A stretch of DNA of 64,000 nt from sequence record PQ433349.1; one strand, written 5' to 3'. A model generated the notes under the pieces. It searched no databases. It worked only from the letters and a program-made list of their open reading frames with translations, and had not been told where the DNA came from. Shown here in pieces: positions 1 through 64,000 of the stretch. The stretch is from Escherichia phage vB_Ec-G1. Positions within the stretch are counted from its first letter, which is position 1. Each line of letters opens with the position of its first letter. The translations under genes were made by a program, and so were the position numbers.

Positions 1-323
1 TAAACATAAAGCAAATGGTTAGCCTTATCATCTTCCAAATATTTCCCGTCTGCATACGCATAGTCTGCATATGCTTTACCTGCATCTTCTACAAGAGAAC
101 GATCAAGCAGGGTAGGAAATGGTTTCTCTTTTTCTTTTAGTTTGCTCACCAACCAATGTGCAATATCATTCCATTCTGCATCCATACCACTAAAGCAACT
201 TGCTTCTTCTCCAAAAGAAGCTTCTCCTAAATCGCCACTAATACGAACAACATTAGATGAATTATAGCCACACGTTTCACAATCAGAGTAACTATTATGC
301 ACATTGATATTTACTTGAAACAT
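1..323 (-). CDS. hypothetical protein, partial (3' end runs off window start)
   Basis: Minus-strand open frame from ATG at 323-321 preceded by AGGAGGG; continues to position 1. Confidence 0.45.
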   Translation of the reverse strand, partial: MFQVNINVHNSYSDCETCGYNSSNVVRISGDLGEASFGEEASCFSGMDAEWNDIAHWLVSKLKEKEKPFPTLLDRSLVEDAGKAYADYAYADGKYLEDDKANHLLYV

Positions 324-339
324 ATTCCCTCCTATAAAA

Positions 340-368
340 GAAAAGCCCCCTGAAACAGGAGGCTTTGT
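340..368 (-). terminator. rho-independent terminator (minus strand)
   Basis: On minus strand AGCCTCCTG-ttt-CAGGGGGCT hairpin followed by TTTTCTTTTAT. Confidence 0.6.
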
Positions 369-381
369 TCAGATGTTGGCA

Positions 382-1035
382 CTATACCAGACTTTGTAGG
401 TATTTGTCAAGGGCTTCTTGATCACCTTGGCAAACATAGCAACGGAAGTCTTGAGCCGAAGGTTGTTTATTTTCATCCCAATCCCAATAAACGTTACCTT
501 TATAACGTGAACCAGGGAACTCAAAAGAGGCTGTATGTGTAATGTACCCTGGGCCACCAGTGAAATCACAGAATGAAAATTGAGGGTATGCCGCCTTTAC
601 TGCCTCAATAAACCAAGCTTTACGATCTAAGGCTTCATTGATGCTATATGCATGTCTCTCCATTTCTTCCCAAGTTTTCCAGACACTTCTCTCATCAGGG
701 GAAAAGACAAGCCATTCTGGAAGGTAGAGAGTGTCATAGTAATCATCATATTCGATCTCGGAGGCGCACGAAGCTGACTCTTCCAGTTTTGAGTAATCAA
801 AAGCAGAATATACCCACCAACCATCTTCCAGTAAAGCTTTGATAGGGACGAAGCCTTTATCAGCATATTGATCGAATTGTTTGACACGGTGGCTTGTGCA
901 GTCTTCAAACTCACATTCTAAACGATATGCACCTTTTCGACGAGCCTCAAGACCGTGTGTACTGAAAATAACAACACTTCCTTCACCATCATTACGATCT
1001 ACTTGATAAGCAACTACTGGTTTTGAATTTGACAT
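382..1035 (-). CDS. hypothetical protein (217 aa)
   Basis: Long minus ORF in operon context; no recognisable motifs. Confidence 0.55.
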   Translation of the reverse strand: MSNSKPVVAYQVDRNDGEGSVVIFSTHGLEARRKGAYRLECEFEDCTSHRVKQFDQYADKGFVPIKALLEDGWWVYSAFDYSKLEESASCASEIEYDDYYDTLYLPEWLVFSPDERSVWKTWEEMERHAYSINEALDRKAWFIEAVKAAYPQFSFCDFTGGPGYITHTASFEFPGSRYKGNVYWDWDENKQPSAQDFRCYVCQGDQEALDKYLQSLV

Positions 1036-1718
1036 TATTTCTCCTTATCTAGAAGATTGTTAGACAAAAACACTGCACGAGCAAAACCGCGTGCGGTTAG
1101 TGATCTAAGTTGTTTTGTTTTTGCACTAGCTCCGCCTAAGCTTTTCCAACCCCAGAAGCAGCCTATATGATCTACTGGTTTCTTCACTGGTTGAACAAAG
1201 CCATTCCCGTGCCAAATACAAGTTTTCTTTGTATACCCATCACGGGTAGGCATTTTAGGATGAAAGCTTCCTTCCTCTTCAAACAAATACCCACCATACT
1301 CATAAGGATCAAAGTAAAAATCGGGTTTACGCCATAAGGTTGAAAGTTTACCTACTGGGTTCTCAATCATCCAAGGAACATTGTATTTGTTACCCAAAGC
1401 TTCCACTACACGAATATTAGCTAAAGCTTCATCTAATTCCTCTGTGCTGCGTTCGTGTTTGCTACCACTACCTGCTAACATAGTGCAAGGTGGAAATCCA
1501 AAAATAATATCGGGTTTAGGTATTCCATGATCTTCAGGGTTGAATGTAGAATCTATCCAAGCATTCACATAGGTTATGTTTGGGTGCTCCATCCTAACCT
1601 CGTATTTACCGTGGTCCCCTTCATCAGCGTTTACACAAAAACACTTGTGACCTGCTTCGGCATAACGTAACACCATGATCCCAGATCCGTCAAACATAGA
1701 CAAAACTGTTTTACTCAT
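1035..1718 (-). CDS. C5-cytosine methyltransferase-like SAM-dependent enzyme (short, no obvious target-recognition domain)
   Basis: Motif I-like FDGSGI, motif IV-like GFPPCT (PCQ-like), motif VI-like ENPV; start refined to ATG 1718 with GGAGGGG SD. Confidence 0.5.
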   Translation of the reverse strand: MSKTVLSMFDGSGIMVLRYAEAGHKCFCVNADEGDHGKYEVRMEHPNITYVNAWIDSTFNPEDHGIPKPDIIFGFPPCTMLAGSGSKHERSTEELDEALANIRVVEALGNKYNVPWMIENPVGKLSTLWRKPDFYFDPYEYGGYLFEEEGSFHPKMPTRDGYTKKTCIWHGNGFVQPVKKPVDHIGCFWGWKSLGGASAKTKQLRSLTARGFARAVFLSNNLLDKEK

Positions 1719-2106
1719 TACCCCTCCATTCAAGACAAGCCATAACTTTACGCCAATCACTTTCTGTAAGAAAAATCTCGTTTGCTTTCTTCCACAAATC
1801 TAGATCGTGAAGGGTTGGAATACGATATGTTAGTTCACAGAATCTATGTTCTTCTTCTGTAATATAACCAAAATGCAGAGCCACATCGTGAAACCAACAC
1901 CAACCATGCATCTCTCGAACAACATGGTCATGTTGAGACATTATTTTATGCCGTAAACCTAACCAACAAGGAACAGATACTTCAGTAGTCTTTAATCTGT
2001 GATCAACAGTATTAGAGTATTCAATAATAGCTGTCAGTTTCAATCGTGCTTTTTCTAAATCCTCATGCGTCACTTTGAAATAACTTTCTGAAAGATATCC
2101 ACACAT
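1711..2106 (-). CDS. hypothetical protein, His-rich (possible HD-like)
   Basis: ORF with AGGAGG SD before ATG 2106; H/D-rich segment QHDHVV..HGWCWFHD. Confidence 0.45.
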   Translation of the reverse strand: MCGYLSESYFKVTHEDLEKARLKLTAIIEYSNTVDHRLKTTEVSVPCWLGLRHKIMSQHDHVVREMHGWCWFHDVALHFGYITEEEHRFCELTYRIPTLHDLDLWKKANEIFLTESDWRKVMACLEWRGNE

Positions 2107-2107
2107 A

Positions 2108-3049
2108 TTAATAACCTCCTTCAAAAGGCTTTACTACATGTTGATTAGCTTTAAAACGTTCAACATAGTCGTTTTCGCCCATGTTTTCATATAGCTTAAT
2201 AACAACATAAAAGTTTTCCCAAGCATATTCCCTAAACCAACCACTAGTGATGGATGTGCAGACTTTAGATAAAGCCATTATAAAACTTTGCTTAGGGGTT
2301 GGACCTCCGATCTCTCCACCGAAAGGAATTTGTGAACGTTCCAAAGCCAAAACACACGCTTCTTCATAAACACCTAACAGGCGCACATGTTTTGGTTGAG
2401 CAAAAAACTTTTCTTTGCTGGTCATAACTTCACTTCCATCTTTCATATAAGATTTATATGCCGGAGCATCCATTACCGCGATTGCTTCATGGATAGAATC
2501 ATGATCATAAACATACGGAACCTCATCACCTTTAAAAAAGTCTTTACTTTTTACGTTTAAGTTCGGATGAGAGTAAGTGTATGTTTCTTTCTCACGCAAC
2601 TCATAAATACTCTTAAGATTTTCTGGGATCTTTGCGCCCAGTGACCGCATGAAATGAATATCTTTCATAGTTTTAAAGAAGTGAGGACTATCCTTTTTAA
2701 AACGATGACTCATTTTAAGAAGGTAGAGCACATCTAAAGGAGCAACAACATGTCCAGCGTAAGTTCGACGAACATCATCAGAATCTTCACAATAACTAAT
2801 CAAAGCTTCTGTGCTATCTCCTTGAGAAGCAATATCGTATTCCAAATGTGCACCAGCTATCATTTTGACATGGCCTTTGTTTCCTTTACGTTCTACAAGT
2901 TCAACAAACTCCTCTTGAGAGAACATTTTTGATAATTCTTCCCACTCTTGTTCTGTACACAGGTAATCTAAATCTACACAAGGGCGATACAAGTCTTTTC
3001 CCATGTCCATAGCATGAATTTGCAATGCACGGCTACCAATTAACACCAT
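2108..3049 (-). CDS. hypothetical protein; possible Pol-beta-superfamily nucleotidyltransferase
   Basis: 313-aa ORF, GAGGAG SD; N-terminal GS...DLD pattern weakly resembling nucleotidyltransferase signature. Confidence 0.5.
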   Translation of the reverse strand: MVLIGSRALQIHAMDMGKDLYRPCVDLDYLCTEQEWEELSKMFSQEEFVELVERKGNKGHVKMIAGAHLEYDIASQGDSTEALISYCEDSDDVRRTYAGHVVAPLDVLYLLKMSHRFKKDSPHFFKTMKDIHFMRSLGAKIPENLKSIYELREKETYTYSHPNLNVKSKDFFKGDEVPYVYDHDSIHEAIAVMDAPAYKSYMKDGSEVMTSKEKFFAQPKHVRLLGVYEEACVLALERSQIPFGGEIGGPTPKQSFIMALSKVCTSITSGWFREYAWENFYVVIKLYENMGENDYVERFKANQHVVKPFEGGY

Positions 3050-3107
3050 AATATTTCTCCTCTATTGGTTGATAGGTTAAGTTTATCAAGCTTCCAGATT
3101 TCTGTCA

Positions 3108-3131
3108 ATAAAAAACCCGCCGAAGCGGGTT
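3108..3131 (-). terminator. rho-independent terminator (minus strand, UUCG tetraloop)
   Basis: On minus strand CCCGC-ttcg-GCGGG followed by TTTTTT; -35 TTGACA of next promoter directly after. Confidence 0.7.
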
Positions 3132-3139
3132 ATTATTTA

Positions 3140-3412
3140 CTAACACATTGAGGAAGAAGAGATCCAAACACCTCTTGTGGTTAAACCATTTTCATCCAAC
3201 TCTACACCATAATCTTCACAAATGAAATCAATATAGTGATCTGCGGCTGGCGTTCCTGTAGGGTAATAAGTTTCTCCGTTACCGTAGTCACCTATCCAAG
3301 CTTGTTCCTGAAACTGTTCACAAAGTTCTTCGATTTCCTTACGAAACTTTCTTTGTGCTTGTTCCATCTCTTTAACTTTCTTTTTTATCAGCAGTTCGCC
3401 TTCAGACTCCAC
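3140..3412 (-). CDS. small acidic protein, W-x-SSS-C tail family member
   Basis: 90-aa ORF ending ...GVWISSSSMC; followed by UUCG-hairpin terminator. Confidence 0.5.
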   Translation of the reverse strand: MESEGELLIKKKVKEMEQAQRKFRKEIEELCEQFQEQAWIGDYGNGETYYPTGTPAADHYIDFICEDYGVELDENGLTTRGVWISSSSMC

Positions 3413-3421
3413 AATCTCTCC

Positions 3422-3682
3422 TTAACAGCTACTACTGTGCCAAACGCCTTGAGAATTAACGACGAAACCATCATCACCTTCACCATAACAAGAAGAGGAT
3501 TGCCAATCTTCAAAACAGATTGCGTTATCTTCTAAACTAAGACCAAAACCAGCATCTTCAGCTTCTTTTGTAAGTTCGTCCACTAAAGCCATAATAGCTT
3601 GGGCTTTTTCAGTTAATTCTTCAACATTACGATCACTCATTAGTATTTCTCCTCCGGTTGGAAAACTGAACGACAAGCCCAC
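3422..3682 (-). CDS. small acidic protein, W-x-SSS-C tail family member (motif present twice)
   Basis: Ends ...WQSSSC...GVWHSSSC; alternative start at 3640 possible. Confidence 0.5.
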   Translation of the reverse strand: MGLSFSFPTGGEILMSDRNVEELTEKAQAIMALVDELTKEAEDAGFGLSLEDNAICFEDWQSSSCYGEGDDGFVVNSQGVWHSSSC

Positions 3683-3954
3683 ATACTAGCTTCTTTTAAA
3701 TGTTTAATAGCACAACGGATTTGATCAATACGCTCGTATGCAACATCTAATTCTTTTTCTGTGCCGTCAAAAGACCCATGATATGCTTCACAATACTCTT
3801 CCTCTAAAGCTTTGAAGATTAAACCTAAACGCTCTTCTGCATCTTTAATAGCGTTAACCTTGCCAATCTTATCGTCAGTATGCGCCTTATAACCTTTGAT
3901 ATCTTCGATTCCCACTTTACCTCCTATTAACAACTTAAAGAAGATGGATGCCAA
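3640..3954 (-). CDS. hypothetical protein (104 aa)
   Basis: Minus ORF in tandem small-gene array. Confidence 0.45.
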   Translation of the reverse strand: MASIFFKLLIGGKVGIEDIKGYKAHTDDKIGKVNAIKDAEERLGLIFKALEEEYCEAYHGSFDGTEKELDVAYERIDQIRCAIKHLKEASMWACRSVFQPEEKY

Positions 3955-4124
3955 TTTGTTCCAGTATTCTCATTTTCATCTTCTGGATCATAATAGCCAC
4001 CCATCCCATATTCAGGGGAGAAACGGAAACCTTTACCAGTCTCATCTGCTAACTGCTCTGCTTCCGCTAAAGCCTCATAAGCTGCTTTTACGGCTTCTTC
4101 TACTGTTTTAAACTTGGTCGTCAT
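3927..4124 (-). CDS. small acidic protein, W-x-SSS-C tail family member
   Basis: 65-aa ORF ending ...NWHPSSLSC. Confidence 0.45.
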   Translation of the reverse strand: MTTKFKTVEEAVKAAYEALAEAEQLADETGKGFRFSPEYGMGGYYDPEDENENTGTNWHPSSLSC

Positions 4125-4398
4125 AAAATTTCTCCTCTCCTAAAGACATGTTGACATGAAATGCACGATATGTAAATTCGTTGTCCGTTGTGTTTGAATA
4201 AAACTCAAATTGAACAACACCGTCTTGAGAAGACAGATACATGCCAATTTGAACTGTTCCTTCTGGTACCAGGTAAGCATACTCTGGACGTAGTGTTACA
4301 TTGTAAAAATAAAGTTCCCCAACACCCATTTCATCCCAAGCTTCCCAAGCGGTAACGAAGTTACTTTCAAAACTTGTTACTGATCTGAACTCTGCCAT
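4108..4398 (-). CDS. hypothetical protein (96 aa)
   Basis: Minus ORF, operon context. Confidence 0.45.
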   Translation of the reverse strand: MAEFRSVTSFESNFVTAWEAWDEMGVGELYFYNVTLRPEYAYLVPEGTVQIGMYLSSQDGVVQFEFYSNTTDNEFTYRAFHVNMSLGEEKFYDDQV

Positions 4399-4889
4399 AA
4401 AACCTCCTCAATCTTGTAGTTTGACTCCATCTCCAACACATTTCCACGAACGTCTCTCCGAAGAAAGGCATAAGCTTTATTAGGTATTGTAGACTCATAT
4501 TTAACCATATCTGGCACAGCAAAAGATACTACTACTCCTGCTGGGCTTCTGTCAAGAGCCTTATTAATATTTCTAAGGATATCGTTAGCCAAGATTTCTG
4601 CCAATTCTCCAAGAACGGTTTCGGTTATATCTTTATATCCCATTAAGTATTTGTTGATATCTTTCATCTCTGTATTGTTCAGAGTATAATCCAAAGGATA
4701 GAAATTCAAAGCGGAGTCACTTTTATGTGTCCACATGAAATGCACCCGATCCGAGCAGAATCGTAACCCTCTTTGAAGAATATCTTCTACAACAGGCAGA
4801 ATTTCTTTTGTCACATCATTAACCATGTTGTAATCTAAGATTTCTGCCAAGTTTGTTCTTTGTTCACCACGTTTACGTTTAGGAATCAC
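4377..4889 (-). CDS. hypothetical protein (170 aa)
   Basis: Minus ORF, operon context. Confidence 0.5.
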   Translation of the reverse strand: MIPKRKRGEQRTNLAEILDYNMVNDVTKEILPVVEDILQRGLRFCSDRVHFMWTHKSDSALNFYPLDYTLNNTEMKDINKYLMGYKDITETVLGELAEILANDILRNINKALDRSPAGVVVSFAVPDMVKYESTIPNKAYAFLRRDVRGNVLEMESNYKIEEVLWQSSDQ

Positions 4890-5460
4890 TTGTTATTGCC
4901 CTCATTACCAAAGGTCGTAGAAAATCGTAAATCTCTTGTTTTGTTTTCCCACGAATGTTTAAACAAGGAACATTATTGGCTTTAGCTATCTTCCAAGCCG
5001 TAGCTGTTCCACCTTTTGCATCTCCATGTTTATCAGTATTAGCACAAGCCAACAAGAAACATGATGGAGCAGGATTCTCCAAATCTCTACCTAACACTTG
5101 ATGCACATTACGTTGGTGCAATTTTCTAGCACCCTGCTTAAGCTTTTCATAGGCTGGGTGAACATCTTTGATCCATTGCACAGAGATAGCATAGTTCATT
5201 GTATCTGGTTTTGCAAGAACAATAACATCCCCTGGAATCTGATTACCTTTGAAATTTTCCCAAGGAACATAAATCTCCTTGTTAGTAGGATTTTCAGACT
5301 CTTGGACACCTGTTTCAAAAGCAGAATCACTACCCTCTGCCTTCCCAGACCTTAATTTAAACCCAAGGTTTGAAAGCCATTTCCCTATGCCTACCATCAA
5401 AGCCCACTCTTCTTCGGATATGTCTCTACTTCCAACTCCCGTATAGAACAGTTCTACCAT
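4879..5460 (-). CDS. DprA/Smf-like (SLOG) Rossmann-fold nucleotide-binding protein
   Basis: YTGVGSRDI...SGKAEGSDSAFE pattern typical of DprA/LOG-like Rossmann domain; start refined to ATG 5460 (GAGGTGA SD). Confidence 0.5.
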   Translation of the reverse strand: MVELFYTGVGSRDISEEEWALMVGIGKWLSNLGFKLRSGKAEGSDSAFETGVQESENPTNKEIYVPWENFKGNQIPGDVIVLAKPDTMNYAISVQWIKDVHPAYEKLKQGARKLHQRNVHQVLGRDLENPAPSCFLLACANTDKHGDAKGGTATAWKIAKANNVPCLNIRGKTKQEIYDFLRPLVMRAITSDS

Positions 5461-5467
5461 AATCACC

Positions 5468-5776
5468 TCAACAAGTAATTTCAAAAGGTGTATACGGTTC
5501 CGTATTTCTCATGATCCAAGGACTGCTAGGATTGCTCGGATCATAAGGACCAAAAGGTTTTATGGTCGGTTGTGTTTCTTTCTTCTGAATCTCTTCAAAA
5601 ATACGACGAAGTTCAGAATATTCTTGATCCACCATAAGATTCGGTGCATCTGATTCTACAGCTTGCAGGTTATCTTCCTTAAGAACAATCTCACGAACAA
5701 GATTAACATCTTCTGTTTCTAAGATAACTTCTTTACGGATATTACCTACACTTTGAATAATTGTAATCTTATACAT
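5468..5776 (-). CDS. hypothetical protein (102 aa)
   Basis: Minus ORF. Confidence 0.45.
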   Translation of the reverse strand: MYKITIIQSVGNIRKEVILETEDVNLVREIVLKEDNLQAVESDAPNLMVDQEYSELRRIFEEIQKKETQPTIKPFGPYDPSNPSSPWIMRNTEPYTPFEITC

Positions 5777-6519
5777 TAATCCTCCTCAAGAGTTGAATAA
5801 AATTGAAGACCACCGTCCATATCGAAATAAGCAAATGTTAAGTTATTATTGAACACAGATCCAGTATCCATATAAACACGATTCGCATTGATAATAGGTG
5901 TTTTTACATAAGAGTGTCCATGAAACACATAATCCACACCCATCACAACAGGAAGTTTCATTCCCTCTTTAGCACAGTCTACCATATCTCTGTCCCACAT
6001 AAGTGCTTCAGCAAAACGGTTTTCCTGTGTTTTTGTCATCTTCGAAATGTATTCTGGAATATCTGTTACAGGGAGATATTCCAAAGAAGATGGATACCCA
6101 CCATGAATAAACGCAAGTTTCATGCCTCTGTAGTTAACAATGAGAACAACAGGTAAATCTTCTGTCATCATTGCTAAGGCTGTAGCTCCTTCTTCACCAC
6201 ATTCTTCAAAGACCGTATATCCTCCATTTTGATACCAACACTCGTAGTAGCTACGATCTCCTTCCAGCATACCTTTAATCATCATGTCTTCATGATTGCC
6301 ACGAATAGCGTAGCGATTGTGTTTACGAGTAAATTCTAAAACACAACGAAAGTTTTGCTTTCCACGGTCAGTAAGATCTCCTAGAGATACAACCACATCT
6401 GTATCTCGGATACCTAACTTTGCCTTTCCTTTTTCATACAAATTATAACAACCGTGTAGATCTCCAATTATAAAAAGATCTTGATCGCTTTTAACAGTAA
6501 TTTCTCTGTGTATGATCAC
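5776..6519 (-). CDS. Ser/Thr protein phosphatase (calcineurin-like metallophosphoesterase, PP-lambda type)
   Basis: GDLHG, GDLTDRG, GNHE metallophosphatase motifs in order. Confidence 0.85.
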   Translation of the reverse strand: MIIHREITVKSDQDLFIIGDLHGCYNLYEKGKAKLGIRDTDVVVSLGDLTDRGKQNFRCVLEFTRKHNRYAIRGNHEDMMIKGMLEGDRSYYECWYQNGGYTVFEECGEEGATALAMMTEDLPVVLIVNYRGMKLAFIHGGYPSSLEYLPVTDIPEYISKMTKTQENRFAEALMWDRDMVDCAKEGMKLPVVMGVDYVFHGHSYVKTPIINANRVYMDTGSVFNNNLTFAYFDMDGGLQFYSTLEED

Positions 6520-6845
6520 TTATCCTCCTCAAAATCTAAGAAAATAAAAATATTCACCTTTCCTTCAATCTCTTGTTCTAAAACAAGATCGGCAAATTCT
6601 GCATAAGCTTTCTCTTCAACTTTTTCAATATGTTCTGCGGCATCTTTAAAAGGCGTATCCCCATCCACCTTTACTAATAAGAAAAGAGATCGCATTTCGA
6701 CGTTTTTACTGTTACGAGGAAGGAAATCTACAGCTTCAACAATTCTCCAACCCAAATAGCCAGGGGTTTTATGAATCTCCCCTAAATACTTTTCTAAGAT
6801 TTTACGACCCTCGTCGATAAGGGCTTGTTCTGTAGTAATTTCCAT
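6516..6845 (-). CDS. hypothetical protein (109 aa)
   Basis: Minus ORF, start overlaps upstream stop. Confidence 0.5.
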   Translation of the reverse strand: MEITTEQALIDEGRKILEKYLGEIHKTPGYLGWRIVEAVDFLPRNSKNVEMRSLFLLVKVDGDTPFKDAAEHIEKVEEKAYAEFADLVLEQEIEGKVNIFIFLDFEEDK

Positions 6846-6855
6846 TCCTTCCTCC

Positions 6856-7446
6856 TCAAATTATTAACGAAACCGCATGACTAAATCTTGGTTCAGATAT
6901 AACCTCTGCTACAGTCACATATGTATCGTGCAGCCAAAAAGATTCTACTCTACAAACACAAATACCGTTGATAATGAAATCTACACAGGCTTTATTATTT
7001 TCGCACACTTGTTGACTATAAACAACCCCTAAAGAGTCATAAAGTGATCTAACTGTTGCTACCATTTCATCTGTTTCATCTTCGTGCGAAACAAAGAAAA
7101 CGAATACAGACAAGTTGTTAGCGAAAGTACTGCTATTCTCTACTTCAACCGACTTACAAGGTAAAAAGGAGTAATATTTACCGTTAGGTATCAATTTCGC
7201 CTCAACCTGGTTAAGTATGCTTTGAGATGGTTTTGTTACATAAAAAAGATTTTCTGTTGGGTTTTCAACATTACTCCTTACTATGCAACGAGTGGGGTTC
7301 GAAGGATCAAAAACATGATCGAAATCGACACACACAGGTAAGTTAACAACTTTAAACTTTTTGCTAAGAATGCTTACTGCGGTAAAAATCAAACCAGCGT
7401 TTATTTTGCCAGTGAAAGTTGAACGCATAACTACTCCTCGGATCAT
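6856..7446 (-). CDS. hypothetical protein (196 aa)
   Basis: Minus ORF. Confidence 0.5.
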   Translation of the reverse strand: MIRGVVMRSTFTGKINAGLIFTAVSILSKKFKVVNLPVCVDFDHVFDPSNPTRCIVRSNVENPTENLFYVTKPSQSILNQVEAKLIPNGKYYSFLPCKSVEVENSSTFANNLSVFVFFVSHEDETDEMVATVRSLYDSLGVVYSQQVCENNKACVDFIINGICVCRVESFWLHDTYVTVAEVISEPRFSHAVSLII

Positions 7447-7637
7447 TCTACCAAAGAGAATTCCGCCTCTTCCAGGTAGATTACAGATCTTGTTGCATGG
7501 TATTTAACGCTCCAGAAATTACCTTCGCGCCGTAAAAGTATCTCATTCACATCAAGATTGCTTAGAAAAACCATATAACTTAAAGCTTGTTGACGCGTTG
7601 AGAATTGTTTCTCTAAAAGTTCTTCTCCGCTCTGCAT
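7443..7637 (-). CDS. hypothetical protein (64 aa)
   Basis: Small minus ORF, stop/start overlap with neighbour. Confidence 0.4.
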   Translation of the reverse strand: MQSGEELLEKQFSTRQQALSYMVFLSNLDVNEILLRREGNFWSVKYHATRSVIYLEEAEFSLVE

Positions 7638-7683
7638 AATCCCTCCTTAAAAATACTCCCTCCGAGAAGGGAGTATAAGTATA

Positions 7684-7887
7684 TCACGTAGTTGTTATGT
7701 TGCCTTCTTGGATACTAGAATCCACTTCTGCAAACATATCTTCTGCACTGTAATTATTTCCAGTCCAGCGTGATAAAAGGATAGCACCAATCTCTTTTGC
7801 ATGAGATTCAGACTCCGCATAAACGTTAGTCCCAGTGTCACCTTTCTTCTTTTCATGTGCATAAATGCAGTAATAATTGTAAGCCAT
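7684..7887 (-). CDS. hypothetical protein (67 aa)
   Basis: Small minus ORF. Confidence 0.4.
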   Translation of the reverse strand: MAYNYYCIYAHEKKKGDTGTNVYAESESHAKEIGAILLSRWTGNNYSAEDMFAEVDSSIQEGNITTT

Positions 7888-8123
7888 TAGTCTTCCCAGT
7901 CATTGTCCTCGGTAGAGTGAACCAAAGCTCGCACGATACCACCGTAATCTACTGCCTGATTTGCAGCATGTTCGGCATAAACTTCAATGGCTTTTTTGAA
8001 GAAAAGAGCAGTAGCTGCTTCAATATTATCCATTTCGCCATCTACGTCAGTAGAAAGTGAAAGGTTGAGGCTTTCATCTACTTCATCAAAATCAATAGCC
8101 ACTGTCATAATTAGTTTACCCAT
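7887..8123 (-). CDS. hypothetical acidic protein (78 aa)
   Basis: Small minus ORF, acidic. Confidence 0.4.
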   Translation of the reverse strand: MGKLIMTVAIDFDEVDESLNLSLSTDVDGEMDNIEAATALFFKKAIEVYAEHAANQAVDYGGIVRALVHSTEDNDWED

Positions 8124-8135
8124 AGTTCACACTCC

Positions 8136-8645
8136 TTAAACAAAATAAAATGGTTGAGAGAGGCCCAAACGATTTTTTGGGTCGTATACATACCAAGCGT
8201 ATGCTGTCTTATCTGTTCCACCTGCAACAAACGAAGGCCGTTCTGAAAGGACTATAAGGTTTGTTGGTGGATTCTTTTGATGGAACTCTCGTCGTTTCTT
8301 TGACTCCAAGAAGCCCAACCGAAGAAGATAAATACAAACATCCGCCTCTTTTAAGCTCTTTTCCAAGAACTCCATTGCTAACTTGAATGGAGGATTTGTG
8401 ATTATAATGTCGGGACGATTTTCCCATTCATGACTAAAATAATCTTTACCTTCTTCAAGTTCACAATATTCTGAACCTTCAGGAAAATGGCGATAAATCG
8501 CTTCAGCTTCACCTCTACAAGGTTCTGCAAAAATCCAACCTTCTTCCTTTAGATTTTTGAAATCTATAACACTAAACAAACTGTTGATTGCTTTTTGCGG
8601 TGTCGGATAATAATCGCTCGTTGGGCGATCATAATCTAATGCCAT
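8136..8645 (-). CDS. small DNA N6-adenine (or N4-cytosine) methyltransferase-like protein
   Basis: IITNPPF catalytic motif (NPPF/DPPY class) and upstream DYYPTP. Confidence 0.55.
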   Translation of the reverse strand: MALDYDRPTSDYYPTPQKAINSLFSVIDFKNLKEEGWIFAEPCRGEAEAIYRHFPEGSEYCELEEGKDYFSHEWENRPDIIITNPPFKLAMEFLEKSLKEADVCIYLLRLGFLESKKRREFHQKNPPTNLIVLSERPSFVAGGTDKTAYAWYVYDPKNRLGLSQPFYFV

Positions 8646-9063
8646 CTAAAATCTCCTCTTTTGTAATATTATCCAACTCTTTAAAGGATGAAATCTCGTT
8701 TAATAATCCTATTTGATCAGCCTCTAGAGGATAAGTGTTTTTATCTGTTTTTCTAGACAGAATATCTTCAACAAACTTATCAATAGCCAAAGAAGAATCA
8801 TAAAATTTTAAAAGTTGGTAATCCATAGGAGATATTTTGTCATCTCTTAGAAATATTTCTAACATGTTTTCAGGAGTATCGTGGTTTAGTTTATGTTCAC
8901 CAAAAATATTAACTTCGTAAACATCTTTGCCAAACCAACGTTTTTTCTTTTCAACAGTATAGGTTTTTGCCACCAGACCATCTAAACAGTTTCTTGCCCT
9001 CTTACATGTTTGACGGTAAGAGTGGATAGCGCCTTCAACAAACTTAGCAGGAACTTGTAACAT
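8629..9063 (-). CDS. hypothetical protein (144 aa)
   Basis: Minus ORF. Confidence 0.5.
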   Translation of the reverse strand: MLQVPAKFVEGAIHSYRQTCKRARNCLDGLVAKTYTVEKKKRWFGKDVYEVNIFGEHKLNHDTPENMLEIFLRDDKISPMDYQLLKFYDSSLAIDKFVEDILSRKTDKNTYPLEADQIGLLNEISSFKELDNITKEEILDGIRL

Positions 9064-9108
9064 TATTAATCTCCTATGTTTAAGAAATGCCCCCGAAGGG
9101 GCAGTTTG

Positions 9109-9801
9109 TTAAATAGCGGTTCCTTCGAAATCCGCCACATTTACGAGATTAATATTTTCAGATTTAGAAGTCAAGTTGTTTTCTGCAACAGATTTTTCTT
9201 CAGTATCCGCCTCGTTACCTGCCACGTTACGAGGTTCTTCTTCACCGTAGGGATTACCGAATTTCAAAAGATTGATCAATTCTTCTTTGGAGAAGTTTTC
9301 TAAATCATCGTCTGTTAATTCAATAATCTCATCTTGTTCTTCAACAAATGTTTCACCACCAGAAAAAGCATCTCGCTTTTTAGCTACTTCCATAGCCTGT
9401 TCTGGTGTTGCCCCTGCATCAAGAGCAGCTAAAGCAAAGTCTGACCCGCTTCCTACCGCATAATATTCTTCATCAATCGGATATGCACGTGTTGGGTTGT
9501 TACCTTCGTGCAGGAAAATACGTCCGTCAGGATGAACAACAAGTGCAATAAACTCTTCATCTTCTTTATCTGGATCAGAGTGAATCATCAAACCAGGGAC
9601 AGCATCACGTGCTGCTTCGCACTGTAGATTTTGTTCAAACCATTGAAAGAAAGAAAGCACGGAGGTCAGACGACCAGCACCACCTACAAGGTAATCTCCA
9701 ATTTTTCGGACCTTTTTGAAATTAATAGAATCTACACGTCCACCAAAAGTTACCTTACCGTCACTCAAAATCTTATTTTTGGTTGCAATAATTGTCGTCA
9801 C
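9109..9801 (-). CDS. HslV-like Ntn-hydrolase peptidase with acidic C-terminal extension
   Basis: N-terminus MTTIIA...DG...VTFGG, KKVRK...GGAG and AVGSGSDFALAA align with HslV core; no HslU-like ATPase adjacent. Confidence 0.8.
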   Translation of the reverse strand: MTTIIATKNKILSDGKVTFGGRVDSINFKKVRKIGDYLVGGAGRLTSVLSFFQWFEQNLQCEAARDAVPGLMIHSDPDKEDEEFIALVVHPDGRIFLHEGNNPTRAYPIDEEYYAVGSGSDFALAALDAGATPEQAMEVAKKRDAFSGGETFVEEQDEIIELTDDDLENFSKEELINLLKFGNPYGEEEPRNVAGNEADTEEKSVAENNLTSKSENINLVNVADFEGTAI

Positions 9802-10304
9802 TATTCTTCCTCCTCTGTTAATGTTTTAAGAACCGCTTTCCCGCCATTCACATATTTGCAGATGTATTCTATCGCACGTAGTGTCTCTTTGTCAACAAAA
9901 ATTTGATCAGACGTTGCGAGCGGGTTATTAAGAAGATCACTGCAATCACGAACAAGCAGTGCTTTCTTATTAAACAAATTACTTAAGAACAGTAACTTCG
10001 CCTCTTCTTCTGTTATGTGCAGAAGGCTAGGATCGGAGCCAGCTATTCCTATTATACAATCAAACAAGCTTTCTTTACTATCAGAAAGTTCTTGAAAATG
10101 GTTTAAAAGCCAATCTTCTCCTAGACACCAACATTTAAACATTTCCAGTTTATCTCGGAGGGTCATATTCTCTAAAGTAAGAGCAATCTCTTTTTCAATA
10201 TGGTTTACACAAATTTGACGAAATTCGTTAGGTTTTACGAGTCCCGTTTGATAGCACTCATCTATACCGCTTCTTCCGATAGCTATTGTTGCTACACCCA
10301 TCAA
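9801..10304 (-). CDS. hypothetical protein (167 aa)
   Basis: Minus ORF. Confidence 0.5.
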   Translation of the reverse strand: MMGVATIAIGRSGIDECYQTGLVKPNEFRQICVNHIEKEIALTLENMTLRDKLEMFKCWCLGEDWLLNHFQELSDSKESLFDCIIGIAGSDPSLLHITEEEAKLLFLSNLFNKKALLVRDCSDLLNNPLATSDQIFVDKETLRAIEYICKYVNGGKAVLKTLTEEEE

Positions 10305-10336
10305 TCCTCCTTATAAATGGCTTCCCTGCCATGTTA

Positions 10337-11095
10337 TTAAATAAACACTTCAGTAATCAGTTTAGACAAACGTCCACGTTTATTATCGTCCGTTGTCAGT
10401 TCAACGTATCCAATAAAATCTACAATTGGCTCACGAACACCCTCTTCATTTTCTGGATACAAAAGTTCCAAAATTTGATGCAGACCATTGCTACGTTTTT
10501 TAATTGCATATGTCTGGCGAACATCGCCTAATACAATAACATGCGTATTAATACCTGCACGTTCAATAAGAAGTTTAAGTGTTTCTGTTGACATAAGTTG
10601 TGCTTCGTCAATAATGACGATTGTATTATCCAGGGTAGCCCCCAACAAATAGTTAGGAATATTCAATTCGATCTTACCTGATCCAATATCGTTTTCCAAT
10701 TTGTTGGCTGTCATGAATTGCTGGAAAATACGTTTTGTAGATTCATAGTGTGCTGCTAGTTTATCTGTTTTATCCCCAGACAAGAAACCAATCTGGTCAT
10801 CTCCGACTTCAGTAGGGTTCTTAATAAAAAGTAGTTTACGGAAGTCTCCTGAACGAAGCATCTGCAAAGCTTTCCATAAAGCAACAGAGGTTTTACCAGT
10901 CCCTGCCGGAGCATTTACAACAGTCAGATCATTCCAAATCATGCTTTGAACAATCTTATTTTGGTCCCCTTCAGGCATAAATTCATCTAAACGGTAATCG
11001 TCATTACCTACCGCTTTTGCTGCATAACGGCTTTCAATCTTTGCTGAATTAGCCAGTTTCTGCCGTTGTGTTTTAGCTGCGGTTTTATTTCCCAT
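10337..11095 (-). CDS. phoH: PhoH-like ATPase
   Basis: Walker A GTGKT, IIDEAQ Walker B, PhoH-like overall pattern; start refined to ATG 11095 with AAGGAG SD. Confidence 0.9.
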   Translation of the reverse strand: MGNKTAAKTQRQKLANSAKIESRYAAKAVGNDDYRLDEFMPEGDQNKIVQSMIWNDLTVVNAPAGTGKTSVALWKALQMLRSGDFRKLLFIKNPTEVGDDQIGFLSGDKTDKLAAHYESTKRIFQQFMTANKLENDIGSGKIELNIPNYLLGATLDNTIVIIDEAQLMSTETLKLLIERAGINTHVIVLGDVRQTYAIKKRSNGLHQILELLYPENEEGVREPIVDFIGYVELTTDDNKRGRLSKLITEVFI

Positions 11096-11109
11096 AGTAG
11101 CACTCCTTT

Positions 11110-11128
11110 TAGAAGGGGCCGAAGCCCC
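11110..11128 (-). promoter_or_regulatory. intergenic UUCG-tetraloop hairpin between lysozyme and phoH
   Basis: On minus strand AGGGGC-ttcg-GCCCCT, no U-run; sits just upstream of phoH SD. Confidence 0.45.
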
Positions 11129-11132
11129 TTTA

Positions 11133-11633
11133 TTAGTTGTAAGCATCTAAAGTTCCAGAAGTCAGAACTTTAATTACTCGTTCAGCACGGTTTGGCGTCT
11201 GGCTATACCATCGGCTTTTACGCATGTTTTTACCTGCTTGAGTATAATATGCATTGCTGATTAAAGTCAAGCTATTTTGAAACCCTTCAGCACCTTTTAA
11301 CCCCAACTGGAAAACCATGTTGATTATTCCCAATTTACGAGTATCACTAACCTTATCATAGATTGGTGATAAGATAGTACTGTTTTTTATGTCTCTCTTC
11401 ACTTTTGCAACATCGTCAGCAAAGATTTGACGGGCTTCTTTTTCTGTGATAACTCCATTAGTCTTACGACCAAGAAGATTATCTAAGATTTGAATAGCCT
11501 TTGCTTTATCTTTTATTTTAGTCAGAAGGTGTCCTATGCCGACTGTCCAATAACCAAGATGGTCTTGATAAACAGTAAGCTTCAGTCCTTCATCGACTCG
11601 TAGCATATCAAACTCATCTACTACTTTAGCCAT
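11133..11633 (-). CDS. e: T4-type lysozyme (endolysin, muramidase)
   Basis: Strong similarity to T4 gene e lysozyme: MLRVDEGLKL..YTIGIGHLLTK..GVIT..INMVFQ..SRWYSQTPNRA. Confidence 0.9.
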   Translation of the reverse strand: MAKVVDEFDMLRVDEGLKLTVYQDHLGYWTVGIGHLLTKIKDKAKAIQILDNLLGRKTNGVITEKEARQIFADDVAKVKRDIKNSTILSPIYDKVSDTRKLGIINMVFQLGLKGAEGFQNSLTLISNAYYTQAGKNMRKSRWYSQTPNRAERVIKVLTSGTLDAYN

Positions 11634-11640
11634 TTACTTC

Positions 11641-11790
11641 CTATTCGTCGTCTCCTACTCCGTGATCCAACTCGTTAAACAACAGATGTTCTGGAGAAGT
11701 TTCACGTTTTGGTTTCGTTTTCTTTATGTTGGACTTCAGCTCATTTGCCAAAGCACGAGAAAAGATCTTACGTTTCTGTTTACTTTTCAT
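11641..11790 (-). CDS. small basic protein (49 aa)
   Basis: Unlisted short ORF MKSKQKRK... with GGAG SD; fills intergenic gap. Confidence 0.35.
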   Translation of the reverse strand: MKSKQKRKIFSRALANELKSNIKKTKPKRETSPEHLLFNELDHGVGDDE

Positions 11791-11795
11791 AATTG

Positions 11796-12056
11796 TTACT
11801 CCGCAATTTGAGCCATGAGATCACGCAGTTCGGTAAAACCGCCTACGTATGTTACCTCCCCGTTCACTTCAGACAGAATTTGTGGAAATGTGCGTGGAGG
11901 AACTCCGGTAAGATCAACAACTGTTTTAGTCATTGATTCTAAATCATAGTCTTGGTCAAGACTTAAATATTCAAACTGTTTATTGCGCATAGTCAATAGT
12001 TGTTTTGACATTTCACAAAATTGACAGTTAGGTTTACCAAAAATTACAAATTCCAT
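11796..12056 (-). CDS. glutaredoxin/NrdC-like redoxin
   Basis: CQFC active-site CxxC near N-terminus, GGF near C-terminus; adjacent to RNR genes. Confidence 0.75.
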   Translation of the reverse strand: MEFVIFGKPNCQFCEMSKQLLTMRNKQFEYLSLDQDYDLESMTKTVVDLTGVPPRTFPQILSEVNGEVTYVGGFTELRDLMAQIAE

Positions 12057-12898
12057 TACCTCTCCTTATTAAGTAATACTGCTAAAGACTGTTCAATACC
12101 TTTATTTAAATCTGATTTTGTAAGATAGTGACTGGTTACTAGTTGTGACTTCACCGGACGTGCTGCTGGAGCATTATAGGTTGAAGCTGATACCGCCGAT
12201 ATCTTAACAGGTTCTGGCATCTGTGTCAAGATCTTTTCCGCAAACTCCGCCCAAGAAATAAGATGGCTTCCTGCAAAATGGTAAGTCTTAACAGACCTTG
12301 ACCAACCTGTTTTTAATACTTCAAAAATAGCTTCTGCTAAATCTGGAGCATATGTTGGACAAGAGAACTGATCAGCAACAATAATAAAATCACGTTGTCC
12401 ATCATTATAGCGAGACAACATGGTTTTTAGAAAGTTATTTCCAAATTCGCTATATACCGAGGCTGTTCGAATAATATATGCATTTGGGTTAACTCCTCGC
12501 ACCATTTTTTCACCAAGTTCTTTCGTATACCCATAATTGTTTATTGGGTTAGGTGTAGTATCTTCAAAAATAGGATGAGAATAATTAAAAATATAGTCTG
12601 TGGAAATATGCACAAAATCAATTTTAAGTTTGCTGCACAGTGCCGCAATATTTGCAGGGCCATAAGCATTAACAGCCAAAGCAGTAGCAAAATCTTGTTC
12701 GGCTTTATCTACAGCCGTATAAGCGGCGCAATTAATAACACCATCTACATAATCTTCAATAATAGCGTTTCGCACAGCTTCAAAATTTGTAATATCTACA
12801 CGTTCTTTAGGATAAATTAAAGATACATTTGCAGGGGCAACTTTACGTAAAGCTTGTCCCAGTTGTCCATTACCACCCAATACCAAATATGTTAGCAT
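12056..12898 (-). CDS. rmlD: dTDP-4-dehydrorhamnose reductase
   Basis: STDYIF, YGYTKELGEK, RTASVYS, NF..TML, DQFSCPT motifs matching RfbD/RmlD. Confidence 0.85.
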   Translation of the reverse strand: MLTYLVLGGNGQLGQALRKVAPANVSLIYPKERVDITNFEAVRNAIIEDYVDGVINCAAYTAVDKAEQDFATALAVNAYGPANIAALCSKLKIDFVHISTDYIFNYSHPIFEDTTPNPINNYGYTKELGEKMVRGVNPNAYIIRTASVYSEFGNNFLKTMLSRYNDGQRDFIIVADQFSCPTYAPDLAEAIFEVLKTGWSRSVKTYHFAGSHLISWAEFAEKILTQMPEPVKISAVSASTYNAPAARPVKSQLVTSHYLTKSDLNKGIEQSLAVLLNKER

Positions 12899-13458
12899 AC
12901 ACCCTCGCTACGTAGCTGTTGAAAAGACTTAGCCATTGCATCTTTTGTTGATAAGATAGGTTTAAAATCTTCGTCAAAAATCATATCGAAGCCCCAATCA
13001 ATCCCTATATCAGGATCATCCCAACGTAAACTTTGTTCGCTGGAAGGGTCGTATGGAGTTGTGCATTTGTATTCGAAGATAGCATCCATACTCAACACTA
13101 TAAAACCATGTGCCAAACCAGGTGGAAGCCAGAACTGTGTATGGTGTCGTGCACGAAGAACAACACCGTCCCAAGCACCGTAAGTAGGACTATCTTTACG
13201 TAGGTCTACAGCGAAATCCAATACTTCCCCACTTACACAACGAACAAGCTTACCTTGCGGATTATTTGTTTGAAAGTGCATTCCTCGCAAAACACCGAAG
13301 TTTGATTTAGACATGTTATCTTGAACGAAAGTTTGTCTACCAATGATATCTTCGTATTTTTGTTCATTATATGTTTCTAAAAAGAAACCACGATCATCTT
13401 TATAAACGTCTGGTTTGATAATTACCGCACCTTCAATTTTTGTTTTTTCTACTTTCAT
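12892..13458 (-). CDS. rmlC: dTDP-4-dehydrorhamnose 3,5-epimerase
   Basis: [44 protein letters not shown] motifs; ATGA overlap with rmlA stop. Confidence 0.85.
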
Positions 13459-14333
13459 TTTCTCTCCGCTAATTTGAGCAGGTATTGCCCGTACTCTGTT
13501 TTCTTCAGTGAGTTTCCATGATAGACCAAAGTCTCTAAAGAAATCCACCCTTTTTTGAAAGCAATTTCTTCCAGGCACGCAATCTTCAATCCTTGACAGT
13601 TCTCAATAGTCTGCACGAATTGACCAGCTTCCATCAGACTGGCGTGTGTTCCTGTGTCAAGCCAAGTAAATCCTCGTCCGAGAACTTCTACTTGTAACTT
13701 CCTGTCTTCGAGGTAGCTGCGATTGATATCGGTGATCTCCAGTTCTCCACGCGCGGAAGGGGTTACTTCTAATGCACGTTGAATAACAGAGTTATCATAG
13801 AAATACAAACCTGTGACAGCATAATCTGATTTAGGATTTTCAGGTTTCTCTTCAATAGAAATAGCTTGATGATTACTCCCAAATTCAACCACACCGAATC
13901 GTTCAGGATCTTTCACCAAATACCCGAAGATACAAGCTCCGCCACAAACATCTACCATCTCACTGGCGTTAATCAGTAGTTTACCAAAGCTTTGTCCGAA
14001 GAATAGGTTGTCACCTAAAATAAGAGCAACAGAGTCTTCTCCGATAAAATCTTTACCGATGATGAAAGCGTCCGCAAGACCTCGTGGCTCGGATTGGATT
14101 GCATAAGTGAGTTTTATCCCAAACATAGACCCATCTCCGAGAAGATACTCAAAGTCTTCCTGATCGCCTGGTGTGGTGATGATTAAGATATCCTTAATGT
14201 CAGCCAACATCAATACCGATAAAGGGTAGTAGATCATGGGTTTGTCATACACAGGGAGCAATTGCTTGCTCACACTGCGTGTTACCGGATGAAGGCGGGT
14301 TCCACTTCCTCCCGCCAAAATAATACCTTTCAT
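13455..14333 (-). CDS. rmlA: glucose-1-phosphate thymidylyltransferase
   Basis: [40 protein letters not shown] pattern; start at ATG 14333 with AAGGAGG SD. Confidence 0.9.
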
Positions 14334-14341
14334 AGCCCTCC

Positions 14342-15334
14342 TTAAATCTTCCCACTCCACCATTGAGGGTTGTTTAAGTACCATTCAATCGTTGAGTAGA
14401 GATCTTGTTCAAATGTAGAGTTTGCACTCCAACCCAGTTCAGACTCTATCTTAGAAGGATTGATTTCATAACGCAAGTCATGTCCTTTACGATCTTCAAC
14501 AAAAGTTATCAAGTTGGAAGAAGGGTAGGTTCCTGCTTCTGGATGTACAGCATCCATGTAGTCACAAACCATATAGATGATCTCCATATTGGTTTTGGGA
14601 TTACGTGTTCCCACATTATACGTTTGACCTGGTTCTCCACCTGTTGCCACTTGAAGAATAGCTCGCGCATGATCCTCAACAAAAAGCCAGTCTCGCACCT
14701 GATCGCCTTTACCATACACCGGAATCTCTTTATTCGTCAAGATACTTGTGATGATTTTTGGGATCAGCTTTTCTGGATGTTGATAAGGTCCAAAGTTATT
14801 GGAGCAGTTGGTTATCACAACAGGTAAACCGTAGGTACGGTACCAAGCTTTCACAAGATGGTCAGATGCTGCCTTAGACGCACTGTACGGGCTTGAAGGG
14901 GCATAAGCTGTCTCTTCGGTAAAGGGAACGCCAGAGTCTGCCATATCGCCGTACACTTCGTCTGTGGAGACGTGTACGAACATCTTCAGTTTATTTTTTG
15001 GGAGGAGCCTTGCAGCTTCCAATAAATTGTATGTGCCAATAATATTGGAGTCGATGAAAACTCGTGGATTCTTGATAGAATTATCCACATGACTCTCTGC
15101 CGCTAAGTGAATGATGAAATCGGGATTGCACTCTACTACTAAACTTTTGACCTGGGTTTCGTTTGCCAAATCTGTTATGCTTAGTTTAACGTGAGTGATA
15201 TCGCCTACATTCTCAATATCTGCTGCATAGCCCATCTTATCAACGACAAAAACTTCGTTATTGGGATCTTGACAAAGAGAGCGCACCACGGCACTCCCAA
15301 TAAAACCAAGACCACCTGTTACCAGATAGCGCAT
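14342..15334 (-). CDS. rmlB: dTDP-glucose 4,6-dehydratase
   Basis: [10 protein letters not shown] Rossmann motif, YSASKAASD catalytic Yxxx[18 protein letters not shown]. Confidence 0.9.
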
Positions 15335-15343
15335 CAGTTCTCC

Positions 15344-15670
15344 TTACCAGACATGTTGAGAAATAATAGTTTCCGTTTTAATGTTATATTTTTCAAGTAG
15401 CTTTGCATAGGCTTCTTTTGCATTCTCATTCAATTGCTCAAGATCTACAGCTATGCTTCCTTCTCCGCCTTCTAAATCAAGGCCATATATGCAATAAGAC
15501 TCATCCGCATCGTAGAAAGGAGAGATGCGGCTTAAGTCAAGACCTTCTTGTAAGAACCAGTTAAAATCTCCGTCAAATTCTTCTTCAATTCTAGGATCTT
15601 CTCCTACAGCCTCTTCCCACTTATTAAAAGGTGCACCCTGTAACATACGCCATTCGATATCAATACCCAT
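15344..15670 (-). CDS. hypothetical acidic protein (108 aa)
   Basis: Minus ORF. Confidence 0.5.
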   Translation of the reverse strand: MGIDIEWRMLQGAPFNKWEEAVGEDPRIEEEFDGDFNWFLQEGLDLSRISPFYDADESYCIYGLDLEGGEGSIAVDLEQLNENAKEAYAKLLEKYNIKTETIISQHVW

Positions 15671-15824
15671 TTTTCATCTCCTCCTCTTCTTGAGCAGCTT
15701 TAATAATTGCTTCATAAATATCGTAAGCAATGCCTCCACAACATCTAGCTTCGAAAGCTATTGCTTCTGCAATGTGATCTGTTAATTCTCGTGGAATGCG
15801 AACATACTCTTTTTCACTCTCCAT
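15660..15824 (-). CDS. small hypothetical protein (54 aa)
   Basis: Unlisted short ORF MESEKEYVRIP...; start overlaps upstream stop. Confidence 0.3.
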   Translation of the reverse strand: MESEKEYVRIPRELTDHIAEAIAFEARCCGGIAYDIYEAIIKAAQEEEEMKNGY

Positions 15825-15966
15825 CTTCTACCTCCAACCCTTCTTTTTCAAAGACTACTACTCGTCCCTCACCATGACAATTCAGGCAAGGAAATGTTAC
15901 CATAATTTCCACTTCCATCTGTCCCGTCCCACCGCACACAGGACAAAAAATAAGTTTTTCAGCCAC
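15814..15966 (-). CDS. small zinc-ribbon protein (50 aa)
   Basis: Unlisted short ORF with GTG start after GGAGGA SD; CPVCGG...CLNCHG four-Cys pattern. Confidence 0.35.
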   Translation of the reverse strand: MAEKLIFCPVCGGTGQMEVEIMVTFPCLNCHGEGRVVVFEKEGLEVEDGE

Positions 15967-16175
15967 TATTCCTCCTTAATTATTTCAAATTTGGCAACAC
16001 CATTTACAATAATATGACCACAAGACATAACTCCTAGCCAAGGATCGCCGTTTTTCTTCAGGCGTTTACCGAATACATCACAAAAACCATTCTTCATTTC
16101 AGAGGCTTCATAAGAAGCCCCTTTATCAAAAACGTCTTTGAATGTGTCGATTATACCAACACATTTCAAAATCAT
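15966..16175 (-). CDS. hypothetical protein (69 aa)
   Basis: Small minus ORF. Confidence 0.45.
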   Translation of the reverse strand: MILKCVGIIDTFKDVFDKGASYEASEMKNGFCDVFGKRLKKNGDPWLGVMSCGHIIVNGVAKFEIIKEE

Positions 16176-17260
16176 TCGAAGTCAAGCTCCTCATCATCAG
16201 AGAGATCTTTGTTAGCTGAATTCAATTTGTAGTTAGTTAACTGAATCTCTTGGGCTGCTGACTGAATCAAATCAGGATTCAACCATTTTTCCATCCAAGC
16301 TAAAGGGCTATGTTTAGGTGCTTTAAACTTGGCTTTCATTTTCAATCGACGATAAATAGGAGCAGCATTGAAATAAACCCACTGTTTAGACAATTCGGCG
16401 TTAAGACCTACAATAAAACGACCTTCACTAAACAGGTAGTCACACCACTGTTCCTCTTGTTCAACAACAGTGTCGAGGATCAAAGTCAACTCTTCAGTAT
16501 TGTCTTCGTAAATTTTACGCCAAATTGGGTCATGCATCAATGCATCAATTACAGCATAATCCATCTTAACATGCAAGATTTCATCTAGCATAATTTTCTG
16601 GATCAGTTTACAAGCCCCAACAAACAGTTGTTGTTCTGCCATAGCAAAAGTAGCAGAGAAGGAAGATATAAACTGAATACCTTCTAATCCAATCAGGGCT
16701 ACCATCCCTTTAAGAATCAGCAGTCGAAGTTCATCGTTAGCTTCAATCAATCCTAGAGCATACTTATGACCAGCTTCTTCCAACTGACCCATGATATCAG
16801 CAATGATACCCATACGATTGAAAATTTTATCATTAATCATAATCTGATTGATGACTTCGATTGGATCTGGAGTACATTGACGGATTATTTCAGAATACGT
16901 TAACGCATGGAGAACTTCCATTTCACTCTGCTTCATCATCATAGCACAGGCTTCATTGTTACTCAAGAATGGAGAGAACAAAGTGATGATTGATTTTGCA
17001 AGAGAATCATTTTCCCATTGGAACGATAAGTTTTTAATCATAACATCATAGTTGTTTTTAGAACAAGCTACGAAATCTTTACGTGTCTGATCCAAGTTAA
17101 CTTCGTTTTCATCCCAATCTTGTGCTTTTTGAAGTTTGTAGAGTTTGTGCATTTCTGGATAAGTTACGTTAACAGAATCAAAGATCCCTAATTGCTCCCC
17201 CAAAAATACTGGATATTTTCCTGTTTTGTAAACTTCATTGTGTAAATTAATTGCTGCCAT
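16172..17260 (-). CDS. nrdB: ribonucleotide reductase class I small subunit
   Basis: Di-iron/tyrosyl radical motifs (E..H..Y region MEVLHALTYSEII; EGIQFISSF..ILDEILH). Confidence 0.9.
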   Translation of the reverse strand: MAAINLHNEVYKTGKYPVFLGEQLGIFDSVNVTYPEMHKLYKLQKAQDWDENEVNLDQTRKDFVACSKNNYDVMIKNLSFQWENDSLAKSIITLFSPFLSNNEACAMMMKQSEMEVLHALTYSEIIRQCTPDPIEVINQIMINDKIFNRMGIIADIMGQLEEAGHKYALGLIEANDELRLLILKGMVALIGLEGIQFISSFSATFAMAEQQLFVGACKLIQKIMLDEILHVKMDYAVIDALMHDPIWRKIYEDNTEELTLILDTVVEQEEQWCDYLFSEGRFIVGLNAELSKQWVYFNAAPIYRRLKMKAKFKAPKHSPLAWMEKWLNPDLIQSAAQEIQLTNYKLNSANKDLSDDEELDFE

Positions 17261-17585
17261 TTAAATCCTCCACTATTTCACAAAAACCTTTTAAGTTTAA
17301 AATATCTTGTTCCTCAACATCATTAGTCCGGTAGAAACCTTCTAAGGCTTGCCATACGCTTCTACCAAGTATAACAGTCACTGTTTCTTCACTTCTTGCT
17401 CTTGTTATTGCGTAAGCCGTAGCTTCTGGATAAAAAGATTCCCAAATCTGGATATTAGCTATTTCAAGTCCGCCAAGATAATGGTGACACCAAACAGGGG
17501 TAAAATCTTCAGGGGGAATCAACAAAGGCTTAAACCCAGGACGGTAGATTGGGGTTACTCCAGGTAAAACTATAAGTGTGCTCAT
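17247..17585 (-). CDS. hypothetical protein (112 aa)
   Basis: Minus ORF with GAGGAG SD between homing endonuclease and nrdB. Confidence 0.45.
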   Translation of the reverse strand: MSTLIVLPGVTPIYRPGFKPLLIPPEDFTPVWCHHYLGGLEIANIQIWESFYPEATAYAITRARSEETVTVILGRSVWQALEGFYRTNDVEEQDILNLKGFCEIVEDLNGSN

Positions 17586-17598
17586 AATCTCTCCTCAA

Positions 17599-17620
17599 TA
17601 AAAAAGGGGCCGAAGCCCCT
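17599..17620 (-). terminator. rho-independent terminator (minus strand, UUCG tetraloop)
   Basis: On minus strand GGGGC-ttcg-GCCCC followed by TTTTTT, after homing endonuclease gene. Confidence 0.7.
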
Positions 17621-17626
17621 GTATTG

Positions 17627-18283
17627 TTAGCCTCGGAATACTGTTTTTGTTTCTGCCAGATTGTAATAGAAATCCGACTTGTTTACAAGTGTTTTGTAAA
17701 CATCCTTACAAAAATGATCTTCCTGTTTGTAACGTTCCGCTGTTTCCCTGATTGACTTAGCTTTATCCTTTAGCCAAGCGAAGTGTGCCTCTTCCTCTGT
17801 AGCGAAGTAGCCTAAATGCTTACCTTTACTCCCAGAAGCTTTGGCATAAATCTTACCATCTTTCCTAACATGTGCTCCTAGTAAGTATTTTCTTTCATAC
17901 CTCTTAGCATAACTTAAGAGTGTATTTATGTAAGGAGGAACAAACCTACAATATTCAGGACAATAAACAGTATTTCCTTCAAGAACAAGATCTTTATCTA
18001 AAACAAAGCCTTCCACATTGTGTTCTTGATACCAGTTATCAAAGTTTGAAAAGGTGAACCAAGCATCACACACAGTAACATCTTTATAACCTGGTCTAAT
18101 GTTTTCCATACGATATGCACGATTAAACATGCCTTTCCAAGCTGCATAGGAAGGGTCTATGAATGTATTAACCCTTTTCCCATTGATAACACCACCTTCC
18201 CACAATCTACGTTCAACATCCACAATCAAGGGGATTTCTCCCCTCTCTGTGAGAACGGTAACTTTACGTTTACCCTTCTTCAT
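17627..18283 (-). CDS. HNH-family homing endonuclease with AP2-like DNA-binding domain
   Basis: AP2-like GYFATEEEAHFAW segment; basic N-terminus; free-standing between nrdA and nrdB. Confidence 0.7.
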   Translation of the reverse strand: MKKGKRKVTVLTERGEIPLIVDVERRLWEGGVINGKRVNTFIDPSYAAWKGMFNRAYRMENIRPGYKDVTVCDAWFTFSNFDNWYQEHNVEGFVLDKDLVLEGNTVYCPEYCRFVPPYINTLLSYAKRYERKYLLGAHVRKDGKIYAKASGSKGKHLGYFATEEEAHFAWLKDKAKSIRETAERYKQEDHFCKDVYKTLVNKSDFYYNLAETKTVFRG

Positions 18284-18294
18284 CTGTTCTCCTA

Positions 18295-20538
18295 CTACAT
18301 TTTACAGGCACTACACCCTTCGTCTTCAGAATCTTCTTGTGCTAAAGAATCTGCTGATTTCGTTCTACTGTTAAGATAATACAACGACTTGCCACCCAAT
18401 CTAGCAAAATTCAGAATAAACTGCATCTCGGCTTTCACTGATAAACGTCCACCTACCAATTTAGAATAATCTAGCCAAGAATCACAAGAAATTCCTTGGT
18501 CTGTAAACTTGGTAAAGATACCATACATTTCTGCAAGATCTTTAGCCGGAGTATCCCAGGCGGATTGGTAGAACATTTTCAGTTTTTCGTAGTCTGGAAC
18601 AATAAATAATACACTACCTTTCTGACTTTGTTTATACATAATAGTATCACGAACAGGGTACAGAGAGTTAGTAGTATTGCTTACCAAACTGCTGGACTCA
18701 TTAGGTGCAATAGCAGCCAAGACACTATTACGGATACCACCTTGTTCAATGATTTCAGCACGTAAACCTTCCCAGTCCATTTTAAGATCAAAGTTACCGA
18801 CACTATCTACTGCTTTAGCATAGGTGTCAATCGGTAGCCAACCTTGAGGCCATTTGGTCTTATCGATCCATTCCGCATTACCTTTTTCCTTAGCCAGACG
18901 CAGAGAGGCTTTTGCCAACCAAAAGTAATGACGTTCTGCAAGTTCATGCATTAATTTTTTAGCATAAGCATCTGAATAATTTACAAAATTACTTGCCAAG
19001 TAATGCGCTAAGTTTGTAATACCTACACCAATAGATCTACGTGCTTTAGCAGTTATTTCGTTATGTTTAAATGGATAATCCATTGTTTCAATAACGTTGT
19101 CAATTGTCAATACAGTGTAGTATGCAACATCCTCATATTCTTCAGGTAAGACACGACCAGCAACAATAGAAGATAAGAAGCATAAAGCCAATTCTTGATC
19201 TTCTGTATTCTCACCAGTAAAGAGATCCGGCATACTGTGGAAAGCTTTAGTTGGTAAGAAGATCTCTTGACACAGGTTTGATTGATACACCGTATCCAGG
19301 AAAGGTGTATGGTTGTTAACGTTGTCAGCAAAGAACATGTAAATACGTCCTGTTTCTGCACGTTGAACAATAATCTCTGTCAGAAGATCACGAGCCTTAA
19401 CAAATTTTTTCTTAATGCGACGACGGCTTACTTTGTCATAAACTGCATCAAACTCTTCTTCACTTTTATACAAAGCTTCATAAAGTTCAGGAGCATCATC
19501 ACAACTAACTAACATCCAATCTTCGTTTTTTGCTGCTCGACGCAAGAACGAACGGTTAACAACAATAGAATAATCTAGTTTATCCACTCGTTTATCTATA
19601 GGTGTTGTTGGATTCTTCAGTCGAATCAGATCGTCGAAGTCTGGTTCAAGTATGGTAAAGGTAACTGTAGCACTACCTCCACGGCTTGCTTGCTTTGAAG
19701 CTCCAACACTATCTTCCATCCATTTCAGATACGGAAGAAGACCACCGTGAATAATACGATTATTCTTAACACCTTGACCTGTGGCACGAGTTTGAAGATT
19801 AACACCAATACCTGCGTTATTCAACGTATACTCATGAGCTAAGTAATTAGCAATGGCTAAAGACTCTGCCGTATCGTCTGCACGGAATAAACAACAAGAC
19901 GCACTTCCTTTGATTGGAGTTCGTAGAGTTGTCAGATATGGCGATGGCAGATTAATCTTAAGATCGCTAACATAAGTATAAAGTTTTTTAATATCTTCTA
20001 TACGGCGTTCTTTTGGTTGGATCTCCATAACCTTCATTGCGATACCAATGAAAAGAAACTGTGGAGACTCATGCACCACATCGTTTACTGCATCTCGAAT
20101 AAGATATTTATCTACCATCTGACGTAAAACAGAATAACCATAAGTTAGATTTTTATTATGCTTTACAATCTTACCGATTTCTTTGATCTCTTCATCAGTA
20201 TAATCCATTTTAGCCCAATGTCCACGTTCTACCATATCATGATAAAAGGTATTCAGTGAAGGGATACTGTGGTATCCCCCATGAGCCTGTTTGTAAATCA
20301 TACCAAGAAGAAGTCTTCCTGCCATATCACTGTAAGCTTGTGTTTTCTTGTCAATACACGCTGCAATCATTGCTTTATGCAGATCACGTGTAGACACACC
20401 GTCATAACACCGCTTCACAGCTTCTAATTCAATTTCAGACCAGTTTAGTTTACCTGCTGCAAATTCAGACCACTTACGAAGTTTTTCTGGATTAAACTCC
20501 TCTGTCTTACCATTAGATTTAGTTACAAAACGAATCAA
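18295..20538 (-). CDS. nrdA: ribonucleotide reductase class I large subunit
   Basis: 747 aa; N-terminal ATP-cone-like region, catalytic NLCQEI and PNESSS regions, C-terminal Cys tail. Confidence 0.92.
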   Translation of the reverse strand: MIRFVTKSNGKTEEFNPEKLRKWSEFAAGKLNWSEIELEAVKRCYDGVSTRDLHKAMIAACIDKKTQAYSDMAGRLLLGMIYKQAHGGYHSIPSLNTFYHDMVERGHWAKMDYTDEEIKEIGKIVKHNKNLTYGYSVLRQMVDKYLIRDAVNDVVHESPQFLFIGIAMKVMEIQPKERRIEDIKKLYTYVSDLKINLPSPYLTTLRTPIKGSASCCLFRADDTAESLAIANYLAHEYTLNNAGIGVNLQTRATGQGVKNNRIIHGGLLPYLKWMEDSVGASKQASRGGSATVTFTILEPDFDDLIRLKNPTTPIDKRVDKLDYSIVVNRSFLRRAAKNEDWMLVSCDDAPELYEALYKSEEEFDAVYDKVSRRRIKKKFVKARDLLTEIIVQRAETGRIYMFFADNVNNHTPFLDTVYQSNLCQEIFLPTKAFHSMPDLFTGENTEDQELALCFLSSIVAGRVLPEEYEDVAYYTVLTIDNVIETMDYPFKHNEITAKARRSIGVGITNLAHYLASNFVNYSDAYAKKLMHELAERHYFWLAKASLRLAKEKGNAEWIDKTKWPQGWLPIDTYAKAVDSVGNFDLKMDWEGLRAEIIEQGGIRNSVLAAIAPNESSSLVSNTTNSLYPVRDTIMYKQSQKGSVLFIVPDYEKLKMFYQSAWDTPAKDLAEMYGIFTKFTDQGISCDSWLDYSKLVGGRLSVKAEMQFILNFARLGGKSLYYLNSRTKSADSLAQEDSEDEGCSACKM

Positions 20539-20554
20539 CTTCTCCTCCCTATTA

Positions 20555-20809
20555 TTAATGCATATTCAAAACATCTACATCATAACCGAACTTCATTTCA
20601 TTAAAAAGTCCATTAGCATATAGAAAACCTTCAAAATGAGTTATGTCATCAAACCCTTTTGCTTTTGCTCGACGGTCTGCTTCTTGTCTTTTAGGAGATA
20701 AACGTTTTGAAGTGTCTAGAATTACAGTTACATTACAACCAACAGTTTCATCAAAATAGACTTCGATTTCACAGCCTTCATATTTATTATCAGTCATTGT
20801 CCCTCTCAT
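20555..20809 (-). CDS. hypothetical protein (84 aa)
   Basis: Minus ORF. Confidence 0.45.
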   Translation of the reverse strand: MRGTMTDNKYEGCEIEVYFDETVGCNVTVILDTSKRLSPKRQEADRRAKAKGFDDITHFEGFLYANGLFNEMKFGYDVDVLNMH

Positions 20810-21249
20810 TGATTAGCATCATCTGCTTTCGCAGGATCATAAGAGTTACCGAAATCATCCATCTTAATATGTGACGCACCCCAACCTGTAAATTCTTCAT
20901 CACCAAAATGAAAAATATCATTTTCTTGATAGATTCGTTTAAAACCACAATTAGGTGAAACAGGGAAAGTGAAAAGCGTTGTATTTGCAAACACTACTCG
21001 CTTATCGTTATTGCTTCTGATATTCACATTACGCTCAACAGAATAGTGTGAATCTTCAGCCATACCCAGCATTACAAGCGACGCTCTAATAACAGCATTT
21101 TGTTTCTCGTGTGGGATATTGCCATTGTGTTTATTTGATTCTAGTTTCCAGATAGGGGTAGACATTACAGTAGACATGCTTACGGTAGCCCAAGTTGTAG
21201 TATTTACTAATGACATATTTTCTCCTTCATTTTGAATGGGAGGACTCAC
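20806..21249 (-). CDS. hypothetical protein (start possibly internal at 21216)
   Basis: Minus ORF; AT-rich promoter-like region upstream. Confidence 0.45.
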   Translation of the reverse strand: MSPPIQNEGENMSLVNTTTWATVSMSTVMSTPIWKLESNKHNGNIPHEKQNAVIRASLVMLGMAEDSHYSVERNVNIRSNNDKRVVFANTTLFTFPVSPNCGFKRIYQENDIFHFGDEEFTGWGASHIKMDDFGNSYDPAKADDANQ

Positions 21250-21314
21250 CTCCTCCCAGTATTGTGCTATATTATACTAAAACTAATACTAAAGTCAATA
21301 ACTATTTAAACAGA

Positions 21315-22313
21315 TCACCATTTAGTATGATTTGTTAAAAGTTGACGATGTTGAATCCAGCCTTTGAAATTGCCAGACCAAAACTTACCATTACGATCTA
21401 CATGGGTAATACCTGGTTCCCAAGAGTTAAAATCCCAAGGAGCATTGATAAACAAATCTTCAAAACAGTTCTCTCCATATTGTTCGCATGTTTCTTGCAT
21501 TGGAGTGGCTTGATGTTCAAACGGAGAAGCATGAACCTTGCGCCCAGTCAGCAAGCGACCATAGATATCTAAAGCTTTATCTTTAGTTGCATTTAAACGA
21601 CGATAGCTAACCTGTGCACAACACGACGCTGAAATAGCTTTGGCTTCTTCCAAAGTAAGCACAACGACTTCTCCAGATTCATCTTGAACGTAGTATCCAC
21701 CAAAAACAAAATGATCGTCACCTTCTGTGCCAATAGTATCATAGAAATGGTCTACATAAGGTGTGTGCCATTGCCCTGGTTTCAGCACTTCTGGTGTAGA
21801 TCCTTCATACTCTTTGTGCATCTCTTTAGCCAAAGCTTCGATAGTAGGATCGGCTTCTTTGTCATCACGTAGCCACCAGAAATTTTCATATTCTGTTGCT
21901 GTCAGAACTGTTTTAATTCGTTGGAAAGGTTCCAGAAGACGGTTTGCAACTTGTTTGTGGTACCCTGCCAAAGAGAATTCTTCTGCAAAACGGGCTGCAC
22001 TAAGCGCGGCAAGATCCCACCACTCTTGAGCAGTATAACCTGCATCAATAAAAGCATCATGGTCAACACCTTTATCCTGCATACCAGGTTGGTTAGCCCC
22101 AAAACGATAAGGACGAGCAGGTTGATTTCGCACCATTTCAATCAGTGTTTTAACAGGTATAGCACGGCTAGAAGCAGCATTACGACTGAACAGGCGGTGA
22201 GTCATCAATTCTGAATGAATAATACGTGGATATTCTAGTTCAAAAGTTACAATCTCTTTTCCGTCTTCAGTGATGGAATGCGCAATAATACTAGCCGAAA
22301 TCTGTTTTGTCAT
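21315..22313 (-). CDS. ThyX-like protein (flavin-dependent thymidylate synthase family), divergent
   Basis: N-terminal THRLFSRNAASSR matches ThyX RHR-x7-S-x-R motif with first Arg replaced; C-terminal HASPFEH and WIQHR resemble ThyX His/RHR motifs. Confidence 0.6.
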   Translation of the reverse strand: MTKQISASIIAHSITEDGKEIVTFELEYPRIIHSELMTHRLFSRNAASSRAIPVKTLIEMVRNQPARPYRFGANQPGMQDKGVDHDAFIDAGYTAQEWWDLAALSAARFAEEFSLAGYHKQVANRLLEPFQRIKTVLTATEYENFWWLRDDKEADPTIEALAKEMHKEYEGSTPEVLKPGQWHTPYVDHFYDTIGTEGDDHFVFGGYYVQDESGEVVVLTLEEAKAISASCCAQVSYRRLNATKDKALDIYGRLLTGRKVHASPFEHQATPMQETCEQYGENCFEDLFINAPWDFNSWEPGITHVDRNGKFWSGNFKGWIQHRQLLTNHTKW

Positions 22314-22322
22314 TTTTTCTCC

Positions 22323-22931
22323 TTAGTTTTTAAAATTGTTCAAAGTGTTAAAAACATCCAAACATGTTAGCCACTGATCTTCTAAACCTGTGATCACAAC
22401 ATTTGGTTTTTTCTTTAGTTCTTCTAGATGGTTATCTTTATAAGGCGTATTAAAATATATTTTAACCACTTCATCTGGAAAATATAGTAGGTTATCAGCC
22501 CTGTCATCTATTGCTATATCACAAGGCAATAAGTATTTTTCTTTCGTAGCAAAAAAGCCGTTACCAGATCCTTTGCTAAAATCAATCGTGTTCAATGTTC
22601 TTAAAACATGTTTATGTTTAGAACTCAAGTGACCACCTTTTGTCACACTTGCGATCAAAAGATTGCCACCTTTCCTTGAAACATACTTTAAGAAATCTGG
22701 CATACCTGGAACAAAACCCATTGTATCATAGAGATGAGGATTATCCAGAAATCCGTAAGGATCTATATTGAACTCCTCCCTGAAACCAGGAAAGTAGTTG
22801 GTAAGATCATAGTCTGCATTTTTTGTGAATGTGTCTATCTTAACACCAAGTCCACTAATCTTATTCAACCATTCTAACCAAGCAACATCTAATGGAGCCA
22901 CAACTAAATCCCAATCACATACTATCTGCAT
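22323..22931 (-). CDS. HAD-superfamily 5'(3')-deoxyribonucleotidase-like protein
   Basis: N-terminal CDWDLVVAP (DxDxV HAD motif I-like). Confidence 0.6.
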   Translation of the reverse strand: MQIVCDWDLVVAPLDVAWLEWLNKISGLGVKIDTFTKNADYDLTNYFPGFREEFNIDPYGFLDNPHLYDTMGFVPGMPDFLKYVSRKGGNLLIASVTKGGHLSSKHKHVLRTLNTIDFSKGSGNGFFATKEKYLLPCDIAIDDRADNLLYFPDEVVKIYFNTPYKDNHLEELKKKPNVVITGLEDQWLTCLDVFNTLNNFKN

Positions 22932-22967
22932 AAAACCTCCTCTCTCTTTTAGTATAGTTATCTTATA

Positions 22968-23543
22968 CTAACTTTCAATTTCCTGCAATAGGATTTTGAC
23001 TATTTGTTTACGGCGTTTTGCTACTGTGCTTTCAGGTTCTATTTTACGCTTCTTCAGCCACGCTTTATCTTTCTTAGCTTTACACAAAGCTATCGCTTCT
23101 TTTTCAGCTTTTGCTTCTTCAAAAGATATGCCTTGCTTGTCTGCATAAGCAAGAATAGAGTTGCACAATTTACAAACCATTCGCAAATCTTCTTCTTTCA
23201 CATAGATCAAACGGAAAACAAAAAGGGGAATATCCTCAAAACATTGAAGTTGTTTTGCTGCGTGAATATGATCCACTTGGAAGTCTTTCATTCCTCCTTT
23301 GTGTCCACATATTTCGCACTCACAATTCCAAACTTGTTTTGGTTTTCCAGTTTTCTTGTCTATCATTACATTGCCGTCTTTATCTACGCGATCAACTTTA
23401 AAACGCCTTGCATTGATAACCTTAATTTTATTAGGGTGTCTCATCCATGCTTTTCTAAAGCATCCCCTAAGATAAGTATAAAATTCAGCTTGTGTTTTCC
23501 AGGGTGTTCCTTCACCCCACATTATTTTTGGTTCACCTGCCAA
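22968..23543 (-). CDS. hypothetical zinc-binding protein, possible HNH-type nuclease
   Basis: CECEICGH...DHIH Cys/His cluster; basic C-terminus. Confidence 0.4.
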   Translation of the reverse strand: MAGEPKIMWGEGTPWKTQAEFYTYLRGCFRKAWMRHPNKIKVINARRFKVDRVDKDGNVMIDKKTGKPKQVWNCECEICGHKGGMKDFQVDHIHAAKQLQCFEDIPLFVFRLIYVKEEDLRMVCKLCNSILAYADKQGISFEEAKAEKEAIALCKAKKDKAWLKKRKIEPESTVAKRRKQIVKILLQEIES

Positions 23544-23587
23544 TATTGCTCACCTTTTTAGCTGTATATTCCCCTGGTGGGATATTA

Positions 23588-23612
23588 TGTTTAAAAAACA
23601 AAAGGCGGTCTA
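23588..23612 (-). terminator. rho-independent terminator (minus strand)
   Basis: On minus strand AAGGCGG-ggttaga-CCGCCTT followed by TTGTTTTTT. Confidence 0.6.
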
Positions 23613-23710
23613 ACCCCGCCTTGCACATTGTTTCTGGAATAGTCAAAGTTAGTAAAAGTTTATCACCTTTTCGGTTGAATATTTTATAAACTTCTCCTGC
23701 TCCATATTGT

Positions 23711-24112
23711 TTAGTATTGCTCGCCACTAATACGTTCCTTAAGTTGTTTAATAGCTTCGATTGCATCTACATAAGAAGAGTTATACATGTGTTTCAGTGC
23801 TACTCGTACTAAAGGATCTTTTGTGAAGAAATCAATAAGAAGCATAGCTTGATCATGTTTAGCTGCATTTGTCATAGATGGATAATTTTCACGAACCATA
23901 TACGTGTTATTTTGCATAAGGGTTCTTTCTAGTTCAATACAATGAATAGCTTTATCTAGATTAATCTGACGTTCACCTTTAATACGTGTTGCGTATTTTG
24001 CCAATTTGCAAAAACAAGGTGTGCCACCAACCAAATAAGCTAGTTCAATAGGTTGCATTGCCATTTTTGTGTAGTGATCACCGTCAACCTGATTATCAAA
24101 AGCATTAGACAT
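23711..24112 (-). CDS. DUF3310-like phage protein
   Basis: GDHY..QPIE and KYATRIKGE..DLDKAIHCIE pattern recalled for the DUF3310 family. Confidence 0.5.
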   Translation of the reverse strand: MSNAFDNQVDGDHYTKMAMQPIELAYLVGGTPCFCKLAKYATRIKGERQINLDKAIHCIELERTLMQNNTYMVRENYPSMTNAAKHDQAMLLIDFFTKDPLVRVALKHMYNSSYVDAIEAIKQLKERISGEQY

Positions 24113-24332
24113 AATTTTCCTCCTGAATTCCTATTGCGCCTTCTTCTGGGCAGTCTGTATAATAAGCTACCCTACCTTGATAGATAACATCACCATCATT
24201 ATTGTAGATTGCTGTATCTTCTTGAATTGTTATTTCAACATCAAGTAAATCTGGGTCTTTCTCGATGGTATAGTTCAAACCTAACATTTCAAACAGTTCG
24301 AAAATTTCGTTACCTGTTAATGTAATGCTCAT
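24105..24332 (-). CDS. hypothetical protein
   Basis: Start refined to ATG 24332 with AAGGAGG SD; promoter TTGACA-17-TATACT immediately upstream. Confidence 0.4.
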   Translation of the reverse strand: MSITLTGNEIFELFEMLGLNYTIEKDPDLLDVEITIQEDTAIYNNDGDVIYQGRVAYYTDCPEEGAIGIQEENYV

Positions 24333-24359
24333 ATTTCCTCCTTTTATTGTGGTTAGCAG

Positions 24360-24388
24360 AGTATACACTAATATCAAATTTTTGTCAA
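24360..24388 (-). promoter_or_regulatory. sigma70-type promoter (minus strand) immediately downstream of terminator
   Basis: On minus strand TTGACA, 17-nt spacer, TATACT; SD and ATG 24332 follow. Confidence 0.6.
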
Positions 24389-24412
24389 TAAAAAAGGGAG
24401 CAATAAGCTCCC
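24389..24412 (-). terminator. rho-independent terminator (minus strand)
   Basis: On minus strand GGGAGC-ttatt-GCTCCC followed by TTTTTT. Confidence 0.7.
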
Positions 24413-24418
24413 TGATTA

Positions 24419-25378
24419 TTAGATTCCAATAATAGTTGCTGCTCGTTTATCTTTGGATCTGGTGTTTGCTCTACTACGTGACAAACCTCCACAAGATTCA
24501 CAACGAATGATATCGAAAGAACTTACCGCAGTGTGGTATTGCTTACCAGTAACAACGTGAACATGATCACTGCCGCAACGAGAACAACGGACTTTCTCAT
24601 CTGGGTAATAAGCGGATAAGTTAGGATGCTGTGGAATCCACGGAAGGATTTTCATATACAAATCACGGAGTGAAACAACATCACCATCATTGTAAATCTG
24701 CATACGTTCAAAAGCATCACGATCACCTTCACAACATGCTTTCCATAAAGGGAACCCCTCGTTATCCAGTTTTTCACTTTCTGTTTCGAAATATGCTCCC
24801 ATTTCTTTAAGGGAGTTGGAAGGAAGTGCAAATTGTTTCTTAGCTGCCTTCAATGTATCAACAACTACATAATTAGAAGGAGGAGCCATATCGTGATATG
24901 CAAATCGTTGGTTAATGTATGCACGGTCAAACTTATACCCGTTGTGTGCCACAACTACATCTGCCTCGTTCAGAAGGTTCCAAAGATCTTGGCAAAGCTC
25001 CCAATCATCTGTATGATCAATATCAAAAAGAGGATAAGAAGACAAGTTCTTACCTTCCACTTCACCAGTATACAGGTCAGCAGAAGAGTAGGATAACAAA
25101 TAACCTCTGCGAATTACCTGGTCTGGAGAAATGAAGGCTTTGAATCGACGGAAAGTATATGCAATCTCTGGTGCAGTTTCAACATCAATAATTTTAATAA
25201 CTGGTTGTTTCTTTTTAACGGGTTCTTGTTTACTTCCACTGAAACGTGCAAGGAAATCATTTACTGTGCTTTTTCTTGTTGGGCTACCTAAAACAATTGC
25301 TGCAATATTTCGAGAAGACATACCCTCTGCACTCATACTAAGGATATCTGCTTTCTGCTCTTCTGTTAATCTGCTCAC
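24419..25378 (-). CDS. DEDD-family 3'-5' exonuclease (DnaQ-like) with N-terminal HTH and C-terminal zinc ribbon
   Basis: Exo I IIDVET, Exo II HNGYKFD, Exo III YNDGD; CSRCGS...CESCGG; N-terminal helix-turn-helix-like segment. Confidence 0.7.
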   Translation of the reverse strand: MSRLTEEQKADILSMSAEGMSSRNIAAIVLGSPTRKSTVNDFLARFSGSKQEPVKKKQPVIKIIDVETAPEIAYTFRRFKAFISPDQVIRRGYLLSYSSADLYTGEVEGKNLSSYPLFDIDHTDDWELCQDLWNLLNEADVVVAHNGYKFDRAYINQRFAYHDMAPPSNYVVVDTLKAAKKQFALPSNSLKEMGAYFETESEKLDNEGFPLWKACCEGDRDAFERMQIYNDGDVVSLRDLYMKILPWIPQHPNLSAYYPDEKVRCSRCGSDHVHVVTGKQYHTAVSSFDIIRCESCGGLSRSRANTRSKDKRAATIIGI

Positions 25379-26493
25379 TCTGCCTCCTGTTGCGAGATGT
25401 ATGACTGAAGCATACTCTCAAATGTTGTATCGTCATTATCCCAGCGTTTCATGTATACCAACTGGAAAATTGTTTCTATCCATTCATCTGTTGTCATATG
25501 GACTTCTTCTCCATCCCAAGAAGTAAAATTAACACCATCTGGGAACCATGAGTAGTAAGTATCTTTAACTGTTTGGAAAAGTTCTGCTTGAGTTTTACAA
25601 GCTGAAAGAAGATTAAAACAAGTAATATCTCCGAACTTAATATCAAAATCTTGATAAGGTCGGATACTATCTGTTTTATCTCCCATTAGCATCTGATATG
25701 CTAACCAGTAACTGCCCCAACCTTTAACTTCTTTCTTTTTACCTTTATCTACGATCCATATATCGCCAATAGACTCGTCAATAAGAATTATATCTGGATT
25801 TTTAAATACTCCATCCTCTTTGTAGAAATTAAAAAGGATACTAGGAGTATGTAAACTATCTTTATCTATAGACACTACGATATAAGAAAATTTACCCGTC
25901 CTTTTATAATCTTTATAACCTTGGAAACCATACTTCTCTAACTCATCATCAGCTTCTATTACAGTAACAACATCACCATTGTGGAACTCCACAAGATAAT
26001 CTTTGGTTTCTGAAAGCTGAAGTGGTTTGATATCTAATCGTTCAGATTTATATTCTACAGGCATTTTGAAGGCGTGTCTGAAAGTTTTTCCTACGCCAAT
26101 AACTCCGCAATATTTTTCTAAACGTAGATGTTTTAGAATACCTAAGACTTTTGTTTTAGCTGCTTGGAAGGTGTGTCCGATATCTTCTGGCGGGTATTGC
26201 TTATCAATGATTTCGAACTCTTCCTTTGTGAAGGGACGTTTGTTTTTGGAGGCTCTTTCTGCATTTGTATCTCCTAGCCAACCTCCAATTTTAGTCTTGC
26301 TTTTACCCCAAAACTCTGTCTTATTTTTAAATTCCTTTTGAGCACCTGAAGGGATGTGCTTCGCAATGATTGTTCTTTTCTCTAATGCAGACGCTGCTTG
26401 GAAAGCGATCTGATCATAATCAATTGCAGCTATTGTTTCTTCGTTGACATATAAATGAAGATCTTCAGGTTTAATTAAAATATAACCGCTAAT
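25375..26493 (-). CDS. flap endonuclease / RNase H (5'-3' exonuclease); start codon uncertain
   Basis: IDYDQIA (T4 RNase H IDFSQIA-like), GKS...YK.R, IDESIGD, MGDKTD motifs; frame open to stop at 26506-26508 with no in-frame ATG/GTG upstream of 26064. Confidence 0.65.
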   Translation of the reverse strand: MSGYILIKPEDLHLYVNEETIAAIDYDQIAFQAASALEKRTIIAKHIPSGAQKEFKNKTEFWGKSKTKIGGWLGDTNAERASKNKRPFTKEEFEIIDKQYPPEDIGHTFQAAKTKVLGILKHLRLEKYCGVIGVGKTFRHAFKMPVEYKSERLDIKPLQLSETKDYLVEFHNGDVVTVIEADDELEKYGFQGYKDYKRTGKFSYIVVSIDKDSLHTPSILFNFYKEDGVFKNPDIILIDESIGDIWIVDKGKKKEVKGWGSYWLAYQMLMGDKTDSIRPYQDFDIKFGDITCFNLLSACKTQAELFQTVKDTYYSWFPDGVNFTSWDGEEVHMTTDEWIETIFQLVYMKRWDNDDTTFESMLQSYISQQEAE

Positions 26494-26505
26494 ATTTCCC
26501 CCTAA

Positions 26506-26715
26506 TTATTCATCGTCATCCTCTGTTGAGAATGTTTTAGTATACGGACATTGACGACTTTTCGGGATTGCTATAACTTCATCTTGGTTAGCGTTAGAAT
26601 AGTAGCAATATTTTGTGTTGCCATTAACTTCAGAATCAGACAAGATTAAAGTAATTTGACCTGCTGCTACTGTGAAACTAAAAGCTAAAAGAACGACTGT
26701 CAGAATCTTTTTCAT
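26506..26715 (-). CDS. small secreted/periplasmic protein with signal peptide
   Basis: MKKILTVVLLAFSFTVAAGQ signal-peptide-like N-terminus; two Cys. Confidence 0.5.
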   Translation of the reverse strand: MKKILTVVLLAFSFTVAAGQITLILSDSEVNGNTKYCYYSNANQDEVIAIPKSRQCPYTKTFSTEDDDE

Positions 26716-26787
26716 AACGCCTCCTAAAAAGCCTACCTCATTAAGTAGGTAGGCATAATATCATAACTAATCCCGCAAGTCAAGAAC

Positions 26788-27666
26788 TTATTTAAGGATT
26801 GTTGCTTTGGTTAAATCTTCCATCAGACCTCGAATCTCATTGAAGCACAGAAGGACTGAAGCTTCAATACTACCTTCTTCGTCTGCAAAATATTTCGGAA
26901 AACGTAGTTTAGAAAGTTTAAACTCTTTATCCACTACAAAATCTACAACACCGTCATATTCAAGACCGATTGCAACAACATCTTTACCATCTTCTTTTAG
27001 TTCGACAGCTTTAGACTCGTATAGGGATTCTTTACTCCAAACAACAACGCCCTCGCTATCCTCCATTTTGATATAATTTCCGAGAGTAATACGATCTGCT
27101 TCGTGATTCTCCAGCAATTCACCAAAACCTTTTACAATAGCTTCTTCGTGCACACTAAAACCTACCGAAGGGAAAGTCCCCAGAACGGAACGGAGGAAAG
27201 AAGTAATCTCTTCTGCAACCTTTTTACTTCCATTAAGAACATAAAGAAGATTCGTAGTTTTATCCAAGACAACATAGTTAAAGAAATCTTCAGGTTCTGT
27301 TTCAGGCAATAGTGCAAATTCAATATCTTCCTTCATTGCTTTGACTACTTCTTTATCGACATAAAACTCTTTACCTTCGCTCTCCATGTCCTGACGCATT
27401 TCTTCTAGACGTTCATTAAGAATACGTTTAACTTTCTTTTTATCTACCTTCTTCACAGATTGACCTACATTAAGCAGTTCAAGATCTGAGAACTCTTTTA
27501 CAAATTTAGAGTCATCTTCGAAACGAACAAGACCGATAGTGTGTGACTGGGAGCCTTCTGCTGTTACAAATTCCAGAGGAATATCTGTAATGCTGTTAAG
27601 GGATGCTACAGAAGCATTGTCACCAACAACCATAGGCAGAGCGGATTTAAAAGATTTTACAAACAT
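26788..27666 (-). CDS. RdgC-like recombination-associated protein
   Basis: LLPETEPEDFFNYVVLDKTTNLLYVLNGSKKVAEE and C-terminal LRFPKYFADE resemble RdgC. Confidence 0.6.
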   Translation of the reverse strand: MFVKSFKSALPMVVGDNASVASLNSITDIPLEFVTAEGSQSHTIGLVRFEDDSKFVKEFSDLELLNVGQSVKKVDKKKVKRILNERLEEMRQDMESEGKEFYVDKEVVKAMKEDIEFALLPETEPEDFFNYVVLDKTTNLLYVLNGSKKVAEEITSFLRSVLGTFPSVGFSVHEEAIVKGFGELLENHEADRITLGNYIKMEDSEGVVVWSKESLYESKAVELKEDGKDVVAIGLEYDGVVDFVVDKEFKLSKLRFPKYFADEEGSIEASVLLCFNEIRGLMEDLTKATILK

Positions 27667-27722
27667 GTTTCCTCCTATTTAATACATCTCACATTACCGC
27701 CCGTAAAGGGCGGCTTACAACA

Positions 27723-28448
27723 TTACTTGTTAATAATATCTGCAATATTAGGTTTGACAAAGGTCGATGGTTTCATGATCTTACCTTTATCATCAAAGAA
27801 CACATACACTTTCTGTTTTTCATTATAAACAGCATGAACACCAGTGTATGCCCCTTCTGGACGATTGGCATTTCGTTCTTCAATTGCAGCGCATTCTTGT
27901 GCAATGGCTGAATCGATATCCGAAGTTTTCCAAGTTTTCAGCAACTGTTGTTTAGTTGGATACTTGGAATCATTACTTTTCAATACCTCTTTAATAACTT
28001 TCTTTTCTGGATATTTTGAACGGATTAGAGTGTCACGAGACATACGCATAATACCAGCAGCCATTAGTGCCATTTGAACTGGCTCTGTAAATGTTTGTTC
28101 CAAAGCATCGAAATCGGTATACACAGTTGGAGTAAAAACATCGCCTACAGCATAGTCCAAGAAATTCATCGTATGTTCTTCACCAAAAAACATGTAAGTC
28201 AGATAACTGGATACTACAAAAATATCCGCTGCTGCATCCAAGAGTTCTACATGATCGTTTACTTTCGCGGCTGTTTCATACTCTTTAAGCTCTTCACGAA
28301 CGAACCCGATTTGGGACATAAATAGCTCTTGAGTGAATTCAGGTTGTTCACCACCTCGTGCTTTGGCATTCCAATCAATTACGTGCTTTGCTGCATTTTT
28401 GAAAAATTCAGTATCGAATTTAATATCTTTAAAAAAATTCTCGATCAT
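27723..28448 (-). CDS. MazG-like all-alpha NTP pyrophosphohydrolase
   Basis: EELKEYE...ELLDAAAD acidic helix motif characteristic of MazG/dCTPase-like enzymes. Confidence 0.5.
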   Translation of the reverse strand: MIENFFKDIKFDTEFFKNAAKHVIDWNAKARGGEQPEFTQELFMSQIGFVREELKEYETAAKVNDHVELLDAAADIFVVSSYLTYMFFGEEHTMNFLDYAVGDVFTPTVYTDFDALEQTFTEPVQMALMAAGIMRMSRDTLIRSKYPEKKVIKEVLKSNDSKYPTKQQLLKTWKTSDIDSAIAQECAAIEERNANRPEGAYTGVHAVYNEKQKVYVFFDDKGKIMKPSTFVKPNIADIINK

Positions 28449-28457
28449 TATAACTCC

Positions 28458-28640
28458 TTATTTAAAATAGCTTTCTAGAAATTTGCTAATATTTACTACA
28501 GACTCACCCATGTAAATCCCTGCGAAACCGAAAACAAGCATACGTGGAATATTGAAATACCATTTATCCGCCGGAAAAGATGCCAGAATTACAATAGCAA
28601 TTGCTATCAACATCATAAGAATTGTTGCTAAAATTATCAT
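28458..28640 (-). CDS. small membrane protein
   Basis: Hydrophobic helices; start refined to ATG 28640 (GGAGG SD) to remove overlap. Confidence 0.4.
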   Translation of the reverse strand: MIILATILMMLIAIAIVILASFPADKWYFNIPRMLVFGFAGIYMGESVVNISKFLESYFK

Positions 28641-28831
28641 AAAAATGCCTCCAGGTATTTTGCACAATGATAAGCTAAGAAACAAGAAACTACCGCATAC
28701 CCAACTCCAGACATACATGAATCAATCGCAACACATATGGTTCTTTTCTTTGAATTCTTAGGAAAGTTTTCAGAAGCATTCATACAATAAAAAGAAAGCA
28801 CACTGAAAACGATTAAAATGGCTAAGAACAT
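28637..28831 (-). CDS. small membrane protein
   Basis: AGGAGG SD before ATG 28831; hydrophobic N-terminus. Confidence 0.45.
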   Translation of the reverse strand: MFLAILIVFSVLSFYCMNASENFPKNSKKRTICVAIDSCMSGVGYAVVSCFLAYHCAKYLEAFL

Positions 28832-28840
28832 TTTTCCTCC

Positions 28841-29956
28841 TTATTCTGCTGGTTCCCAAGTGCCTGGGATCATTTCTCGAATACGAACACCAACAGGTTT
28901 TGTTGGAATACCTTCATCTGAAAATTCTTCATACTCTATTTCAACGAACTGATTAATCAAGGTAGAAGCATTCTCTGCTTTACGATAATTGATAGTCTCA
29001 TGAGCATCTTTACGCATTAAGAATTCGACTACTTTACCATTTTCCATCTCACCTGTCAACACTCCATCACCATTTTTATCACTTTTTGAATTTGTTACTT
29101 TAACTTCAAGGGTGTGGCGAGGCTTACGTTTAATAACGTCATAAGAACGTTTATCAAATTCGTAAACTCCGTGAGCATTACGATATACTACACCTTCAGC
29201 TTTCTCAAGTAAAGCTTTTTCATAGAAAGCATCAAACTGTTCTTGGTTTTCAATATACTCTGTATGAACTACGCAAATAAGCTCGTCAAGACCATAATCT
29301 TCAACTACTGCCTTAAGAGCAGCAAGAACATCAACACGTTTTTCAAACGGTAGATCTGGAACTGGAATATCATATACGTAATAATTCAGCAAAGGTGTAT
29401 TTGCATTATGCTTCTTCCAGGCACTGTTAATTTGTTGCAGACTAAGAACACCTAACCCAGCAAACACTTCACCATCAAGAGGATGACCAACAACTTCACT
29501 AATAAAGTTTGGAATACCTTTCCAATGAGGTGGCAGGTTATACACTTCTCCAGCTTTTGATAAACACTCCCCTTTCATGTTAATCATAGAACGTAACCCG
29601 TTCAGTTTGTATTGTGCATAACCAGGGAACACAACCCTTTCAGGATAATCTTTATAATCCTGGCATTTCATTGGTGTGGAAGGAACATGGTTTTCAGCTT
29701 CTTCTTTTGTTTTATAATAGCCATTCTTTAACTGTTTTGTCCATTTGGCAAAAGCTTCAAGTTCAGCTTGTTCTTCTGGTGTTGTTTCATTGGAACGACC
29801 GATGTTTTTTGCTTCTGCTGTATAAGATTTTTCTGTGATTTTTCCACCTACCCTTCCATGAGCTACAGTAACAACTGCACCATCTGTATACACTGTCCAC
29901 TGTTTAAGTTTTCCTTTTGAATCTTTACCATACAGCGTTTGATTTGTTTGTTGCAT
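28841..29956 (-). CDS. ATP-dependent DNA ligase
   Basis: Motif I KLNGLR (KxDG-like), DGEVF, motif IV EGVVYR, motif V IKRKP; start refined to ATG 29956. Confidence 0.8.
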   Translation of the reverse strand: MQQTNQTLYGKDSKGKLKQWTVYTDGAVVTVAHGRVGGKITEKSYTAEAKNIGRSNETTPEEQAELEAFAKWTKQLKNGYYKTKEEAENHVPSTPMKCQDYKDYPERVVFPGYAQYKLNGLRSMINMKGECLSKAGEVYNLPPHWKGIPNFISEVVGHPLDGEVFAGLGVLSLQQINSAWKKHNANTPLLNYYVYDIPVPDLPFEKRVDVLAALKAVVEDYGLDELICVVHTEYIENQEQFDAFYEKALLEKAEGVVYRNAHGVYEFDKRSYDVIKRKPRHTLEVKVTNSKSDKNGDGVLTGEMENGKVVEFLMRKDAHETINYRKAENASTLINQFVEIEYEEFSDEGIPTKPVGVRIREMIPGTWEPAE

Positions 29957-30177
29957 TAGTCCTCCCATTTAAAAACTGAAATTTTCAATCTGTTACACAC
30001 TTCATCCAAATCTGCGTCGAGTAACGTTGTAGATGTTGCCAACATATAATCAATGCTTGTGAAACCTTGCCCTTTGGCATAGTCAAGCATATCTTCATAC
30101 ATATCTTCAAGATCACCGTCATCAAAAGTAGCTAGAAAATCCTCGTCCCCACTACGAACATAAAATGCAGTACTCAT
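29956..30177 (-). CDS. hypothetical acidic protein (73 aa)
   Basis: Minus ORF. Confidence 0.45.
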   Translation of the reverse strand: MSTAFYVRSGDEDFLATFDDGDLEDMYEDMLDYAKGQGFTSIDYMLATSTTLLDADLDEVCNRLKISVFKWED

Positions 30178-30362
30178 TCATCTTCATCCCAAGATTCAAA
30201 AGCACAGCAGTCATCGGTTTCTATAGTACCAGTACGTCCACAAGAAAGGCAAGTGATTTTATCACCGTAGAATACATAATTCTCGTCTCCGTTGGTATTC
30301 ACGGAAATCTGATCACTGCCACAGGGACATTCCAACCAAGGCACAATGATATCTTTCTTCAT
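30174..30362 (-). CDS. small zinc-ribbon protein
   Basis: CPCGS...CLSCGRTG four-Cys pattern. Confidence 0.45.
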   Translation of the reverse strand: MKKDIIVPWLECPCGSDQISVNTNGDENYVFYGDKITCLSCGRTGTIETDDCCAFESWDEDE

Positions 30363-30371
30363 GTTTTCTCC

Positions 30372-30524
30372 TTAACCTTTAGGTGTGCAGAATCCACGAT
30401 CAAATACATTCTTACGGATGCCTTCTGCTAAAGCCATCTCACAAGCCCCTTGCGATCCGAATTCTTGTGTATAATCATTACTACCATGACTCCAAAGAGC
30501 AAACAAAATATAGATTGTTGCCAT
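30372..30524 (-). CDS. small hypothetical protein (50 aa)
   Basis: Unlisted short ORF MATIYILFALW... with AAGGAGG SD. Confidence 0.3.
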   Translation of the reverse strand: MATIYILFALWSHGSNDYTQEFGSQGACEMALAEGIRKNVFDRGFCTPKG

Positions 30525-30533
30525 TTTTCCTCC

Positions 30534-30860
30534 TTAAGCATTCAGTTCGTTGTTGAGTTCGTAAATCTCCTCCTGGAGAGCATCAATCTCTTCTTCCAAA
30601 CGGGAGATCTCTTCTTTTAGATATACCATTTCGGATTCTTTCTCTTCTAATTCATTTTCAAATTTTACTTTATTAGCCTCATTTTCATAATGCAGTTCAG
30701 CGTAATCATCACGCATTTGTTCAATAAGATGAATCAGAGACAAGATATAATTGTCTCCCGTTTCATCACGCCACTCTTCACCGTGACGGAGAACGGTAAT
30801 TCGTCCAGTATCTTCATCTAAAATTGTCTCATATTTACGATCATCTGTATAAATCTGCAT
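30534..30860 (-). CDS. hypothetical coiled-coil protein
   Basis: Heptad-like EE/LE-rich C-terminal half. Confidence 0.5.
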   Translation of the reverse strand: MQIYTDDRKYETILDEDTGRITVLRHGEEWRDETGDNYILSLIHLIEQMRDDYAELHYENEANKVKFENELEEKESEMVYLKEEISRLEEEIDALQEEIYELNNELNA

Positions 30861-30869
30861 TATTTCTCC

Positions 30870-31274
30870 TTATTGAAGTTTAAGTGAACCACGAAGACGT
30901 TTCTCTTGCTGATCACGGATATATTGTGGAACATCGTGAATTGAATCATTACCGTGCCTATTTTCAACAACTAAAGAGATAACTTGATAACCAAACTCTT
31001 CAGCAAGAGCTAGATAAGGTTTAAGTTCTTTCTCTGTGGTTGAAGTATTAGAAACAATAATCTTGTTAAGATTAGATGCCATAGCATCACGAACAATACC
31101 CTGACACCATGCGTGTGCTTTACCTACATTTTCTGGCTTCCAGTCGTAAACACCACTTGCTGTGTAATGATATTGATCTGCCTCACAGATAGGCCAATAA
31201 CCTTCAGAAATAATTTCTGCTACCGTAGATTTACCAGCACCTGAAACGCCACGTAAAATGATAAGTTGTTTCAT
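30870..31274 (-). CDS. P-loop polynucleotide 5'-kinase-like protein
   Basis: MKQLIILRGVSGAGKST Walker A at N-terminus as in T4 Pnk kinase domain. Confidence 0.65.
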   Translation of the reverse strand: MKQLIILRGVSGAGKSTVAEIISEGYWPICEADQYHYTASGVYDWKPENVGKAHAWCQGIVRDAMASNLNKIIVSNTSTTEKELKPYLALAEEFGYQVISLVVENRHGNDSIHDVPQYIRDQQEKRLRGSLKLQ

Positions 31275-32207
31275 TTATCCTCCAAAGAAGTTTTCGATTT
31301 TTTCACGTCGCTCTTGCTGATTTAAAGCAGCCCATTGAGTCTTCGTAAAATTATTTCGAATCCATTCTAACAAAGCGTAATATTCTTCGTCAACAATTTG
31401 TTTGGCATTTTTCGGATTATCCCAAATCAGATCCCACTTTTTATCTCCACCGCGCATAAGAAACTTCTTAGTAAGATAGTGTGGTGATTTAATTTTTAAA
31501 AGTAAGTTGAACGGATAGTTTGTTTCACGAACTACAAACCCTTCGTGTTTACAATGTTTAGACATTTCAACAACATCTGAAAACTTAACCATTGGATGAA
31601 CTTCAGGACGCTTAAATTTGGTGACAGAAGCAATTCCATCAAGAGCACCTTCAGGTAACATAAAACTTGTCCCATCAGGATTTTGAATTCTGGCACCAAT
31701 TAAGTATGCACCTGGTTCTTCTTCGACAATATGCGGATCAGAAGGATCACAGATTTCAAAAAGGAAAGTTGCTTTTGCACTCTCTGTCCATTTGATGAAA
31801 TGTTCTATGTCATCACACTCTGAAACAATATGCTTCTTTGCAATACTTGCAAAATCTGATTCAAGGCTTCCTGTTGTCGATACAATAAGTTGACCTTTAT
31901 ATACACCTACAGAGGCCATAAAACCATTTACTTTACGAACCACATCTACAAGTTCATCCGCTGGTAGATCTGTGCCATTCTCAAAACGATTAAAAATCTT
32001 AGTGAAAGGCCAAATAACAACATTGTCATCAGCGTCAACAACGATTCCGCGACATTCTAGAAGACGAGAATCAATGCTCCATAAGTTATCCCAGAAAACT
32101 TTGTTCTTATACTTAAGAACAGATAGACCAGAATACTCTCCTTCTTTATATGTTTTCTTATGAACTAAACCTTTTTCAACCAAATCGTCGCAATTAAATT
32201 TAGCCAC
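31275..32207 (-). CDS. RNA ligase-like nucleotidyltransferase (Rnl2-type)
   Basis: Motif I-like KVNG, motif IV EGFVVRE, motif V LKIK; flanked by kinase and phosphoesterase. Confidence 0.55.
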   Translation of the reverse strand: MAKFNCDDLVEKGLVHKKTYKEGEYSGLSVLKYKNKVFWDNLWSIDSRLLECRGIVVDADDNVVIWPFTKIFNRFENGTDLPADELVDVVRKVNGFMASVGVYKGQLIVSTTGSLESDFASIAKKHIVSECDDIEHFIKWTESAKATFLFEICDPSDPHIVEEEPGAYLIGARIQNPDGTSFMLPEGALDGIASVTKFKRPEVHPMVKFSDVVEMSKHCKHEGFVVRETNYPFNLLLKIKSPHYLTKKFLMRGGDKKWDLIWDNPKNAKQIVDEEYYALLEWIRNNFTKTQWAALNQQERREKIENFFGG

Positions 32208-32208
32208 A

Positions 32209-32760
32209 TTACTCTCCTTTGATTATTTTGTGATGGTCTACAGTCACGATATCTCGTTTACTCATCATAGAAATTATCTCATCAAAATGCAAGATTTTTC
32301 CGTGTGCATCCCAACCCACATCTAACATTTTACCATAAGCTTCATCAGGGAAAGATCCGTGGGAATGCCCGTGTAGCATGATTGATCCACGACCTTGTTT
32401 ATTCCAGGAGGCCATAGGGTAATGGCTTAAGACGAAGAACAGCTTCTGATATTTCACTTCGTCATAATACACCACTTCTCCATACTCTGCAAGCACTTCT
32501 CGGTGTTTGCTGTAGTCATGGTTCCCAACACAGTAGGTGATATCTCCTTGGAGACGGGAAGCAATTTTACGGGTATCTTCTTCAGTTCCGAAACAGAAGT
32601 CGCCCAAATGCCACATCTTAACACCAGGAGTAGTAGCACATTTGTTCCATGCTTCGATCAAGGCTTCTGTCATGTGGTCCATATCTTCCCAGGGACGATA
32701 TTCAGGAGCAAACTCTCGAATACGTTTATGCATAAAATGCAAATCGCTTGTAATAAACAT
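32209..32760 (-). CDS. calcineurin-like metallophosphoesterase
   Basis: DLHFMH, GDFCFG, GNHD, HGHSH motifs. Confidence 0.75.
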   Translation of the reverse strand: MFITSDLHFMHKRIREFAPEYRPWEDMDHMTEALIEAWNKCATTPGVKMWHLGDFCFGTEEDTRKIASRLQGDITYCVGNHDYSKHREVLAEYGEVVYYDEVKYQKLFFVLSHYPMASWNKQGRGSIMLHGHSHGSFPDEAYGKMLDVGWDAHGKILHFDEIISMMSKRDIVTVDHHKIIKGE

Positions 32761-33116
32761 TAGTATAATCCCTCGCTAAATAATTCATGGTCGTGACCAT
32801 TACGCTCATGGTCGATCTGGTCAGCATTTTCCGCGATGATGTAAGCATCCGCACGACTCCACCAATTGTAATACTGATCGATAAAGCCTTGATTATCTGG
32901 TCTGCACAAAGTTTTGTTGATTACACCTGCTTCTTTCAACACGTTTAACTGTGCATATAGTACAGGATTTGCATGTCGAACACAAGGAATAATTAACTCT
33001 TCACCATTATTCAAAATATACTTATTTGCAGCACAGACGATAACACGTTGCGCATAATGACCCTCACCCATCCAAGTGAGAGGTTGGTAACAAATGTTCT
33101 GATCAATACTGCTCAT
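32760..33116 (-). CDS. hypothetical protein (118 aa)
   Basis: Minus ORF. Confidence 0.5.
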   Translation of the reverse strand: MSSIDQNICYQPLTWMGEGHYAQRVIVCAANKYILNNGEELIIPCVRHANPVLYAQLNVLKEAGVINKTLCRPDNQGFIDQYYNWWSRADAYIIAENADQIDHERNGHDHELFSEGLY

Positions 33117-33127
33117 TAAGTTTCTCC

Positions 33128-33484
33128 TTAATAGTGAACACGCTTCATTTGAATACCATAACGCAGCATGGATTCTTTTGCAAGCATGAATTTATCCCCA
33201 GCGGAGGGATTAGAAGTATGCACGAAAATAGTAGGTGAACCAAAACAAGGTTTACCAAACATCAGGAGTTCTTCCAAACGTAAGAAAACATCATACCCAT
33301 CTTGATCAGAGTCTTCACCCAAATCGTTGTCAAAATGCCACTCGTCTACAAAACGATAACCCTTCTGCACCTCGTTCATGTAACGAGAGGCAAGAAGTTC
33401 CTGTGATGTTTTAAACCAGATTGCATCTGGATAACCATAATCTTTTGGATCACGTAAATCATCAAGCCAAATAATAGTATCCAT
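33128..33484 (-). CDS. hypothetical protein (118 aa)
   Basis: Minus ORF. Confidence 0.5.
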   Translation of the reverse strand: MDTIIWLDDLRDPKDYGYPDAIWFKTSQELLASRYMNEVQKGYRFVDEWHFDNDLGEDSDQDGYDVFLRLEELLMFGKPCFGSPTIFVHTSNPSAGDKFMLAKESMLRYGIQMKRVHY

Positions 33485-33494
33485 ATAACCTCCT

Positions 33495-33965
33495 CTAAGC
33501 AGGCATGATTAAAAAAGAACTCTCTACTTCAAAATGCCAATCCTCCACAAGCCCTGATTCCCAATCCTTCTCTTCATGGAAAGAGCAAATCCAACGGTAC
33601 ATACCTGGCGGTGTATTCTCAACATCTTCTGGCAACCCATAATCCAAAGCTGTCTTACCGTTCTCTGTAAAACTAGGATGGAGATTAGGAGCTTTCAATA
33701 CAGAAACCCTGCCTCCAACATCTACAGCCACAATCCACTCTGTCATGTATGGGCTGTCATATTGAGGCTCATCAGAACCTAACTCAACAGCCTCTGTGCG
33801 TAAGATGATAATAGCCTGCTCTGTGATTGGAGCTTTGACAATATAACCGTGGTCCTCAAAAAGATCGATAACCTCGAACTCATCGCCGTTTTCGACACCA
33901 TAACTCTTATTCAAAGAGATAAACTTCGGGTTATCATCGTAAGCTTTAGTTACTTTAATTCTCAT
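33495..33965 (-). CDS. hypothetical protein (156 aa)
   Basis: Minus ORF. Confidence 0.5.
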   Translation of the reverse strand: MRIKVTKAYDDNPKFISLNKSYGVENGDEFEVIDLFEDHGYIVKAPITEQAIIILRTEAVELGSDEPQYDSPYMTEWIVAVDVGGRVSVLKAPNLHPSFTENGKTALDYGLPEDVENTPPGMYRWICSFHEEKDWESGLVEDWHFEVESSFLIMPA

Positions 33966-34186
33966 TTTTCCTCCTTCACTTTAACCTCAAATTCTACAGG
34001 CTTACCCTCAATGTAAAAACACTGATACTCTGCCTTATCATCCTCGTCACGAGGCCAAGTTACCAAGGAGTTATAGCAATCTTCTGGTGCTTTGAAGATG
34101 TTTTTAGTCTCCACAGTAACATTCCCATTAAGTGTTGCCAATACCACCCAACCAGCTACAGGGATCATAGTGTCTCCACTTTCCAC
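33962..34186 (-). CDS. hypothetical protein (74 aa)
   Basis: Small minus ORF with stop/start overlap. Confidence 0.4.
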   Translation of the reverse strand: MESGDTMIPVAGWVVLATLNGNVTVETKNIFKAPEDCYNSLVTWPRDEDDKAEYQCFYIEGKPVEFEVKVKEEK

Positions 34187-34347
34187 GTTTTACCATTATC
34201 AACCAAGGTCTTTGCTACAGCATACTCCTTCCCATTAATAATGAAATAATAAACTATAAAAGATTTTCCGATTGTTACTGTCTTAGTAACCTCTACGCGT
34301 TTAACACCTTGCATGTATTTCGCCTTACCGGAATAGAGTAAAATCAT
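34165..34347 (-). CDS. hypothetical protein (60 aa)
   Basis: Small minus ORF. Confidence 0.4.
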   Translation of the reverse strand: MILLYSGKAKYMQGVKRVEVTKTVTIGKSFIVYYFIINGKEYAVAKTLVDNGKTWKVETL

Positions 34348-34625
34348 TTTGCATTCCTCTTGTTGTTGATAACATCCATAGCAGTATATGGTTTATTAGT
34401 GCCATGATACTCTAGAATCATTGGAGAGCCTTCTTGCACTACTTCAAAGATACCATAAACAGAACTTTCAGCAAATACCATTTGCTTCGTGCCTTCATCG
34501 TTTACAACGAGAGAAAACTTCTTGCCTGTCCCGTTGAGGATCTCGTATTTCTTGCCAGCAGTGAATAATCCAGAGTACCACTCATTATCTGTTGCTTTTA
34601 CACACTTCAGGAAAGTCTTGATCAT
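34344..34625 (-). CDS. hypothetical protein (93 aa)
   Basis: Small minus ORF. Confidence 0.45.
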   Translation of the reverse strand: MIKTFLKCVKATDNEWYSGLFTAGKKYEILNGTGKKFSLVVNDEGTKQMVFAESSVYGIFEVVQEGSPMILEYHGTNKPYTAMDVINNKRNAK

Positions 34626-34975
34626 TTCTTTTTGCTCCTCTTTTTAGATTTCTCATACAAACCTAACACAGCCGCTTCTTTTGCACAAGTAGGAACTGAA
34701 GTCATTCCTCTTCTTTTTGCTTCTGGTAGTTGCAAAGTCCATATTCCCCACCAATAAATTTGGTCTGCCGTGAGTGGTTCAGCCATTGGATCTGCCTCCT
34801 GCTCCTCAAGACGTTGCAACGCTTCTTCAATCTTCGCGATTGGTGTGTCAAAGACGAATGCCTCCGTATCAAATTTATCTTTCTTAGGAACTGATTTGGC
34901 TACTTTGAGAACCTCGTTTTTCGGTTTCTTAGTAACGTTCTTTGGCTTTGATAACTTCTTCGGTGTTTTCGCCAC
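34622..34975 (-). CDS. hypothetical protein with lysine-rich N-terminus
   Basis: KKxxKPK-rich N-terminal 35 residues. Confidence 0.45.
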   Translation of the reverse strand: MAKTPKKLSKPKNVTKKPKNEVLKVAKSVPKKDKFDTEAFVFDTPIAKIEEALQRLEEQEADPMAEPLTADQIYWWGIWTLQLPEAKRRGMTSVPTCAKEAAVLGLYEKSKKRSKKK

Positions 34976-35168
34976 TTACTACCTCCATACGATCTAAAAA
35001 GTCATTCACAAATCTCCAATAACGTTGACCTGTTCTAAGATCTTCATAGATAACAACAGGATCAAACACTTTAGATATTCCGGCAGGTTTTGGAAATTCC
35101 ACGACCGTATATAAGCCACCTTTTGATACACAAGAATAGGTTACACCTGTAATTGGATATTTGCTCAT
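34929..35168 (-). CDS. hypothetical protein (79 aa)
   Basis: Small minus ORF. Confidence 0.4.
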   Translation of the reverse strand: MSKYPITGVTYSCVSKGGLYTVVEFPKPAGISKVFDPVVIYEDLRTGQRYWRFVNDFLDRMEVVSGENTEEVIKAKERY

Positions 35169-35359
35169 TTCTTTACGTACTCCATGATTGGGGTATGGTC
35201 GCCAGTGAGCGTCACACGGTTGTAGGAAACGTTTTGTGTCTTCAACGTCTCAATCCATTCCAGGAAATGTTCTTTCGCTTCTGTGTAGTTCTGGGTGCCT
35301 TTAACAACATGAATATCATCCAGGGTGACACGGAATACCATTTGAATAACGTCTTTCAT
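35165..35359 (-). CDS. hypothetical protein (64 aa)
   Basis: Small minus ORF. Confidence 0.4.
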   Translation of the reverse strand: MKDVIQMVFRVTLDDIHVVKGTQNYTEAKEHFLEWIETLKTQNVSYNRVTLTGDHTPIMEYVKK

Positions 35360-35472
35360 TTCTTACCTCCTTTGCTGTCAAAATAGCTTACCAGAACATC
35401 GTGAACCACACAAATGGCGAAAATCAGAACAATTGTTGCCAGGACTGGGTGCTCACTAATTAGTGCTATCAT
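35356..35472 (-). CDS. small hydrophobic peptide (38 aa)
   Basis: Unlisted ORF MIALISEHPVLATIVLIFAICVV... with GGAGG SD; ATGA overlap with next gene. Confidence 0.3.
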   Translation of the reverse strand: MIALISEHPVLATIVLIFAICVVHDVLVSYFDSKGGKK

Positions 35473-35779
35473 CTTTAACTACCTCCAGTTGCCTTTCGAG
35501 TTTAACTTTGTTTGAGAACTGATAATGACACAGCTTACAATCAATGTCAACAATCTGATCGTGATTTAACCCTACAATTTTAACTTCCTTTGCACCATCC
35601 CACTCTAAGTATTCGAAGTCTGATAAACAACTACTCTTACTTAAAATAAAATCCACCTGTTGCCACTCCACCTGCATATCATCGATATGATAAGCTGCAC
35701 AGAATACATCATGGTAGTAAAATGCTATCATAACCATCTTTTCATCAATAGCAACTACTTCCCGCCTTGTAAATCTCAT
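35456..35779 (-). CDS. hypothetical protein (107 aa), first gene of minus-strand block
   Basis: TAGGAGG SD before ATG 35779; adjacent to divergent control region. Confidence 0.5.
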   Translation of the reverse strand: MRFTRREVVAIDEKMVMIAFYYHDVFCAAYHIDDMQVEWQQVDFILSKSSCLSDFEYLEWDGAKEVKIVGLNHDQIVDIDCKLCHYQFSNKVKLERQLEVVKDDSTN

Positions 35780-36039
35780 TCTAGCCTCCTAAACGCGTCT
35801 CTGACGCACTTTTTATATATAAGATGATAAATCACCTTACCTCGTAAGTAAACTTGCTCTACGAGCCTCTTATGAAGCTTGTGTTATAGGCTATACTATT
35901 GCTACCTGCTTAAGCAAGGTTTTTGCACACAGAAAATAATTTTAATAAAACTCTTGACTTTTGTGTTCGAAGTATGCTACCCTAGAAATCTATTAACGAG
36001 CGCAGCGAGTTAAGGTTTTAGGTTGTTGATGTAGTACTC

Positions 36040-36245
36040 TGTACTCAAGTACTGTACTCCGTACTAGATTAATAATTATTAAATATTAATAATAAATAAT
36101 TATTAGATCTAACAAACAGGTACAGTGTATCAGAACTGGTACGTACAGATCAACTTCTATCAATTAAAAAATAAAATAATAAATTATTATAAATAATAGT
36201 TGATCTATAGATCAGTATGAAGTACAGTACGGAACATCTTAACAA
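36040..36245. repeat. AT-rich dyad-symmetric region with GTAC-containing repeats (candidate origin/divergent control region)
   Basis: CTGTAC copies on left, GTACAG copies on right, palindromic AATAATTATT core, GATCAACT/AGTTGATC inverted pair. Confidence 0.5.
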
Positions 36246-36260
36246 GAATGGAGGTGTGCA

Positions 36261-36446
36261 ATGATTAGTGAGAATCCGTGCAAATGGCATCATGTGCCTA
36301 TTAAAGATTGTATGTCTTGTAATCCACGTTCTATTTATAACATTGCATCTTATGACGATGACAATGTGTTAGACGATGATGAAGGCTGGGAGGATTTAGA
36401 TTGGACTGGTTATGAAACCAAAAAGGATAAAATTATTCCTAGTTGA
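36261..36446 (+). CDS. hypothetical acidic protein (61 aa)
   Basis: GGAGGTG SD; first plus-strand gene after control region. Confidence 0.5.
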   Translation: MISENPCKWHHVPIKDCMSCNPRSIYNIASYDDDNVLDDDEGWEDLDWTGYETKKDKIIPS

Positions 36447-36483
36447 CTTAAGATATCCTTCGTGCTAAACTAGAAGTGAGGAG

Positions 36484-36735
36484 ATGCCGATCACTCCCCA
36501 TTTGGGGTTCGAAGGATATATGCAAAATAGTTTTTATTTTAGGTGCCGTGCTTGTAATAGGCATTTGACAAACCACTCCAGACGTGATAAAAATGGAGTC
36601 ATCAAGGAATCAGACCTCTGTTCTATTTGCACAGGTTTGGCTTTTGATGATAGTCCCGAAAGGGTTTATCAGCATCAATGTATAACAGACGTTCTCGTGT
36701 CAAACTTGGTAGAGGACGAACAACTAACAGATTAG
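36484..36735 (+). CDS. hypothetical Cys-rich protein (83 aa)
   Basis: GAGGAG SD; CRACN...CSIC Cys pairs. Confidence 0.5.
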   Translation: MPITPHLGFEGYMQNSFYFRCRACNRHLTNHSRRDKNGVIKESDLCSICTGLAFDDSPERVYQHQCITDVLVSNLVEDEQLTD

Positions 36736-36743
36736 GAGGAACA

Positions 36744-36992
36744 ATGTCTCTATTAGAAAAACACGTGTTTGAAGATGGTAACGGCAATGCAGTTTTTCTT
36801 TTCCATCCAGAAAAATACACATCTGAAAACAATGGTACAACTTCTATTGTAATCACTAAAGATGTTAAAGTTATTGATTTCTTGGCTCTGATGCGAGAGA
36901 TGGATCTTGAAATTAATACTTTTAACGCAGAAGCTTTGGTTGTTGCTCTTCTGGAAAAGAAAGATAGTGAAGAAGTAGCAGAATATGCTTAA
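36744..36992 (+). CDS. hypothetical protein (82 aa)
   Basis: AGGAGG SD before ATG 36744 (shorter than the track ORF 36678..36992). Confidence 0.5.
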   Translation: MSLLEKHVFEDGNGNAVFLFHPEKYTSENNGTTSIVITKDVKVIDFLALMREMDLEINTFNAEALVVALLEKKDSEEVAEYA

Positions 36993-37238
36993 ATAACTAT
37001 TGACAAACGTATCCTTCATATGTTAGGATACGTTCATCAAGTGTGGTAACAGGGTCGTTGACTTTTGTTAAGAGGGGCTTGCACTGCGGTAGTGTTAGAG
37101 ACTACTTCTTCAGAGGTTAGCTACCAAAGAGGAAAAGGAATAGTCTCGGCTCAAGAACTTTTACGCTGAAAGTTGGGCTTGGTCTTAGAGAATGTAGCGG
37201 TTCTCTGCAATTGTCAGCGTCTCTGTTACCACATTTAT

Positions 37239-37313
37239 GGCCCTGTAGCTCAATGGGAGAGCTGTCGGCTCATAACCGATAGGTAGCTGGATCGAAACCA
37301 GCCAGGGCCACCA
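37239..37313 (+). tRNA. tRNA-Met (anticodon CAT; elongator or Ile2-type)
   Basis: Acceptor GGCCCTG/CAGGGCC, anticodon loop CTCATAA, T-arm, encoded CCA. Confidence 0.75.
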
Positions 37314-37315
37314 AC

Positions 37316-37390
37316 GTCTTTATGGTGTAATGGATAGCACAGGAGTCTTCTAAACTCTTAGTCAAGGTTCGATTCCTTGTAAAGACACCA
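37316..37390 (+). tRNA. tRNA-Arg (anticodon TCT)
   Basis: Acceptor GTCTTTA/TAAAGAC, anticodon loop CTTCTAA, T-loop TTCGATT, CCA. Confidence 0.8.
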
Positions 37391-37586
37391 GAACATTTTA
37401 ACATGAATTAGCTCAAGTGATTTGAACCCACTACTGATCATGGTGGCAGAGAATGAGGCAAGTATGTCAGACATTATAAACAAAGGCCACGGTTATATTA
37501 GAAGACATAAATGCTCGAAGAGCACCGTTCGTGGAGAACGGGGGTTGGTGGAGTCACCATTCATGGTAAAATGTTTTAAAAAACTA

Positions 37587-37615
37587 TTGACAACAAACAT
37601 TATTTTATGTTAGAT
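37587..37615 (+). promoter_or_regulatory. candidate sigma70-type promoter upstream of tRNA-Ser
   Basis: TTGACA, 17-nt spacer, TTAGAT. Confidence 0.4.
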
Positions 37616-37624
37616 TATAAATAT

Positions 37625-37715
37625 GGAAGGGCAAATCGACGTGGCGACGAAAACGGTCTTGAAAACCGCCGAGCTTGAAAGAGCCTTGGGAGTTCGACTC
37701 TCCCTCCTTCCGCCA
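37625..37715 (+). tRNA. tRNA-Ser (anticodon TGA), type II
   Basis: Acceptor GGAAGGG/TCCTTCC, anticodon loop CTTGAAA, long variable arm, CCA. Confidence 0.7.
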
Positions 37716-37740
37716 GATTGGTAGATTGGTAGATTGGTGA
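37716..37740 (+). repeat. tandem direct repeat (gattggta x3) overlapping tRNA 5' end
   Basis: gattggtagattggtagattggtg read directly. Confidence 0.6.
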
Positions 37741-37813
37741 AATGGTAGCCACAACAGTTTGCTAAACTGTAGTCGGAAACGGCGTGTAGGTTCGAGTCCT
37801 ACATCTACCGCCA
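37728..37813 (+). tRNA. tRNA-Ser (anticodon GCT), type II
   Basis: Acceptor GGTAGAT/ATCTACC, anticodon loop TTGCTAA, long variable arm, CCA. Confidence 0.7.
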
Positions 37814-37943
37814 AGTTCTTTTTAATATAGCTTACTTTAATAGAGTAAATTTTCGGCAGATGGCCCCCATCATCTTACCGATACCTCATAGTTAGTGGTG
37901 CGAACACTGGCTATTTTAAAAAGAATTTAAATATTAGTATTTA

Positions 37944-38031
37944 GGTGAGTTAATTCCGTAGGGGTAGCGGGGCAGACTGTAAATCTGTTATCATTGCGAT
38001 TCGGGTGGTTCGACTCCATCACTCACCACCA
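37944..38031 (+). tRNA. tRNA-Tyr (anticodon GTA), type II
   Basis: Acceptor GGTGAGT/ACTCACC, anticodon arm GCAGA-CTGTAAA-TCTGT as in bacterial tRNA-Tyr, discriminator A, CCA. Confidence 0.7.
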
Positions 38032-38037
38032 AATTAA

Positions 38038-38123
38038 GATGAGTTGGCTGAATGGTTTAAGCAGCGGACTGTTAATCCGTGTTCGAAAGAACAATATAGG
38101 TTCGAATCCTATACTCATCGCCA
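38038..38123 (+). tRNA. atypical tRNA with anticodon GTT (Asn) on a Tyr-like type II scaffold
   Basis: Acceptor GATGAGT/ACTCATC, anticodon loop CTGTTAA, extra GTTCGAAAGAAC hairpin before T-arm, discriminator G, CCA. Confidence 0.5.
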
Positions 38124-38130
38124 GAATTAT

Positions 38131-38207
38131 GGACTTGTAGAGTTAAGGTAAACCCCCAGTCGCCAATAGGCTTCTGGAATTGCAGGTATCGAATCCTGCC
38201 GAGTCCC
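38131..38207 (+). ncRNA. tRNA-like element without canonical anticodon arm (possible pseudo-tRNA)
   Basis: Acceptor-like GGACTTG/CGAGTCC and T-arm-like GCAGG-TATCGAAT-CCTGC, but no 5-7-5 anticodon arm with U33 could be folded. Confidence 0.3.
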
Positions 38208-38213
38208 AGCATT

Positions 38214-38288
38214 GCTCCTATAGTATAATGGCTATTACAACGGTTTTGTAATCCGTGGATCTCTGTTCGATTCAGTGTGGGAGCACCA
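38214..38288 (+). tRNA. tRNA-Thr (anticodon TGT)
   Basis: Acceptor GCTCCTA/TGGGAGC, anticodon loop TTTGTAA, T-loop TTCGATT, CCA. Confidence 0.7.
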
Positions 38289-38561
38289 ACACAACATTAA
38301 GAGCACTGTGATTGATCGTCGTATCCTGTGCACAAGGTCTGCTCGAAAGACAGTGTTCTTAGTATTGTGTTGATCACAAAAAGAGTCACCCGAAACTTGA
38401 CCGGAGTAGGGTTGGATGGGGCAAAATGAGAAGCGGCTCTCCCATCGACAGCAACGAAGAATAATATTTGACTTTGGTTTTGTATTATTTTAAGTTAGCT
38501 TACCGAACGTAGGGCTAGTCACCCAACGGGATACTCGTCACTGTCCCAATCAATAAAAGTC

Positions 38562-38591
38562 TTGACAACAAATAGTAAAATGTAGTATAGT
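38562..38591 (+). promoter_or_regulatory. sigma70-type promoter upstream of tRNA-Gly
   Basis: TTGACA, 18-nt spacer, TATAGT; tRNA starts about 12 nt downstream. Confidence 0.6.
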
Positions 38592-38602
38592 AAATATATA
38601 GG

Positions 38603-38676
38603 GCGTTCTTGGTGTAGCGGTAGCATTCCGTCCTTCCAAGTCGGCGGCACGAGTTCGATCCTCGTAGAACGCTCCA
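38603..38676 (+). tRNA. tRNA-Gly (anticodon TCC)
   Basis: Acceptor GCGTTCT/AGAACGC, anticodon loop CTTCCAA, T-arm ACGAG-TTCGATC-CTCGT, CCA. Confidence 0.7.
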
Positions 38677-38774
38677 AATTATTTAATAAAGGGTTGCCAG
38701 AAAACTTTCTCTTTTACTCATGGTTTTCTCCTTCTCTCACACTTCTTCTGGTTGCCCTTCATTAAATGATTTAT

Positions 38775-38850
38775 TGGTTTGTAGTGTAGTCCGGTAGCAC
38801 ACGACACTTTGACTGTCGTAGGTTTGGTTCAAATCCAGACAGACCAGCCA
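38775..38850 (+). tRNA. tRNA-Gln (anticodon TTG)
   Basis: U1:A72 acceptor TGGTTTG/CAGACCA, anticodon arm CGACA-CTTTGAC-TGTCG, CCA. Confidence 0.75.
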
Positions 38851-38855
38851 TATAA

Positions 38856-38932
38856 CGGAGTTTAGCTCAGTTTGGTAGAGCATACGCTTTGGGAGCGTAG
38901 GGTCGCAGGTTCGAATCCTGCAATTCCGACCA
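38856..38932 (+). tRNA. tRNA-Pro (anticodon TGG)
   Basis: C1:G72 acceptor CGGAGTT/AATTCCG, anticodon arm TACGC-TTTGGGA-GCGTA, T-arm GCAGG-TTCGAAT-CCTGC, CCA. Confidence 0.8.
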
Positions 38933-38938
38933 ATTAAA

Positions 38939-39012
38939 TGTTTCGTAGTTCAATGGTAGAACCCACGACTGATAATCGTGAGACACAAGTTCGATTCTTG
39001 TCGAAACAACCA
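38939..39012 (+). tRNA. tRNA-Ile (anticodon GAT)
   Basis: Acceptor TGTTTCG/CGAAACA, anticodon arm CACGA-CTGATAA-TCGTG, T-loop TTCGATT, CCA. Confidence 0.75.
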
Positions 39013-39014
39013 GT

Positions 39015-39085
39015 TTCCCGTTAGACTTACAGGATAAGAGTTCCACAGCTTATTGTGATGCTGGTTCGAATCCAGCACGGGATAC
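39015..39085 (+). ncRNA. degenerate tRNA-like element (intact T-arm, no canonical anticodon arm)
   Basis: T-arm GCTGG-TTCGAAT-CCAGC and acceptor pairing TTCCCGT/ACGGGAT present; no loop with U33 and purine-37 found. Confidence 0.3.
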
Positions 39086-39090
39086 ATAAT

Positions 39091-39169
39091 AGCGGGATAG
39101 AGGAGTCTGGTCGTCCTCGCCAGTTTCATATGCTGGAGATCATCGGTTCAAATCCGATTCCCGCCTCCA
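39091..39169 (+). tRNA. tRNA-Met (anticodon CAT), second copy, A1xC72 mismatch
   Basis: Anticodon arm CCAGT-TTCATAT-GCTGG, T-arm ATCGG-TTCAAAT-CCGAT, CCA; first acceptor pair unpaired. Confidence 0.6.
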
Positions 39170-39284
39170 AATATCGCTTGCCAGCGGTATCTTTGAAGAC
39201 CTTGCCTGGTTCCTTCTAAGATGGAGGGGTGCGACTCCTTAACGCACAATTATAATAAAGCATTTCAACTTAACAGTATTTACT

Positions 39285-39310
39285 AGCCTCCTTATTGGAG
39301 GCTTTTTGCT
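39285..39310 (+). terminator. rho-independent terminator after tRNA island
   Basis: AGCCTCC-ttatt-GGAGGCT followed by TTTTT. Confidence 0.7.
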
Positions 39311-39326
39311 ATCTATTGAATAAAAC

Positions 39327-39355
39327 TTGACTTATTATTTTTTATATGCTAAGAT
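39327..39355 (+). promoter_or_regulatory. sigma70-type promoter
   Basis: TTGACT, 17-nt spacer, TAAGAT; AGGAGG SD and ATG 39377 downstream. Confidence 0.55.
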
Positions 39356-39376
39356 AAAGTTTAGGAGGATTTTATT

Positions 39377-39673
39377 ATGCCTAAACTAAAACGTGGTCGT
39401 GGAAGACCAACAGCCGAAATGCAACAGATCTATGCAATGGATGCGGCGCAAGCAAGTGTAAAAGAATTATTTGCAGAGCATTATTTAGAAGCTATGCGAT
39501 ATATTGTTGAACTTGTTAATGATAAGGATGCAGCAAAACCTCTCCGCTTCCAAGCAGCCAAAGCTATTAAAGAGCAAGTAGAAGAATGGTTAGAAGAACA
39601 TTATGAAGCTATGGAAGAAGAAACTCCTGCCGTGCAGAATACAGATGACGTTCCTAAAAAGATCGTAATCTAA
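39377..39673 (+). CDS. hypothetical DNA-binding protein with AT-hook-like KRGRGRP (possible small terminase subunit)
   Basis: AGGAGG SD; N-terminal KRGRGRPT; acidic C-terminus; first gene of late block. Confidence 0.5.
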   Translation: MPKLKRGRGRPTAEMQQIYAMDAAQASVKELFAEHYLEAMRYIVELVNDKDAAKPLRFQAAKAIKEQVEEWLEEHYEAMEEETPAVQNTDDVPKKIVI

Positions 39674-39721
39674 TCCCTCTCCTCTCTTGGGGCTTTGCCC
39701 CTCCTCCTTGTTATTTTTAAC

Positions 39722-39757
39722 ACCCCTCTCCGAAAGGTTAGGGGCTTTTTTATTTTT
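39722..39757 (+). terminator. rho-independent terminator
   Basis: CCCCT...AGGGG hairpin followed by TTTTTTATTTTT. Confidence 0.65.
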
Positions 39758-39762
39758 AATAC

Positions 39763-39792
39763 TTGCAATTGTATATACTTTTGTGATAAGAT
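39763..39792 (+). promoter_or_regulatory. sigma70-type promoter
   Basis: TTGCAA, 18-nt spacer, TAAGAT. Confidence 0.5.
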
Positions 39793-39813
39793 CAGATATG
39801 AGGAGGATAAAAT

Positions 39814-39984
39814 ATGCGCAATTTTGTAGTTAAAAATGATTTTAACCGTTCTTCTTATCATAAAGATAAAAAGAATGATTACACACGGGCTTGGAACTTG
39901 GAGGAAGAACTTTATGATGACAGAGAAGACGTGGGAAGAGATCCTAGCGGAGGCTCAACCAATGGAAGTGAAGAAGATAGTTAA
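39814..39984 (+). CDS. small hypothetical protein (56 aa)
   Basis: Unlisted ORF MRNFVVKNDF... with GAGGAGGA SD. Confidence 0.35.
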   Translation: MRNFVVKNDFNRSSYHKDKKNDYTRAWNLEEELYDDREDVGRDPSGGSTNGSEEDS

Positions 39985-40051
39985 TAATGCCCCTTCTCTT
40001 CCTAAAATAAAATTTTACGAGGAAGTAGAAGATAATGAATCTAAAGACTAA
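39914..40051 (+). CDS. small hypothetical protein (45 aa; internal start of track ORF 39836..40051)
   Basis: GGAGGAAG SD before ATG 39914. Confidence 0.3.
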   Translation: MMTEKTWEEILAEAQPMEVKKIVNNAPSLPKIKFYEEVEDNESKD

Positions 40052-40427
40052 AACTGTATTAGGTTTTGTTTTAATTGTTGTTCTTATTCTTGCCGGAATG
40101 TTTGCTTATAACAAGATACGTGAGTCTGGCTACAAAGATGGTGTTGCCTATCAAACGCAATTATATCAAGCAGCCCAAGCAAAAGCAAAACAGGATTTTG
40201 ATGTTCTTCAAAAAAGAGCCGATGAAGAAAGAGCATTATTAAATACCCAAATAAACAACTTGTCTAAAAACAATGCACAATTAAAAGCAGATTTAGAGAA
40301 GAAGAAACAAACGATCAATGAGGATACAACGAATTATGCAAAAACTAATTCTGGCAGTATGTCTTGCTTTGCCCCTAATGATGACGGGTTGTTCATCATC
40401 AACAAAAGTTTCCCCAGTTCTTATTGA
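40035..40427 (+). CDS. i-spanin (Rz-like inner-membrane spanin subunit)
   Basis: N-terminal transmembrane helix then coiled-coil periplasmic domain; overlaps o-spanin gene. Confidence 0.6.
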   Translation: MNLKTKTVLGFVLIVVLILAGMFAYNKIRESGYKDGVAYQTQLYQAAQAKAKQDFDVLQKRADEERALLNTQINNLSKNNAQLKADLEKKKQTINEDTTNYAKTNSGSMSCFAPNDDGLFIINKSFPSSY

Positions 40428-40662
40428 TGAGTGTAAGGCTGTAGCCATAGAAAAGGTTAAAGGTCCAGATTCAGACTTGATGGATAAAGTATCGACACCT
40501 GTGCCATACACTAAAAATAAAATTGCAAAAGGGGTCAGTAGATCTGAAGTTGTTAACAACCAAACTCAAAACAACGCTCTTTGGGAGCAAGATAGACGAA
40601 AGGTTTTAGGTTTACAAACATATATTAAAACACTGCAAGAAAAAGGTATTATTGCTGAATAA
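40318..40662 (+). CDS. o-spanin (Rz1-like outer-membrane lipoprotein)
   Basis: Lipoprotein signal MQKLILAVCLALPLMMTGC (lipobox MTGC); starts inside i-spanin ORF in +1 frame. Confidence 0.65.
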   Translation: MRIQRIMQKLILAVCLALPLMMTGCSSSTKVSPVLIDECKAVAIEKVKGPDSDLMDKVSTPVPYTKNKIAKGVSRSEVVNNQTQNNALWEQDRRKVLGLQTYIKTLQEKGIIAE

Positions 40663-40671
40663 GGAGGAAAT

Positions 40672-42747
40672 GTGGCAAAGAAAAAGGCAGCAGGTAGTTT
40701 AGCTGGAGTAGATATTGAAGTAAAGGCTCAACCAGGTAAACAGACTCTTGCAATGGATTTAATGCCAGAAGTTATGATTTATGGTGGTGCCGCTGGATGT
40801 GTTTCTGCTGAAACGGAATATCTTACAAAAGATGGTTGGAGACAGATTAGTGAATATTCAGGAGAGGATATTTACCAATACAACCCTAAGAATAAGCGTT
40901 TAGAATTGGTAACACCTTATTTTGTAGAATACGATTTAAATGGAGATAACCTATACAGAATAACAAATGGTGTAGGGTTGTTCCAAGAACTTAGTATGGA
41001 ACACCGTTTTGTATTCTATAAGAAAAAGAAATCAAAGAAACATTTCGAGATTCTTGTAGGAGATCTTATTGCATTACAGCAAATAGGAAAACCCCTTCAA
41101 GGTTATGTAGAAAATCCATTCGGTAAACGTGTTCCTTTTAACATACCTGGTAAAAAGAGCACTTACTTAAAAATACACGAGGTTATTTCAACAGATGATA
41201 AGAAATATTGTTTTGAGACTCCAAGCAGTTATATTGTCTTTAGACGTGGCGATCACTGCTTCGTTACTGGGAATAGCGGCAAGTCTCGTCTGCTATTGCT
41301 GAAAGCTTTAAAATACGCCTACAAAGATCCTTTGTTTGGTGGAATACTTTTTCGTAAGAACACCACTGCTCACCGTAAACCAGGTGGTCTGTTTACAGAA
41401 GCAAAACGTTTGTATCTTCCTTTACAACCGCACGTAAAAGAAAGTACAATGGATATCATTTTTGAAGCCACTGGTGGCGGAACCCTCAAATTCGACCATT
41501 TGGAAAATGATAACGTAACAGCAGAAACAAACCATCAGGGTACACAGTATTCAATGGTAGGTTTTGACGAGTTAACCCACTTCACGCAATATGAAATGCT
41601 CTATCTTCTGGGACGTATGCGTTCAGAATCAGAAACAAGCTTCATGTTGTGCACATGTAACCCCGATGCAGATAGTTGGGTTTTGAATTGGGTGTTACCT
41701 TATCTTGATGAGGGTGGTTATCCTAGAGAAGATATGTGTGGTAAACAAAAATATTTCATCATTGTTAACGATGAACCTGTTTTTGCTGACACACCTGAAG
41801 AACTGAAAGAAAAATATCCAGAAAACTGTTTCATGGAAAACCCTAATACAGGGGAGACAGTTGTTATTGAACCACAAACTTTCGTATTTATTGGTGGGAC
41901 AATATTTGATAACCCAGAACTGATTAGGCTTAACCCTAATTACTTAGCACAGCTTAAATCACAAACAGCAATTAAAAGAGCACAGCTTCTGGATGGTTGT
42001 TGGTTTGCACGTATTCAGAAAGAATCTTTCTTTCAACGTGAATGGTTACATAAAATATCTTATAAAGATGTTCCTAACAATCTTAAACTAATGCGAGCCT
42101 GGGATAAAGCTGTTTCAGTTCCTACAGAAACTTATCGTTATCCAGACTATACAACGTCTGTCAAAATGGGTAAAGATCAAGATGGTAATATCTACATCTT
42201 TGGTGACTATGACTATGACGCTGTGGATGAGAAAAGTAAAATTTTCGGAAGGTTTAGAAGACTACCTGGGGAAAGGGATAATCTGATTCTTAATCAATGT
42301 AAGATTGATGGACCAGAAGTTACAGTAGTGCTTCCTAAAGACCCATCTGGTGCTGGGACAATAGAATATACAGAGTCTGCAAAGAAACTTATTCTAGAAG
42401 GTTTTGTTGTTAAACCAGATGCTATGCCAGGTAACAAGAAAAAGCTTCAGCGTTTTATGCCTTTTAGTAGCGCGTGTCAAAATGGTTTTGTTTATATTGT
42501 TGAAGATTCTTTCCCTAATGTGGAAACTCTAACCCACTTTTATAAAGAATTGGAATCTTTCAATGGTGAAAGATCTACAGCCACTATTAAAGATGACATT
42601 CCCGATGCTGCTGCTTCTTGTTTCAATACTCTGTCAAAAGAGAATACTTTCAAGGCAGTAGCTATCCCTGCAACAACAAATGCTCCTACAGGATACAGTA
42701 GAATGAACAGCGGATTTCACCAACCGTATAGTGTCCGTAAAAGATAA
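40672..42747 (+). CDS. terminase large subunit, intein-containing precursor
   Basis: GTG start after AGGAGG SD; split Walker A YGGAAG / SGKSRLLLL, Walker B-like VGFDELTHF; directly upstream of portal. Confidence 0.85.
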   Translation: MAKKKAAGSLAGVDIEVKAQPGKQTLAMDLMPEVMIYGGAAGCVSAETEYLTKDGWRQISEYSGEDIYQYNPKNKRLELVTPYFVEYDLNGDNLYRITNGVGLFQELSMEHRFVFYKKKKSKKHFEILVGDLIALQQIGKPLQGYVENPFGKRVPFNIPGKKSTYLKIHEVISTDDKKYCFETPSSYIVFRRGDHCFVTGNSGKSRLLLLKALKYAYKDPLFGGILFRKNTTAHRKPGGLFTEAKRLYLPLQPHVKESTMDIIFEATGGGTLKFDHLENDNVTAETNHQGTQYSMVGFDELTHFTQYEMLYLLGRMRSESETSFMLCTCNPDADSWVLNWVLPYLDEGGYPREDMCGKQKYFIIVNDEPVFADTPEELKEKYPENCFMENPNTGETVVIEPQTFVFIGGTIFDNPELIRLNPNYLAQLKSQTAIKRAQLLDGCWFARIQKESFFQREWLHKISYKDVPNNLKLMRAWDKAVSVPTETYRYPDYTTSVKMGKDQDGNIYIFGDYDYDAVDEKSKIFGRFRRLPGERDNLILNQCKIDGPEVTVVLPKDPSGAGTIEYTESAKKLILEGFVVKPDAMPGNKKKLQRFMPFSSACQNGFVYIVEDSFPNVETLTHFYKELESFNGERSTATIKDDIPDAAASCFNTLSKENTFKAVAIPATTNAPTGYSRMNSGFHQPYSVRKR
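40798..41274 (+). other. mini-intein (159 aa) inserted in terminase Walker A P-loop
   Basis: Begins with Cys (CVSAETEY), ends ...FVTGN followed by Ser; removal restores GGAAGSGKS. Confidence 0.7.
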
Positions 42748-42750
42748 TTG

Positions 42751-42779
42751 TTGACAAAAGTCACTTTAAAGTGTATTAT
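42751..42779 (+). promoter_or_regulatory. sigma70-type promoter upstream of portal gene
   Basis: TTGACA, 17-nt spacer, TATTAT. Confidence 0.6.
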
Positions 42780-42848
42780 AACTAGATAGGTGAGGTTGTA
42801 TATAATACAGCCTTGCCTTAACGATTTTATACCTGACTGGAGGAACAA

Positions 42849-44414
42849 GTGTCAACAGGAAAAAGAACGTACACTAAAAAGTCAGAATACTGGGACAAAG
42901 GTGCTGCAAATAAAGCTGCTCTCTCTCCAACAAAAGAAGCAGAGAAAGAGAAAACGTTACTCCTGTCACCTGAAATAGGAACGATCGGATTAAACTCAAT
43001 CAAAGCATTTACGAATTTCATGCAACCTTATGAGACTCGTTTCCCAGAATGTATTCGAACTTTTAAAGAGATGGGTGAAGACCCTGATGTAGCTACTGCT
43101 CTTGATGCTACGTATATCTTTGTAGATAGAGCATTCTTTGATTTTAAGATAAAATACAATGTAAGCTCGGCAAAGTCAAGAAAAGCTGCTAAGTTTATTG
43201 ATTATATGTTACGTAATATGCAAGCCCCTCTACGTCAATATGTTAGATCACTTTTGACATATAAGCAATATGGGTTTGCATTCGCAGAAAAAGTTTATGA
43301 GTTGGATGAAGATCCTAAGAGTCCTTACTTTGGGTATTGGCGATTAACTAAGCTGGCTTTTAGACCACAAGATACTCTTCACATGGCTCAACCTTTTACA
43401 TATTCGGCAGACGGACGTTCTATCTTGTCTGTTAACCAGAATATCACCAATACAATGTTAGCCCCAGGGAATACAACTTTAGAAACTGGTATTAAAGAAA
43501 TTCCTTTCAGTAAAGTTTTATTTGTTGGTAGCAACATTACAGAGAATAACCCACTAGGAGTTAGTCCGCTTTTAGCTGTATATCGTAGCTGGCGTGAAAA
43601 ATCTCTTATTCAGGAATTTGAGGTTATTGGGGTATCTAAAGATTTAGGCGGTATGCCAGTTCTTAAGGTTCCAAGTGACATTCTAAACAGGGCATCTTTA
43701 GATCCTGCTGGGGATGAAGCACAATCTCTTCGAGTTCTCCAAGCCAACATCGCTAACCTGCACTCTGGTGAGCAAGCCTACATGGTATTGCCTTCAGACG
43801 TTTATGAAGGTACAGTGATGCGTCAATACGATCTTGTATTCCAAGGTGTTGATGGCACGGGTAAACAGTTTGACACTCAAGCACTAATCAAACAACGCAA
43901 ACTGGATATTTATAACCGCTTTGGTGCGGGTGTGTTGATTATGGGTGATGGTGATGCAGGAAGTTTTGCGCTTTCTGACAACAAACAAACACTATTGTCT
44001 CATTTTATTGAGCGAGATGTAGATATTGTTGTAGAAGCTATAAACTCTCAACTGATCCCTCAAACACTACGACTAAACAATATCTTCCTTTCTGATGAAG
44101 ATATGCCTAAGTTTGTTAGTGGTGAAATGGGTGATCCTGATATTGAAGTAAATGCTAAAGCTATTCAACAGTTGGTAGCCTCTGGTGCAATACCTTTAAC
44201 CCCAGAAGTTATTAACGAGTTCCTTGAAAAAATTGGTTTTGAATATCGCATCCCTGACGATATTGTTGCCAATAAAGAGAAATTCTTTGAATTCATGGAT
44301 AACTATATGCCTGACAAAACTTCACGATCAGGAGATGGTTTAGCTACAGCGGGAACTGGAACGTCTGATACTGTTTCTGCTTTAGATCCTTCAGCACAAA
44401 ACCTGTCGAATTAA
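42849..44414 (+). CDS. portal protein
   Basis: 521-aa ORF immediately after large terminase; GTG start with GGAGGAA SD; size and position. Confidence 0.7.
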   Translation: MSTGKRTYTKKSEYWDKGAANKAALSPTKEAEKEKTLLLSPEIGTIGLNSIKAFTNFMQPYETRFPECIRTFKEMGEDPDVATALDATYIFVDRAFFDFKIKYNVSSAKSRKAAKFIDYMLRNMQAPLRQYVRSLLTYKQYGFAFAEKVYELDEDPKSPYFGYWRLTKLAFRPQDTLHMAQPFTYSADGRSILSVNQNITNTMLAPGNTTLETGIKEIPFSKVLFVGSNITENNPLGVSPLLAVYRSWREKSLIQEFEVIGVSKDLGGMPVLKVPSDILNRASLDPAGDEAQSLRVLQANIANLHSGEQAYMVLPSDVYEGTVMRQYDLVFQGVDGTGKQFDTQALIKQRKLDIYNRFGAGVLIMGDGDAGSFALSDNKQTLLSHFIERDVDIVVEAINSQLIPQTLRLNNIFLSDEDMPKFVSGEMGDPDIEVNAKAIQQLVASGAIPLTPEVINEFLEKIGFEYRIPDDIVANKEKFFEFMDNYMPDKTSRSGDGLATAGTGTSDTVSALDPSAQNLSN

Positions 44415-44442
44415 AAATATTTAATATTTTTTAATTTTTCTA

Positions 44443-44471
44443 TTGACAAAACAACAAATATCCTGTAGACT
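44443..44471 (+). promoter_or_regulatory. sigma70-type promoter
   Basis: TTGACA, 17-nt spacer, TAGACT. Confidence 0.5.
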
Positions 44472-44507
44472 AAGATTTATGGGATATCTGTTTTTAAGAG
44501 GTTTCAA

Positions 44508-44987
44508 ATGGAACTCAATAAAGATACACTGTGGGAACTCTTCAAAACCTTCGCTGGTTTTAAAGAGAATTCTGAATCCCAACAAGATTCTATACCATCT
44601 CAAAAACCTGAAACTCTAGTCAAACAAAATAAATTTGATGAAGAAAAGATGCAGGTTATTGAGGTCTTGTATTGTCCACCTGAAGAAGACGATCTCCACG
44701 GAGAGCGCATGTCTGATTTGGAAATCAGGAAGATGGTTGACAACTTCAATGAGAATATTACCAATATTAGTGGTAATCTTGGTCACATGAAGAACACCGA
44801 TAAGTTTTCTCCAATTAAAGCTTGGGTAAATGAAGTCGATTGTTACATTGGTGACGAACTCGTTGTGGAAGGAACTCCCCTCGTTAAAATCCAATTCAAC
44901 GACCCTGAATTATATCAAGCTCGTAAAGACGGCGTTCTTAAAGGTTTGAGTATAGGCGCAATGGGCGTTAAAGTCAAGAAGGACTAA
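44508..44987 (+). CDS. hypothetical head morphogenesis protein (159 aa)
   Basis: Position between portal and scaffold-like gene. Confidence 0.5.
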   Translation: MELNKDTLWELFKTFAGFKENSESQQDSIPSQKPETLVKQNKFDEEKMQVIEVLYCPPEEDDLHGERMSDLEIRKMVDNFNENITNISGNLGHMKNTDKFSPIKAWVNEVDCYIGDELVVEGTPLVKIQFNDPELYQARKDGVLKGLSIGAMGVKVKKD

Positions 44988-44989
44988 TC

Positions 44990-46105
44990 GTGGCAAATAC
45001 ATATTTAACTAACGTAGACTTTTCTGGAAAAGCTACGGAAGAGTCACTAGGTGCTCATATTGCTTACACTTTTGATTTTCAAGGTGGAGCGGCATCTGGT
45101 TATAATACCCCCCTTTTATTTAAGTCAGACGGATCTCCAGACATAACTTTTGAAAAGTTAGAAGCTCTCACTAAAATGGGAGAAGATGTTACAGAGTTAC
45201 GTAAAAGCTATATTCAACAAGTAATGGATCGCATTTCTGAAAAAGTGCGTGAAAAATTTGAAGCTGGTTGGGATTGGGTTTACGTTATTGATGCTGACTT
45301 CGATGCGAACGTTGCAATTTTCTGTTCAGATAACGGTATGTTCTCTGTTGGCTTTAAAGTTGACGGACTGAATGTTGAAGTTGAAGAGGTTGCTAAACCT
45401 GTTGTTCGTGTTACTGATTATCAAGTTGTTGATGGTGATGTAATGATCTCCATTGATTTCTTTGAGGACGTTTTAGACGATGCTTTGAGTAATCTCGTTA
45501 AGAGTTCCTTGAAACAAAGTCAAGTTAAAGATTATTTAGTGAAAGCTCACGCTAAAGCTAATACAAACTCTGTGGATGCAGAGGCTAACCCCGCAGGTGA
45601 TAAATCTGCAAACACAACTGGAATCAATAAAGGAGAAACCCCTTTGGAAAATATCAACAAAGAAGAATTCCTGAAATCTGCTGAATTCCAAGAACTGATG
45701 AAAGCACAGATCGCTGAAGCTGTAGAAAAAGCAGCCGCAGATGCACGTGCAGCCGCAGAACTTGAAGCACAGGAAAAAATCGCTAAGGCAGAACAGGAAG
45801 CAGAAGAACTTCGTAAAGCTGAACAAGCTCGTATCGAAGAAGAATATACAACTGTTGTTAAATCCTATTCTTTCGTAGAAGAAGACAAAGTTGAAGCTCT
45901 CGTTAAATATCTGGTAGACAATAAAGATATCGCTGAAACTATCGTCAAAGCATTCGAAAAAGCACGTGCAGAAGTGGACGCAGTTAAGAAAGAATTTGGA
46001 ACAGAACGTGGTGTTGATGTGATCAATACTCAACCTGTAGCTAAATCTTCTTCTGAACTGATTAGTCAGAAAGCTGCTGAACTTAAAAAAGCCCAGAAAC
46101 AATAA
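44990..46105 (+). CDS. scaffolding-like protein
   Basis: C-terminal half highly alpha-helical, A/E/K-rich coiled-coil; position before decoration/capsid genes. Confidence 0.5.
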   Translation: MANTYLTNVDFSGKATEESLGAHIAYTFDFQGGAASGYNTPLLFKSDGSPDITFEKLEALTKMGEDVTELRKSYIQQVMDRISEKVREKFEAGWDWVYVIDADFDANVAIFCSDNGMFSVGFKVDGLNVEVEEVAKPVVRVTDYQVVDGDVMISIDFFEDVLDDALSNLVKSSLKQSQVKDYLVKAHAKANTNSVDAEANPAGDKSANTTGINKGETPLENINKEEFLKSAEFQELMKAQIAEAVEKAAADARAAAELEAQEKIAKAEQEAEELRKAEQARIEEEYTTVVKSYSFVEEDKVEALVKYLVDNKDIAETIVKAFEKARAEVDAVKKEFGTERGVDVINTQPVAKSSSELISQKAAELKKAQKQ

Positions 46106-46124
46106 TCTTAGGAGATTAAATTAA

Positions 46125-46523
46125 ATGGCTAAAGGAATTACTTTATCTAACTCTCGCCAGGAATTCGGACACCTGGTTCTGGGTGGAGTGTTTAGCTCTG
46201 ACCTTGGACACTGTGTACGTGAAGTTAACCTGGTTAAAACAGCAACCATGAAAATTGGTTCTATCCTGAAAGCTGACAACACTGAAGCTGCTAAAGCTGA
46301 AGCTGCCGATGCTGCTAAAGTTCTGATTTGGACTGATGCTCTGTTCGGTATTGACGATGTAGCAGTAGGTGACACTTTCACCGCAGTTGTTGGCGTACGT
46401 GATCTTACTCTGAACCGCTTTGCAGTATACTACAAAGATGGCTCCCTGGTAGATGACGCTGGCGTAGCAGCACTGGAAACACATGATCTGAAACTGACCG
46501 AAAAAGTCGTTTTCACTTCTTAA
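46125..46523 (+). CDS. head decoration-like protein
   Basis: 132-aa ORF immediately before major capsid gene (lambda D-E arrangement); host-optimal codon usage. Confidence 0.45.
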   Translation: MAKGITLSNSRQEFGHLVLGGVFSSDLGHCVREVNLVKTATMKIGSILKADNTEAAKAEAADAAKVLIWTDALFGIDDVAVGDTFTAVVGVRDLTLNRFAVYYKDGSLVDDAGVAALETHDLKLTEKVVFTS

Positions 46524-46544
46524 TTTTAATAGGAGATTAATATA

Positions 46545-47546
46545 ATGCCAGCAGTAATTTTAGATCAGGTTGTAGATTTCAGCCCTATGATCGAACTTCA
46601 GGATTCCCCTGATACACTGATTGCCAGCCTGAATCTGTTCAGCGTTGACTATCATTCAACTACCGCTATTGAAATCGGTAAAGAAAAAGCTGAAGATGCG
46701 CTGATCTCCGCTCGTGAGCGTGGTGGTGAGCGTAACTTCCTGACCATGAAAAATCCAGAACTGAAAGCATTCCGTATTCCGTTCTTCCCTCTGGATAAAA
46801 ACATCAAAGCTCAAGATATTCAATCTTTCCGTAGCTTTGCGATGGCAGGAATCAATGACTCTCTGCGCACAGACGCTGAAGTTGTTAACCGCTATATGTC
46901 CCAGATTCTGCGTGACGTAGCAAAAACCAAAGAGAAAATCTTTGCAGAAGCAGTTATGGGTCGTGCCTATAACGGCGTAGGTGGTGCAGCTAACTCTGCA
47001 TACAACTGGTATACCGAGTGGAATGCTACCCAGAAATCTGTTGCTGTAGACTTTGCTTCTACCACTGTTTCTCCAGCAGCCACTATCGAGCAAGAAGCTC
47101 GTGCTTACATCATCGATACTAAACAAGATGGCTCTACCGCTACTCGTATCGTAGCTCTGTGTTCTCGTGAATTTTTCGCATCTCTGGTTAACTCTCCATT
47201 TGTTCGCCAGGCGTATCAGTATTTCCAGGGAACTCCTAACCTTCTGCGTGACCGCCTTAGCGGTAACATGGATGTTCAGGTGTTCGAATGGAACGGTGTA
47301 ACTTACATTGAAGATATCCACGGTAACATCCCTGCTGGTGAAGCATATGTTCTGCCTATGGGTATCGAAGGTATGTTCCAGGCGCACTACGCTCCTGCGG
47401 ATACTCCAGAACTGGCTAACACCCAGGCTCGTGAACTGTATACCTTCATGATCAGCCAGCACCGCACCATTCAGCTTCAGTCTGAATTCTCGCTGCTCGC
47501 AGTTAACACCCGTCCAGAACTGGTAGTTAAACTGACTACGGCTTAA
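46545..47546 (+). CDS. major capsid protein (lambda gpE-like family)
   Basis: 333 aa, strong SD, host-optimal codon usage, NTQAR segment shared with lambda gpE C-terminal region (from memory), strong terminator downstream. Confidence 0.7.
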   Translation: MPAVILDQVVDFSPMIELQDSPDTLIASLNLFSVDYHSTTAIEIGKEKAEDALISARERGGERNFLTMKNPELKAFRIPFFPLDKNIKAQDIQSFRSFAMAGINDSLRTDAEVVNRYMSQILRDVAKTKEKIFAEAVMGRAYNGVGGAANSAYNWYTEWNATQKSVAVDFASTTVSPAATIEQEARAYIIDTKQDGSTATRIVALCSREFFASLVNSPFVRQAYQYFQGTPNLLRDRLSGNMDVQVFEWNGVTYIEDIHGNIPAGEAYVLPMGIEGMFQAHYAPADTPELANTQARELYTFMISQHRTIQLQSEFSLLAVNTRPELVVKLTTA

Positions 47547-47567
47547 CAGAACTCTGTTAATATTAGA

Positions 47568-47600
47568 GGCTCGTCCGTGATGGGCGAGCCTTTTCTGTTT
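47568..47600 (+). terminator. rho-independent terminator after capsid gene
   Basis: GGCTCG...CGAGCC hairpin followed by TTTTCTGTTT. Confidence 0.7.
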
Positions 47601-47630
47601 ACAACAAGAGTTTACAATGAGGAGATTGAT

Positions 47631-47975
47631 ATGTCAAACCCAGAATTGAAACGTTACTTTAGTTATCACGAAATGATTCGTGATTTCGAATCGCTTTCAC
47701 CACTGATTGATGCTGATAAAACATTAGTATCTGCGCCACCAATGTCTTTCTATCTGAAAGATGGTCGTATTGCATTAGGTGGAAACTTCATTCACTTCCT
47801 CACACGTTTGAGAGAAGAAACAGGTATTCTTGTGCATCCTTTTGCAAGTGAAGAACACATGGGTTACTATCTTGTAAGTTACGAAGATTATGCACCTGTA
47901 AAAATCAAAGAAGAAGTTTTAAAAGTAGAAGCGGTAGACACTCCAGCTAAAAAACGTTCCCTTCGTAAAAAATAA
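47631..47975 (+). CDS. hypothetical virion protein
   Basis: GAGGAG SD before ATG 47631 (track ORF start 47577 lies inside terminator). Confidence 0.5.
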   Translation: MSNPELKRYFSYHEMIRDFESLSPLIDADKTLVSAPPMSFYLKDGRIALGGNFIHFLTRLREETGILVHPFASEEHMGYYLVSYEDYAPVKIKEEVLKVEAVDTPAKKRSLRKK

Positions 47976-47984
47976 GGTGGGCTT

Positions 47985-48533
47985 ATGCTGAATGCGGTAG
48001 AGTTGGCACCACTGATCCGAATTCTTGTTTATAACCCTTCTCAAGAAGTATTGCCAGATGCAATGCTGATTCAGATCATCCAGACTTGGATTGATATTAT
48101 AGGGAATGAAGATAAGGATAAGTGTGCAGTATTGTGGAACAGCTTGATTTCTGTTTTAGAGTATTTATGGAACAACGATGTTCTTAATAACAATACTCAA
48201 ACAGGAGGAGCTATGTCCCGCAGAGAAAAGATGGGTGAAGTCGAAGTTGAAGTTAAATTTAACAACGGTCAAGTAACTTATAAGTCTCCGTGGGAAGATA
48301 TTTATCATAACTATTTAAATGGTCTTATGGTTATTCCTGGGTGCACGGCAGGACGAGGAGCAACCAGTAAAGTTCTTATTGGTGGTGTTGATGCTCGTGA
48401 GATTGATCGAGTAAACAGTGATCCTAACTCTGTAAATGGTCTTGGTAATGTTGCAAGTGTTGATCGTAATACACGCAACGTTAATTATTTGCGAAATTAT
48501 GGACCTGTTTCTTTTTATCGTAGGGACAAATAA
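47985..48533 (+). CDS. hypothetical head-tail joining protein
   Basis: Position between capsid and tail genes. Confidence 0.5.
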   Translation: MLNAVELAPLIRILVYNPSQEVLPDAMLIQIIQTWIDIIGNEDKDKCAVLWNSLISVLEYLWNNDVLNNNTQTGGAMSRREKMGEVEVEVKFNNGQVTYKSPWEDIYHNYLNGLMVIPGCTAGRGATSKVLIGGVDAREIDRVNSDPNSVNGLGNVASVDRNTRNVNYLRNYGPVSFYRRDK

Positions 48534-49021
48534 TGGAAAGTGAGATCTTACCAGGTGATGATACGGATTGGGAAACCATTATCAAAAAGATGATGGACCT
48601 TGAACAAGTTCAAATCGAAGCTGGTTTTTTAACAAACAAAAGGCATCCTGAATCAGATCTCACTATTCCTGCAATAGCAGCTATTCAACAATATGGTAAT
48701 GAAACAAATAACATACCTGCTCGCCCTTTTATAACAGATGGCGCTGTTATCTCACAGAACAATATCGCTAAAAAGATGAAGCAGGTGTTTGCAAATTACT
48801 TAATGAATAATGTCGGGTTAGCTGTTTTTGAGCCTATAGCGAGAGCCTCTAGAGAAGGAATAGCTCAAGCGATTGCAATGCAACGTTATCGTCCTTTATC
48901 TCCTGTGACAATTAAGATACGACAAGATAAAGGCAACTATTCTAATCATATCTTAATAGATACGGCACACATGATAAATGCAATCGAAACAAAAATCACA
49001 AAAAGCAAGTCTAAAAAATAA
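48533..49021 (+). CDS. hypothetical head-tail joining protein
   Basis: ATGA-coupled to upstream gene. Confidence 0.5.
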   Translation: MESEILPGDDTDWETIIKKMMDLEQVQIEAGFLTNKRHPESDLTIPAIAAIQQYGNETNNIPARPFITDGAVISQNNIAKKMKQVFANYLMNNVGLAVFEPIARASREGIAQAIAMQRYRPLSPVTIKIRQDKGNYSNHILIDTAHMINAIETKITKSKSKK

Positions 49022-49033
49022 CTTGCATAAACT

Positions 49034-49483
49034 TTGTTTTTGATGTATACTAAAAAGGAGATACAAGTGTTACTAGATCAATTTACTCTCCTTGATCTAA
49101 CTGAATACCAAGGTCGTAGACGAATCTACAAAGAGGCAGTTGATTCAGTTATTGCTAACTTAGACAGTAGTGTAGAATATGAACCATTTACTATTGAAGC
49201 GGCAAGCTTACAACCGATATCTGGTAAAACACTGAATGCACTACCTGAAGGTTACAGATCTAAGGCTCAATATAGTTTCTGGACTAAAACAGAAATGAAG
49301 GGGTTACAACAAGGAACAGAACAGTTATCAGATCAGATATTGATAGATGGTAAATGGTATTCTGTTTATTCCCTTAAAGATTGGACCAGAACATCTTTCT
49401 TAGTCCATCATCACTGTGTTGCAATATTAGACGATCAAAACAACTCCTGGTCTTATGGAACAGAAGGAGGAAACTTTGGCTAA
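49034..49483 (+). CDS. hypothetical virion protein
   Basis: Plus ORF in late operon. Confidence 0.5.
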   Translation: MFLMYTKKEIQVLLDQFTLLDLTEYQGRRRIYKEAVDSVIANLDSSVEYEPFTIEAASLQPISGKTLNALPEGYRSKAQYSFWTKTEMKGLQQGTEQLSDQILIDGKWYSVYSLKDWTRTSFLVHHHCVAILDDQNNSWSYGTEGGNFG

Positions 49484-50114
49484 TATTTACCAACAAATAG
49501 AAGCATACGAAAATGCCATCTACTTAAATATAGGTGGCTTCCTTCAAGAATTAGTGGGGTTGCCAGTCTATGTTATGGATAAGCCATTCATTAAACCGGA
49601 TACTCCTTACCTAGCACTACGTATTATCACTTCCAGCGATTCTGGAGGTTGGTCTTACCGAAGCTCTATTCAAAATGATATGTATTCCTACGAGATGGAT
49701 AATACCTACGAGATTGAACTTGTAGCCTATCGTGGAAGACCTACCACTTTGATGAGCTATGTTCTGGCTGCTCTCCGTGGTGCAGAGGAATTAAAATACA
49801 AACATCTCTATTCTAAAGGTCTTGGTTTTTTAGGAGCCTCTAATATAGCTCAAGCCAATACGATTGTAGACGGAGATAAGACTGAATTAAGAGCGCGTAT
49901 GGTTATGACGTTCAACACTCGTATGAGTATTGAAGATATTGCTACTACACCAATAGAAGCAATCAACATGCACATCCGTTCATTCAGAGATAGTTACAAT
50001 GATCCTATCCCTTTAGATTTAATTCTAAACAGGGTTTATGCAATTACTTTGGTTCCAGGCGAATACTCGTCAGTTAATCAAAATGGATCATTATTTAACA
50101 ACCCTACCGAATAA
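49455..50114 (+). CDS. hypothetical virion protein (possible tail completion/terminator)
   Basis: Plus ORF immediately upstream of sheath gene. Confidence 0.5.
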   Translation: MEQKEETLANIYQQIEAYENAIYLNIGGFLQELVGLPVYVMDKPFIKPDTPYLALRIITSSDSGGWSYRSSIQNDMYSYEMDNTYEIELVAYRGRPTTLMSYVLAALRGAEELKYKHLYSKGLGFLGASNIAQANTIVDGDKTELRARMVMTFNTRMSIEDIATTPIEAINMHIRSFRDSYNDPIPLDLILNRVYAITLVPGEYSSVNQNGSLFNNPTE

Positions 50115-50148
50115 ACTCATTGGAATTAAGTTTCTAACAGGAGCATAA

Positions 50149-51522
50149 ATGGCAACTTTTCGTGAAAAGGTAGCAACCGTAACTTTACTGTATGGTGCTA
50201 CATCAATTCGTGAAACCCAGTTCGATATTCCTCTGATCCTTACAGGTCAGAACGTAACTGGCGAAGCGATTCAATATTACTCTTCTTCCGATGCACTTTT
50301 GGAAGCAGGTTATGGATTAAATGATCCAGCGTATATTATGGCAGTCAAACTGTTTAACGGTTTGTTCCCACCAGATCAAGTCATGGTTGGTAAGCGTGAA
50401 GTTACAAACTTTACTCTAACTCCAATCGTAGAAGATAGTGCAACTTACACAATTACCATCAAAAATGGTACCAAGAAAAAAGAATTTAAATTCATTGCTG
50501 ATGACACTGCAACTGCACAAGAGATTGTAGTTGGTCTGACTGAAATGATCAATGCAGATCTTGTTTATGGCCCACTGTTTACAGTAGCTAACAACGGCGC
50601 TGCAATGACTTTCACTCCAGTAGAAGGTAAGTTTGGTTCTATTGACAGCACAGGTTTCACTCAAGAAACTGTCTATGCTAATGCTATTACGGAAGATATC
50701 GCTGCTCTGCATGATATTGATAGTAGCTGGTTCTGGACCCTTTCAGATTCCCATGAAACAGAAGATGTTCTAGCTTTGGCTGCATGGGTAGAAGAGAATG
50801 ATAAAGTTTACTTCTTCTCTAGCTCTGAACCTGGAATTAAAACGAAAGCAGAAGATAACGTTCTGGAACGACTGAATGACCTCGGTTATAATAACACTTG
50901 CTTTGCTTTGTGGATGACTGATGCAGATTCTGTATTCCCAGAAGCAGCAGTTGTTGGTGCAATCTGTTCTCGTCAACCTGGTTTAACTACCCTTCACGGT
51001 AAAACACTGGTAGGAGTAGAGATCGAGAAACTGGATCAGACTTCGGAAAACAATATTGTTCAACAGAACGGTAACATCTATCGTAAAGAGCATGGAACTC
51101 TGTTCTATCGTGATGGATTGATGGTTAGCGGTTTCTTTGTTGACTATGTTGTTCATGCTTTGTGGTTTAAAGCTCGCACAGAAGAATCACTGTTTACACT
51201 GTTTAAACAACAGTCTATGCTGGGTGGTGGTGTTCGTGCTACTTCAAACGGTCTGGCTTTGATTCGACAAGCTGTTCTGGCTAACCCGATCCAAGTAGGT
51301 ATCCTCAACGGTTCCATCGCTAATGAAGTTGTTACTTCTGAAGAGACTGGTTTGCGTGTCGATCTGAAACCTATTGTTTATATTCCTTCTCGTGCCGATA
51401 TGACCGATGCGCAAATCAATGCTCGTCTGGTTGATGGGATGAAGATTGAATATGTTTACGCTGGCTTCTTCCATTACGTTAAAGTTCAGGTCAACGTCCT
51501 GACTAACCGTACTGCAAACTAA
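50149..51522 (+). CDS. tail sheath protein
   Basis: 457-aa ORF followed by tube, chaperone with frameshift, and tape measure genes; order and size typical of contractile tails. Confidence 0.65.
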   Translation: MATFREKVATVTLLYGATSIRETQFDIPLILTGQNVTGEAIQYYSSSDALLEAGYGLNDPAYIMAVKLFNGLFPPDQVMVGKREVTNFTLTPIVEDSATYTITIKNGTKKKEFKFIADDTATAQEIVVGLTEMINADLVYGPLFTVANNGAAMTFTPVEGKFGSIDSTGFTQETVYANAITEDIAALHDIDSSWFWTLSDSHETEDVLALAAWVEENDKVYFFSSSEPGIKTKAEDNVLERLNDLGYNNTCFALWMTDADSVFPEAAVVGAICSRQPGLTTLHGKTLVGVEIEKLDQTSENNIVQQNGNIYRKEHGTLFYRDGLMVSGFFVDYVVHALWFKARTEESLFTLFKQQSMLGGGVRATSNGLALIRQAVLANPIQVGILNGSIANEVVTSEETGLRVDLKPIVYIPSRADMTDAQINARLVDGMKIEYVYAGFFHYVKVQVNVLTNRTAN

Positions 51523-51568
51523 TACGGCGGGGGTTAAGCCCCCGTTATCAAAATAAAGAGGATCTATA

Positions 51569-52048
51569 ATGGATAAAATGCTTACTGGCGTAATGGCCTA
51601 CGACCCATCTCAAGTTATCCTTTCATTAGGTGGTTGGGAACCGTGGGGTTTTGCGGCTGATACTAAAATCGTTATTGCTAAATCTAACGATATTATCAAC
51701 CCTTATTCAGGGACTGATGGTGACGTTTCACTAGCTTTGAGTCGTAACCGTTTGGGAACACTCACAATGTCTTTGCAACGCACATCTCCAGCTAACGAAG
51801 TACTTGCAACATATGCACAAACAATGTATTCTACTCGTCAAGTAGCATTCAGCGTTTACTTGGAAGACCCACGTGGCTATTACATTAGCACGATTGGATG
51901 GATTCAAAGTCAGCCTGAAGATACTATTGGCGAAATGATTACAGAGAACCAATGGGTTATTGGTCTTAAAGATGCAAGCCTTCTGCGTAATGAAGTTGGT
52001 GTAGGTTTGAGCACCCTTAACTCAATCTCTGCTCTGACAATTCAATAA
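51569..52048 (+). CDS. tail tube protein
   Basis: 159-aa ORF between sheath and chaperone genes; terminator hairpin after it. Confidence 0.55.
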   Translation: MDKMLTGVMAYDPSQVILSLGGWEPWGFAADTKIVIAKSNDIINPYSGTDGDVSLALSRNRLGTLTMSLQRTSPANEVLATYAQTMYSTRQVAFSVYLEDPRGYYISTIGWIQSQPEDTIGEMITENQWVIGLKDASLLRNEVGVGLSTLNSISALTIQ

Positions 52049-52054
52049 TAAATA

Positions 52055-52077
52055 AAGGGCAGAAATGCCCTTTTTAT
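52055..52077 (+). terminator. rho-independent terminator after tube gene
   Basis: GGGCA-gaaa-TGCCC hairpin followed by TTTTTA. Confidence 0.65.
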
Positions 52078-52093
52078 CATTAGAGAGGAAAAT

Positions 52094-52576
52094 ATGTCAC
52101 AAGAACAAGATAACACAATTCAAAAATATGCTCGACCAGAAGAAGTAGTTGAGATTCCGTTAGATGGAAACAGATCTGTTACTTTCCGTATTATGAAGTG
52201 GAGTCCATCTAAAGTGTTTGACAGGATTCCAGAATTGGGTAGTGTTCTGGTTGTTCCTATGACTATGTATAGCACAGCAACAATGTCAGCAGACGAAGAC
52301 CTTGAGTCACGTATTGCTATGGCACTGATCCAACTTTTTGCGGGTTTGGAAGAAAAGAATTTAACTGTCTTTTTGCGTAAAATTTTAGATGAGGTTTATA
52401 CTCAAGACGGTTATAACGTTGCAGAAAATTTTGATGAATTATTTATGGCTCACCCAGAACTAGTGTTAGATCTTACTGCTAAAGTTCTGGAGGTAAACTA
52501 CGGCCCTTTTTTCAAACGAGGTTTCGGAAAACTGTTCACACAGCTTCAGGCGATGACGAGTTTAGCAGCAAATTAA
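52094..52576 (+). CDS. tail assembly chaperone (G-like, zero-frame product)
   Basis: Located just upstream of tape measure gene; contains slippery heptamer T_TTT_TTC near 3' end. Confidence 0.65.
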   Translation: MSQEQDNTIQKYARPEEVVEIPLDGNRSVTFRIMKWSPSKVFDRIPELGSVLVVPMTMYSTATMSADEDLESRIAMALIQLFAGLEEKNLTVFLRKILDEVYTQDGYNVAENFDELFMAHPELVLDLTAKVLEVNYGPFFKRGFGKLFTQLQAMTSLAAN

Positions 52577-52842
52577 CACCTGCGATTGAACATGCTATCG
52601 ACACAGCAACGAAAACCCTTACTTTGAAGTGGTATGAGGTTATTCTTTGCAAAGTCGTTAAAGATACCTCGGAAACACTGAAAACATTGGATAACTACGG
52701 TGTAGATTATCTTTTAAAACTATATGAGTATTTAACATACGAAGAGTATGTTGAAGCCATGTATGTTAAAGACACTTCAATAAAGAGAAAACATCAAAAC
52801 CAGACAAATAAAATGTCAGATTTGTTTAAGAAACTTGTTTAA
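52094..52842 (+). CDS. tail assembly chaperone frameshift product (GT-like, -1 frameshift at 52506..52512)
   Basis: -1 frame is open from before the slippery site through 52842; track ORF 52624..52842 is its 3' part. Confidence 0.5.
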
Positions 52843-52862
52843 TCCAACACGAGGAACATACT

Positions 52863-54851
52863 TTGTTAGAAATTAACGCCTCCAAAATTAGTAACGTGGT
52901 TACGTTTAAGGTGGACAAGAACAGTCTCAAGGAAGCAAAAGATGCCGTGTTGAGTGTTCAGAAGTTTGCAAATAAAATGCAACCCACTATGAACATGACC
53001 AAGTTTAGACAACAAATGAAAGAGATTGAGCGTGAACTTAAGAAAGCTCAAACTCAAAGTCAAAAACCTATGCGAGCACCTACTCCCGCTGGAGCGGGTG
53101 CTCCTGTAGGCGGATCTGGCAGACCTAGAACTCCTAAAACCCCGCAAGGAAGAGAAGAAGAAAAAGCTCGTAAAGCTGCTGAACGCGAAGCTAAAGCAGC
53201 AGCACGTAGGGAAGACTTAGGTAATCTTCGTTTGCAGAACTTTAACTATCGAGCAAGAGCATTTAGTAAAGCCAGTCCTGGCGCTATGCAAGAAGCTAGA
53301 GACGTTATGGGTAAAGCTGTAGAGCAATACAAAAAGGGTGAAATAACTCTTCAACGTATGAACCAAGCTCTTGCTCACCAGTTGGATGCTTTACGCAGAT
53401 CTCATCGTGAAAAGAATGCTGAAATAGAAGACGAGGTTCGCGGTCGTCGCCGTATTCGTAGAGAGTTAGAAGCAGAAGCTAAAATGCGTATACGTATGCG
53501 AAATCGTGAACTTAGGGATATAGAACGCAATCGTAAACGTGAATTAGCTCAACAAAGACGTGACCGTGATCGTCGATATGGACAATTAAAAGAAGGTGCA
53601 GCAGGTCTTAATCCACGCATGATTGCATCCTCTTTGATTGGTGCTGGGCTGTTTGCGGGTGGTTCTGTAGTTGGTAATACGTTGATGAATACTAATGAAA
53701 GAATTAAACTTGTAAGCCGTGGTGCTGAAAACGTTCAGACAAACGCCAACGCTATTTTGGCAATGACAGCTTGGGGTGAACAGAACGGTGTAGACTCTGC
53801 AAATATTATTAAGTCAATAGATAATATTAAAGACGTTCGTGAACGTCTTGGTAATACAGTTTTAGCCTCAAAATGGAATGAGAAAGAAGGGAAGTGGAAA
53901 GGCGGCGATAATGGCATAAATGACATTATGAACTTGTTTGGATGGAATCCAGAACAGCTTAAACCTTTACAGAACGATCCTTTAGCTTTTATTCAGGCTA
54001 CTGTTAATGAAGGTGAGCGTCGAGGTATGAACTCTGCTCAAATCGGGCGACTTCTTGAAAACCTTGGTGATGACCTTATGCACTACCAACGTATGTTTAG
54101 TAAAAACGGCGAAGGGTATAATGAAGTATTGAAAATGCTTCAAAGAACAGGTGCAACATTAACTCAAGAACAAATAGATGCTTCTAAAGAGTTTACTCGT
54201 TTTGCTGCAACAGTTCAGCTTGTAGGTCAAGGTATGCAGAACCATTTCTTAGAGGGTTTTGTGAAAGCCTTACCTAAAGATGATTCTTGGTTGGATAACG
54301 TTAAAGTGCTAGATCAGTTTGCCAAAGATTTAGGTGAAGAACTTGGTAAGACAACAGTGCAATTAGGAGGTTTTGCTAAAGAATTGGGAGATGGTTTCGG
54401 ATCTTTTACCAATTGGCTTAAAGAAACATTCCCAGATACATTCGGAGACAACACAGATCCTAATAAATCTATGGCACAAAAAGCATACGAGGCAACGCAA
54501 AGTGGAGACAGCAATCCTGTAGCAGATTGGTTGTACAATTTAACAGGTATTGATACACAAGATATTGGTCGTATGTGGAGAGGAGAACAAACAAGGACAC
54601 GTGCTTTTGGATTTGGTAATCCTCTTGAAGATTTACGTGAATCAGCCTATACACCTAACGTAAGTTTGGCTCGTAATCAACCTGTTGTTGAGAATACGGT
54701 AGCAATACCAAGTGATCTTATCAAAGTTACGATCAGCCCTTCTTCAGAGTTTGGAAATATTCTTGATGCAAGAATTCAAAATAGCGGAAATAGCATTTTC
54801 CAACGTTTGTCTCTTTCAACTCTAAGTGGACAATCTAACACTGGTGGTTAA
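52863..54851 (+). CDS. tail tape measure protein
   Basis: 662 aa, alpha-helical with R/E/K-rich stretch; follows chaperone pair. Confidence 0.7.
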   Translation: MLEINASKISNVVTFKVDKNSLKEAKDAVLSVQKFANKMQPTMNMTKFRQQMKEIERELKKAQTQSQKPMRAPTPAGAGAPVGGSGRPRTPKTPQGREEEKARKAAEREAKAAARREDLGNLRLQNFNYRARAFSKASPGAMQEARDVMGKAVEQYKKGEITLQRMNQALAHQLDALRRSHREKNAEIEDEVRGRRRIRRELEAEAKMRIRMRNRELRDIERNRKRELAQQRRDRDRRYGQLKEGAAGLNPRMIASSLIGAGLFAGGSVVGNTLMNTNERIKLVSRGAENVQTNANAILAMTAWGEQNGVDSANIIKSIDNIKDVRERLGNTVLASKWNEKEGKWKGGDNGINDIMNLFGWNPEQLKPLQNDPLAFIQATVNEGERRGMNSAQIGRLLENLGDDLMHYQRMFSKNGEGYNEVLKMLQRTGATLTQEQIDASKEFTRFAATVQLVGQGMQNHFLEGFVKALPKDDSWLDNVKVLDQFAKDLGEELGKTTVQLGGFAKELGDGFGSFTNWLKETFPDTFGDNTDPNKSMAQKAYEATQSGDSNPVADWLYNLTGIDTQDIGRMWRGEQTRTRAFGFGNPLEDLRESAYTPNVSLARNQPVVENTVAIPSDLIKVTISPSSEFGNILDARIQNSGNSIFQRLSLSTLSGQSNTGG

Positions 54852-54858
54852 TAAAATA

Positions 54859-54882
54859 CCTCGCTTCGGCGGGGTTTTTTCG
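54859..54882 (+). terminator. rho-independent terminator after tape measure gene
   Basis: CCTCGC-ttcg-GCGGGG hairpin (UUCG loop) followed by TTTTTT. Confidence 0.7.
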
Positions 54883-54888
54883 TTTCCC

Positions 54889-54918
54889 TTGACACGAAGT
54901 TTCTATATGTGTTACAAT
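54889..54918 (+). promoter_or_regulatory. sigma70-type promoter upstream of baseplate genes
   Basis: TTGACA, 18-nt spacer, TACAAT. Confidence 0.6.
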
Positions 54919-54977
54919 AATCAATATGGGAAGATCTTGCATCTTCCTTTTGGCATTATCATTACTACGAGGTTATC

Positions 54978-55679
54978 ATGGCAGCAATGACTCCACAACA
55001 GTCGGTGAGAGCCGTCTATAAGGCAGAACAGGAAATCAACTCTACCGAGAATAAAAATACCTCGGCATCTACCGTAAAGGGTGATAATGGTTTCTGTATT
55101 TTAGCAAGTGTTTATAATAGTTCAAGCGATCAATACATTCAAAACTTTAAAGCAATTACTTTCGATTCAGTCCCTGAAATAGGTGTAACTCGTGAAGCAG
55201 ACGTTACAAGTTTTCCTGTGGAATCAGGATCGGATGTAAGCGATCATGTTCAGATAAAAAATAACAGATTTAAACTTTCAGGTATAATTACCGAAACACC
55301 AATTCGGCTTATGCGAGATCAATTATACAGTGCAGGTGTAAATGGAGCAAGGATTTCTCAAGCAATAGAATATCTAGACCAAATATTTGAGGCAAGACAA
55401 CCAATAGTTCTTTTGACAGAACACAGAACTTTTGAAAATGTTATCCTCAAAGGTTATTCGTATGATTATAAATCTGAATTTGCTATGCAATTTGATTTAG
55501 AGTTTGAACAAATCCGTCTCGTTTCTAAGGCCACTACTAACGCTATTGCTGTAAAAACAGCACCAAATAAGTCAACTGGTGGTGATGTGAAAGGTCAAGT
55601 TGCTTCGAATGGTCCTAAGTCAGATATTACAGTAAGAACTGCTGAAGCTACTAATACCCCAACAAACAACGGAGGTTAA
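54978..55679 (+). CDS. hypothetical tail/baseplate protein
   Basis: Plus ORF after tape measure. Confidence 0.5.
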   Translation: MAAMTPQQSVRAVYKAEQEINSTENKNTSASTVKGDNGFCILASVYNSSSDQYIQNFKAITFDSVPEIGVTREADVTSFPVESGSDVSDHVQIKNNRFKLSGIITETPIRLMRDQLYSAGVNGARISQAIEYLDQIFEARQPIVLLTEHRTFENVILKGYSYDYKSEFAMQFDLEFEQIRLVSKATTNAIAVKTAPNKSTGGDVKGQVASNGPKSDITVRTAEATNTPTNNGG

Positions 55680-55681
55680 TA

Positions 55682-56095
55682 GTGACAACTTATTCTAAAA
55701 CAACAAGGTCTACAAGTAATACAGGCTACAGTGCAGTTTATCTGGAGGACCATTCTACTTATTTTGCATGGTATCTGAAAACTGAAGAGTACCCTGATCA
55801 AACATATACAGTTACATTGGATGGAGTTGATTATGACATTCGTTTAAGGTGGAACACTAGGGACGAGTCTTGGCAATGTCAGATAGGATTATCTGGAGAT
55901 GATCCAAGTATAAGTTTCAAAGTTACAAATGGTTTAGATCTTCTTAAACCTTATAAATATCTTGAAAGTGTGCCAGATGGTCAATTGTATATAGTAGATA
56001 CAGTTAAGATTAATGGTCGTCCTGGGTATACAACTACAGGTCGAGATAAACGTTTTGTATTGGTTTATATTGATAACAAACCTAATCAGGCGTAA
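55682..56095 (+). CDS. hypothetical tail/baseplate protein
   Basis: Plus ORF. Confidence 0.5.
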   Translation: MTTYSKTTRSTSNTGYSAVYLEDHSTYFAWYLKTEEYPDQTYTVTLDGVDYDIRLRWNTRDESWQCQIGLSGDDPSISFKVTNGLDLLKPYKYLESVPDGQLYIVDTVKINGRPGYTTTGRDKRFVLVYIDNKPNQA

Positions 56096-56104
56096 GGAGA
56101 TAAT

Positions 56105-57115
56105 ATGGCAGAAAGAGAGTATACAAAAGCTCCTGCCCCTAATTTAAACAGGGCATACAAATTATTAATTGGTTCTGCCACAAACACAATACAGAAGAGA
56201 ACTAAGAACTCGGCATTTAAATCTACAGTAGATTTGGATACCAAGTTAGGGACAACAGAAAAATCCTCTTCTAATTTGTATTTGTTGCAAGACCATCAAA
56301 TAACCTTCAGTATTAAGAAAGATAATAACAAAGATCCTAACCAAGCAGAGATTGTAGTTTATAACCTTTCGGATGATACTGTTAACTATATAAACCGTGG
56401 TATCCGAAATAACTTGGCTGTTGCTTTAGCGGTAGGATACGAAGGTGAAGAGTTGGTTATGGTCTTCAAAGGAACTATCCAGTGGGTTAGTGATACTTTT
56501 GACTCGGTAGACAGGAAAACCACTTTACACTGTTTGGATGGCGGTATTAACATTGCAGAAGCAAGAACAAGCCGCAGTTATCCAAAAGGAACTAAAATCA
56601 AACGTGTTGTGACAGATTTGGTAAAGGATTTAGGAACTACAGAAGGTAATATACACGTAGATAATGATCAAACCTTATCCTCAGCAACAGCTATGTGTGG
56701 AAACACTTCACATTACCTAGAACATATTTGTAAAAGTATTGATCACAATGTGTCAATACAAGATGGATCTGTTTATGTCACTCCTCGTTCACAAATGTCT
56801 AGTGCACGTAGCGCCTACATTAGCCCTGAAACTGGTCTGATAGGAAGTCCAGAACCATTCCACAACGATATAAAACCTACTAAAAAAGTTACCAAGTCAT
56901 CTAAGAAGGCAAAGAAACCTACAGATGGTGTTAAATTCAAATGCCAAATGAATGGTGCAATATTACCAGAAAAAACAATCTGGTTAAAAAGCCGAGATTA
57001 TGATGGTCCATTTAAAGTTGTTTCTGTTTCTCACAATGGTGATAAAGAGGGTAAAGAGTGGGTTACTGAAGTGGAGTGTGTATCCGTGTCTGAAATAATG
57101 ACTAAGGAGAAATAA
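56105..57115 (+). CDS. hypothetical baseplate hub-like protein
   Basis: 336-aa ORF preceding spike-like gene. Confidence 0.5.
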   Translation: MAEREYTKAPAPNLNRAYKLLIGSATNTIQKRTKNSAFKSTVDLDTKLGTTEKSSSNLYLLQDHQITFSIKKDNNKDPNQAEIVVYNLSDDTVNYINRGIRNNLAVALAVGYEGEELVMVFKGTIQWVSDTFDSVDRKTTLHCLDGGINIAEARTSRSYPKGTKIKRVVTDLVKDLGTTEGNIHVDNDQTLSSATAMCGNTSHYLEHICKSIDHNVSIQDGSVYVTPRSQMSSARSAYISPETGLIGSPEPFHNDIKPTKKVTKSSKKAKKPTDGVKFKCQMNGAILPEKTIWLKSRDYDGPFKVVSVSHNGDKEGKEWVTEVECVSVSEIMTKEK

Positions 57116-57849
57116 TGGATGCATTAAATTTTGTCACAGCAATGCGTGGCTTAATGACAGAACAATTAGCAGAAGTCCATACAGCCCTGCCAGTCCGTGT
57201 GACTGGCGTTAATTATGGTGCTAAAACTGTCACTTTAGAATCTATTGTTAAAAACACACGATCTAGTGAAGATGAAATAGATTACCCTACTTTTGAAGAT
57301 GTTCCTTTTATGGTTAATGGGGGTGGGACAGGAAGAATCTCATTCCCTATTAAAGCTGGCGATTTAGGAACTGTTATATTTTCTGAAAGAGATCCTTCTA
57401 ATGCACTGCAAACTAGTGGGGAAACCTCTTCATCATCCACTTTTATGCAGCCTTGTGGATTATACCCTATTTGTTTTATTCCTAAAATAGCTACAGGAAC
57501 AGATTCAACAGAAGCTGTAGATTCTGAAAAGGTGGTTATTTCTAATAACAAAAACACATACGCTTCTTTCGACCCCACAGGAAATATCTCAATATGGAAT
57601 AGTCAAGGGATGAAAATAGATATTACTACCTCTGGCATCACTATTACAGATGGCACAGGGACTTTGGATCTAAAAGGTGGTAATTTAACTTTCAAAGGCG
57701 GCGTAGCAGATATCAATGGTCTTAAAATAGATCAGAATGGTTTGATGACAGATGGCAATGGCATCGGATTCCATACTCACACGCACACGGTTCGTAACAT
57801 TCAGAGCGGTAACTCAAGTGCCGAGTCCTTAAAACCAACAGGAGCCTAA
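57115..57849 (+). CDS. baseplate central spike (gpV-like)
   Basis: G/T-rich beta-strand repeats and C-terminal HTHTH motif typical of spike apex. Confidence 0.6.
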   Translation: MDALNFVTAMRGLMTEQLAEVHTALPVRVTGVNYGAKTVTLESIVKNTRSSEDEIDYPTFEDVPFMVNGGGTGRISFPIKAGDLGTVIFSERDPSNALQTSGETSSSSTFMQPCGLYPICFIPKIATGTDSTEAVDSEKVVISNNKNTYASFDPTGNISIWNSQGMKIDITTSGITITDGTGTLDLKGGNLTFKGGVADINGLKIDQNGLMTDGNGIGFHTHTHTVRNIQSGNSSAESLKPTGA

Positions 57850-57850
57850 C

Positions 57851-58477
57851 ATGGGAATCCCTTTTGACTTAAAACTTGGGCCAAACAACGACCTCATCAT
57901 GGATGATGGGGATTTGGTCCTCACTACAACCAGAACAGAAATTGCAGCACAAACTCTTGGGATAACTCTGAACACGTATCGTGGGGAGTGGTTTTTAAAT
58001 ACTAACTTCGGTGTTCCTTACTTACAAGAGATTATTGGTGTTGCTAGAAAGAAAGATATTGTAGACAGAATATTTTTAGCAGAGATTGCCAAAAACGTTT
58101 ACATAGATACAATAAACAGTTATAAATCTGCTTATGACATGGACCAACGTTATTATTCAATGACAGTTATGGTCACAGTTGGAGCAGATACAGTAACATC
58201 TATATTCAATACTCAACCTTCTGAAGAGTTTATTTACCCTGAAGCTGGTGAAGACAATGCAGCGATCATTTGTGAAGCTTACAGTATTGTTGAGAATTCG
58301 AATAGACTTTATCGCTTTATCAACTTTGTTGGTTTGCCACGTGATACCTACTCTACTTGGTGGAATGAATGGTCTACAGAGTCAGCAGTGGAAAGAATCA
58401 TGGTTAACGAAAAAGGTGATGCATTAGCTACAAACAATAACTTCGGTATAACAGCTATGACAGGAGTAGAAGAGTAA
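57851..58477 (+). CDS. baseplate wedge protein (gp25/GpW-like)
   Basis: N-terminal GEWFLNTNFGVPY segment resembles the gp25/GpW family; position after spike. Confidence 0.55.
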   Translation: MGIPFDLKLGPNNDLIMDDGDLVLTTTRTEIAAQTLGITLNTYRGEWFLNTNFGVPYLQEIIGVARKKDIVDRIFLAEIAKNVYIDTINSYKSAYDMDQRYYSMTVMVTVGADTVTSIFNTQPSEEFIYPEAGEDNAAIICEAYSIVENSNRLYRFINFVGLPRDTYSTWWNEWSTESAVERIMVNEKGDALATNNNFGITAMTGVEE

Positions 58478-58950
58478 TGGCAGATTTAACTACGATCAAA
58501 ATTTCTGATCTTACACAAACAACCTCTGTGTCTGATACAGATTTCTTTGTAACAGATCAGGCTGGAATAACAAAGAAAACTTCTTTGAAAGTGCTGTTGA
58601 GTGGTGCAGGGGTAACTAGAAACCGTCTGAATGCACGGGGAACAGTAACTAGCACCCTGGCATTAGATATTAGTTCGGCAGAATATTTTTCAGCAACTTT
58701 ATCTTCTGCAACGTGCACAATTAGTTTTACTAATATTCCAGTAGCAACAAATGCAGTTTTAAACTTTACTTTAGCTTTGCGTCAAGGAAGTGGTGCAAAT
58801 AAAGTCGTATGGCCTTCTTCTGTAAAATGGAGTTTTGGTCGTTCCCCAGTTTTGAGTTATCGTCAAGGTGCAACAGACACTTTTGAGTTTATCAGTTATG
58901 ATAATGGAGCAACTTGGACAGGTAGCTTAGTTTTAGCAGGAGTTATTTAA
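58477..58950 (+). CDS. hypothetical baseplate protein
   Basis: ATGA-coupled ORF. Confidence 0.5.
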   Translation: MADLTTIKISDLTQTTSVSDTDFFVTDQAGITKKTSLKVLLSGAGVTRNRLNARGTVTSTLALDISSAEYFSATLSSATCTISFTNIPVATNAVLNFTLALRQGSGANKVVWPSSVKWSFGRSPVLSYRQGATDTFEFISYDNGATWTGSLVLAGVI

Positions 58951-61826
58951 TGTCAAGAGTTAAGCACAATATTGACAACACGTTTCAGTTGATTGAAGGG
59001 TTGGTTCAGTTTTTGGAAAGAAATACTGGGCTTACCATAGATCCTACGGTTCAGCATTACATTATCAACCCACAAAACGTATTGGCGAACAACAGACACT
59101 TTATTAACTGGACAGCGCAGGAAGGGCAACCAAACGGTGACGCTACTACCGAAGGTCAATCTGTGCTTATCACTGGTTTTGCTTATGCATATTTGGCTAC
59201 AGGGGATAAAAAATATCTTGAATCTGCCGAGAAGTATTGGCAAGCCTATATAGATCACTTCTTCGGGGGCCAACCTATTCCTGATCCTCCGGCTAAATAT
59301 CGTCCCAACTGGATCATCAATGGTAAAGAACCACGTTTAGCACACTACCCTCTCACAGATGATGGATATCCTACGCACGGCGGGTTCAAAGGTAGCATGA
59401 TGACTTGGATTAACGGAAGGACTGTTATTCCTAAAGGTGCGCCACACTGGGGAGAATACTTAGATAAAGCTTGGTTTGCTTTCAATGGTAATCTTGGTTG
59501 GAACTCTGTTAACGCAACAGTGTATGCAATTAACCCAGATGGTTCAACCAACTGGAAAGAATATGGAGATCAGTGGGACGTTGAATGGATTATAGATCGT
59601 CTAGGACGTAAAGTTGACTGGGATGGTAACATTTTATCTACTGGTCATAGCTTTGCAGAATATGGAACAGTGCAACTTAAAAACGCTTCTGTGAACGGTG
59701 ACTATAAATTCAACTACGCTACATGCAACCCTGTAGAACACGGTGGGTATCTACTTAAGCGTAATGAGATGTGGCATAACCGTCCTGTAAACGTTCCGGT
59801 AGAGTTAGGTTATCAAGATAATGCTTCCGATGCTGAAACGTGGTGGTGTGATGCAAACTACTTGATGTATCAGATCACAGGAGAGAGAAAATACTGGCTT
59901 TGCTGGCAATCTTCTTTATTGTTGTGTCAAGACTACTCAAACATCGATATGTTTGATAAATTCTTCCGTAGATCTACGTCAGCAATAATTCCTTTTACAG
60001 ATGGTATCTCTTATGATTACTCATACCCATCTACAGCAATACCTAAATATTCTCGTGACGAATTAGGATACACAGTAATTCGCCAAGATGTTTCAGCACA
60101 AACAACTCTAGAACAACAGGCAGTTTGGTTCAGAGTGGATCAGAATTCAAAACTGCGTATTGAGTTTCAAGGTGTAGATGATGCAGGGGAAGGCGTTCTT
60201 TTCCGTCCAGAGTTAGAATTAAGCAAGACTAAGAGTGAAACAGACACAGTGACATATCGTTGTGGCTTACCTCTTGGTGCAGCTAATATGACTAAGATGG
60301 ATATACCTCTATCTAGTTTTATGCGCACCGAACCTCCTGGAGGTGGTGTATATATTATTGCTGAACCTAGAATCATTGTTGACTGGGGAAGCAATACTGT
60401 GATACAATATAAATATGCAACTGGTATTGCTGGGACAAATAGTGATCAGATAGTTTCTGCTAATATGGATTCAGATGGTGGTTTTACTATTGGGTTTTGG
60501 TTAACACCAACTAAAACAACCAATTTAAAATCTATTACGTATCGTTCATACGCAGATGATTTTAACATCACTATTACGGATTCCGCAGGTTGGAGATGGT
60601 GGGCCATGTTAGAAAAAACAAATTCTACATGGGTTACTAAAGCTTTAAGTCCTGCTGATTTCAAATTAAGCACTTGGCAACCCAATCATAACGACACAGA
60701 GACAAAACCTTCGTCAATAAACCTGACTGCTGTTGATCAGATCAACATTGCATTGGATTCTGAACCTGCAAATGGCTTGACAGGGGCAATCGACTTTTAT
60801 TGCGTTAACGATATCCCATCTTTGTATTCTTCAGCCGCTGGTGATGATTACACAATGTATTTCAGGGTTACAGTTTCATCTGAAAATCCTTATACAGCAA
60901 AACTTGGAGATTGTACAATACTGGACTACAAACTTGACAGTTTGAATTATACTCCAGGAATCATTCCATTTTCCAATATTAGTGATCCTAACACAGCATT
61001 ATATGACGGTTGGCGTGGTATTCCTTACCCAGGTTATCAATACCCATCCTTATATTGTTTTAAAGGGAGAGATATTGACTGGGTTCGTATGAACAACAGT
61101 ATAGACTTTTTATATGATTCACAAATGTGGTTTTATAATAAGTTTGCTCCTGTAATGCCTGGGCCAATGGCACAAGCTTATGTTTGGGATCGTTGGGATG
61201 CTCATAAATATGGAAACAAAAATGAGTTCACAATGTATCATTGGAACGATAAAGCTTGGGATGGTTATGAAGCACGAGCATTCTTCTGTGCGTGTCATAC
61301 GGTATACGAACTGAAACAACGAGGAGCCGAAGTTCCTGAAAAACTTTTAACAGTTTGTAAAAACTGGATCAACTATCTGAAATGGTTCCAAGATAACAAC
61401 GAAGGAAGAACACCAACAATATTTTATCCCAATGGAGAAGTGGCTGCGCCTGTAGATGACTTTACAAGTCACATGTCTGCGCTCTTTATGGCGGGATGTG
61501 CTATAATGGGGATGGCTGGATATGATTCAGAAATTCCTAACATTAGAATAGTAGCAGACCGCTGTTTTGAACTTATTCAGGAAAACTATATTGTTCTTGG
61601 TCCTAATCACGTCATGAATGGTTGTTGGAGTGCCGCTCCTAGACCAGACAGTGATAACGGAGTCTTCTTTGGCTTCCACGCTGGAGAGTTGTTACGTGGT
61701 TTTGGGTTGTATGCTTTATACAAAAAACTTAATCCCCAAAATGCATTACCTGTTTTGGATTCGAGCAATATTCCTGCACTTACTGTTTTGACAATGGCAA
61801 ACATTAGTGTGGACGTTACCGAGTAA
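58950..61826 (+). CDS. large baseplate/tail fiber-associated protein (958 aa), possible glycosidase-like domains
   Basis: Long ORF after wedge genes; helical segments (ITGFAYAYLATGDKKYLESAEKYWQAY; MAGCAIMGMAGYD) reminiscent of alpha/alpha-toroid glycosidases. Confidence 0.5.
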   Translation: MSRVKHNIDNTFQLIEGLVQFLERNTGLTIDPTVQHYIINPQNVLANNRHFINWTAQEGQPNGDATTEGQSVLITGFAYAYLATGDKKYLESAEKYWQAYIDHFFGGQPIPDPPAKYRPNWIINGKEPRLAHYPLTDDGYPTHGGFKGSMMTWINGRTVIPKGAPHWGEYLDKAWFAFNGNLGWNSVNATVYAINPDGSTNWKEYGDQWDVEWIIDRLGRKVDWDGNILSTGHSFAEYGTVQLKNASVNGDYKFNYATCNPVEHGGYLLKRNEMWHNRPVNVPVELGYQDNASDAETWWCDANYLMYQITGERKYWLCWQSSLLLCQDYSNIDMFDKFFRRSTSAIIPFTDGISYDYSYPSTAIPKYSRDELGYTVIRQDVSAQTTLEQQAVWFRVDQNSKLRIEFQGVDDAGEGVLFRPELELSKTKSETDTVTYRCGLPLGAANMTKMDIPLSSFMRTEPPGGGVYIIAEPRIIVDWGSNTVIQYKYATGIAGTNSDQIVSANMDSDGGFTIGFWLTPTKTTNLKSITYRSYADDFNITITDSAGWRWWAMLEKTNSTWVTKALSPADFKLSTWQPNHNDTETKPSSINLTAVDQINIALDSEPANGLTGAIDFYCVNDIPSLYSSAAGDDYTMYFRVTVSSENPYTAKLGDCTILDYKLDSLNYTPGIIPFSNISDPNTALYDGWRGIPYPGYQYPSLYCFKGRDIDWVRMNNSIDFLYDSQMWFYNKFAPVMPGPMAQAYVWDRWDAHKYGNKNEFTMYHWNDKAWDGYEARAFFCACHTVYELKQRGAEVPEKLLTVCKNWINYLKWFQDNNEGRTPTIFYPNGEVAAPVDDFTSHMSALFMAGCAIMGMAGYDSEIPNIRIVADRCFELIQENYIVLGPNHVMNGCWSAAPRPDSDNGVFFGFHAGELLRGFGLYALYKKLNPQNALPVLDSSNIPALTVLTMANISVDVTE

Positions 61827-61834
61827 GGGGTAAA

Positions 61835-63988
61835 ATGAAACAAGCTATATTTACTGTCACGCGAGACAAGAGAGTAAATGCGAGTTCATTTAACTACACG
61901 ACTGTTGACGGAACAGCAGTCGCTGGTAGAGATTATATAGCAAAATCGGGAACACTTGTGTTCCCTGATGATGCTGATTCTGCTACCATTGTGGTTGAAG
62001 TATTTGAACGACCAAAGAACTCAATAGATCTTAACTTCTCCCTCCAAGTTTCAGGGATTAGTCAAAATAACATGATGGTTGAAACGACCATCAATTGTAT
62101 TATAACTACTATCCAAGAAAATACTACTCCAATAACTTGGACTACAAAAGACGTTAAAATGTTCTCTCCTATGTATTGGACAATAGATTCTCAAGCAACG
62201 GAAAGTTGTTCTATTGTATCTCATGGAGACTCTTTTACTGCAAGATTTGTAAACAGAACAACAGCAGGTTTGGCAGGGGTTATCTGGAGCACAGTTGACA
62301 AATATGACCATAAAGGTGTTGGGTATTTACCCCACACAGATTTAAGTTCAGAGAAACTTTGGTTTAAAATGGAAATTAGTCAAAACATGCCAGGTTTTAA
62401 AGAAGAACCTTTGGTGCCAACTTTGACTGTAACTCTCTTGGATAAAAGTGTCCACTATGTTAGTTTAGGATTTTATGCTTCAGATATTTCAGAAGATGGT
62501 AAAACAGCTACAATCAAATTAGATTTTGGTAATATCTTCTCTGGTCCTAATAATGATATTCCTTTGGACATGAGTGCTGTAGATAATATTTTCTTCTCTT
62601 TGATTACAGCAAGGTATGAAGAAATAGAAGAGGTTGTACCTATTGACAGTCAAGAGGCTTGGTTTACTTTCACTCTTCTTGAACCTACCTCTGGTTACAG
62701 TATGATGAAAGTCAGCAACCTTGTCCAGCCTGAACATGATATTCGCATGTGCACATCTTATGATGATATGTATAACCTGACTCCAGAGAGAGTTATTTAT
62801 AATACGTATGCACTAGGTTATCGTGGAATGATTAACCATTACAACGGAATGTCTCACTATTATGAGTTCTCATGGAACGGAACATCTTGGGCTTTAAATA
62901 GATCTGTTTTCCTGAATCCGGCTACAGAAGCTTGGCTTAACAGTTTCCATTCTATAGCTAATGAAAATGGCTACACAATAATGAACTCTTTGAGTTTTGA
63001 GTTGATGAGCACAGTTTGTCCTGTAGAATGGGTTCAACATGATTGGAACGATGCTCTTGCAGCAACAGGTTATGAGCCGCCTAGTTATGTGTTATCTCCA
63101 ACAATTGATGAAGGTATGGAATATTTGCAAAATGTTATTAACAAAATAGCATCTATTTCTCAAGCTAACAATATTCCAGTCGTCATTCAAATTGGTGAAC
63201 CTTGGTGGTGGTATAATACAGCAAGTAAAATGCCTTGTATATATGATTACACTACCAAACTGGCATTCAATACAGAAACAGGCTTATTTGCACAAGATGC
63301 AGGAACAATAGATAATTATAAAACAGGAACGCCATTTGACGAATACTATGCATTTTTGTCTCGTAAACTAGGGTTAAGAGTTACAAAGTTTGCAACAGAT
63401 ACTAGAGCAACTTATCCAGGAGCTAAAGTAACATTGCTTCCATTCTTACCATCAATTATTGGCAACGGGTTGATGGAGAAAGTTAACTTTCCGTCTGATT
63501 ACTACATTCCTGAAGCTTTTGATTTTTACTGTTCGGAGTGTTACGACTGGCTTCTGGAAGGTAAAATGATGAAAGCATTTGATGCAATTACCATACCACA
63601 TGAAAAATTAGGTTTTGAATATTCTGATATTCACTACCTTTCAGGTTTTGTTCCAGATGCTACTCTTGCACCTTTGTATGGCTTTGATCCTAAATCAAAC
63701 TACCGCACATATCTTTGGAAGATGATTATAGGTAACATAGTGTTGAACGCCAATAAGTTTGACGGACTTACACAATATATATGGGCCTATCCTCAAATAA
63801 TGCATGATTCTATCACGGTAGTTAATTCTCAATCCCAAGTTTTCTATATGGGTAACGTGCCTTTGAACGTTTATTTACAGGATATCACTCTTAAACAGGT
63901 AAATGTTGAGATTGCCACCATAAGTGGAATTACATTAGCCACTAAATCTGGAGAAGATTTAGTAACAACACAAAAATTTTATATATAG
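61835..63988 (+). CDS. distal tail protein with N-terminal Calx-beta-like domain (717 aa)
   Basis: TTVDGTAVAGRDYIAKSGTLVFPDDADSATIVVEV matches Calx-beta consensus; large C-terminal domain. Confidence 0.5.
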   Translation: MKQAIFTVTRDKRVNASSFNYTTVDGTAVAGRDYIAKSGTLVFPDDADSATIVVEVFERPKNSIDLNFSLQVSGISQNNMMVETTINCIITTIQENTTPITWTTKDVKMFSPMYWTIDSQATESCSIVSHGDSFTARFVNRTTAGLAGVIWSTVDKYDHKGVGYLPHTDLSSEKLWFKMEISQNMPGFKEEPLVPTLTVTLLDKSVHYVSLGFYASDISEDGKTATIKLDFGNIFSGPNNDIPLDMSAVDNIFFSLITARYEEIEEVVPIDSQEAWFTFTLLEPTSGYSMMKVSNLVQPEHDIRMCTSYDDMYNLTPERVIYNTYALGYRGMINHYNGMSHYYEFSWNGTSWALNRSVFLNPATEAWLNSFHSIANENGYTIMNSLSFELMSTVCPVEWVQHDWNDALAATGYEPPSYVLSPTIDEGMEYLQNVINKIASISQANNIPVVIQIGEPWWWYNTASKMPCIYDYTTKLAFNTETGLFAQDAGTIDNYKTGTPFDEYYAFLSRKLGLRVTKFATDTRATYPGAKVTLLPFLPSIIGNGLMEKVNFPSDYYIPEAFDFYCSECYDWLLEGKMMKAFDAITIPHEKLGFEYSDIHYLSGFVPDATLAPLYGFDPKSNYRTYLWKMIIGNIVLNANKFDGLTQYIWAYPQIMHDSITVVNSQSQVFYMGNVPLNVYLQDITLKQVNVEIATISGITLATKSGEDLVTTQKFYI

Positions 63989-64000
63989 GAGTAAAAATGT

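Follow-up and report, generated by a model that had tools for sequence, protein, structure and literature searches.

A ThyX-like protein of an Escherichia Phapecoctavirus from a large phage clade with rearranged sequence order, most likely still a dTMP-making enzyme

The 332-aa ThyX-like ORF of Escherichia phage vB_Ec-G1 is probably a ThyX/FDTS, one of a large clade, apparently restricted to phages, in which the order of the sequence is rearranged, and it most likely still makes dTMP. The window, i.e., the whole stretch of 64,000 nucleotides analysed here (record PQ433349.1), derives from a Phapecoctavirus, a phAPEC8-like E. coli myovirus with approximately 99% identity to sequenced phages and an A+T-rich genome (38.7% G+C). 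The annotation as a thymidylate synthase was already known: the ORF carries the GenBank label FAD-dependent thymidylate synthase, and GenBank records name the genes of the clade simply thymidylate synthase or ThyX. Literature searches turned up no described circular permutation of ThyX, the ThyX of Phapecoctavirus/phAPEC8 and the ICP1 thymidylate synthase appeared there as routine annotations only, and no biochemical or genetic work was found on any member of the clade. The features listed here are all located on the minus strand:

16172..17260, minus strand: ribonucleotide reductase small subunit (NrdB-like; Pfam Ribonuc_red_sm, 114.8 bits)
18295..20538, minus strand: class Ia ribonucleotide reductase large subunit (NrdA-like; ORF, and annotation of the 99%-identical phage nieznany)
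21315..22313, minus strand: ThyX-like ORF from the ORF list, 332 aa, of a rearranged phage clade of flavin-dependent thymidylate synthase homologues
21318..21512, minus strand: clade-specific C-terminal tail, residues 268-332, with conserved GITH, WSGN and GW-x-Q-x-RQ motifs
21513..21644, minus strand: relocated helix-helix-HxSPxEH segment, residues 224-267 (second hhalign match; de-permutation test with controls)
21645..21740, minus strand: clade-specific beta-rich connector, residues 192-223 (outside the canonical profile; strands in the AF2 model)
21741..22271, minus strand: catalytic core, residues 15-191, equivalent to T. maritima ThyX 55-210 (first hhalign match; family conservation)
22164..22202, minus strand: altered ThyX signature T-H-R-x7-S-S-R, residues 38-50, read in the sequence (canonical R-H-R-x7-S-x-R)
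22319..22324, minus strand: AAGGAG ribosome-binding site of the ThyX-like gene, read directly in the sequence and overlapping the stop codon of the nucleotidase-like gene
22323..22931, minus strand: HAD-superfamily 5'(3')-deoxyribonucleotidase-like (NT5C-like) protein, 202 aa (Pfam, conserved Asp motifs, AF2 and Foldseek)
27723..28448, minus strand: MazG-like/all-alpha nucleotide pyrophosphohydrolase (Pfam PRA-PH, 28.2 bits; phrog_671, 1e-28)

The nearest known system is canonical ThyX/FDTS, represented by T. maritima (Tm) TM0449, the M. tuberculosis (Mtb) and H. pylori (Hp) enzymes and PBCV-1 A674R, and by the models PF02511 and TIGR02170. The phage protein scores 33.5 bits with Pfam Thy1 (PF02511; gathering threshold 24.8), a match limited to residues 22-174 and to positions 59-190 of the 191 in the model. 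The NCBIfam equivalog TIGR02170 gives 30.9 bits, below its cutoff of 87.9, and in both Pfam and TIGRFAM the N-terminal half of the protein matches only the C-terminal two thirds of the models. The match to phrog_85 stands at 1e-108. At the top of the Foldseek ranking stand structures of ThyX/FDTS or of its homologue PolB, in keeping with a ThyX fold, and the sequential TM-score against T. maritima ThyX (1O26) is about 0.5; the PDB, queried by sequence with the protein or a shallow family profile, yielded no ThyX, which was found by fold comparison alone. The initial annotation as a divergent ThyX homologue is borne out by the Thy1 score and these structural matches, as is its estimate that the protein exceeds typical ThyX by about 100 aa: T. 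maritima ThyX has 220 residues and other solved ThyX chains have 216-270. The phage protein is longer than canonical ThyX by approximately 110 residues, some of which form a conserved C-terminal tail that has no ThyX counterpart.

The order of its segments also differs from that of canonical ThyX. When a 155-sequence family profile was aligned with a 120-sequence canonical ThyX profile by hhalign, two matches were obtained, linking phage residues 15-191 to Tm 55-210 (E 2.3e-6, probability 89%) and phage residues 224-278 to Tm 18-70 (E 6.1e-6, probability 85%). The two matches are not colinear, and the canonical order, in which the HxSPxEH helices precede the RHR core, is reversed in the phage protein: residues 224-267 correspond to Tm 18-59, which are N-terminal in canonical enzymes. 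De-permutation in silico, with residues 200-267 or 221-267 placed ahead of residue 20, raised the Thy1 score from 33.5 bits to 50.8 or 50.5 bits, a gain of about 20 bits, and extended the match to model positions 14-190. Controls made of the core by itself, of three shuffled versions, of the reversed segment or of the C-terminal tail moved to the front reached only 28.9-30.8 bits. The AF2 model likewise has the helices that correspond to ThyX alpha1-alpha2 after those of the core. The initial annotation had suspected a motif order unlike that of canonical ThyX and had proposed an HMM alignment to the family as a check; the profile-profile comparison upholds the non-canonical order, which is not an artefact, and the HxxPFEH-like segment near the C-terminus is confirmed as H261-A-S-P-F-E-H267. 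Sequence comparison thus places the helix-helix-H-x-S-P-x-E-H segment after the core, with an added connector and a conserved 65-residue tail; the position of the relocated segment in three dimensions is one that we infer. PolB (PDB 4p5a), a ThyX-homologous UMP/dUMP C5-methylase of polyoxin biosynthesis, is colinear with T. maritima ThyX (Tm 6-208 matching 4p5a 9-234, E 3.7e-34), whereas the phage protein is not.

Two parts of the protein have no canonical equivalent. The connector (192-223) does not match the canonical ThyX profile; strands are modelled at residues 188-194, 201-210 and 216-219, and just ahead of the connector, still inside the core, lies the invariant stretch WHTPYV (182-187), with H183 and P185 in 100% of sequences. 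Beyond the PFEH motif, the C-terminal region shows no homology to canonical ThyX. The tail does contain W319-I-Q-H322-R323, and N315, Q321 and R323 are conserved in 96%, 97% and 100% of 155 members, but the reading of this W-x-x-HR-like segment as a ThyX motif does not hold: residues 268-332 have no detectable homology to the W-F-R-H-R region of ThyX or to the protein's own N-terminus, and the segment is clade-specific. Nor did this comparison support a tandem remnant, the idea that the tail is a degenerate repeat of the ThyX RHR helix or of the N-terminal part of the same protein.

The signature reads T38-H39-R40-LFSRNAA-S48-S49-R50 in place of canonical R-H-R-x7-S-x-R. As the initial annotation had recognized, another residue stands in place of the first RHR arginine, and this holds for the family, where threonine occupies the position in 149 of 155 diverse members (96%) and arginine in only two. 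The few members that read RHR or KHR are candidates for early branches of the clade. The histidine, the second arginine, the serine and the last arginine of the signature are kept. The second FAD-phosphate arginine, Tm R165, is replaced by T140 (98% of 155), and the tyrosine lid, Tm Y91, corresponds to A51, which is found in 153 of the 155 members, the remaining two being alignment gaps. In canonical enzymes, the first RHR arginine forms hydrogen bonds to the flavin ring and dUMP, Tm R165 binds the FAD phosphates and the tyrosine lid covers C5/N5 (PMC6514825). Of the FAD contacts, H39, R40 and S263 are retained in the phage protein. The score far below the TIGR02170 cutoff and the three missing canonical residues count against a dTMP-making ThyX.

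The remaining active-site residues are strongly conserved, and equivalents of H53, S88, R90, R147, N169, R174, H79 and R80 of canonical ThyX are shared by the phage clade. The core residues R30, H39, R40, S48, R50, R125, N144 and R149 are kept in 85-100% of the 155 members (R30 94%, S48 99%, and R50, R125, N144 and R149 100% each), and in the relocated segment H261, S263, E266 and H267 reach 100%, 98%, 97% and 99%. The dUMP-binding residues Tm S88, R90, R147 and R174 and Mtb R87 all have equivalents in the sequence. S48, R50, R125 and R149 were placed by the hhalign alignment, while R30 was assigned by spacing only, as it lies 8 residues ahead of T38; Hp R66 and Mtb R87 lie 8 residues ahead of the first arginine of RHR (PMC6514825). 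The conserved phage residues map to dUMP/FAD ligands described in PMC6514825 or to mutants named in PDB titles (H53, S88, R90, R174 and Y91). R/K44, K120, H183, R238, Q321 and R323 are conserved specifically in the clade.

The clade comprises approximately 5000 protein clusters, which have diverged to roughly 40% identity, and occurs with the same layout in 1034 phage genomes of many unrelated lineages, including rV5, ICP1, Pakpunavirus and N4-like phages. It is apparently confined to phages, while canonical ThyX is widespread in cells; scanning bacterial and archaeal isolate genomes with two exact peptide patterns revealed no close relatives. Family members carry HNH- or LAGLIDADG-type inteins at five independent insertion sites, every one inside active-site motifs: after H33, after R40, between S48 and S49, next to R149 and after H261. 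Inteins of functional enzymes typically occupy such active-site positions. Members of 630-650 aa, considered as possible tandem duplications or fusions with another enzyme, are intein-containing forms; the ThyX-like gene of the window has no intein. Rearranged-clade members resemble other intein-containing ThyX genes in this respect, as Liu and Yang reportedly described inteins in the active-site motifs of canonical ThyX in 2004.

The adjoining gene had been described as a HAD deoxyribonucleotidase, and its product is indeed deoxyribonucleotidase-like. The 202-aa protein scores 25.2 bits with Pfam NT5C (cutoff 24.8), and D6-x-D8 and D142-D143 are invariant. The AF2 model (pLDDT 88) finds its best Foldseek matches in the bacterial deoxyribonucleotidase-like protein 3bwv (TM 0.69/0.81) and human mdN and cdN, with E values 100-1000 times better than for other HAD enzymes; a sequence search of the PDB gave no match for this protein. 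It shares with cdN/mdN and 3bwv the HAD fold, the NT5C-type cap (TM 0.65-0.81), the D-x-D nucleophile and the D-D motif, but differs from them in having only 14-18% identity and a Pfam score barely over the cutoff. The above-threshold score, the D-x-D-x-[TV] motif and the modelled core and cap suggest that it is a deoxyribonucleotidase-like HAD enzyme. The TAA stop codon of this gene overlaps AAGGAG, which lies 6 nt ahead of the ATG of the ThyX-like gene. The two genes are therefore tightly coupled, probably at the level of translation, and are apparently co-transcribed. A homologue of the nucleotidase-like gene is found at the same relative position in rV5.

The NrdA-like gene lies 0.8 kb downstream of the ThyX-like gene on the same strand. 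In other phages the clade gene is likewise located next to ribonucleotide reductase (RNR), as in Phapecoctavirus, rV5, PaoP5, ICP1 and MAG contigs, or, in the case of an N4-like phage, close to a dCTP deaminase; it recurs in several other lineages that carry their own RNR, and in N4-like roseophages it is paired with a dCMP deaminase (PMC2784036). The conserved neighbours RNR, dCTP deaminase and nucleotidase constitute a dNTP-supply context, and company with RNR and dCTP/dCMP deaminase is shared with canonical ThyX. The initial annotation had also drawn on a MazG-like gene and on methyltransferase-like genes. The MazG-like gene is present (PRA-PH, phrog_671), and a sequence search of the PDB with its product gave no match; it lies 5.4 kb upstream of the ThyX-like gene and serves as context only, with no specific tie to it. 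The methyltransferase-like genes are 13-20 kb away, are so named only in the annotation of a relative and are not specifically linked to the ThyX-like gene; their counterparts in the window, placed via coordinate mapping and ORF length, have no Pfam match. The annotation of 126 kb of the 145-kb genome of a Phapecoctavirus relative lists neither ThyA nor canonical ThyX nor DHFR, and the ThyX-like gene is the sole annotated thymidylate synthase candidate in the relative checked.

The enzyme would take dUMP, methylene-tetrahydrofolate and reduced flavin and release dTMP. R30, S48, R50, R125 and R149 would serve as ligands of the dUMP phosphate and uracil, while H261, N144, H39 and S263 would flank folate and flavin. 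The flavin pocket appears to be remodelled, as the first arginine of RHR, the second FAD-phosphate arginine and the tyrosine lid are all replaced clade-wide, and the lost roles have presumably been assumed by R/K44, K120, H183, R238, Q321 and R323. Such an enzyme would provide thymidylate for the replication of the A+T-rich genome independently of host ThyA and DHFR, and its dTMP may additionally feed the dTDP-rhamnose pathway encoded by the phage. A plain dTMP synthase is the preferred reading, with no support for a base-modifying role, because these phages are highly restriction-sensitive according to published data and the gene sits with RNR genes.

The proposal that the protein modifies pyrimidines instead of synthesizing thymidylate is not sustained, given the restriction-sensitive phages, the occurrence of the THR clade in 1034 genomes, the conserved dUMP and folate contacts and the dNTP-supply neighbours. 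In its broader form, a ThyX paralogue would have acquired a new chemistry or substrate, yielding a C5-modified pyrimidine nucleotide such as 5-hydroxymethyl-dUMP, or methylating a nucleotide other than dUMP as PolB does with UMP. 5-Hydroxymethyl-dUMP is conceivable because loss of the tyrosine lid would let water reach the exocyclic methylene. The clade-wide absence of the first RHR arginine, Tm R165 and the lid, the numerous clade-specific invariant residues and the additional tail, the score well under the thyX equivalog cutoff, and the dTDP-rhamnose pathway of the phage together with four glycosyltransferases annotated in nieznany would all fit such a paralogue, which is nevertheless quite unlikely. 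R149, which reads uracil O4 in canonical enzymes, is fully conserved, which argues for a uracil substrate, and most of the 1034 phages of unrelated lineages have no rhamnose or glycosyltransferase genes. We know of no unusual base in the best-studied carriers rV5, ICP1 and N4. The neighbours are dNTP-supply genes and not the kinase/transferase genes of known hypermodification pathways; PolB, by contrast, belongs to an antibiotic biosynthesis cluster. Annotations covering 126 kb of the genome of the relative include neither a ThyA-family hydroxymethylase nor the downstream kinase and transferase genes of such pathways, and known pyrimidine hypermodifications begin with ThyA-family enzymes, not ThyX (PMC8989533). 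On the literature alone, restriction resistance or a non-canonical pyrimidine is not indicated: PMC8594841 describes Vequintavirinae and related phages, phAPEC8-like ones among them, as 'exceptionally susceptible' to RM systems, and XbaI cuts the DNA of rV5 (PMC3606486). No nucleoside analysis and no role of ThyX in hypermodification was found in the literature. Only slight weight is given to the related idea, prompted by the loss of two flavin-binding arginines and the lid and by the new conserved tail, that the clade binds flavin differently, uses another cofactor or releases another C5 product, e.g., 5-hydroxymethyl-dUMP; if true, the alternative product could feed the rhamnose and glycosyltransferase genes of Phapecoctavirus.

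It is very unlikely that the protein is a ThyX relic that has lost catalysis or is no enzyme at all, such as a regulator that binds nucleotide or flavin and was kept after duplication and truncation. The loss of several canonical FAD contacts, the rearranged order and the weak match to curated models could be read in this way, but the other catalytic and substrate residues are 96-100% conserved across the diverged clusters of the clade, inteins target precisely these conserved motifs, and the gene is the only annotated thymidylate synthase candidate in the relative checked and recurs with RNR in other lineages. An ordinary canonical ThyX with a misread motif order is extremely improbable. The GenBank names agree with it, but it is refuted by the partial Pfam/TIGRFAM matches, the two non-colinear profile matches and the de-permutation gain that has no counterpart in the controls; the prevalence of T38, the clade-wide A51 and the failure of PDB sequence searches to return a ThyX also speak against it.

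ThyX serves both as a drug target and as a textbook case of flavin-mediated methyl transfer, a mechanism whose hallmarks are held to include the RHR arginine and the tyrosine lid. Thousands of phage enzymes that contain neither, and whose sequence order is rearranged, provide a natural test of which residues are essential for the chemistry. Model and therapeutic phages (ICP1, rV5, phAPEC8, PAK_P1-like and N4-like phages) carry members of the rearranged clade, and the clade explains why these genes score low against curated ThyX models. Filters such as the RHRx7S motif used in evolutionary surveys can under-represent a large viral branch (PMC2826268). For the phage itself the message is very probably an ordinary one, namely that it synthesizes its own dTMP.

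The 3.1 kb around the ThyX-like gene share 99% identity with many Escherichia phages of the genus Phapecoctavirus (phAPEC8-like, Stephanstirmvirinae; near-identical examples are WPEC1 and nieznany), in whose records the 332-aa ORF is labelled 'FAD-dependent thymidylate synthase', 'thymidylate synthase ThyX' or 'hypothetical protein'. The window has a G+C content of 38.7% and carries every gene up to ~36 kb on the minus strand. Its GC skew, negative over 1-36000 and mostly positive beyond, changes sign at ~36000, coinciding with the coding-strand switch, a divergent transcription boundary. The gene pair comprises:

21315..22313, minus strand, ThyX-like ORF, 332 aa
22323..22931, minus strand, NT5C-like ORF, 202 aa

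The TAA of the upstream NT5C-like gene overlaps an AAGGAG ribosome-binding site, which lies 6 nt ahead of the ThyX-like start codon (ATG), and both genes are therefore apparently read from one message. Directly past the ThyX-like stop codon, ahead of a 147-aa ORF (20806..21249), lies a near-consensus sigma-70-like promoter (21271..21298, minus strand; TTGACT-16 nt-TATAAT, 11/12 matches); the 13 promoter-like sites in the region, with 10.0 expected from shuffling, are not above expectation.

Pfam Thy1 matches the ThyX-like protein with 33.5 bits (cutoff 24.8), limited to residues 22-174 (model positions 59-190 of 191). The curated equivalog TIGR02170 stays below its cutoff (30.9 versus 87.9 bits), and the match to PHROG 85 'thymidylate synthase' reaches 1e-108. 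PDB sequence searches, run with the protein itself or with a shallow profile, returned no ThyX, so the protein counts as a truly distant relative. The structure prediction proposed in the initial annotation shows a ThyX fold: for the AlphaFold2 model, built from 35 homologues (pLDDT 82.5, pTM 0.83), all 50 listed Foldseek matches in the PDB are ThyX/FDTS or the ThyX homologue PolB (E ~2e-5), with alignments mostly of only ~155 columns.

The altered signature described near the N-terminus (T38-H39-R40-x7-S48-S49-R50) and the HxxPFEH-like segment near the C-terminus (H261-A-S-P-F-E-H267) are both present, and the suspected non-canonical motif order was borne out by two approaches. Using profiles of 120 canonical ThyX and 155 phage family sequences, with the T. 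maritima (Tm) sequence confirmed against PDB 1kq4, hhalign gave two separate, non-colinear and significant matches: phage 15-191 to Tm 55-210 (probability 89%, E 2.3e-6) and phage 224-278 to Tm 18-70 (probability 85%, E 6.1e-6). Thus, the canonical opening segment, helices alpha1-alpha2 plus the G-H-x-[ST]-P-x-E-H loop, which is N-terminal in canonical ThyX, follows the core in the phage protein. Independently of hhalign, moving residues 200-267 or 221-267 ahead of residue 20 raised the Thy1 score to 50.8 and 50.5 bits, respectively, covering model positions 14-190, as opposed to 28.9-30.8 bits for the controls (the core by itself, the moved segment in three shuffled versions or reversed, and the C-tail put in front). 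Secondary structure in the model follows this order as well: predicted strand 20-29 and helix 30-37 correspond to beta3-alpha3, while helices 221-236 and 241-255, located behind the core helices, correspond to alpha1-alpha2. These comparisons show a rearranged segment order, which may have arisen as a circular permutation in the strict sense or by transposition of a single segment. Canonical ThyX contains nothing equivalent to residues 192-223 or to the tail 268-332, nor is the tail similar to the N-terminus of the protein itself. The W-x-x-HR-like segment noted initially does exist (W319-I-Q-H322-R323). As part of this tail it is a clade-specific motif and no ThyX motif, and its reading as a displaced RHR helix was rejected.

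Active-site residues were mapped by hhalign to Tm ThyX and by conservation in the 155-sequence alignment, with residue roles taken from PMC6514825 and from mutants named in PDB titles.

Residues of Tm ThyX, their equivalents in the phage protein and conservation
Kept: H53, H261, 100%
Kept: T55, S263, 98%
Kept: E58, E266, 97%
Kept: H59, H267, 99%
Kept: H79, H39, ~100%
Kept: R80, R40, 85%
Kept: N85, N45, 96%
Kept: S88, S48, 99%
Kept: R90, R50, 100%
Kept: R147, R125, 100%
Kept: N169, N144, 100%
Kept: R174, R149, 100%
Kept, by spacing: R30, 94%, 8 residues before T38, as H. pylori (Hp) R66/M. tuberculosis (Mtb) R87 likewise precede the first R of RHR
Replaced: R78 (first R of RHR), T38, 96%; R or K in 4/155
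Replaced: R165 (Hp R165/Mtb R190), T140, 98%
Replaced: Y91 (lid), A51, 100%
Replaced: E86, A/S46
Clade-specific, near-invariant: R/K44, G77-M78, K120, H183, P185, S236, R238, N315, Q321, R323

In canonical enzymes, Tm R78 hydrogen-bonds to the flavin ring and dUMP, Hp R165/Mtb R190 contacts the FAD phosphates and Tm Y91 forms a lid over C5/N5 (PMC6514825). Thus, judged from the alignment, the THR/Ala51/Thr140 signature is clade-wide and the dUMP and folate side of the predicted pocket is conserved, while its flavin side appears remodelled.

Family members of 520-680 aa (P0128, P0136, P0144, P0145, P0156, P0173, P0189, P0201, P0210, P0217, P0219, P0221, P0225, P0234, P0248, P0261 and P0263) are not fusions, their extra length being HNH or LAGLIDADG inteins. 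All five insertion sites lie inside the predicted active-site motifs: directly behind H33, R40 (T-H-R|C) and H261, within the S48-S49 pair, and adjacent to R149. Since inteins usually reside where the catalytic sites of working enzymes are most strongly conserved, these motifs are independently marked as active site.

A word-indexed search found 6916 relatives, and an exhaustive search 4985 clusters (50% identity) at E <= 1e-3, 1594 of them at E <= 1e-30. Among the 150 best cluster representatives, 142 contain x-H-x-x7-S-x-R, almost always close to the N-terminus, and in 106 H-x-[ST]-P-x-[EQ]-H is intact around residue 250; those without a motif are mostly truncated or intein-interrupted. By tblastn, the rearranged clade occurs in 1034 phage records, including Vequintavirus (rV5), Phapecoctavirus, Vibrio phage ICP1, Pseudomonas Pakpunavirus, N4-like Schitoviridae (as 'N4 gp30-like') and Caulobacter, Flavobacterium and other phages, whereas canonical ThyX occurs in 2682, among the rows listed mostly of other host genera and phage types. 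Scanning 185,579 species genomes with two exact peptide patterns, which reach close relatives, yielded only 10 loci, every one on a MAG contig (7-130 kb long); two of the three inspected have genes of phage replication and RNR around the match, and the third, L013, has host-like genes on one flank. The clade is apparently restricted to phages. The one-sided neighbours in L013 are a membrane sensor-like and a signalling-like ORF, judged from sequence alone. L013 (NYTP01000134.1) and L014 (PBMI01000045.1) gave almost the same match values (42% identity, query residues 1-330, E 3e-72), and their MAGs are assigned to two phyla (Bermanella and Opitutia, respectively); they may represent a prophage or mobile element, or else a chimera of binning or assembly.

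The gene neighbourhood is shown to be one of dNTP supply. Phapecoctavirus has the order HNH endonuclease, NT5C-like, ThyX-like, two small ORFs, NrdA, HNH endonuclease and NrdB; rV5 has a putative kinase-like ORF (with a P-loop-like N-terminus, judged from its sequence), an NT5C-like homologue (E 1.6e-25), ThyX-like and NrdA/B; and PaoP5 has a '3'-phosphatase', ThyX-like and NrdB/A. In ICP1, NrdA lies a few kb from the ThyX-like gene, and in an N4-like phage a dCTP deaminase 1.5 kb upstream; in N4-like roseophages the gene is paired with a dCMP deaminase (PMC2784036). ThyA, canonical ThyX, DHFR, dUTPase and dCMP deaminase are not annotated in the first 126 kb of the 145-kb nieznany genome, the last 19 kb being assumed structural because tail and baseplate genes close the annotated part. 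Lack of DHFR is consistent with a flavin-dependent enzyme, since such enzymes regenerate THF, not DHF.

The adjacent HAD deoxyribonucleotidase of the initial annotation is supported at fold level. The 202-aa protein scores barely over the Pfam NT5C threshold, has invariant D6-x-D8 and D142-D143, and its AlphaFold2 model (pLDDT 88) best matches deoxyribonucleotidase-like 3bwv (TM 0.69/0.81) and human mdN/cdN (TM ~0.66), with E values that improve on those of other HAD phosphatases by factors of 100-1000. These motifs and matches justify the label 'HAD deoxyribonucleotidase-like'.

A free-standing HNH endonuclease gene (22968..23543, minus strand, phrog_1985) lies just upstream of the pair, and a 218-aa ORF (17627..18283, minus strand) between nrdA and nrdB corresponds, by position and length, to an annotated HNH endonuclease in nieznany; this looks like homing-endonuclease traffic around nucleotide-metabolism genes. 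In nieznany, the anaerobic ribonucleotide reductase NrdD is spread over three CDSs (gp166, gp167, gp169) with small ORFs between (stretches L002 46229..50000 and L007 1..770), suggesting either intron/homing-element interruption or a split gene.

The window also holds a complete dTDP-L-rhamnose pathway (12056..15334, minus strand; Pfam, 223-269 bits), with two genes upstream of it:

9109..9801, minus strand, HslV/proteasome-like peptidase (weak Pfam Proteasome match, 25.6 bits; counterpart labelled 'peptidase HslV family' in nieznany)
10337..11146, minus strand, PhoH-like ATPase (126.5 bits)
12056..12898, minus strand, RmlD-like (Pfam)
12892..13578, minus strand, RmlC-like (Pfam)
13455..14384, minus strand, RmlA-like (Pfam)
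14342..15334, minus strand, RmlB-like (Pfam)

The rhamnose pathway consumes dTTP and thus places an extra thymidylate demand on the phage. In nieznany, four consecutive glycosyltransferase genes stand beside primase/helicase.

The initial annotation had proposed a pyrimidine-modifying enzyme, and such a base-modifying role is very improbable. The BASEL study (PMC8594841) describes Vequintavirinae and related phages, with the phAPEC8 group named explicitly, as 'exceptionally susceptible' to RM systems and seemingly devoid of effective protection. XbaI cuts rV5 DNA (PMC3606486), and the first enzymes of known pathways for thymidine hypermodification are ThyA-family hydroxymethylases (PMC8989533). 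Taken with the invariance of the uracil-reading R149, these observations argue against base modification; the literature search found neither a ThyX-type enzyme in such a pathway nor a nucleoside analysis of these phages.

The identity of the gene as a thymidylate synthase is already in databases, and no description of the rearranged topology or of the systematic loss of hallmark residues was found in the searchable literature. We infer that it is quite probably a working dTMP synthase, in which clade-specific residues would rebuild the flavin pocket.

Follow-up and report, generated by a model that had tools for sequence, protein, structure and literature searches.

Initiation at AUU is established in Escherichia coli for infC, which encodes IF3, and for pcnB, which encodes poly(A) polymerase I; both starts are inefficient and IF3-sensitive, and discrimination by IF3 limits or regulates expression (PMC3592434). 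The cistron before infC ends a few nucleotides ahead of the infC start (PMC3592434). In E. coli, initiation from non-canonical codons reaches 0.01–2% of that from AUG (bioRxiv 10.1101/063800), and re-initiation, which still requires initiator tRNA, is lowered when IF3 is in excess (PMC2268962). In Enterococcus faecalis, in silico prediction gave ebpA a rare ATT start that attenuates its expression, whereas databases began the gene at an ATG ~120 bp downstream (PMC4447247). Streptomyces sigR starts at GTC and is repressed by IF3, providing a case in which a non-canonical start serves as a handle for translational control (PMC5472188).

Here we describe an exonuclease gene from a 64,000-nt stretch of phage DNA, which we refer to as the window, that resembles each of these systems in part. 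Like infC and pcnB, the phage gene is proposed to start at AUU, and like infC it does so a few nucleotides past the stop of the preceding cistron. However, it is a nuclease gene whose start codon drifts among AUU, AUC, AUA, and CUG across relatives, whereas the AUU of infC is fixed, and infC autoregulates, whereas no autoregulatory logic is known for the phage exonuclease. Like ebpA, the gene has been mis-annotated at a downstream ATG; ebpA, though, is a bacterial pilus gene that has been verified experimentally, whereas the phage case is known from comparison alone and its mis-annotation drops 143 codons. The phage gene differs from sigR in codon and in organism, and a dependence on IF3 is in its case hypothetical. 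Near-cognate initiation is thus already known from infC, pcnB, ebpA, and sigR, to which the comparisons below would add the phage exonuclease as a well-supported new example.

A nuclease frame without a canonical start codon

The source of the window is a Phapecoctavirus (phAPEC8-like) genome: a 1.6-kb region is 99–99.8% identical to genomes of this group, the phAPEC8-like coliphages of subfamily Stephanstirmvirinae. The exonuclease gene is on the minus strand, with an RdgC-like gene and a 69-aa ORF carrying a signal peptide as its 5' neighbors and a DnaQ-like exonuclease subunit as its 3' neighbor. The features of the locus, with the evidence for each, are as follows.

25375..26493, minus strand: full-length 5'-3' exonuclease / flap-endonuclease gene, 372 codons plus TGA (25377..25375); open frame, PHROG 107, AlphaFold2 model, ESCO13 CDS
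26491..26493, minus strand: proposed initiation codon, ATT (AUU); alignment with ortholog starts and clade lineages
26498..26503, minus strand: Shine-Dalgarno (SD) element AGGGGG, followed by the 4-nt spacer AAAT (26497..26494); direct sequence reading, relatives with GGAGG or GGGGG at this place
26065..26490, minus strand: N-terminal coding region, codons 2–143, with Asp25 (26421..26419) and Asp27 (26415..26413); pN/pS, conservation, model
26062..26064, minus strand: internal Met144 codon, the start in most public records and judged not to be the real start; no SD, Met not conserved
26506..26715, minus strand: 69-aa ORF with signal peptide, stop TAA 26508..26506; possible translational-coupling partner of the exonuclease
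26731..26783, minus strand: promoter-like TTGACT-17-TATTAT, then a hairpin and T-run, upstream of the 69-aa ORF; consensus scan

The promoter-like site is likely, as judged from its sequence, to be the transcription context of the 69-aa ORF and the exonuclease. At the matching place in the Schickermooser record a terminator is annotated. The counterpart of the 69-aa ORF in phi92, gp086, is annotated with a signal peptide.

The exonuclease frame comprises 376 codons, open from 26505 to 25378 between the TAA at 26508..26506 and the TGA at 25377..25375. An earlier reading of the window from its letters and open reading frames (the sequence-only reading) had held that this frame is open from the upstream stop through the ORF called at 25375..26064, and that no in-frame ATG or GTG precedes the conserved motif IDYDQIA. 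Our frame scan agrees on both counts and found TTG to be absent too, the first ATG, GTG, or TTG of the frame being the ATG at 26064. The same reading had placed IDYDQIA about 150 codons upstream of this ATG. The motif is indeed upstream, occupying residues 24–30 counted from the ATT at 26493, but the distance is ~115–120 codons; 147 codons separate the frame opening from the Met. Around the opening the sequence reads GAA TAA TTA GGG GGA AAT ATT AGC GGT TAT, with the TAA of the 69-aa ORF ending 12 nt before the ATT.

A missing start could also reflect a sequencing or assembly error, as the sequence-only reading had allowed, or a pseudogene in this isolate. Only the missing start itself speaks for such an explanation. 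Against it, the start region is identical in 64 phage records, our Phapecoctavirus comparison set (nucleotide identity of at least 95%), which come from many laboratories and platforms; the same SD and ATT arrangement is present in 64/64, and metagenomic contigs have the same start architecture. Dozens of independently sequenced genomes thus carry the same sequence, with neither ATG nor GTG at the site of the ATT. In addition, the exonuclease frame is open and conserved in relatives down to ~30% identity. We therefore consider error or gene decay to have practically no chance of being the explanation.

We also looked for any other gene whose long leader lacks a canonical start. The window contains no such gene, and 150 kb of NC_052654.1, a near-identical genome, contain none either; short extensions would escape a screen of this kind. 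One plus-strand candidate, at 33959..34249, was rejected because it is antisense to real genes. That the exonuclease is the sole long-leader gene in the window and in the 150 kb of NC_052654.1 points to a gene-specific feature rather than a general relaxation of start-codon choice.

The region upstream of Met144 is coding sequence

Most public records annotate a 229-aa product beginning at the ATG at 26064, which corresponds to the last 60% of the protein. If that product were the real one, the upstream frame would be an untranslated relic, a reading with the annotation of these records behind it and the fact that this ATG is the first canonical start in the frame. We compared substitutions in the 142 codons upstream of Met144 among relatives at 74–83% protein identity. 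For codons 2–143, pN was 0.16–0.26 per site, well below the pS of 0.66–0.82 per site, at which synonymous sites are saturated, and the C-terminal part of the gene behaved in the same way. A relic would not be expected to stay open across lineages with saturated synonymous sites.

The conserved residues give the same picture. D25 and D27 show little or no variation across two alignments, one of 13 and one of 58 homologs; the other invariant residues are R139, Y148, K149, E180, D182, D183, D210, K211, D212, D272, and D275. Met144 is replaced by Leu or Thr in relatives, and no SD precedes the ATG at 26064. In distant homologs that match PF02739 below the Pfam cutoff, approximately profile positions 31–70 fall upstream of Met144, a portion of the N-terminal nuclease domain (164 positions) that the 229-aa product would lack. 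Because D25, D27, and three core strands of the flap endonuclease (FEN) fold also lie upstream of Met144, the 229-aa product would be without catalytic residues and core strands. We conclude, from this sequence comparison, that the 143 codons upstream of the ATG at 26064 are real coding sequence under purifying selection, a status we regard as established, and we think it very improbable that translation begins at Met144.

The gene encodes a divergent, predicted FEN-type exonuclease

An AlphaFold2 model of the 372-aa protein had a pLDDT of 96.2 and a pTM of 0.89. Its regular secondary structure begins at residue 5, and residues 5–141 contribute strands and helices to the core fold. The top Foldseek matches in the PDB were T5 D15 FEN, E. 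coli ExoIX, and the 5'-nuclease of Mycobacterium smegmatis Pol1 (probability 0.96–1.0, E-values of 1.6e-4 to 5e-3, target-normalised TM up to 0.58), with T5 D15 FEN and ExoIX the best, at a probability of 1.0. The FR..YK..R, EADD, DKD, and GDxxD motifs and the acidic metal-binding clusters are present.

Sequence profiles place the protein at the edge of the known families. PHROG 107, 'exonuclease', matches residues 14–371 (E=1e-55), and the N-terminal 147 aa alone still match it at E=5e-7. The protein has no Pfam match at E≤1 and no NCBIfam match, and its distant homologs match PF02739 at E ~1e-6 with 24–28 bits, below the cutoff of 34.3. A direct PDB sequence search with the protein returned nothing useful, and a profile of 13 sequences gave a marginal match to a 5'-3' exonuclease (E=0.07). 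The alignment of motifs to 9l56_A ('5'-3' exonuclease family protein') was sensible. The lack of Pfam and NCBIfam matches, the sub-threshold homologs, and the PHROG 107 match together indicate that the protein is a divergent branch of the superfamily and, by these profiles, not a member of PF02739 and PF01367 at the level of the models.

The protein shares with T5 D15, ExoIX, and the Pol I 5'-nuclease the FRxxxxxxYKxxR, EADD, DKD, and GDxxD motifs and the acidic clusters. However, it is only ~12–14% identical to them and ~100 aa longer, and unlike them it has insertions between the first strand, which carries D25 and D27, and the FR...YK motif. The sequence-only reading had called the gene a flap endonuclease, and the fold matches to T5 FEN and ExoIX, together with the sub-threshold PF02739 matches of distant homologs, uphold that assignment. 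We therefore refer to the product as a 372-aa predicted FEN-type 5'-3' exonuclease, and we take the FEN fold of the model as secure.

A probable ATT start lies behind a Shine-Dalgarno element

A GGGGGA element preceding an in-frame ATT at 26493 had been taken as a sign of initiation at AUU or another non-canonical codon, if not of a sequence error. The element is there, in the order A(26503)GGGGG(26498), AAAT, ATT(26493..26491). The spacing of 4 nt between AGGGGG and ATT equals the modal SD spacing of the window's canonical genes, found in 16/34 of them. Folding of the 131 nt around the start was no stronger than in shuffled controls (z=-0.35) and thus does not point to an RNA structure that would place the ribosome there.

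Beyond the ATT at 26493, the first 10 codons include several ATT, ATA, and TTA codons in the exonuclease frame, so that initiation might instead take place slightly downstream, for example at the ATT at 26481 or the ATT at 26475. These near-cognate codons are at least 15 nt from the SD, as against the modal 4 nt, and in relatives the downstream ATT codons are not kept as near-cognates but appear as ATA, AAA, or ACT. Codons 2–4 (Ser-Gly-Tyr), by contrast, are conserved as protein: Ser appears as AGC, TCT, or TCA, Gly comes next, and Tyr or Phe comes after it; such conservation through synonymous and AGC/TCN changes means that translation must include codon 2. We consider a downstream non-canonical start very unlikely, and the sequence evidence indicates that the 372-aa exonuclease very probably starts at the ATT at 26493..26491.

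Two other possibilities were examined and rejected. An out-of-frame ATG within TAT-GTC (~26451) lies downstream of the conserved codons 2–15 and is followed by a stop after 6 codons. A phage-encoded initiator-like tRNA could have made AUU or AUC a cognate codon. The window encodes a tRNA-Ile(GAU) and two tRNA-Met(CAU), all without initiator features: the GGG:CCC anticodon stem is missing from each, and two of the three have a paired 1:72. A literature search found no ribosome-profiling study of this exonuclease subfamily.

Relatives retain near-cognate start codons

To follow the start codon across relatives, we drew on GenBank phages, IMG/VR, and assembled read sets, which gave 20 distinct clade lineages at 49–100% identity. 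At the aligned start position nine lineages have ATT, six ATC, three ATA, and two CTG, and none of the 20 has ATG, GTG, or TTG. In every one (20/20), GGAGG or GGGGG lies 4–5 nt before the near-cognate codon. On a neighbor-joining tree the near-cognate clade is monophyletic, with several switches among ATT, ATC, and ATA and one ATA/CTG pair.

Outside this clade the same position is occupied by canonical starts. A sister clade, which includes Vequintavirinae, starts with TTG, GTG, or ATG, and more distant outgroups start with ATG. The Certrevirus ortholog begins GAGGAGTGAGTA ATG GGT TAT and an rV5-like ortholog begins AGGAGGGTCT TTG AGT AGA GAA TAT, with the ATG and the TTG, respectively, on the codon equivalent to the ATT. 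Alignment with orthologs was a check proposed for the original observation, and ortholog ATG, TTG, and GTG starts fall exactly on the codon at 26493.

The N-terminus could in principle come from readthrough of the TAA of the 69-aa ORF, or from a frameshift out of that ORF, yielding a fusion protein. In favor of this, the 69-aa ORF shares its reading frame with the exonuclease in the window, one TAA separating them, and a public protein set contains a 444-aa 'fusion' protein. That protein (P0005) proved to be a gene-caller artefact in which TAG is read as Gln, and its locus does not translate to the query. The upstream stop and the exonuclease are in different frames in ECGD1, phi92, and phiWec179, where the exonuclease frame has an upstream stop of its own; two further loci (L036 and L038) have other upstream genes, encoding a methyltransferase and an HNH protein. 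In one lineage, L019, an in-frame TAA directly precedes the ATC equivalent of the start, so that the frame opens at the ATC and there can be no upstream contribution. Nor is it plausible that a DNA nuclease would carry a fused signal peptide. Because both the frame relation and the identity of the upstream gene vary, we reject readthrough and frameshifting, to which we give almost no weight.

Initiation at AUU is thus strongly supported by comparison, through the modal SD spacing, the alignment of ortholog starts, the replacement of ATT by near-cognate codons only, and the L019 stop.

A model for weak initiation of the nuclease

We propose that the AUU at 26493..26491 is positioned by the strong SD 4 nt upstream and that, by analogy with infC and pcnB, initiator fMet-tRNA would read it, giving a protein that begins (f)Met-Ser-Gly-Tyr-Ile-Leu. 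The alternative, in which re-initiating ribosomes use the cognate elongator tRNA and leave an N-terminal Ile or Leu, has at most a slim chance of being correct. Ribosomes that have just terminated on the 69-aa ORF may supply some of the initiations. In all loci with a called upstream gene except one (L032), the stop of that gene is no more than ~20 nt from the exonuclease start, which suggests that coupling or re-initiation may contribute. AUU, AUC, AUA, and CUG would be very inefficient starts against which IF3 discriminates, and synthesis of the nuclease would consequently be low. We infer the identity of the initiating tRNA, the coupling, and selection for weak expression from these patterns and from established E. 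coli biology.

The clade exchanges one weak codon for another and never fixes AUG, GUG, or UUG, so the most likely purpose of the arrangement would be to keep production of the nuclease down, perhaps through sensitivity to IF3. The lack of ATG in ~20 lineages is suggestive of selection for weakness, a sequence pattern that is statistically not decisive. AUC, AUA, and CUG initiate very weakly in reporter assays, which counts against the model by raising the question of whether enough enzyme would be made. On balance, we regard the idea that weak initiation of the nuclease is itself a selected trait as evenly poised. More tentative still, and in our view rather doubtful, is the fuller version, in which selection holds the exonuclease of the clade on AUU, AUC, AUA, or CUG and makes its synthesis dependent on IF3, on termination-coupled re-initiation, or on both. 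If that version were true, the start would set the dosage or timing of the nuclease in a way that resembles the autoregulation of infC, and it would be conserved throughout a subfamily.

These relatives form an unusually clear natural series: a replication or recombination nuclease that looks essential has retained a near-cognate start, with exchanges among four weak codons, despite saturated synonymous sites. The clade offers a tractable test of whether selection favors weak starts as a brake on a potentially toxic nuclease and of whether phage genes exploit IF3-dependent discrimination.

Public records truncate the exonuclease

One public record has the start that we propose. In ESCO13 (KX552041.2 / NC_047770.1), the CDS AQM50955.1 coincides exactly with the 372-aa frame that begins at the ATT and comes with an RBS feature; the entry is an annotation only. 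The ESCO13 genome announcement does not mention the ATT start, and neither this start nor the clade-wide pattern of weak starts is described in any paper that our literature search turned up.

All other Stephanstirmvirinae records that we inspected, including RefSeq, have a truncated nuclease, of 229 to ~345 aa. The 229-aa calls all lack the catalytic Asp residues, and the GTG calls in Justusliebigvirus begin at residue 29, past D25 and D27. Standard gene callers accept only ATG, GTG, and TTG, which accounts for the truncated annotations. We suggest that the 372-aa model should replace them. The curated phi92 record comments on its own downstream GTG start, 'No RBS identified; weak Prodigal statistics'; the SD and ATT are present 84 nt upstream of that GTG. 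Some records fill the annotation gap with spurious small ORFs.

Exonuclease start codons and the upstream stop

Exonuclease orthologs of the Vequintavirinae-like sister clade (loci L006, L051, L053, L057, L058, L061-L065, L067, L068 and L084) start mostly with TTG or GTG, not ATG. The tendency of this gene toward weak start codons therefore reaches beyond Stephanstirmvirinae.

In three loci of relatives carrying exonuclease orthologs (L019 at 998, L036 at 574 and L038 at 535), the stop codon of the upstream gene lies within or adjoining the Shine-Dalgarno (SD)-start region of the exonuclease gene. Their stop/SD/start contexts are TAGGAGG..., GGAGGTAAC CTG and GGAGGAGTAA ATC, and the arrangement holds even with an unrelated upstream gene, encoding a methyltransferase or an HNH protein. 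Judged from sequence, this placement is compatible with termination-coupled initiation, but it is also usual for compact phage genomes.

Upstream of the 69-aa signal-peptide ORF that precedes the exonuclease gene, we found a promoter-like site:

26731..26783, minus strand: near-consensus sigma70-type promoter (TTGACT, 17 nt, TG-extended TATTAT), then a hairpin

The hairpin, GCCTACCT...AGGTAGGC with TTTTT, comes directly after the promoter; the 69-aa ORF, with its SD and ATG, follows on the minus strand. This hairpin may serve as the terminator of the RdgC-like gene, as the 5' stem-loop of the new transcript, or as both; in the Schickermooser record, a hairpin at the same place is annotated as a terminator.

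Annotation of the exonuclease region

Some public records (phAPEC8_00121, WPEC4 CDS215/216 and phi1_175008 CDS0099/0100) annotate small ORFs inside the N-terminal region of the exonuclease gene, a region that they leave out of the exonuclease itself:

26142..26264, minus strand: small ORF
26027..26341, plus strand: small ORF

We rejected these as genes; they are out-of-frame or antisense filler calls, made because the ATT start was missed. A public protein collection also holds an apparent fusion:

L027 (locus of a relative), 1501-2835: P0005, 444 aa, small secreted ORF plus exonuclease

P0005 has Gln at the position where the L027 DNA reads TAG. We rejected a true fusion, attributing P0005 to gene calling on a short contig with a recoded-stop genetic code.

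For the downstream gene encoding a DnaQ-like exonuclease subunit, the start differs between annotations (25336..25378, minus strand). GTG 25378 overlaps the exonuclease stop (GTGA) and is preceded by GGAGG with a 4-nt spacer, the modal spacing of the phage; RefSeq records use an ATG 42 nt downstream. On sequence grounds, the GTG seems the more plausible of the two starts.

tRNA cluster

37239..39169, plus strand: tRNA cluster, 10 genes by ARAGORN

Rfam adds an eleventh, a tRNA-like match at 37944..38028. Two tRNAs in the window have a CAU anticodon, and one of them may in truth be tRNA-Ile2 (lysidine). In the 79-nt tRNA-Met(CAU) at 39091..39169, the acceptor end carries a mismatch, A1xC72, and the D-loop is unusually long.

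Follow-up and report, generated by a model that had tools for sequence, protein, structure and literature searches.

The window analysed here is a 64,000-nucleotide stretch of the genome of Escherichia phage vB_Ec-G1 (sequence record PQ433349.1), a phAPEC8-group coliphage of the genus Phapecoctavirus with 98.7% identity to phage nepoznato. Three adjoining minus-strand genes occupy positions 30870-32760, with open reading frames at exactly the limits given in a preliminary description of this DNA, which had treated them as a three-gene cassette. The three core genes are real, but the block comprises five or more genes, as genes encoding a PF26092-family protein and a cyclic-phosphate processing receiver (cREC) protein are located directly upstream and in the same direction. 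Genes for a MazG-like protein and a DNA ligase follow downstream, and an island of tRNA genes lies on the opposite strand. The features are as follows:

27723..28448, minus strand: MazG-superfamily NTP pyrophosphohydrolase, 241 aa (PF01503 PRA-PH, E 2.5e-6)
28841..29968, minus strand: ATP-dependent DNA ligase, 375 aa (PF01068, E 1.7e-9; phrog_114, E 1.9e-74)
30870..31274, minus strand: stand-alone Pnk-like P-loop kinase, 134 aa; predicted RNA 5'-OH kinase
31275..32207, minus strand: Rnl1-family ATP-dependent RNA ligase, 310 aa, GTG start; predicted sealing enzyme
32209..32760, minus strand: binuclear metallophosphoesterase of the aq_1665 subfamily, 183 aa; predicted 2',3'-cyclic phosphodiesterase / 3'-phosphatase
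32760..33116, minus strand: PF26092-family protein, 118 aa, inside the block; fold and function unassigned
33128..33484, minus strand: cREC protein, 118 aa (PF20274); predicted metal-independent cyclic phosphodiesterase
37239..39169, plus strand: island of 10 tRNA genes (ARAGORN), divergent and 3.8 kb from the cREC gene

The block is read on a single strand in the order cREC, PF26092, phosphoesterase, ligase, and kinase. The gaps between the kinase and ligase genes and between the ligase and phosphoesterase genes are 0 and 1 nt, respectively, and the phosphoesterase and PF26092 genes overlap by 1 nt; the DNA ligase gene is found 0.9 kb downstream of the kinase gene. Between 27.5 and 37.3 kb, neither promoter-like sites (34 versus 28.5 +/- 5.0 in shuffled sequence) nor terminator-like sites (8 versus 5.8 +/- 3.0) were in excess, and therefore no operon boundaries can be claimed. 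The cassette is located within a long early/metabolic gene block, and the GC skew flips sign near 36 kb. The ARAGORN scan of the window revealed neither tRNA introns nor split tRNAs, and no methyltransferase (the class to which the Hen1 partner of bacterial Pnkp belongs) was found among the scanned ORFs flanking the cassette or the annotated neighbours in close relatives. There is no Sir2 gene in or near the block. In close relatives, such as phage ukendt (Sir2 at 56566-57366 and ligase at 87638-88570), Sir2 is encoded ~30 kb from the ligase, at a position that maps just past the left end of the window.

The ligase was assigned to the Rnl1 family of RNA ligases by sequence profile and predicted fold, and RNA ligase activity is predicted on this basis. 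It matched PF09511 (RNA_lig_T4_1) over the whole model (1-227 of 227) with 57.2 bits (gathering threshold 28.3; E 2.8e-15) and phrog_562 with an E value of 1.6e-70. The KxNG, EGFVV, and LKIK motifs noted in the preliminary description are present as K92-V-N-G, E222-G-F-V-V, and L237-K-I-K. The 34 homologues compared (to 50% identity) all retain K92, N94, G95, E151, E222, G223, K238, and K240, together with R53/G54 and K70/F72 from the Rnl1-specific upstream elements ECRG and PxxKxF, and K92 is the predicted adenylylation site. Single-sequence PDB searches gave marginal matches (E 0.21 for the ligase and 0.012 for the kinase), and stronger matches required homologue-based profiles. The 34-homologue ligase profile had T4 Rnl1 as its sole PDB match (E 2.8e-10), aligned at the LECRG, PMEKFFN, TKEDG, NFEFV, EGYVA, and FKIKS segments (motifs I, IV, and V plus ECRG and PxxKxF), and failed to reach Trl1 even at E <= 10.

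In Foldseek searches with the AF2 model of the ligase (pLDDT 92), Trl1 ligase domains and T4 Rnl1 ranked on top (E 4e-13 to 6.5e-12), the best Trl1 structures being 9qw7, 6n0t, and 6n67 (E about 4e-13). Weaker matches were obtained for Rnl3 (no stronger than 9e-10), Rnl2 (1e-6), Rnl5 (6e-6), and DNA ligases (at best 8e-5); the top 50 did not include the Pnkp ligase domain. The C-terminal helical domain (~65 aa) is about half the size of the T4 tRNA-specificity domain (~120 aa). Because the score against the RnlA equivalog TIGR02308 from NCBIfam was far under the cut-off (23.8 versus 242 bits), we regard the protein as a member of the Rnl1 family rather than an RnlA orthologue. The possibility, raised in the preliminary description, that it is a DNA ligase paralogue is contradicted by the Rnl1-type profile and fold; moreover, the separate ATP-dependent DNA ligase encoded at 28841-29968 indicates that the role of DNA ligase in this phage does not fall to the Rnl1-like enzyme. 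The T4 gp63 'tail-fibre attachment' activity implied by PHROG and GenBank names was set aside as an inherited label.

The Pnk-like character attributed earlier to the kinase was borne out by matches to PF13671 AAA_33 (E 2.2e-10), phrog_2071 (E 3e-56), and the 'polynucleotide kinase' family phrog_505 (E 4e-8). A profile of 25 homologues matched Pnkp1 (4xrp, 2e-8), T4 Pnk (1ly1, 5e-8), PSTK (5e-8), the kinase domain of CthPnkp (4gp7, 1e-6, full length), and mammalian PNKP (4e-6). Long alignments were best to polynucleotide and tRNA kinases, with similar scores for short matches confined to the P-loop (adenylate kinase 9 and others). Residues G9, G12, G14, K15, T17, and D33 are invariant in the 25 homologues; the P-loop G12xGK15(S/T) aligned to that of T4 Pnk and D33 to the Asp of the T4 Pnk NRDDY segment. 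The protein is a single 134-aa domain with no HAD 3'-phosphatase fusion. More than 540 relatives of the kinase were found in IMG/VR.

The phosphoesterase is calcineurin-like, as had been proposed, scoring above the cut-off for PF00149 Metallophos (24.9 versus 21.5 bits) and also matching Metallophos_2 and phrog_547 (E 6.5e-56). All 18 homologues compared retain its metal-ligand motifs D6xH8, G53D54, G79N80H81, H113, and G131H132xH134. The only strong PDB match of its profile was Aquifex aq_1665 (1xm7, E 7e-23), followed by GpdQ-like phosphohydrolases (7e-4); a weak match to the ligase-associated PdeM was also observed (E 0.0034). Neither lambda phosphatase nor the CthPnkp phosphatase, two enzymes from a clade in which 2',3'-cyclic phosphodiesterase activity is proven (PMC2190708), was matched at E <= 0.1. 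By sequence, the enzyme belongs to an aq_1665-like subfamily, itself uncharacterised, apart from the bacterial Pnkp type. The healing functions are thus encoded by separate genes, with a metallophosphoesterase as the phosphatase and no HAD domain on the kinase, in agreement with the preliminary description.

The cREC protein matched PF20274 with 50.7 bits (cut-off 27; E 2.9e-13). Its orthologues (56-61% identity) adjoin the ligase gene in the rV5-like phage nomo and in phage Mydo and retain D8-D9, D52/D54, T90-S91, and K98, which resemble a Rec-like acidic active site; a role as cyclic-phosphate processor has been predicted (PMC7824862; PMC9503650). MazG is listed as a component of a published neighbourhood (PMC9503650, section 3.7.3) and here is a loose neighbour, encoded no more than 8 kb from the ligase in 13 of the 80 ligase loci analysed. 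Iterated HMMs detected cREC in 10, PF26092 in 3, and MazG in 13 of the 80 ligase loci, none of them beyond the rV5/phAPEC8-like relatives, and hence we consider these three genes to be lineage-specific accessories rather than core components. The PF26092 gene inside the block is probably such an accessory. A 118-aa ORF between the phosphoesterase and ligase genes of Mydo was tried as a PF26092 homologue and rejected as not homologous.

Gene linkage was analyzed in 80 ligase-anchored IMG/VR loci (ligase identity 41-88%), which group into 51 clusters at an 80% identity threshold. Of the 80 loci, 74 contained the kinase and 66 the phosphoesterase. Among the 51 clusters, 43 had the kinase next to or fused with the ligase and 42 had the phosphoesterase next to it, and the order of the genes varied. 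A kinase-ligase fusion ORF of ~432 aa was found in 13 viral loci and in Cardiobacteriaceae, and triple fusions with the AAA_33-Metallophos-RNA_lig_T4_1 architecture were found in Leptolyngbyaceae cyanobacteria. Thus, the three core genes are strongly coupled in evolution. Homologues of the ligase occur in 684 of 50,697 GenBank phage records, including coliphages and phages of Pseudomonas, Vibrio, Klebsiella, Acinetobacter, and Streptomyces.

In loci anchored on the kinase, the phosphoesterase was located within 3 kb in 47 of 80. Where an Rnl1-like ligase was missing, the commonest large neighbour was an RNA ligase of an unrelated family, with PF09414 and the OB-fold domain PF21189 (10 of 59 ORFs). 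Within 3 kb, 24 of the 80 loci had the phosphoesterase alone and 22 had no probed partner, suggesting that the kinase-phosphoesterase pair may have ligase-independent roles. Among the 80 ligase loci, 30-44 encoded a DNA ligase at a distance of up to 8 kb from the RNA ligase, and among the 80 kinase-anchored loci only 10 did so within 3 kb of the kinase. Of the 51 representative loci, 25 had tRNA genes no farther than 8 kb from the ligase, a count without a matched control. The linkage, the fusions, and the replacement of one RNA ligase by another across distant phages support a joint function of the kinase, phosphoesterase, and ligase.

Based on these results, we consider it likely that the block at 30870-33484 is a phage system for the healing and sealing of RNA ends. 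Such a reading, advanced in the preliminary description, is supported by the family assignments, linkage, fusions, and RNA ligase swap, all of which derive from computational comparison. In the proposed pathway, a metal-independent endoribonuclease of the host or a competitor would cut RNA, most plausibly in the tRNA anticodon loop, leaving 2',3'-cyclic-phosphate and 5'-OH ends. The metallophosphoesterase would open and remove the cyclic phosphate, and cREC might be responsible for ring opening in a putative division of labour between the two proteins. The small P-loop kinase would then phosphorylate the 5'-OH with ATP, and the Rnl1-family ligase would self-adenylylate at K92, pass AMP to the 5'-phosphate, and seal the nick. 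The mended RNA is probably tRNA cut by host defence nucleases; we infer this target, and with it the involvement of anticodon nucleases, from one observation, the proximity of the tRNA genes; the products of the tRNA island in the window are possible substrates. The family membership of each protein, the intact catalytic motifs, and the coupling of the three core genes are observations, and the substrates, the order of steps, the division of labour, and the counter-defence role are predictions.

The same enzymes might instead follow the chemistry of Trl1, in which case cREC or the phosphoesterase would yield 3'-OH/2'-PO4 ends, the ligase would need the 2'-PO4, and Sir2 with NAD+ would remove the 2'-phosphate from the junction; a variant with Sir2 acting like Tpt1/KptA has already been proposed (PMC9503650). 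Motif I of the phage ligase is an invariant KxNG, as in fungal and plant Trl1 (PMC10946426), compared with KEDG in T4 Rnl1, and Trl1 ligase domains are the best Foldseek matches of its model. Furthermore, Sir2 adjoins the cassette in rV5-like phages and Mydo and is present in Phapecoctavirus genomes. However, the sequence profile reaches T4 Rnl1 and not Trl1, the Sir2 gene of the Phapecoctavirus group lies ~30 kb away and outside the window, and no requirement for Sir2 is apparent at the majority of loci carrying the three core genes. We therefore regard a Trl1-type pathway as rather unlikely, and are equally doubtful of the broader proposal that the cassette is a phage Trl1/Tpt1-like pathway with a kinase-phosphoesterase module portable between at least two unrelated RNA ligase families. 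If true, the sirtuin would be a new kind of RNA 2'-phosphotransferase, and a portable healing module would work against a wide range of defence systems that cleave tRNA. Healing and sealing of RNA could also serve the phage's own needs, namely the maturation or re-joining of its tRNAs and transcripts or the repair of collateral damage by phage RNases. The tRNA genes near the ligase (25 of the 51 loci; 3.8 kb away in the window) and the position of the cassette in a long early/metabolic block with promoter and terminator sites at shuffle level are compatible with such a housekeeping role. We consider this improbable, because the window scan showed no tRNA introns or split tRNAs and because experiments have established no role for a phage Pnk and Rnl1 pair other than counter-defence against PrrC (Amitsur 1987, cited in PMC12409363).

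Two further explanations detach the healing enzymes from the RNA ligase, and both appear very improbable. In one of them, the kinase and phosphoesterase would clean 5'-OH/3'-phosphate nicks for the DNA ligase, and the Rnl1-like protein would be incidental. T4 Pnkp acts on DNA too, the phosphoesterase weakly matches PdeM, and a DNA ligase gene stands close to the kinase gene in the window and is found no more than 8 kb from the RNA ligase gene in 30-44 of the 80 ligase loci. Nevertheless, the order-independent coupling and the fusions involve the Rnl1-type RNA ligase and not a DNA ligase, a DNA ligase within 3 kb of the kinase is confined to the 10 of 80 kinase-anchored loci mentioned above, and loci devoid of the Rnl1-like gene are enriched for another RNA ligase family. 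The other explanation holds that the phosphoesterase and cREC destroy cyclic-nucleotide or ADP-ribose immune signals, in the style of anti-CBASS, anti-type III CRISPR, or anti-Thoeris proteins, and that their link to the ligase and kinase is fortuitous. Processing of cyclic ADPr and cyclic nucleotides has been considered both for cREC and for calcineurin-like enzymes (PMC7824862; PMC9503650), and many kinase-phosphoesterase pairs are found with no ligase detected nearby. Yet the phosphoesterase adjoins the ligase in 42 of 51 clusters, cyanobacteria fuse an analogous metallophosphoesterase domain between the kinase and the ligase, and it is hard to see why an enzyme that degrades signals would need a polynucleotide kinase as its partner.

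Defence systems that cleave tRNA are now seen as common and include PrrC, RloC, PARIS, the retron-associated PtuAB, Cas13 collateral cleavage, and HEPN toxins. To our knowledge, only two phage answers to tRNA cleavage are documented, namely the provision of spare tRNAs by the phage and repair by the T4 pair Pnkp/Rnl1. If tRNA repair is the true function, the cassette would be the main non-T4 RNA-repair counter-defence, and a function would be assigned to the aq_1665 metallophosphoesterase subfamily and to cREC. The cassette genes are easy to test, since they are present in therapeutic-type coliphages growing on E. coli K-12. Our literature search found no paper linking Phapecoctavirus with an RNA ligase, and the HIDEN-SEQ preprint, which deals with a Vequintavirinae phage, is silent on the cassette genes in its text.

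Among known systems, T4 Pnkp and Rnl1 combine the 5' kinase, 3' end healing, and ATP-dependent sealing that are predicted for the window. The kinase profile matches T4 Pnk, and equivalents of T4 Rnl1 residues R54, K75, F77, K99, G102, E159, E227/G228, and K240/K242 are aligned in the window ligase. In contrast to T4, the healing functions reside in separate proteins, a binuclear metallophosphoesterase takes the place of the HAD/DxDxT phosphatase, and an extra cREC gene is present; the ligase differs from T4 Rnl1 in motif I (KxNG instead of KxDG), in its shorter C-terminal domain (~65 versus ~120 aa), and in failing the RnlA equivalog model. Clostridium thermocellum Pnkp, of the Pnkp/Hen1 system, likewise joins a P-loop 5' kinase and metallophosphoesterase healing to a ligase, and its kinase domain is aligned over the full length by the window kinase profile (E 1e-6). 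The use of a metallophosphoesterase for 3' healing is thus not new in principle, since bacterial Pnkp relies on one. The cyanobacterial relatives of the window ligase carry a Pnkp-like kinase-phosphatase in the same domain order (partial TIGR04075 match, E 6e-53). However, bacterial Pnkp is one 870-aa polypeptide with a lambda-phosphatase-type domain, whereas the window has separate genes, an aq_1665-type enzyme, an Rnl1-type ligase, and no Hen1 partner seen beside the cassette. Fungal and plant Trl1 (ligase-kinase-CPD) unites ligase, kinase, and cyclic phosphodiesterase activities, again as predicted here, and shares with the window ligase motif I KxNG and the best structural match; it differs in that no sequence-profile match was obtained and its cyclic phosphodiesterase is a 2H enzyme.

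The closest counterpart is the sirtuin-centred 'type 2' predicted phage RNA-repair neighbourhood, with Escherichia phage V5 and Proteus phage Mydo as prototypes (Iyer, Burroughs, Anantharaman, and Aravind, Viruses 2022; PMC9503650, section 3.7.3). An RNA-repair role for such a neighbourhood has therefore already been predicted computationally, and the system described here is not new as a kind. The window cassette differs from type 2 in its gene order (cREC, PF26092, phosphoesterase, ligase, kinase, all on one strand), in having no adjacent Sir2, and in the insertion of the PF26092 gene, which is missing from Mydo. The window ligase is orthologous, with 58% identity to that of Mydo and 48% to those of rV5-group phages, and it is accompanied by cREC (56-61% identity), the small kinase, the calcineurin-like phosphoesterase, MazG, and a neighbouring DNA ligase. 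The type 2 gene set, sirtuin aside, is thus found in the window on one strand at 27723-33484.

The preliminary description placed a P-loop kinase, an RNA ligase-like protein and a metallophosphoesterase at 30870-32760, and ORF calling located three genes at these positions, all on the minus strand. Two further genes on the same strand, immediately upstream of the phosphoesterase gene, had been overlooked, as had a MazG-superfamily gene:

27723-28448, MazG-superfamily gene
28841-29968, the phage's own ATP-dependent DNA ligase
30870-31274 (-), kinase gene, 134 aa
31275-32207 (-), ligase gene, 310 aa
32209-32760 (-), phosphoesterase gene, 183 aa
32760-33116 (-), PF26092 gene, 118 aa
33128-33484 (-), cREC gene, PF20274 'cyclic-phosphate processing receiver domain' (E 2.9e-13)

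The ligase stop is followed by the kinase start codon with no gap, a 1-base spacer separates the phosphoesterase stop from the ligase start, and the stop of the next upstream gene overlaps the phosphoesterase start by 1 base. From ~36 kb leftwards the genes form a single minus-strand block, and the GC skew changes sign at ~36 kb. Promoter-like and terminator-like sites in the scanned region were no more numerous than in shuffled sequence, and thus tight co-directional packing, rather than a separate operon, can be defined. Elsewhere in the window, annotation of the close relative ukendt identifies a four-gene dTDP-rhamnose biosynthesis set (12056-15334, -) and an HslV/proteasome-like peptidase (9109-9801, -; Pfam Proteasome, E 1e-5).

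The source phage, a ~150-kb myovirus of E. coli, belongs to Phapecoctavirus (Stephanstirmvirinae). Across the 3-kb region it shares 98.7% identity with phage nepoznato, and 56 GenBank phages match at 95-99%. Gene names in these relatives vary and include 'putative RNA ligase', 'ATPase / putative polynucleotide kinase' and 'phosphoesterase'. Public labels for the block are inconsistent: the kinase is called 'phosphoesterase' in phage nomo (L083 5469-5879), and the cREC gene is mislabelled 'RNA ligase and tail attachment protein' in some GenBank records.

The ligase matches Pfam RNA_lig_T4_1 (T4 Rnl1 family) across the whole model and above the cut-off (E 2.8e-15) and falls far short of the NCBIfam T4 RnlA equivalog; it is therefore a family member and not an orthologue. 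Positions invariant in 34 homologues (identity down to 50%) comprise K92/N94/G95 of motif I (KxNG), E151, E222/G223 of motif IV and K238/K240 of motif V, in agreement with the motifs initially read from the sequence, as well as R53/G54 and K70/F72. A PDB search with the profile of these homologues retrieved T4 Rnl1 as the sole match (E 2.8e-10), with the invariant positions aligned to its LECRG, PMEKFFN, TKEDG, NFEFV, EGYVA and FKIKS segments. For the AlphaFold model, which is of high confidence (pLDDT 92), Foldseek ranks fungal Trl1 ligase domains and T4 Rnl1 first (E 4e-13 to 6.5e-12), then Rnl3, Rnl2 and Rnl5, with DNA ligases appearing only from E 8e-5. A DNA-ligase paralogue, the alternative named in the preliminary description, is ruled out by the Pfam and Rnl1 profile matches, the fold ranking and the separate DNA ligase of the phage. 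The C-terminal helical region spans ~65 residues, about half the length of the T4 tRNA-specificity domain. Motif I is KxNG in both the window's ligase and Trl1 (PMC10946426), whereas T4 has KEDG.

Pfam AAA_33 and PHROG 2071 both match the kinase, and PHROG 505, named 'polynucleotide kinase', does so more weakly. A single-sequence PDB search gave nothing useful; a 25-homologue profile matched Capnocytophaga Pnkp1, T4 Pnk, the tRNA kinase PSTK, mammalian PNKP and the Clostridium thermocellum Pnkp kinase domain (full-length alignment), all at E 2e-8 to 5e-6. In the alignment with T4 Pnk, the counterparts of the invariant P-loop and D33 are the T4 P-loop and the Asp of 'NRDDY'. Since short, P-loop-only matches to other kinases score similarly, the protein is likely, rather than proven by sequence, to be a polynucleotide kinase.

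All five metal-ligand motifs of the phosphoesterase are invariant in 18 homologues, and among solved structures its one strong match is Aquifex aq_1665 (1xm7, E 7e-23), an uncharacterised protein. Lambda phosphatase and Pnkp phosphatase, whose clade has demonstrated RNA 2',3'-cyclic phosphodiesterase activity (PMC2190708), were not among the matches of the PDB profile search. The predicted role of the phosphoesterase in 3' end healing therefore rests on genomic context. A second metallophosphoesterase is encoded 25 kb from the cassette (5776-6519, -; Metallophos, E 2.7e-13), and its relatives are annotated as NinI-like Ser/Thr phosphatases. We take its product to be of the lambda-phosphatase type, known for RNA 2',3'-cyclic phosphodiesterase activity, which would make it an alternative candidate for 3' end healing. 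According to a prediction by Aravind's group, the cREC domain opens the ring of 2',3'-cyclic phosphates or of cyclic ADP-ribose phosphate (PMC7824862, PMC9503650); orthologues in Proteus phage Mydo and rV5-like phages share its acidic Rec-like site.

Linkage was quantified in 80 IMG/VR loci with a ligase 41-88% identical to the window's. Homologues of the kinase and phosphoesterase occur within 8 kb of the ligase in 74 and 66 of these loci, respectively; cREC (10/80), PF26092 (3/80) and MazG (13/80) are confined to rV5/phAPEC8-like relatives. When the loci are grouped at 80% ligase identity, 43 of the 51 resulting clusters have the kinase next to the ligase or fused to it, and 42 have the phosphoesterase next to it. 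The gene orders include phosphoesterase-ligase-kinase, kinase-ligase-phosphoesterase and divergent arrangements, and 13 loci encode kinase and ligase as a single ORF of ~432 aa. Cellular relatives of the ligase come mainly from Leptolyngbyaceae cyanobacteria, as the C-terminal domain of 710-770-aa proteins with AAA_33 kinase, Metallophos (Pnkp/PrpE-like) and RNA_lig_T4_1 domains (L099 4588-6903, L106 4765-6903, L111 4687-6933); ~25 cyanobacterial genomes carry this fusion. Its kinase-phosphatase part resembles bacterial Pnkp (TIGR04075 partial match, E 6e-53) and the domain order is common to both, whereas the Rnl1-type sealing domain is different in kind. Cardiobacteriaceae have a kinase-ligase fusion with an aq_1665-type phosphoesterase downstream.

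Among the best 80 of >540 IMG/VR kinase relatives, a phosphoesterase lies within 3 kb in 47 loci and an Rnl1-like ligase in 29, with no probed partner within 3 kb in 22; the pair of kinase and aq_1665-type phosphoesterase is commoner than the Rnl1-like ligase. When large neighbouring ORFs were scanned in 42 representative kinase loci without an Rnl1-like ligase, the commonest family was a different RNA ligase, PF09414 with a PF21189 OB-fold domain (10/59 ORFs, ~10/42 loci). Kinase and phosphoesterase together thus behave like a healing module that is joined to at least two RNA-sealing enzymes unrelated to each other, a partnering hard to reconcile with a role in DNA repair or nucleotide metabolism.

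The analysis shows the family of each protein, catalytic sites that are intact and the coupling of the genes; the original proposal of RNA healing and sealing is the best-supported reading of a real, coherent and correctly interpreted feature. In the substrates, step order and biological role that we infer, the phosphoesterase would turn a 2',3'-cyclic phosphate end into a 3'-OH, with cREC perhaps opening the ring, the kinase would phosphorylate the 5'-OH, and the ligase would close the break via a K92-AMP intermediate. A variant that deserves a test follows a Trl1-like route, in which the junction would carry a 2'-phosphate and the phage sirtuin would remove it using NAD+. The KxNG motif and Trl1-like fold match of the ligase speak for this route, as does the Sir2 gene adjoining the ligase-cREC genes in rV5-like phages and Mydo; however, the Phapecoctavirus Sir2 (NC_052661.1 56566-57366 in a relative; L002 167-967) lies ~30 kb from the cassette, just beyond the left end of the window. 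Public annotation of phage nomo applies a second 'Sir2-like' label to the 714-bp gene (L083 8046-8759) that comes next downstream of Sir2.

A counter-defence role for the healing-and-sealing cassette is argued by analogy with T4 Pnkp/Rnl1, which acts against PrrC (Amitsur et al. 1987, as cited in PMC12409363). Closeness to tRNA genes lends weak support: the window has a 10-tRNA island 3.8 kb from the cassette, and in 25/51 representative loci the ligase has tRNA genes no more than 8 kb away, a figure that is uncontrolled genome-wide and only suggestive. In several uncultivated phage contigs, amber-suppressor-like tRNAs (anticodon cta; ARAGORN: tRNA-Pyl; L032, L041, L054 and L080) and tmRNA-like genes (L057 14177-14579, L080 16407-16729) occur within the same distance.

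The system is widespread with a role that is predicted only, and tRNA-targeting immunity is topical; our literature search found no experimental study of any cassette component. Iyer et al. (Viruses 2022, PMC9503650, section 3.7.3) described a conserved neighbourhood in medium-sized phages, with Escherichia phage V5 and Proteus phage Mydo as prototypes. The window's ligase is 58% identical to that of Mydo and 48% to those of rV5-group phages, and the cassette has the same neighbours, although their order is rearranged and the sirtuin displaced. Based on this identity and these neighbours, we concluded that the cassette is another member of an already predicted system rather than a discovery, one that would not surprise a specialist, to which the present analysis adds linkage counts for the core trio of genes, the fusion proteins, the exchange of one RNA-ligase family for another, the placement of the phosphoesterase in the aq_1665 subfamily and the Trl1-like motif I.
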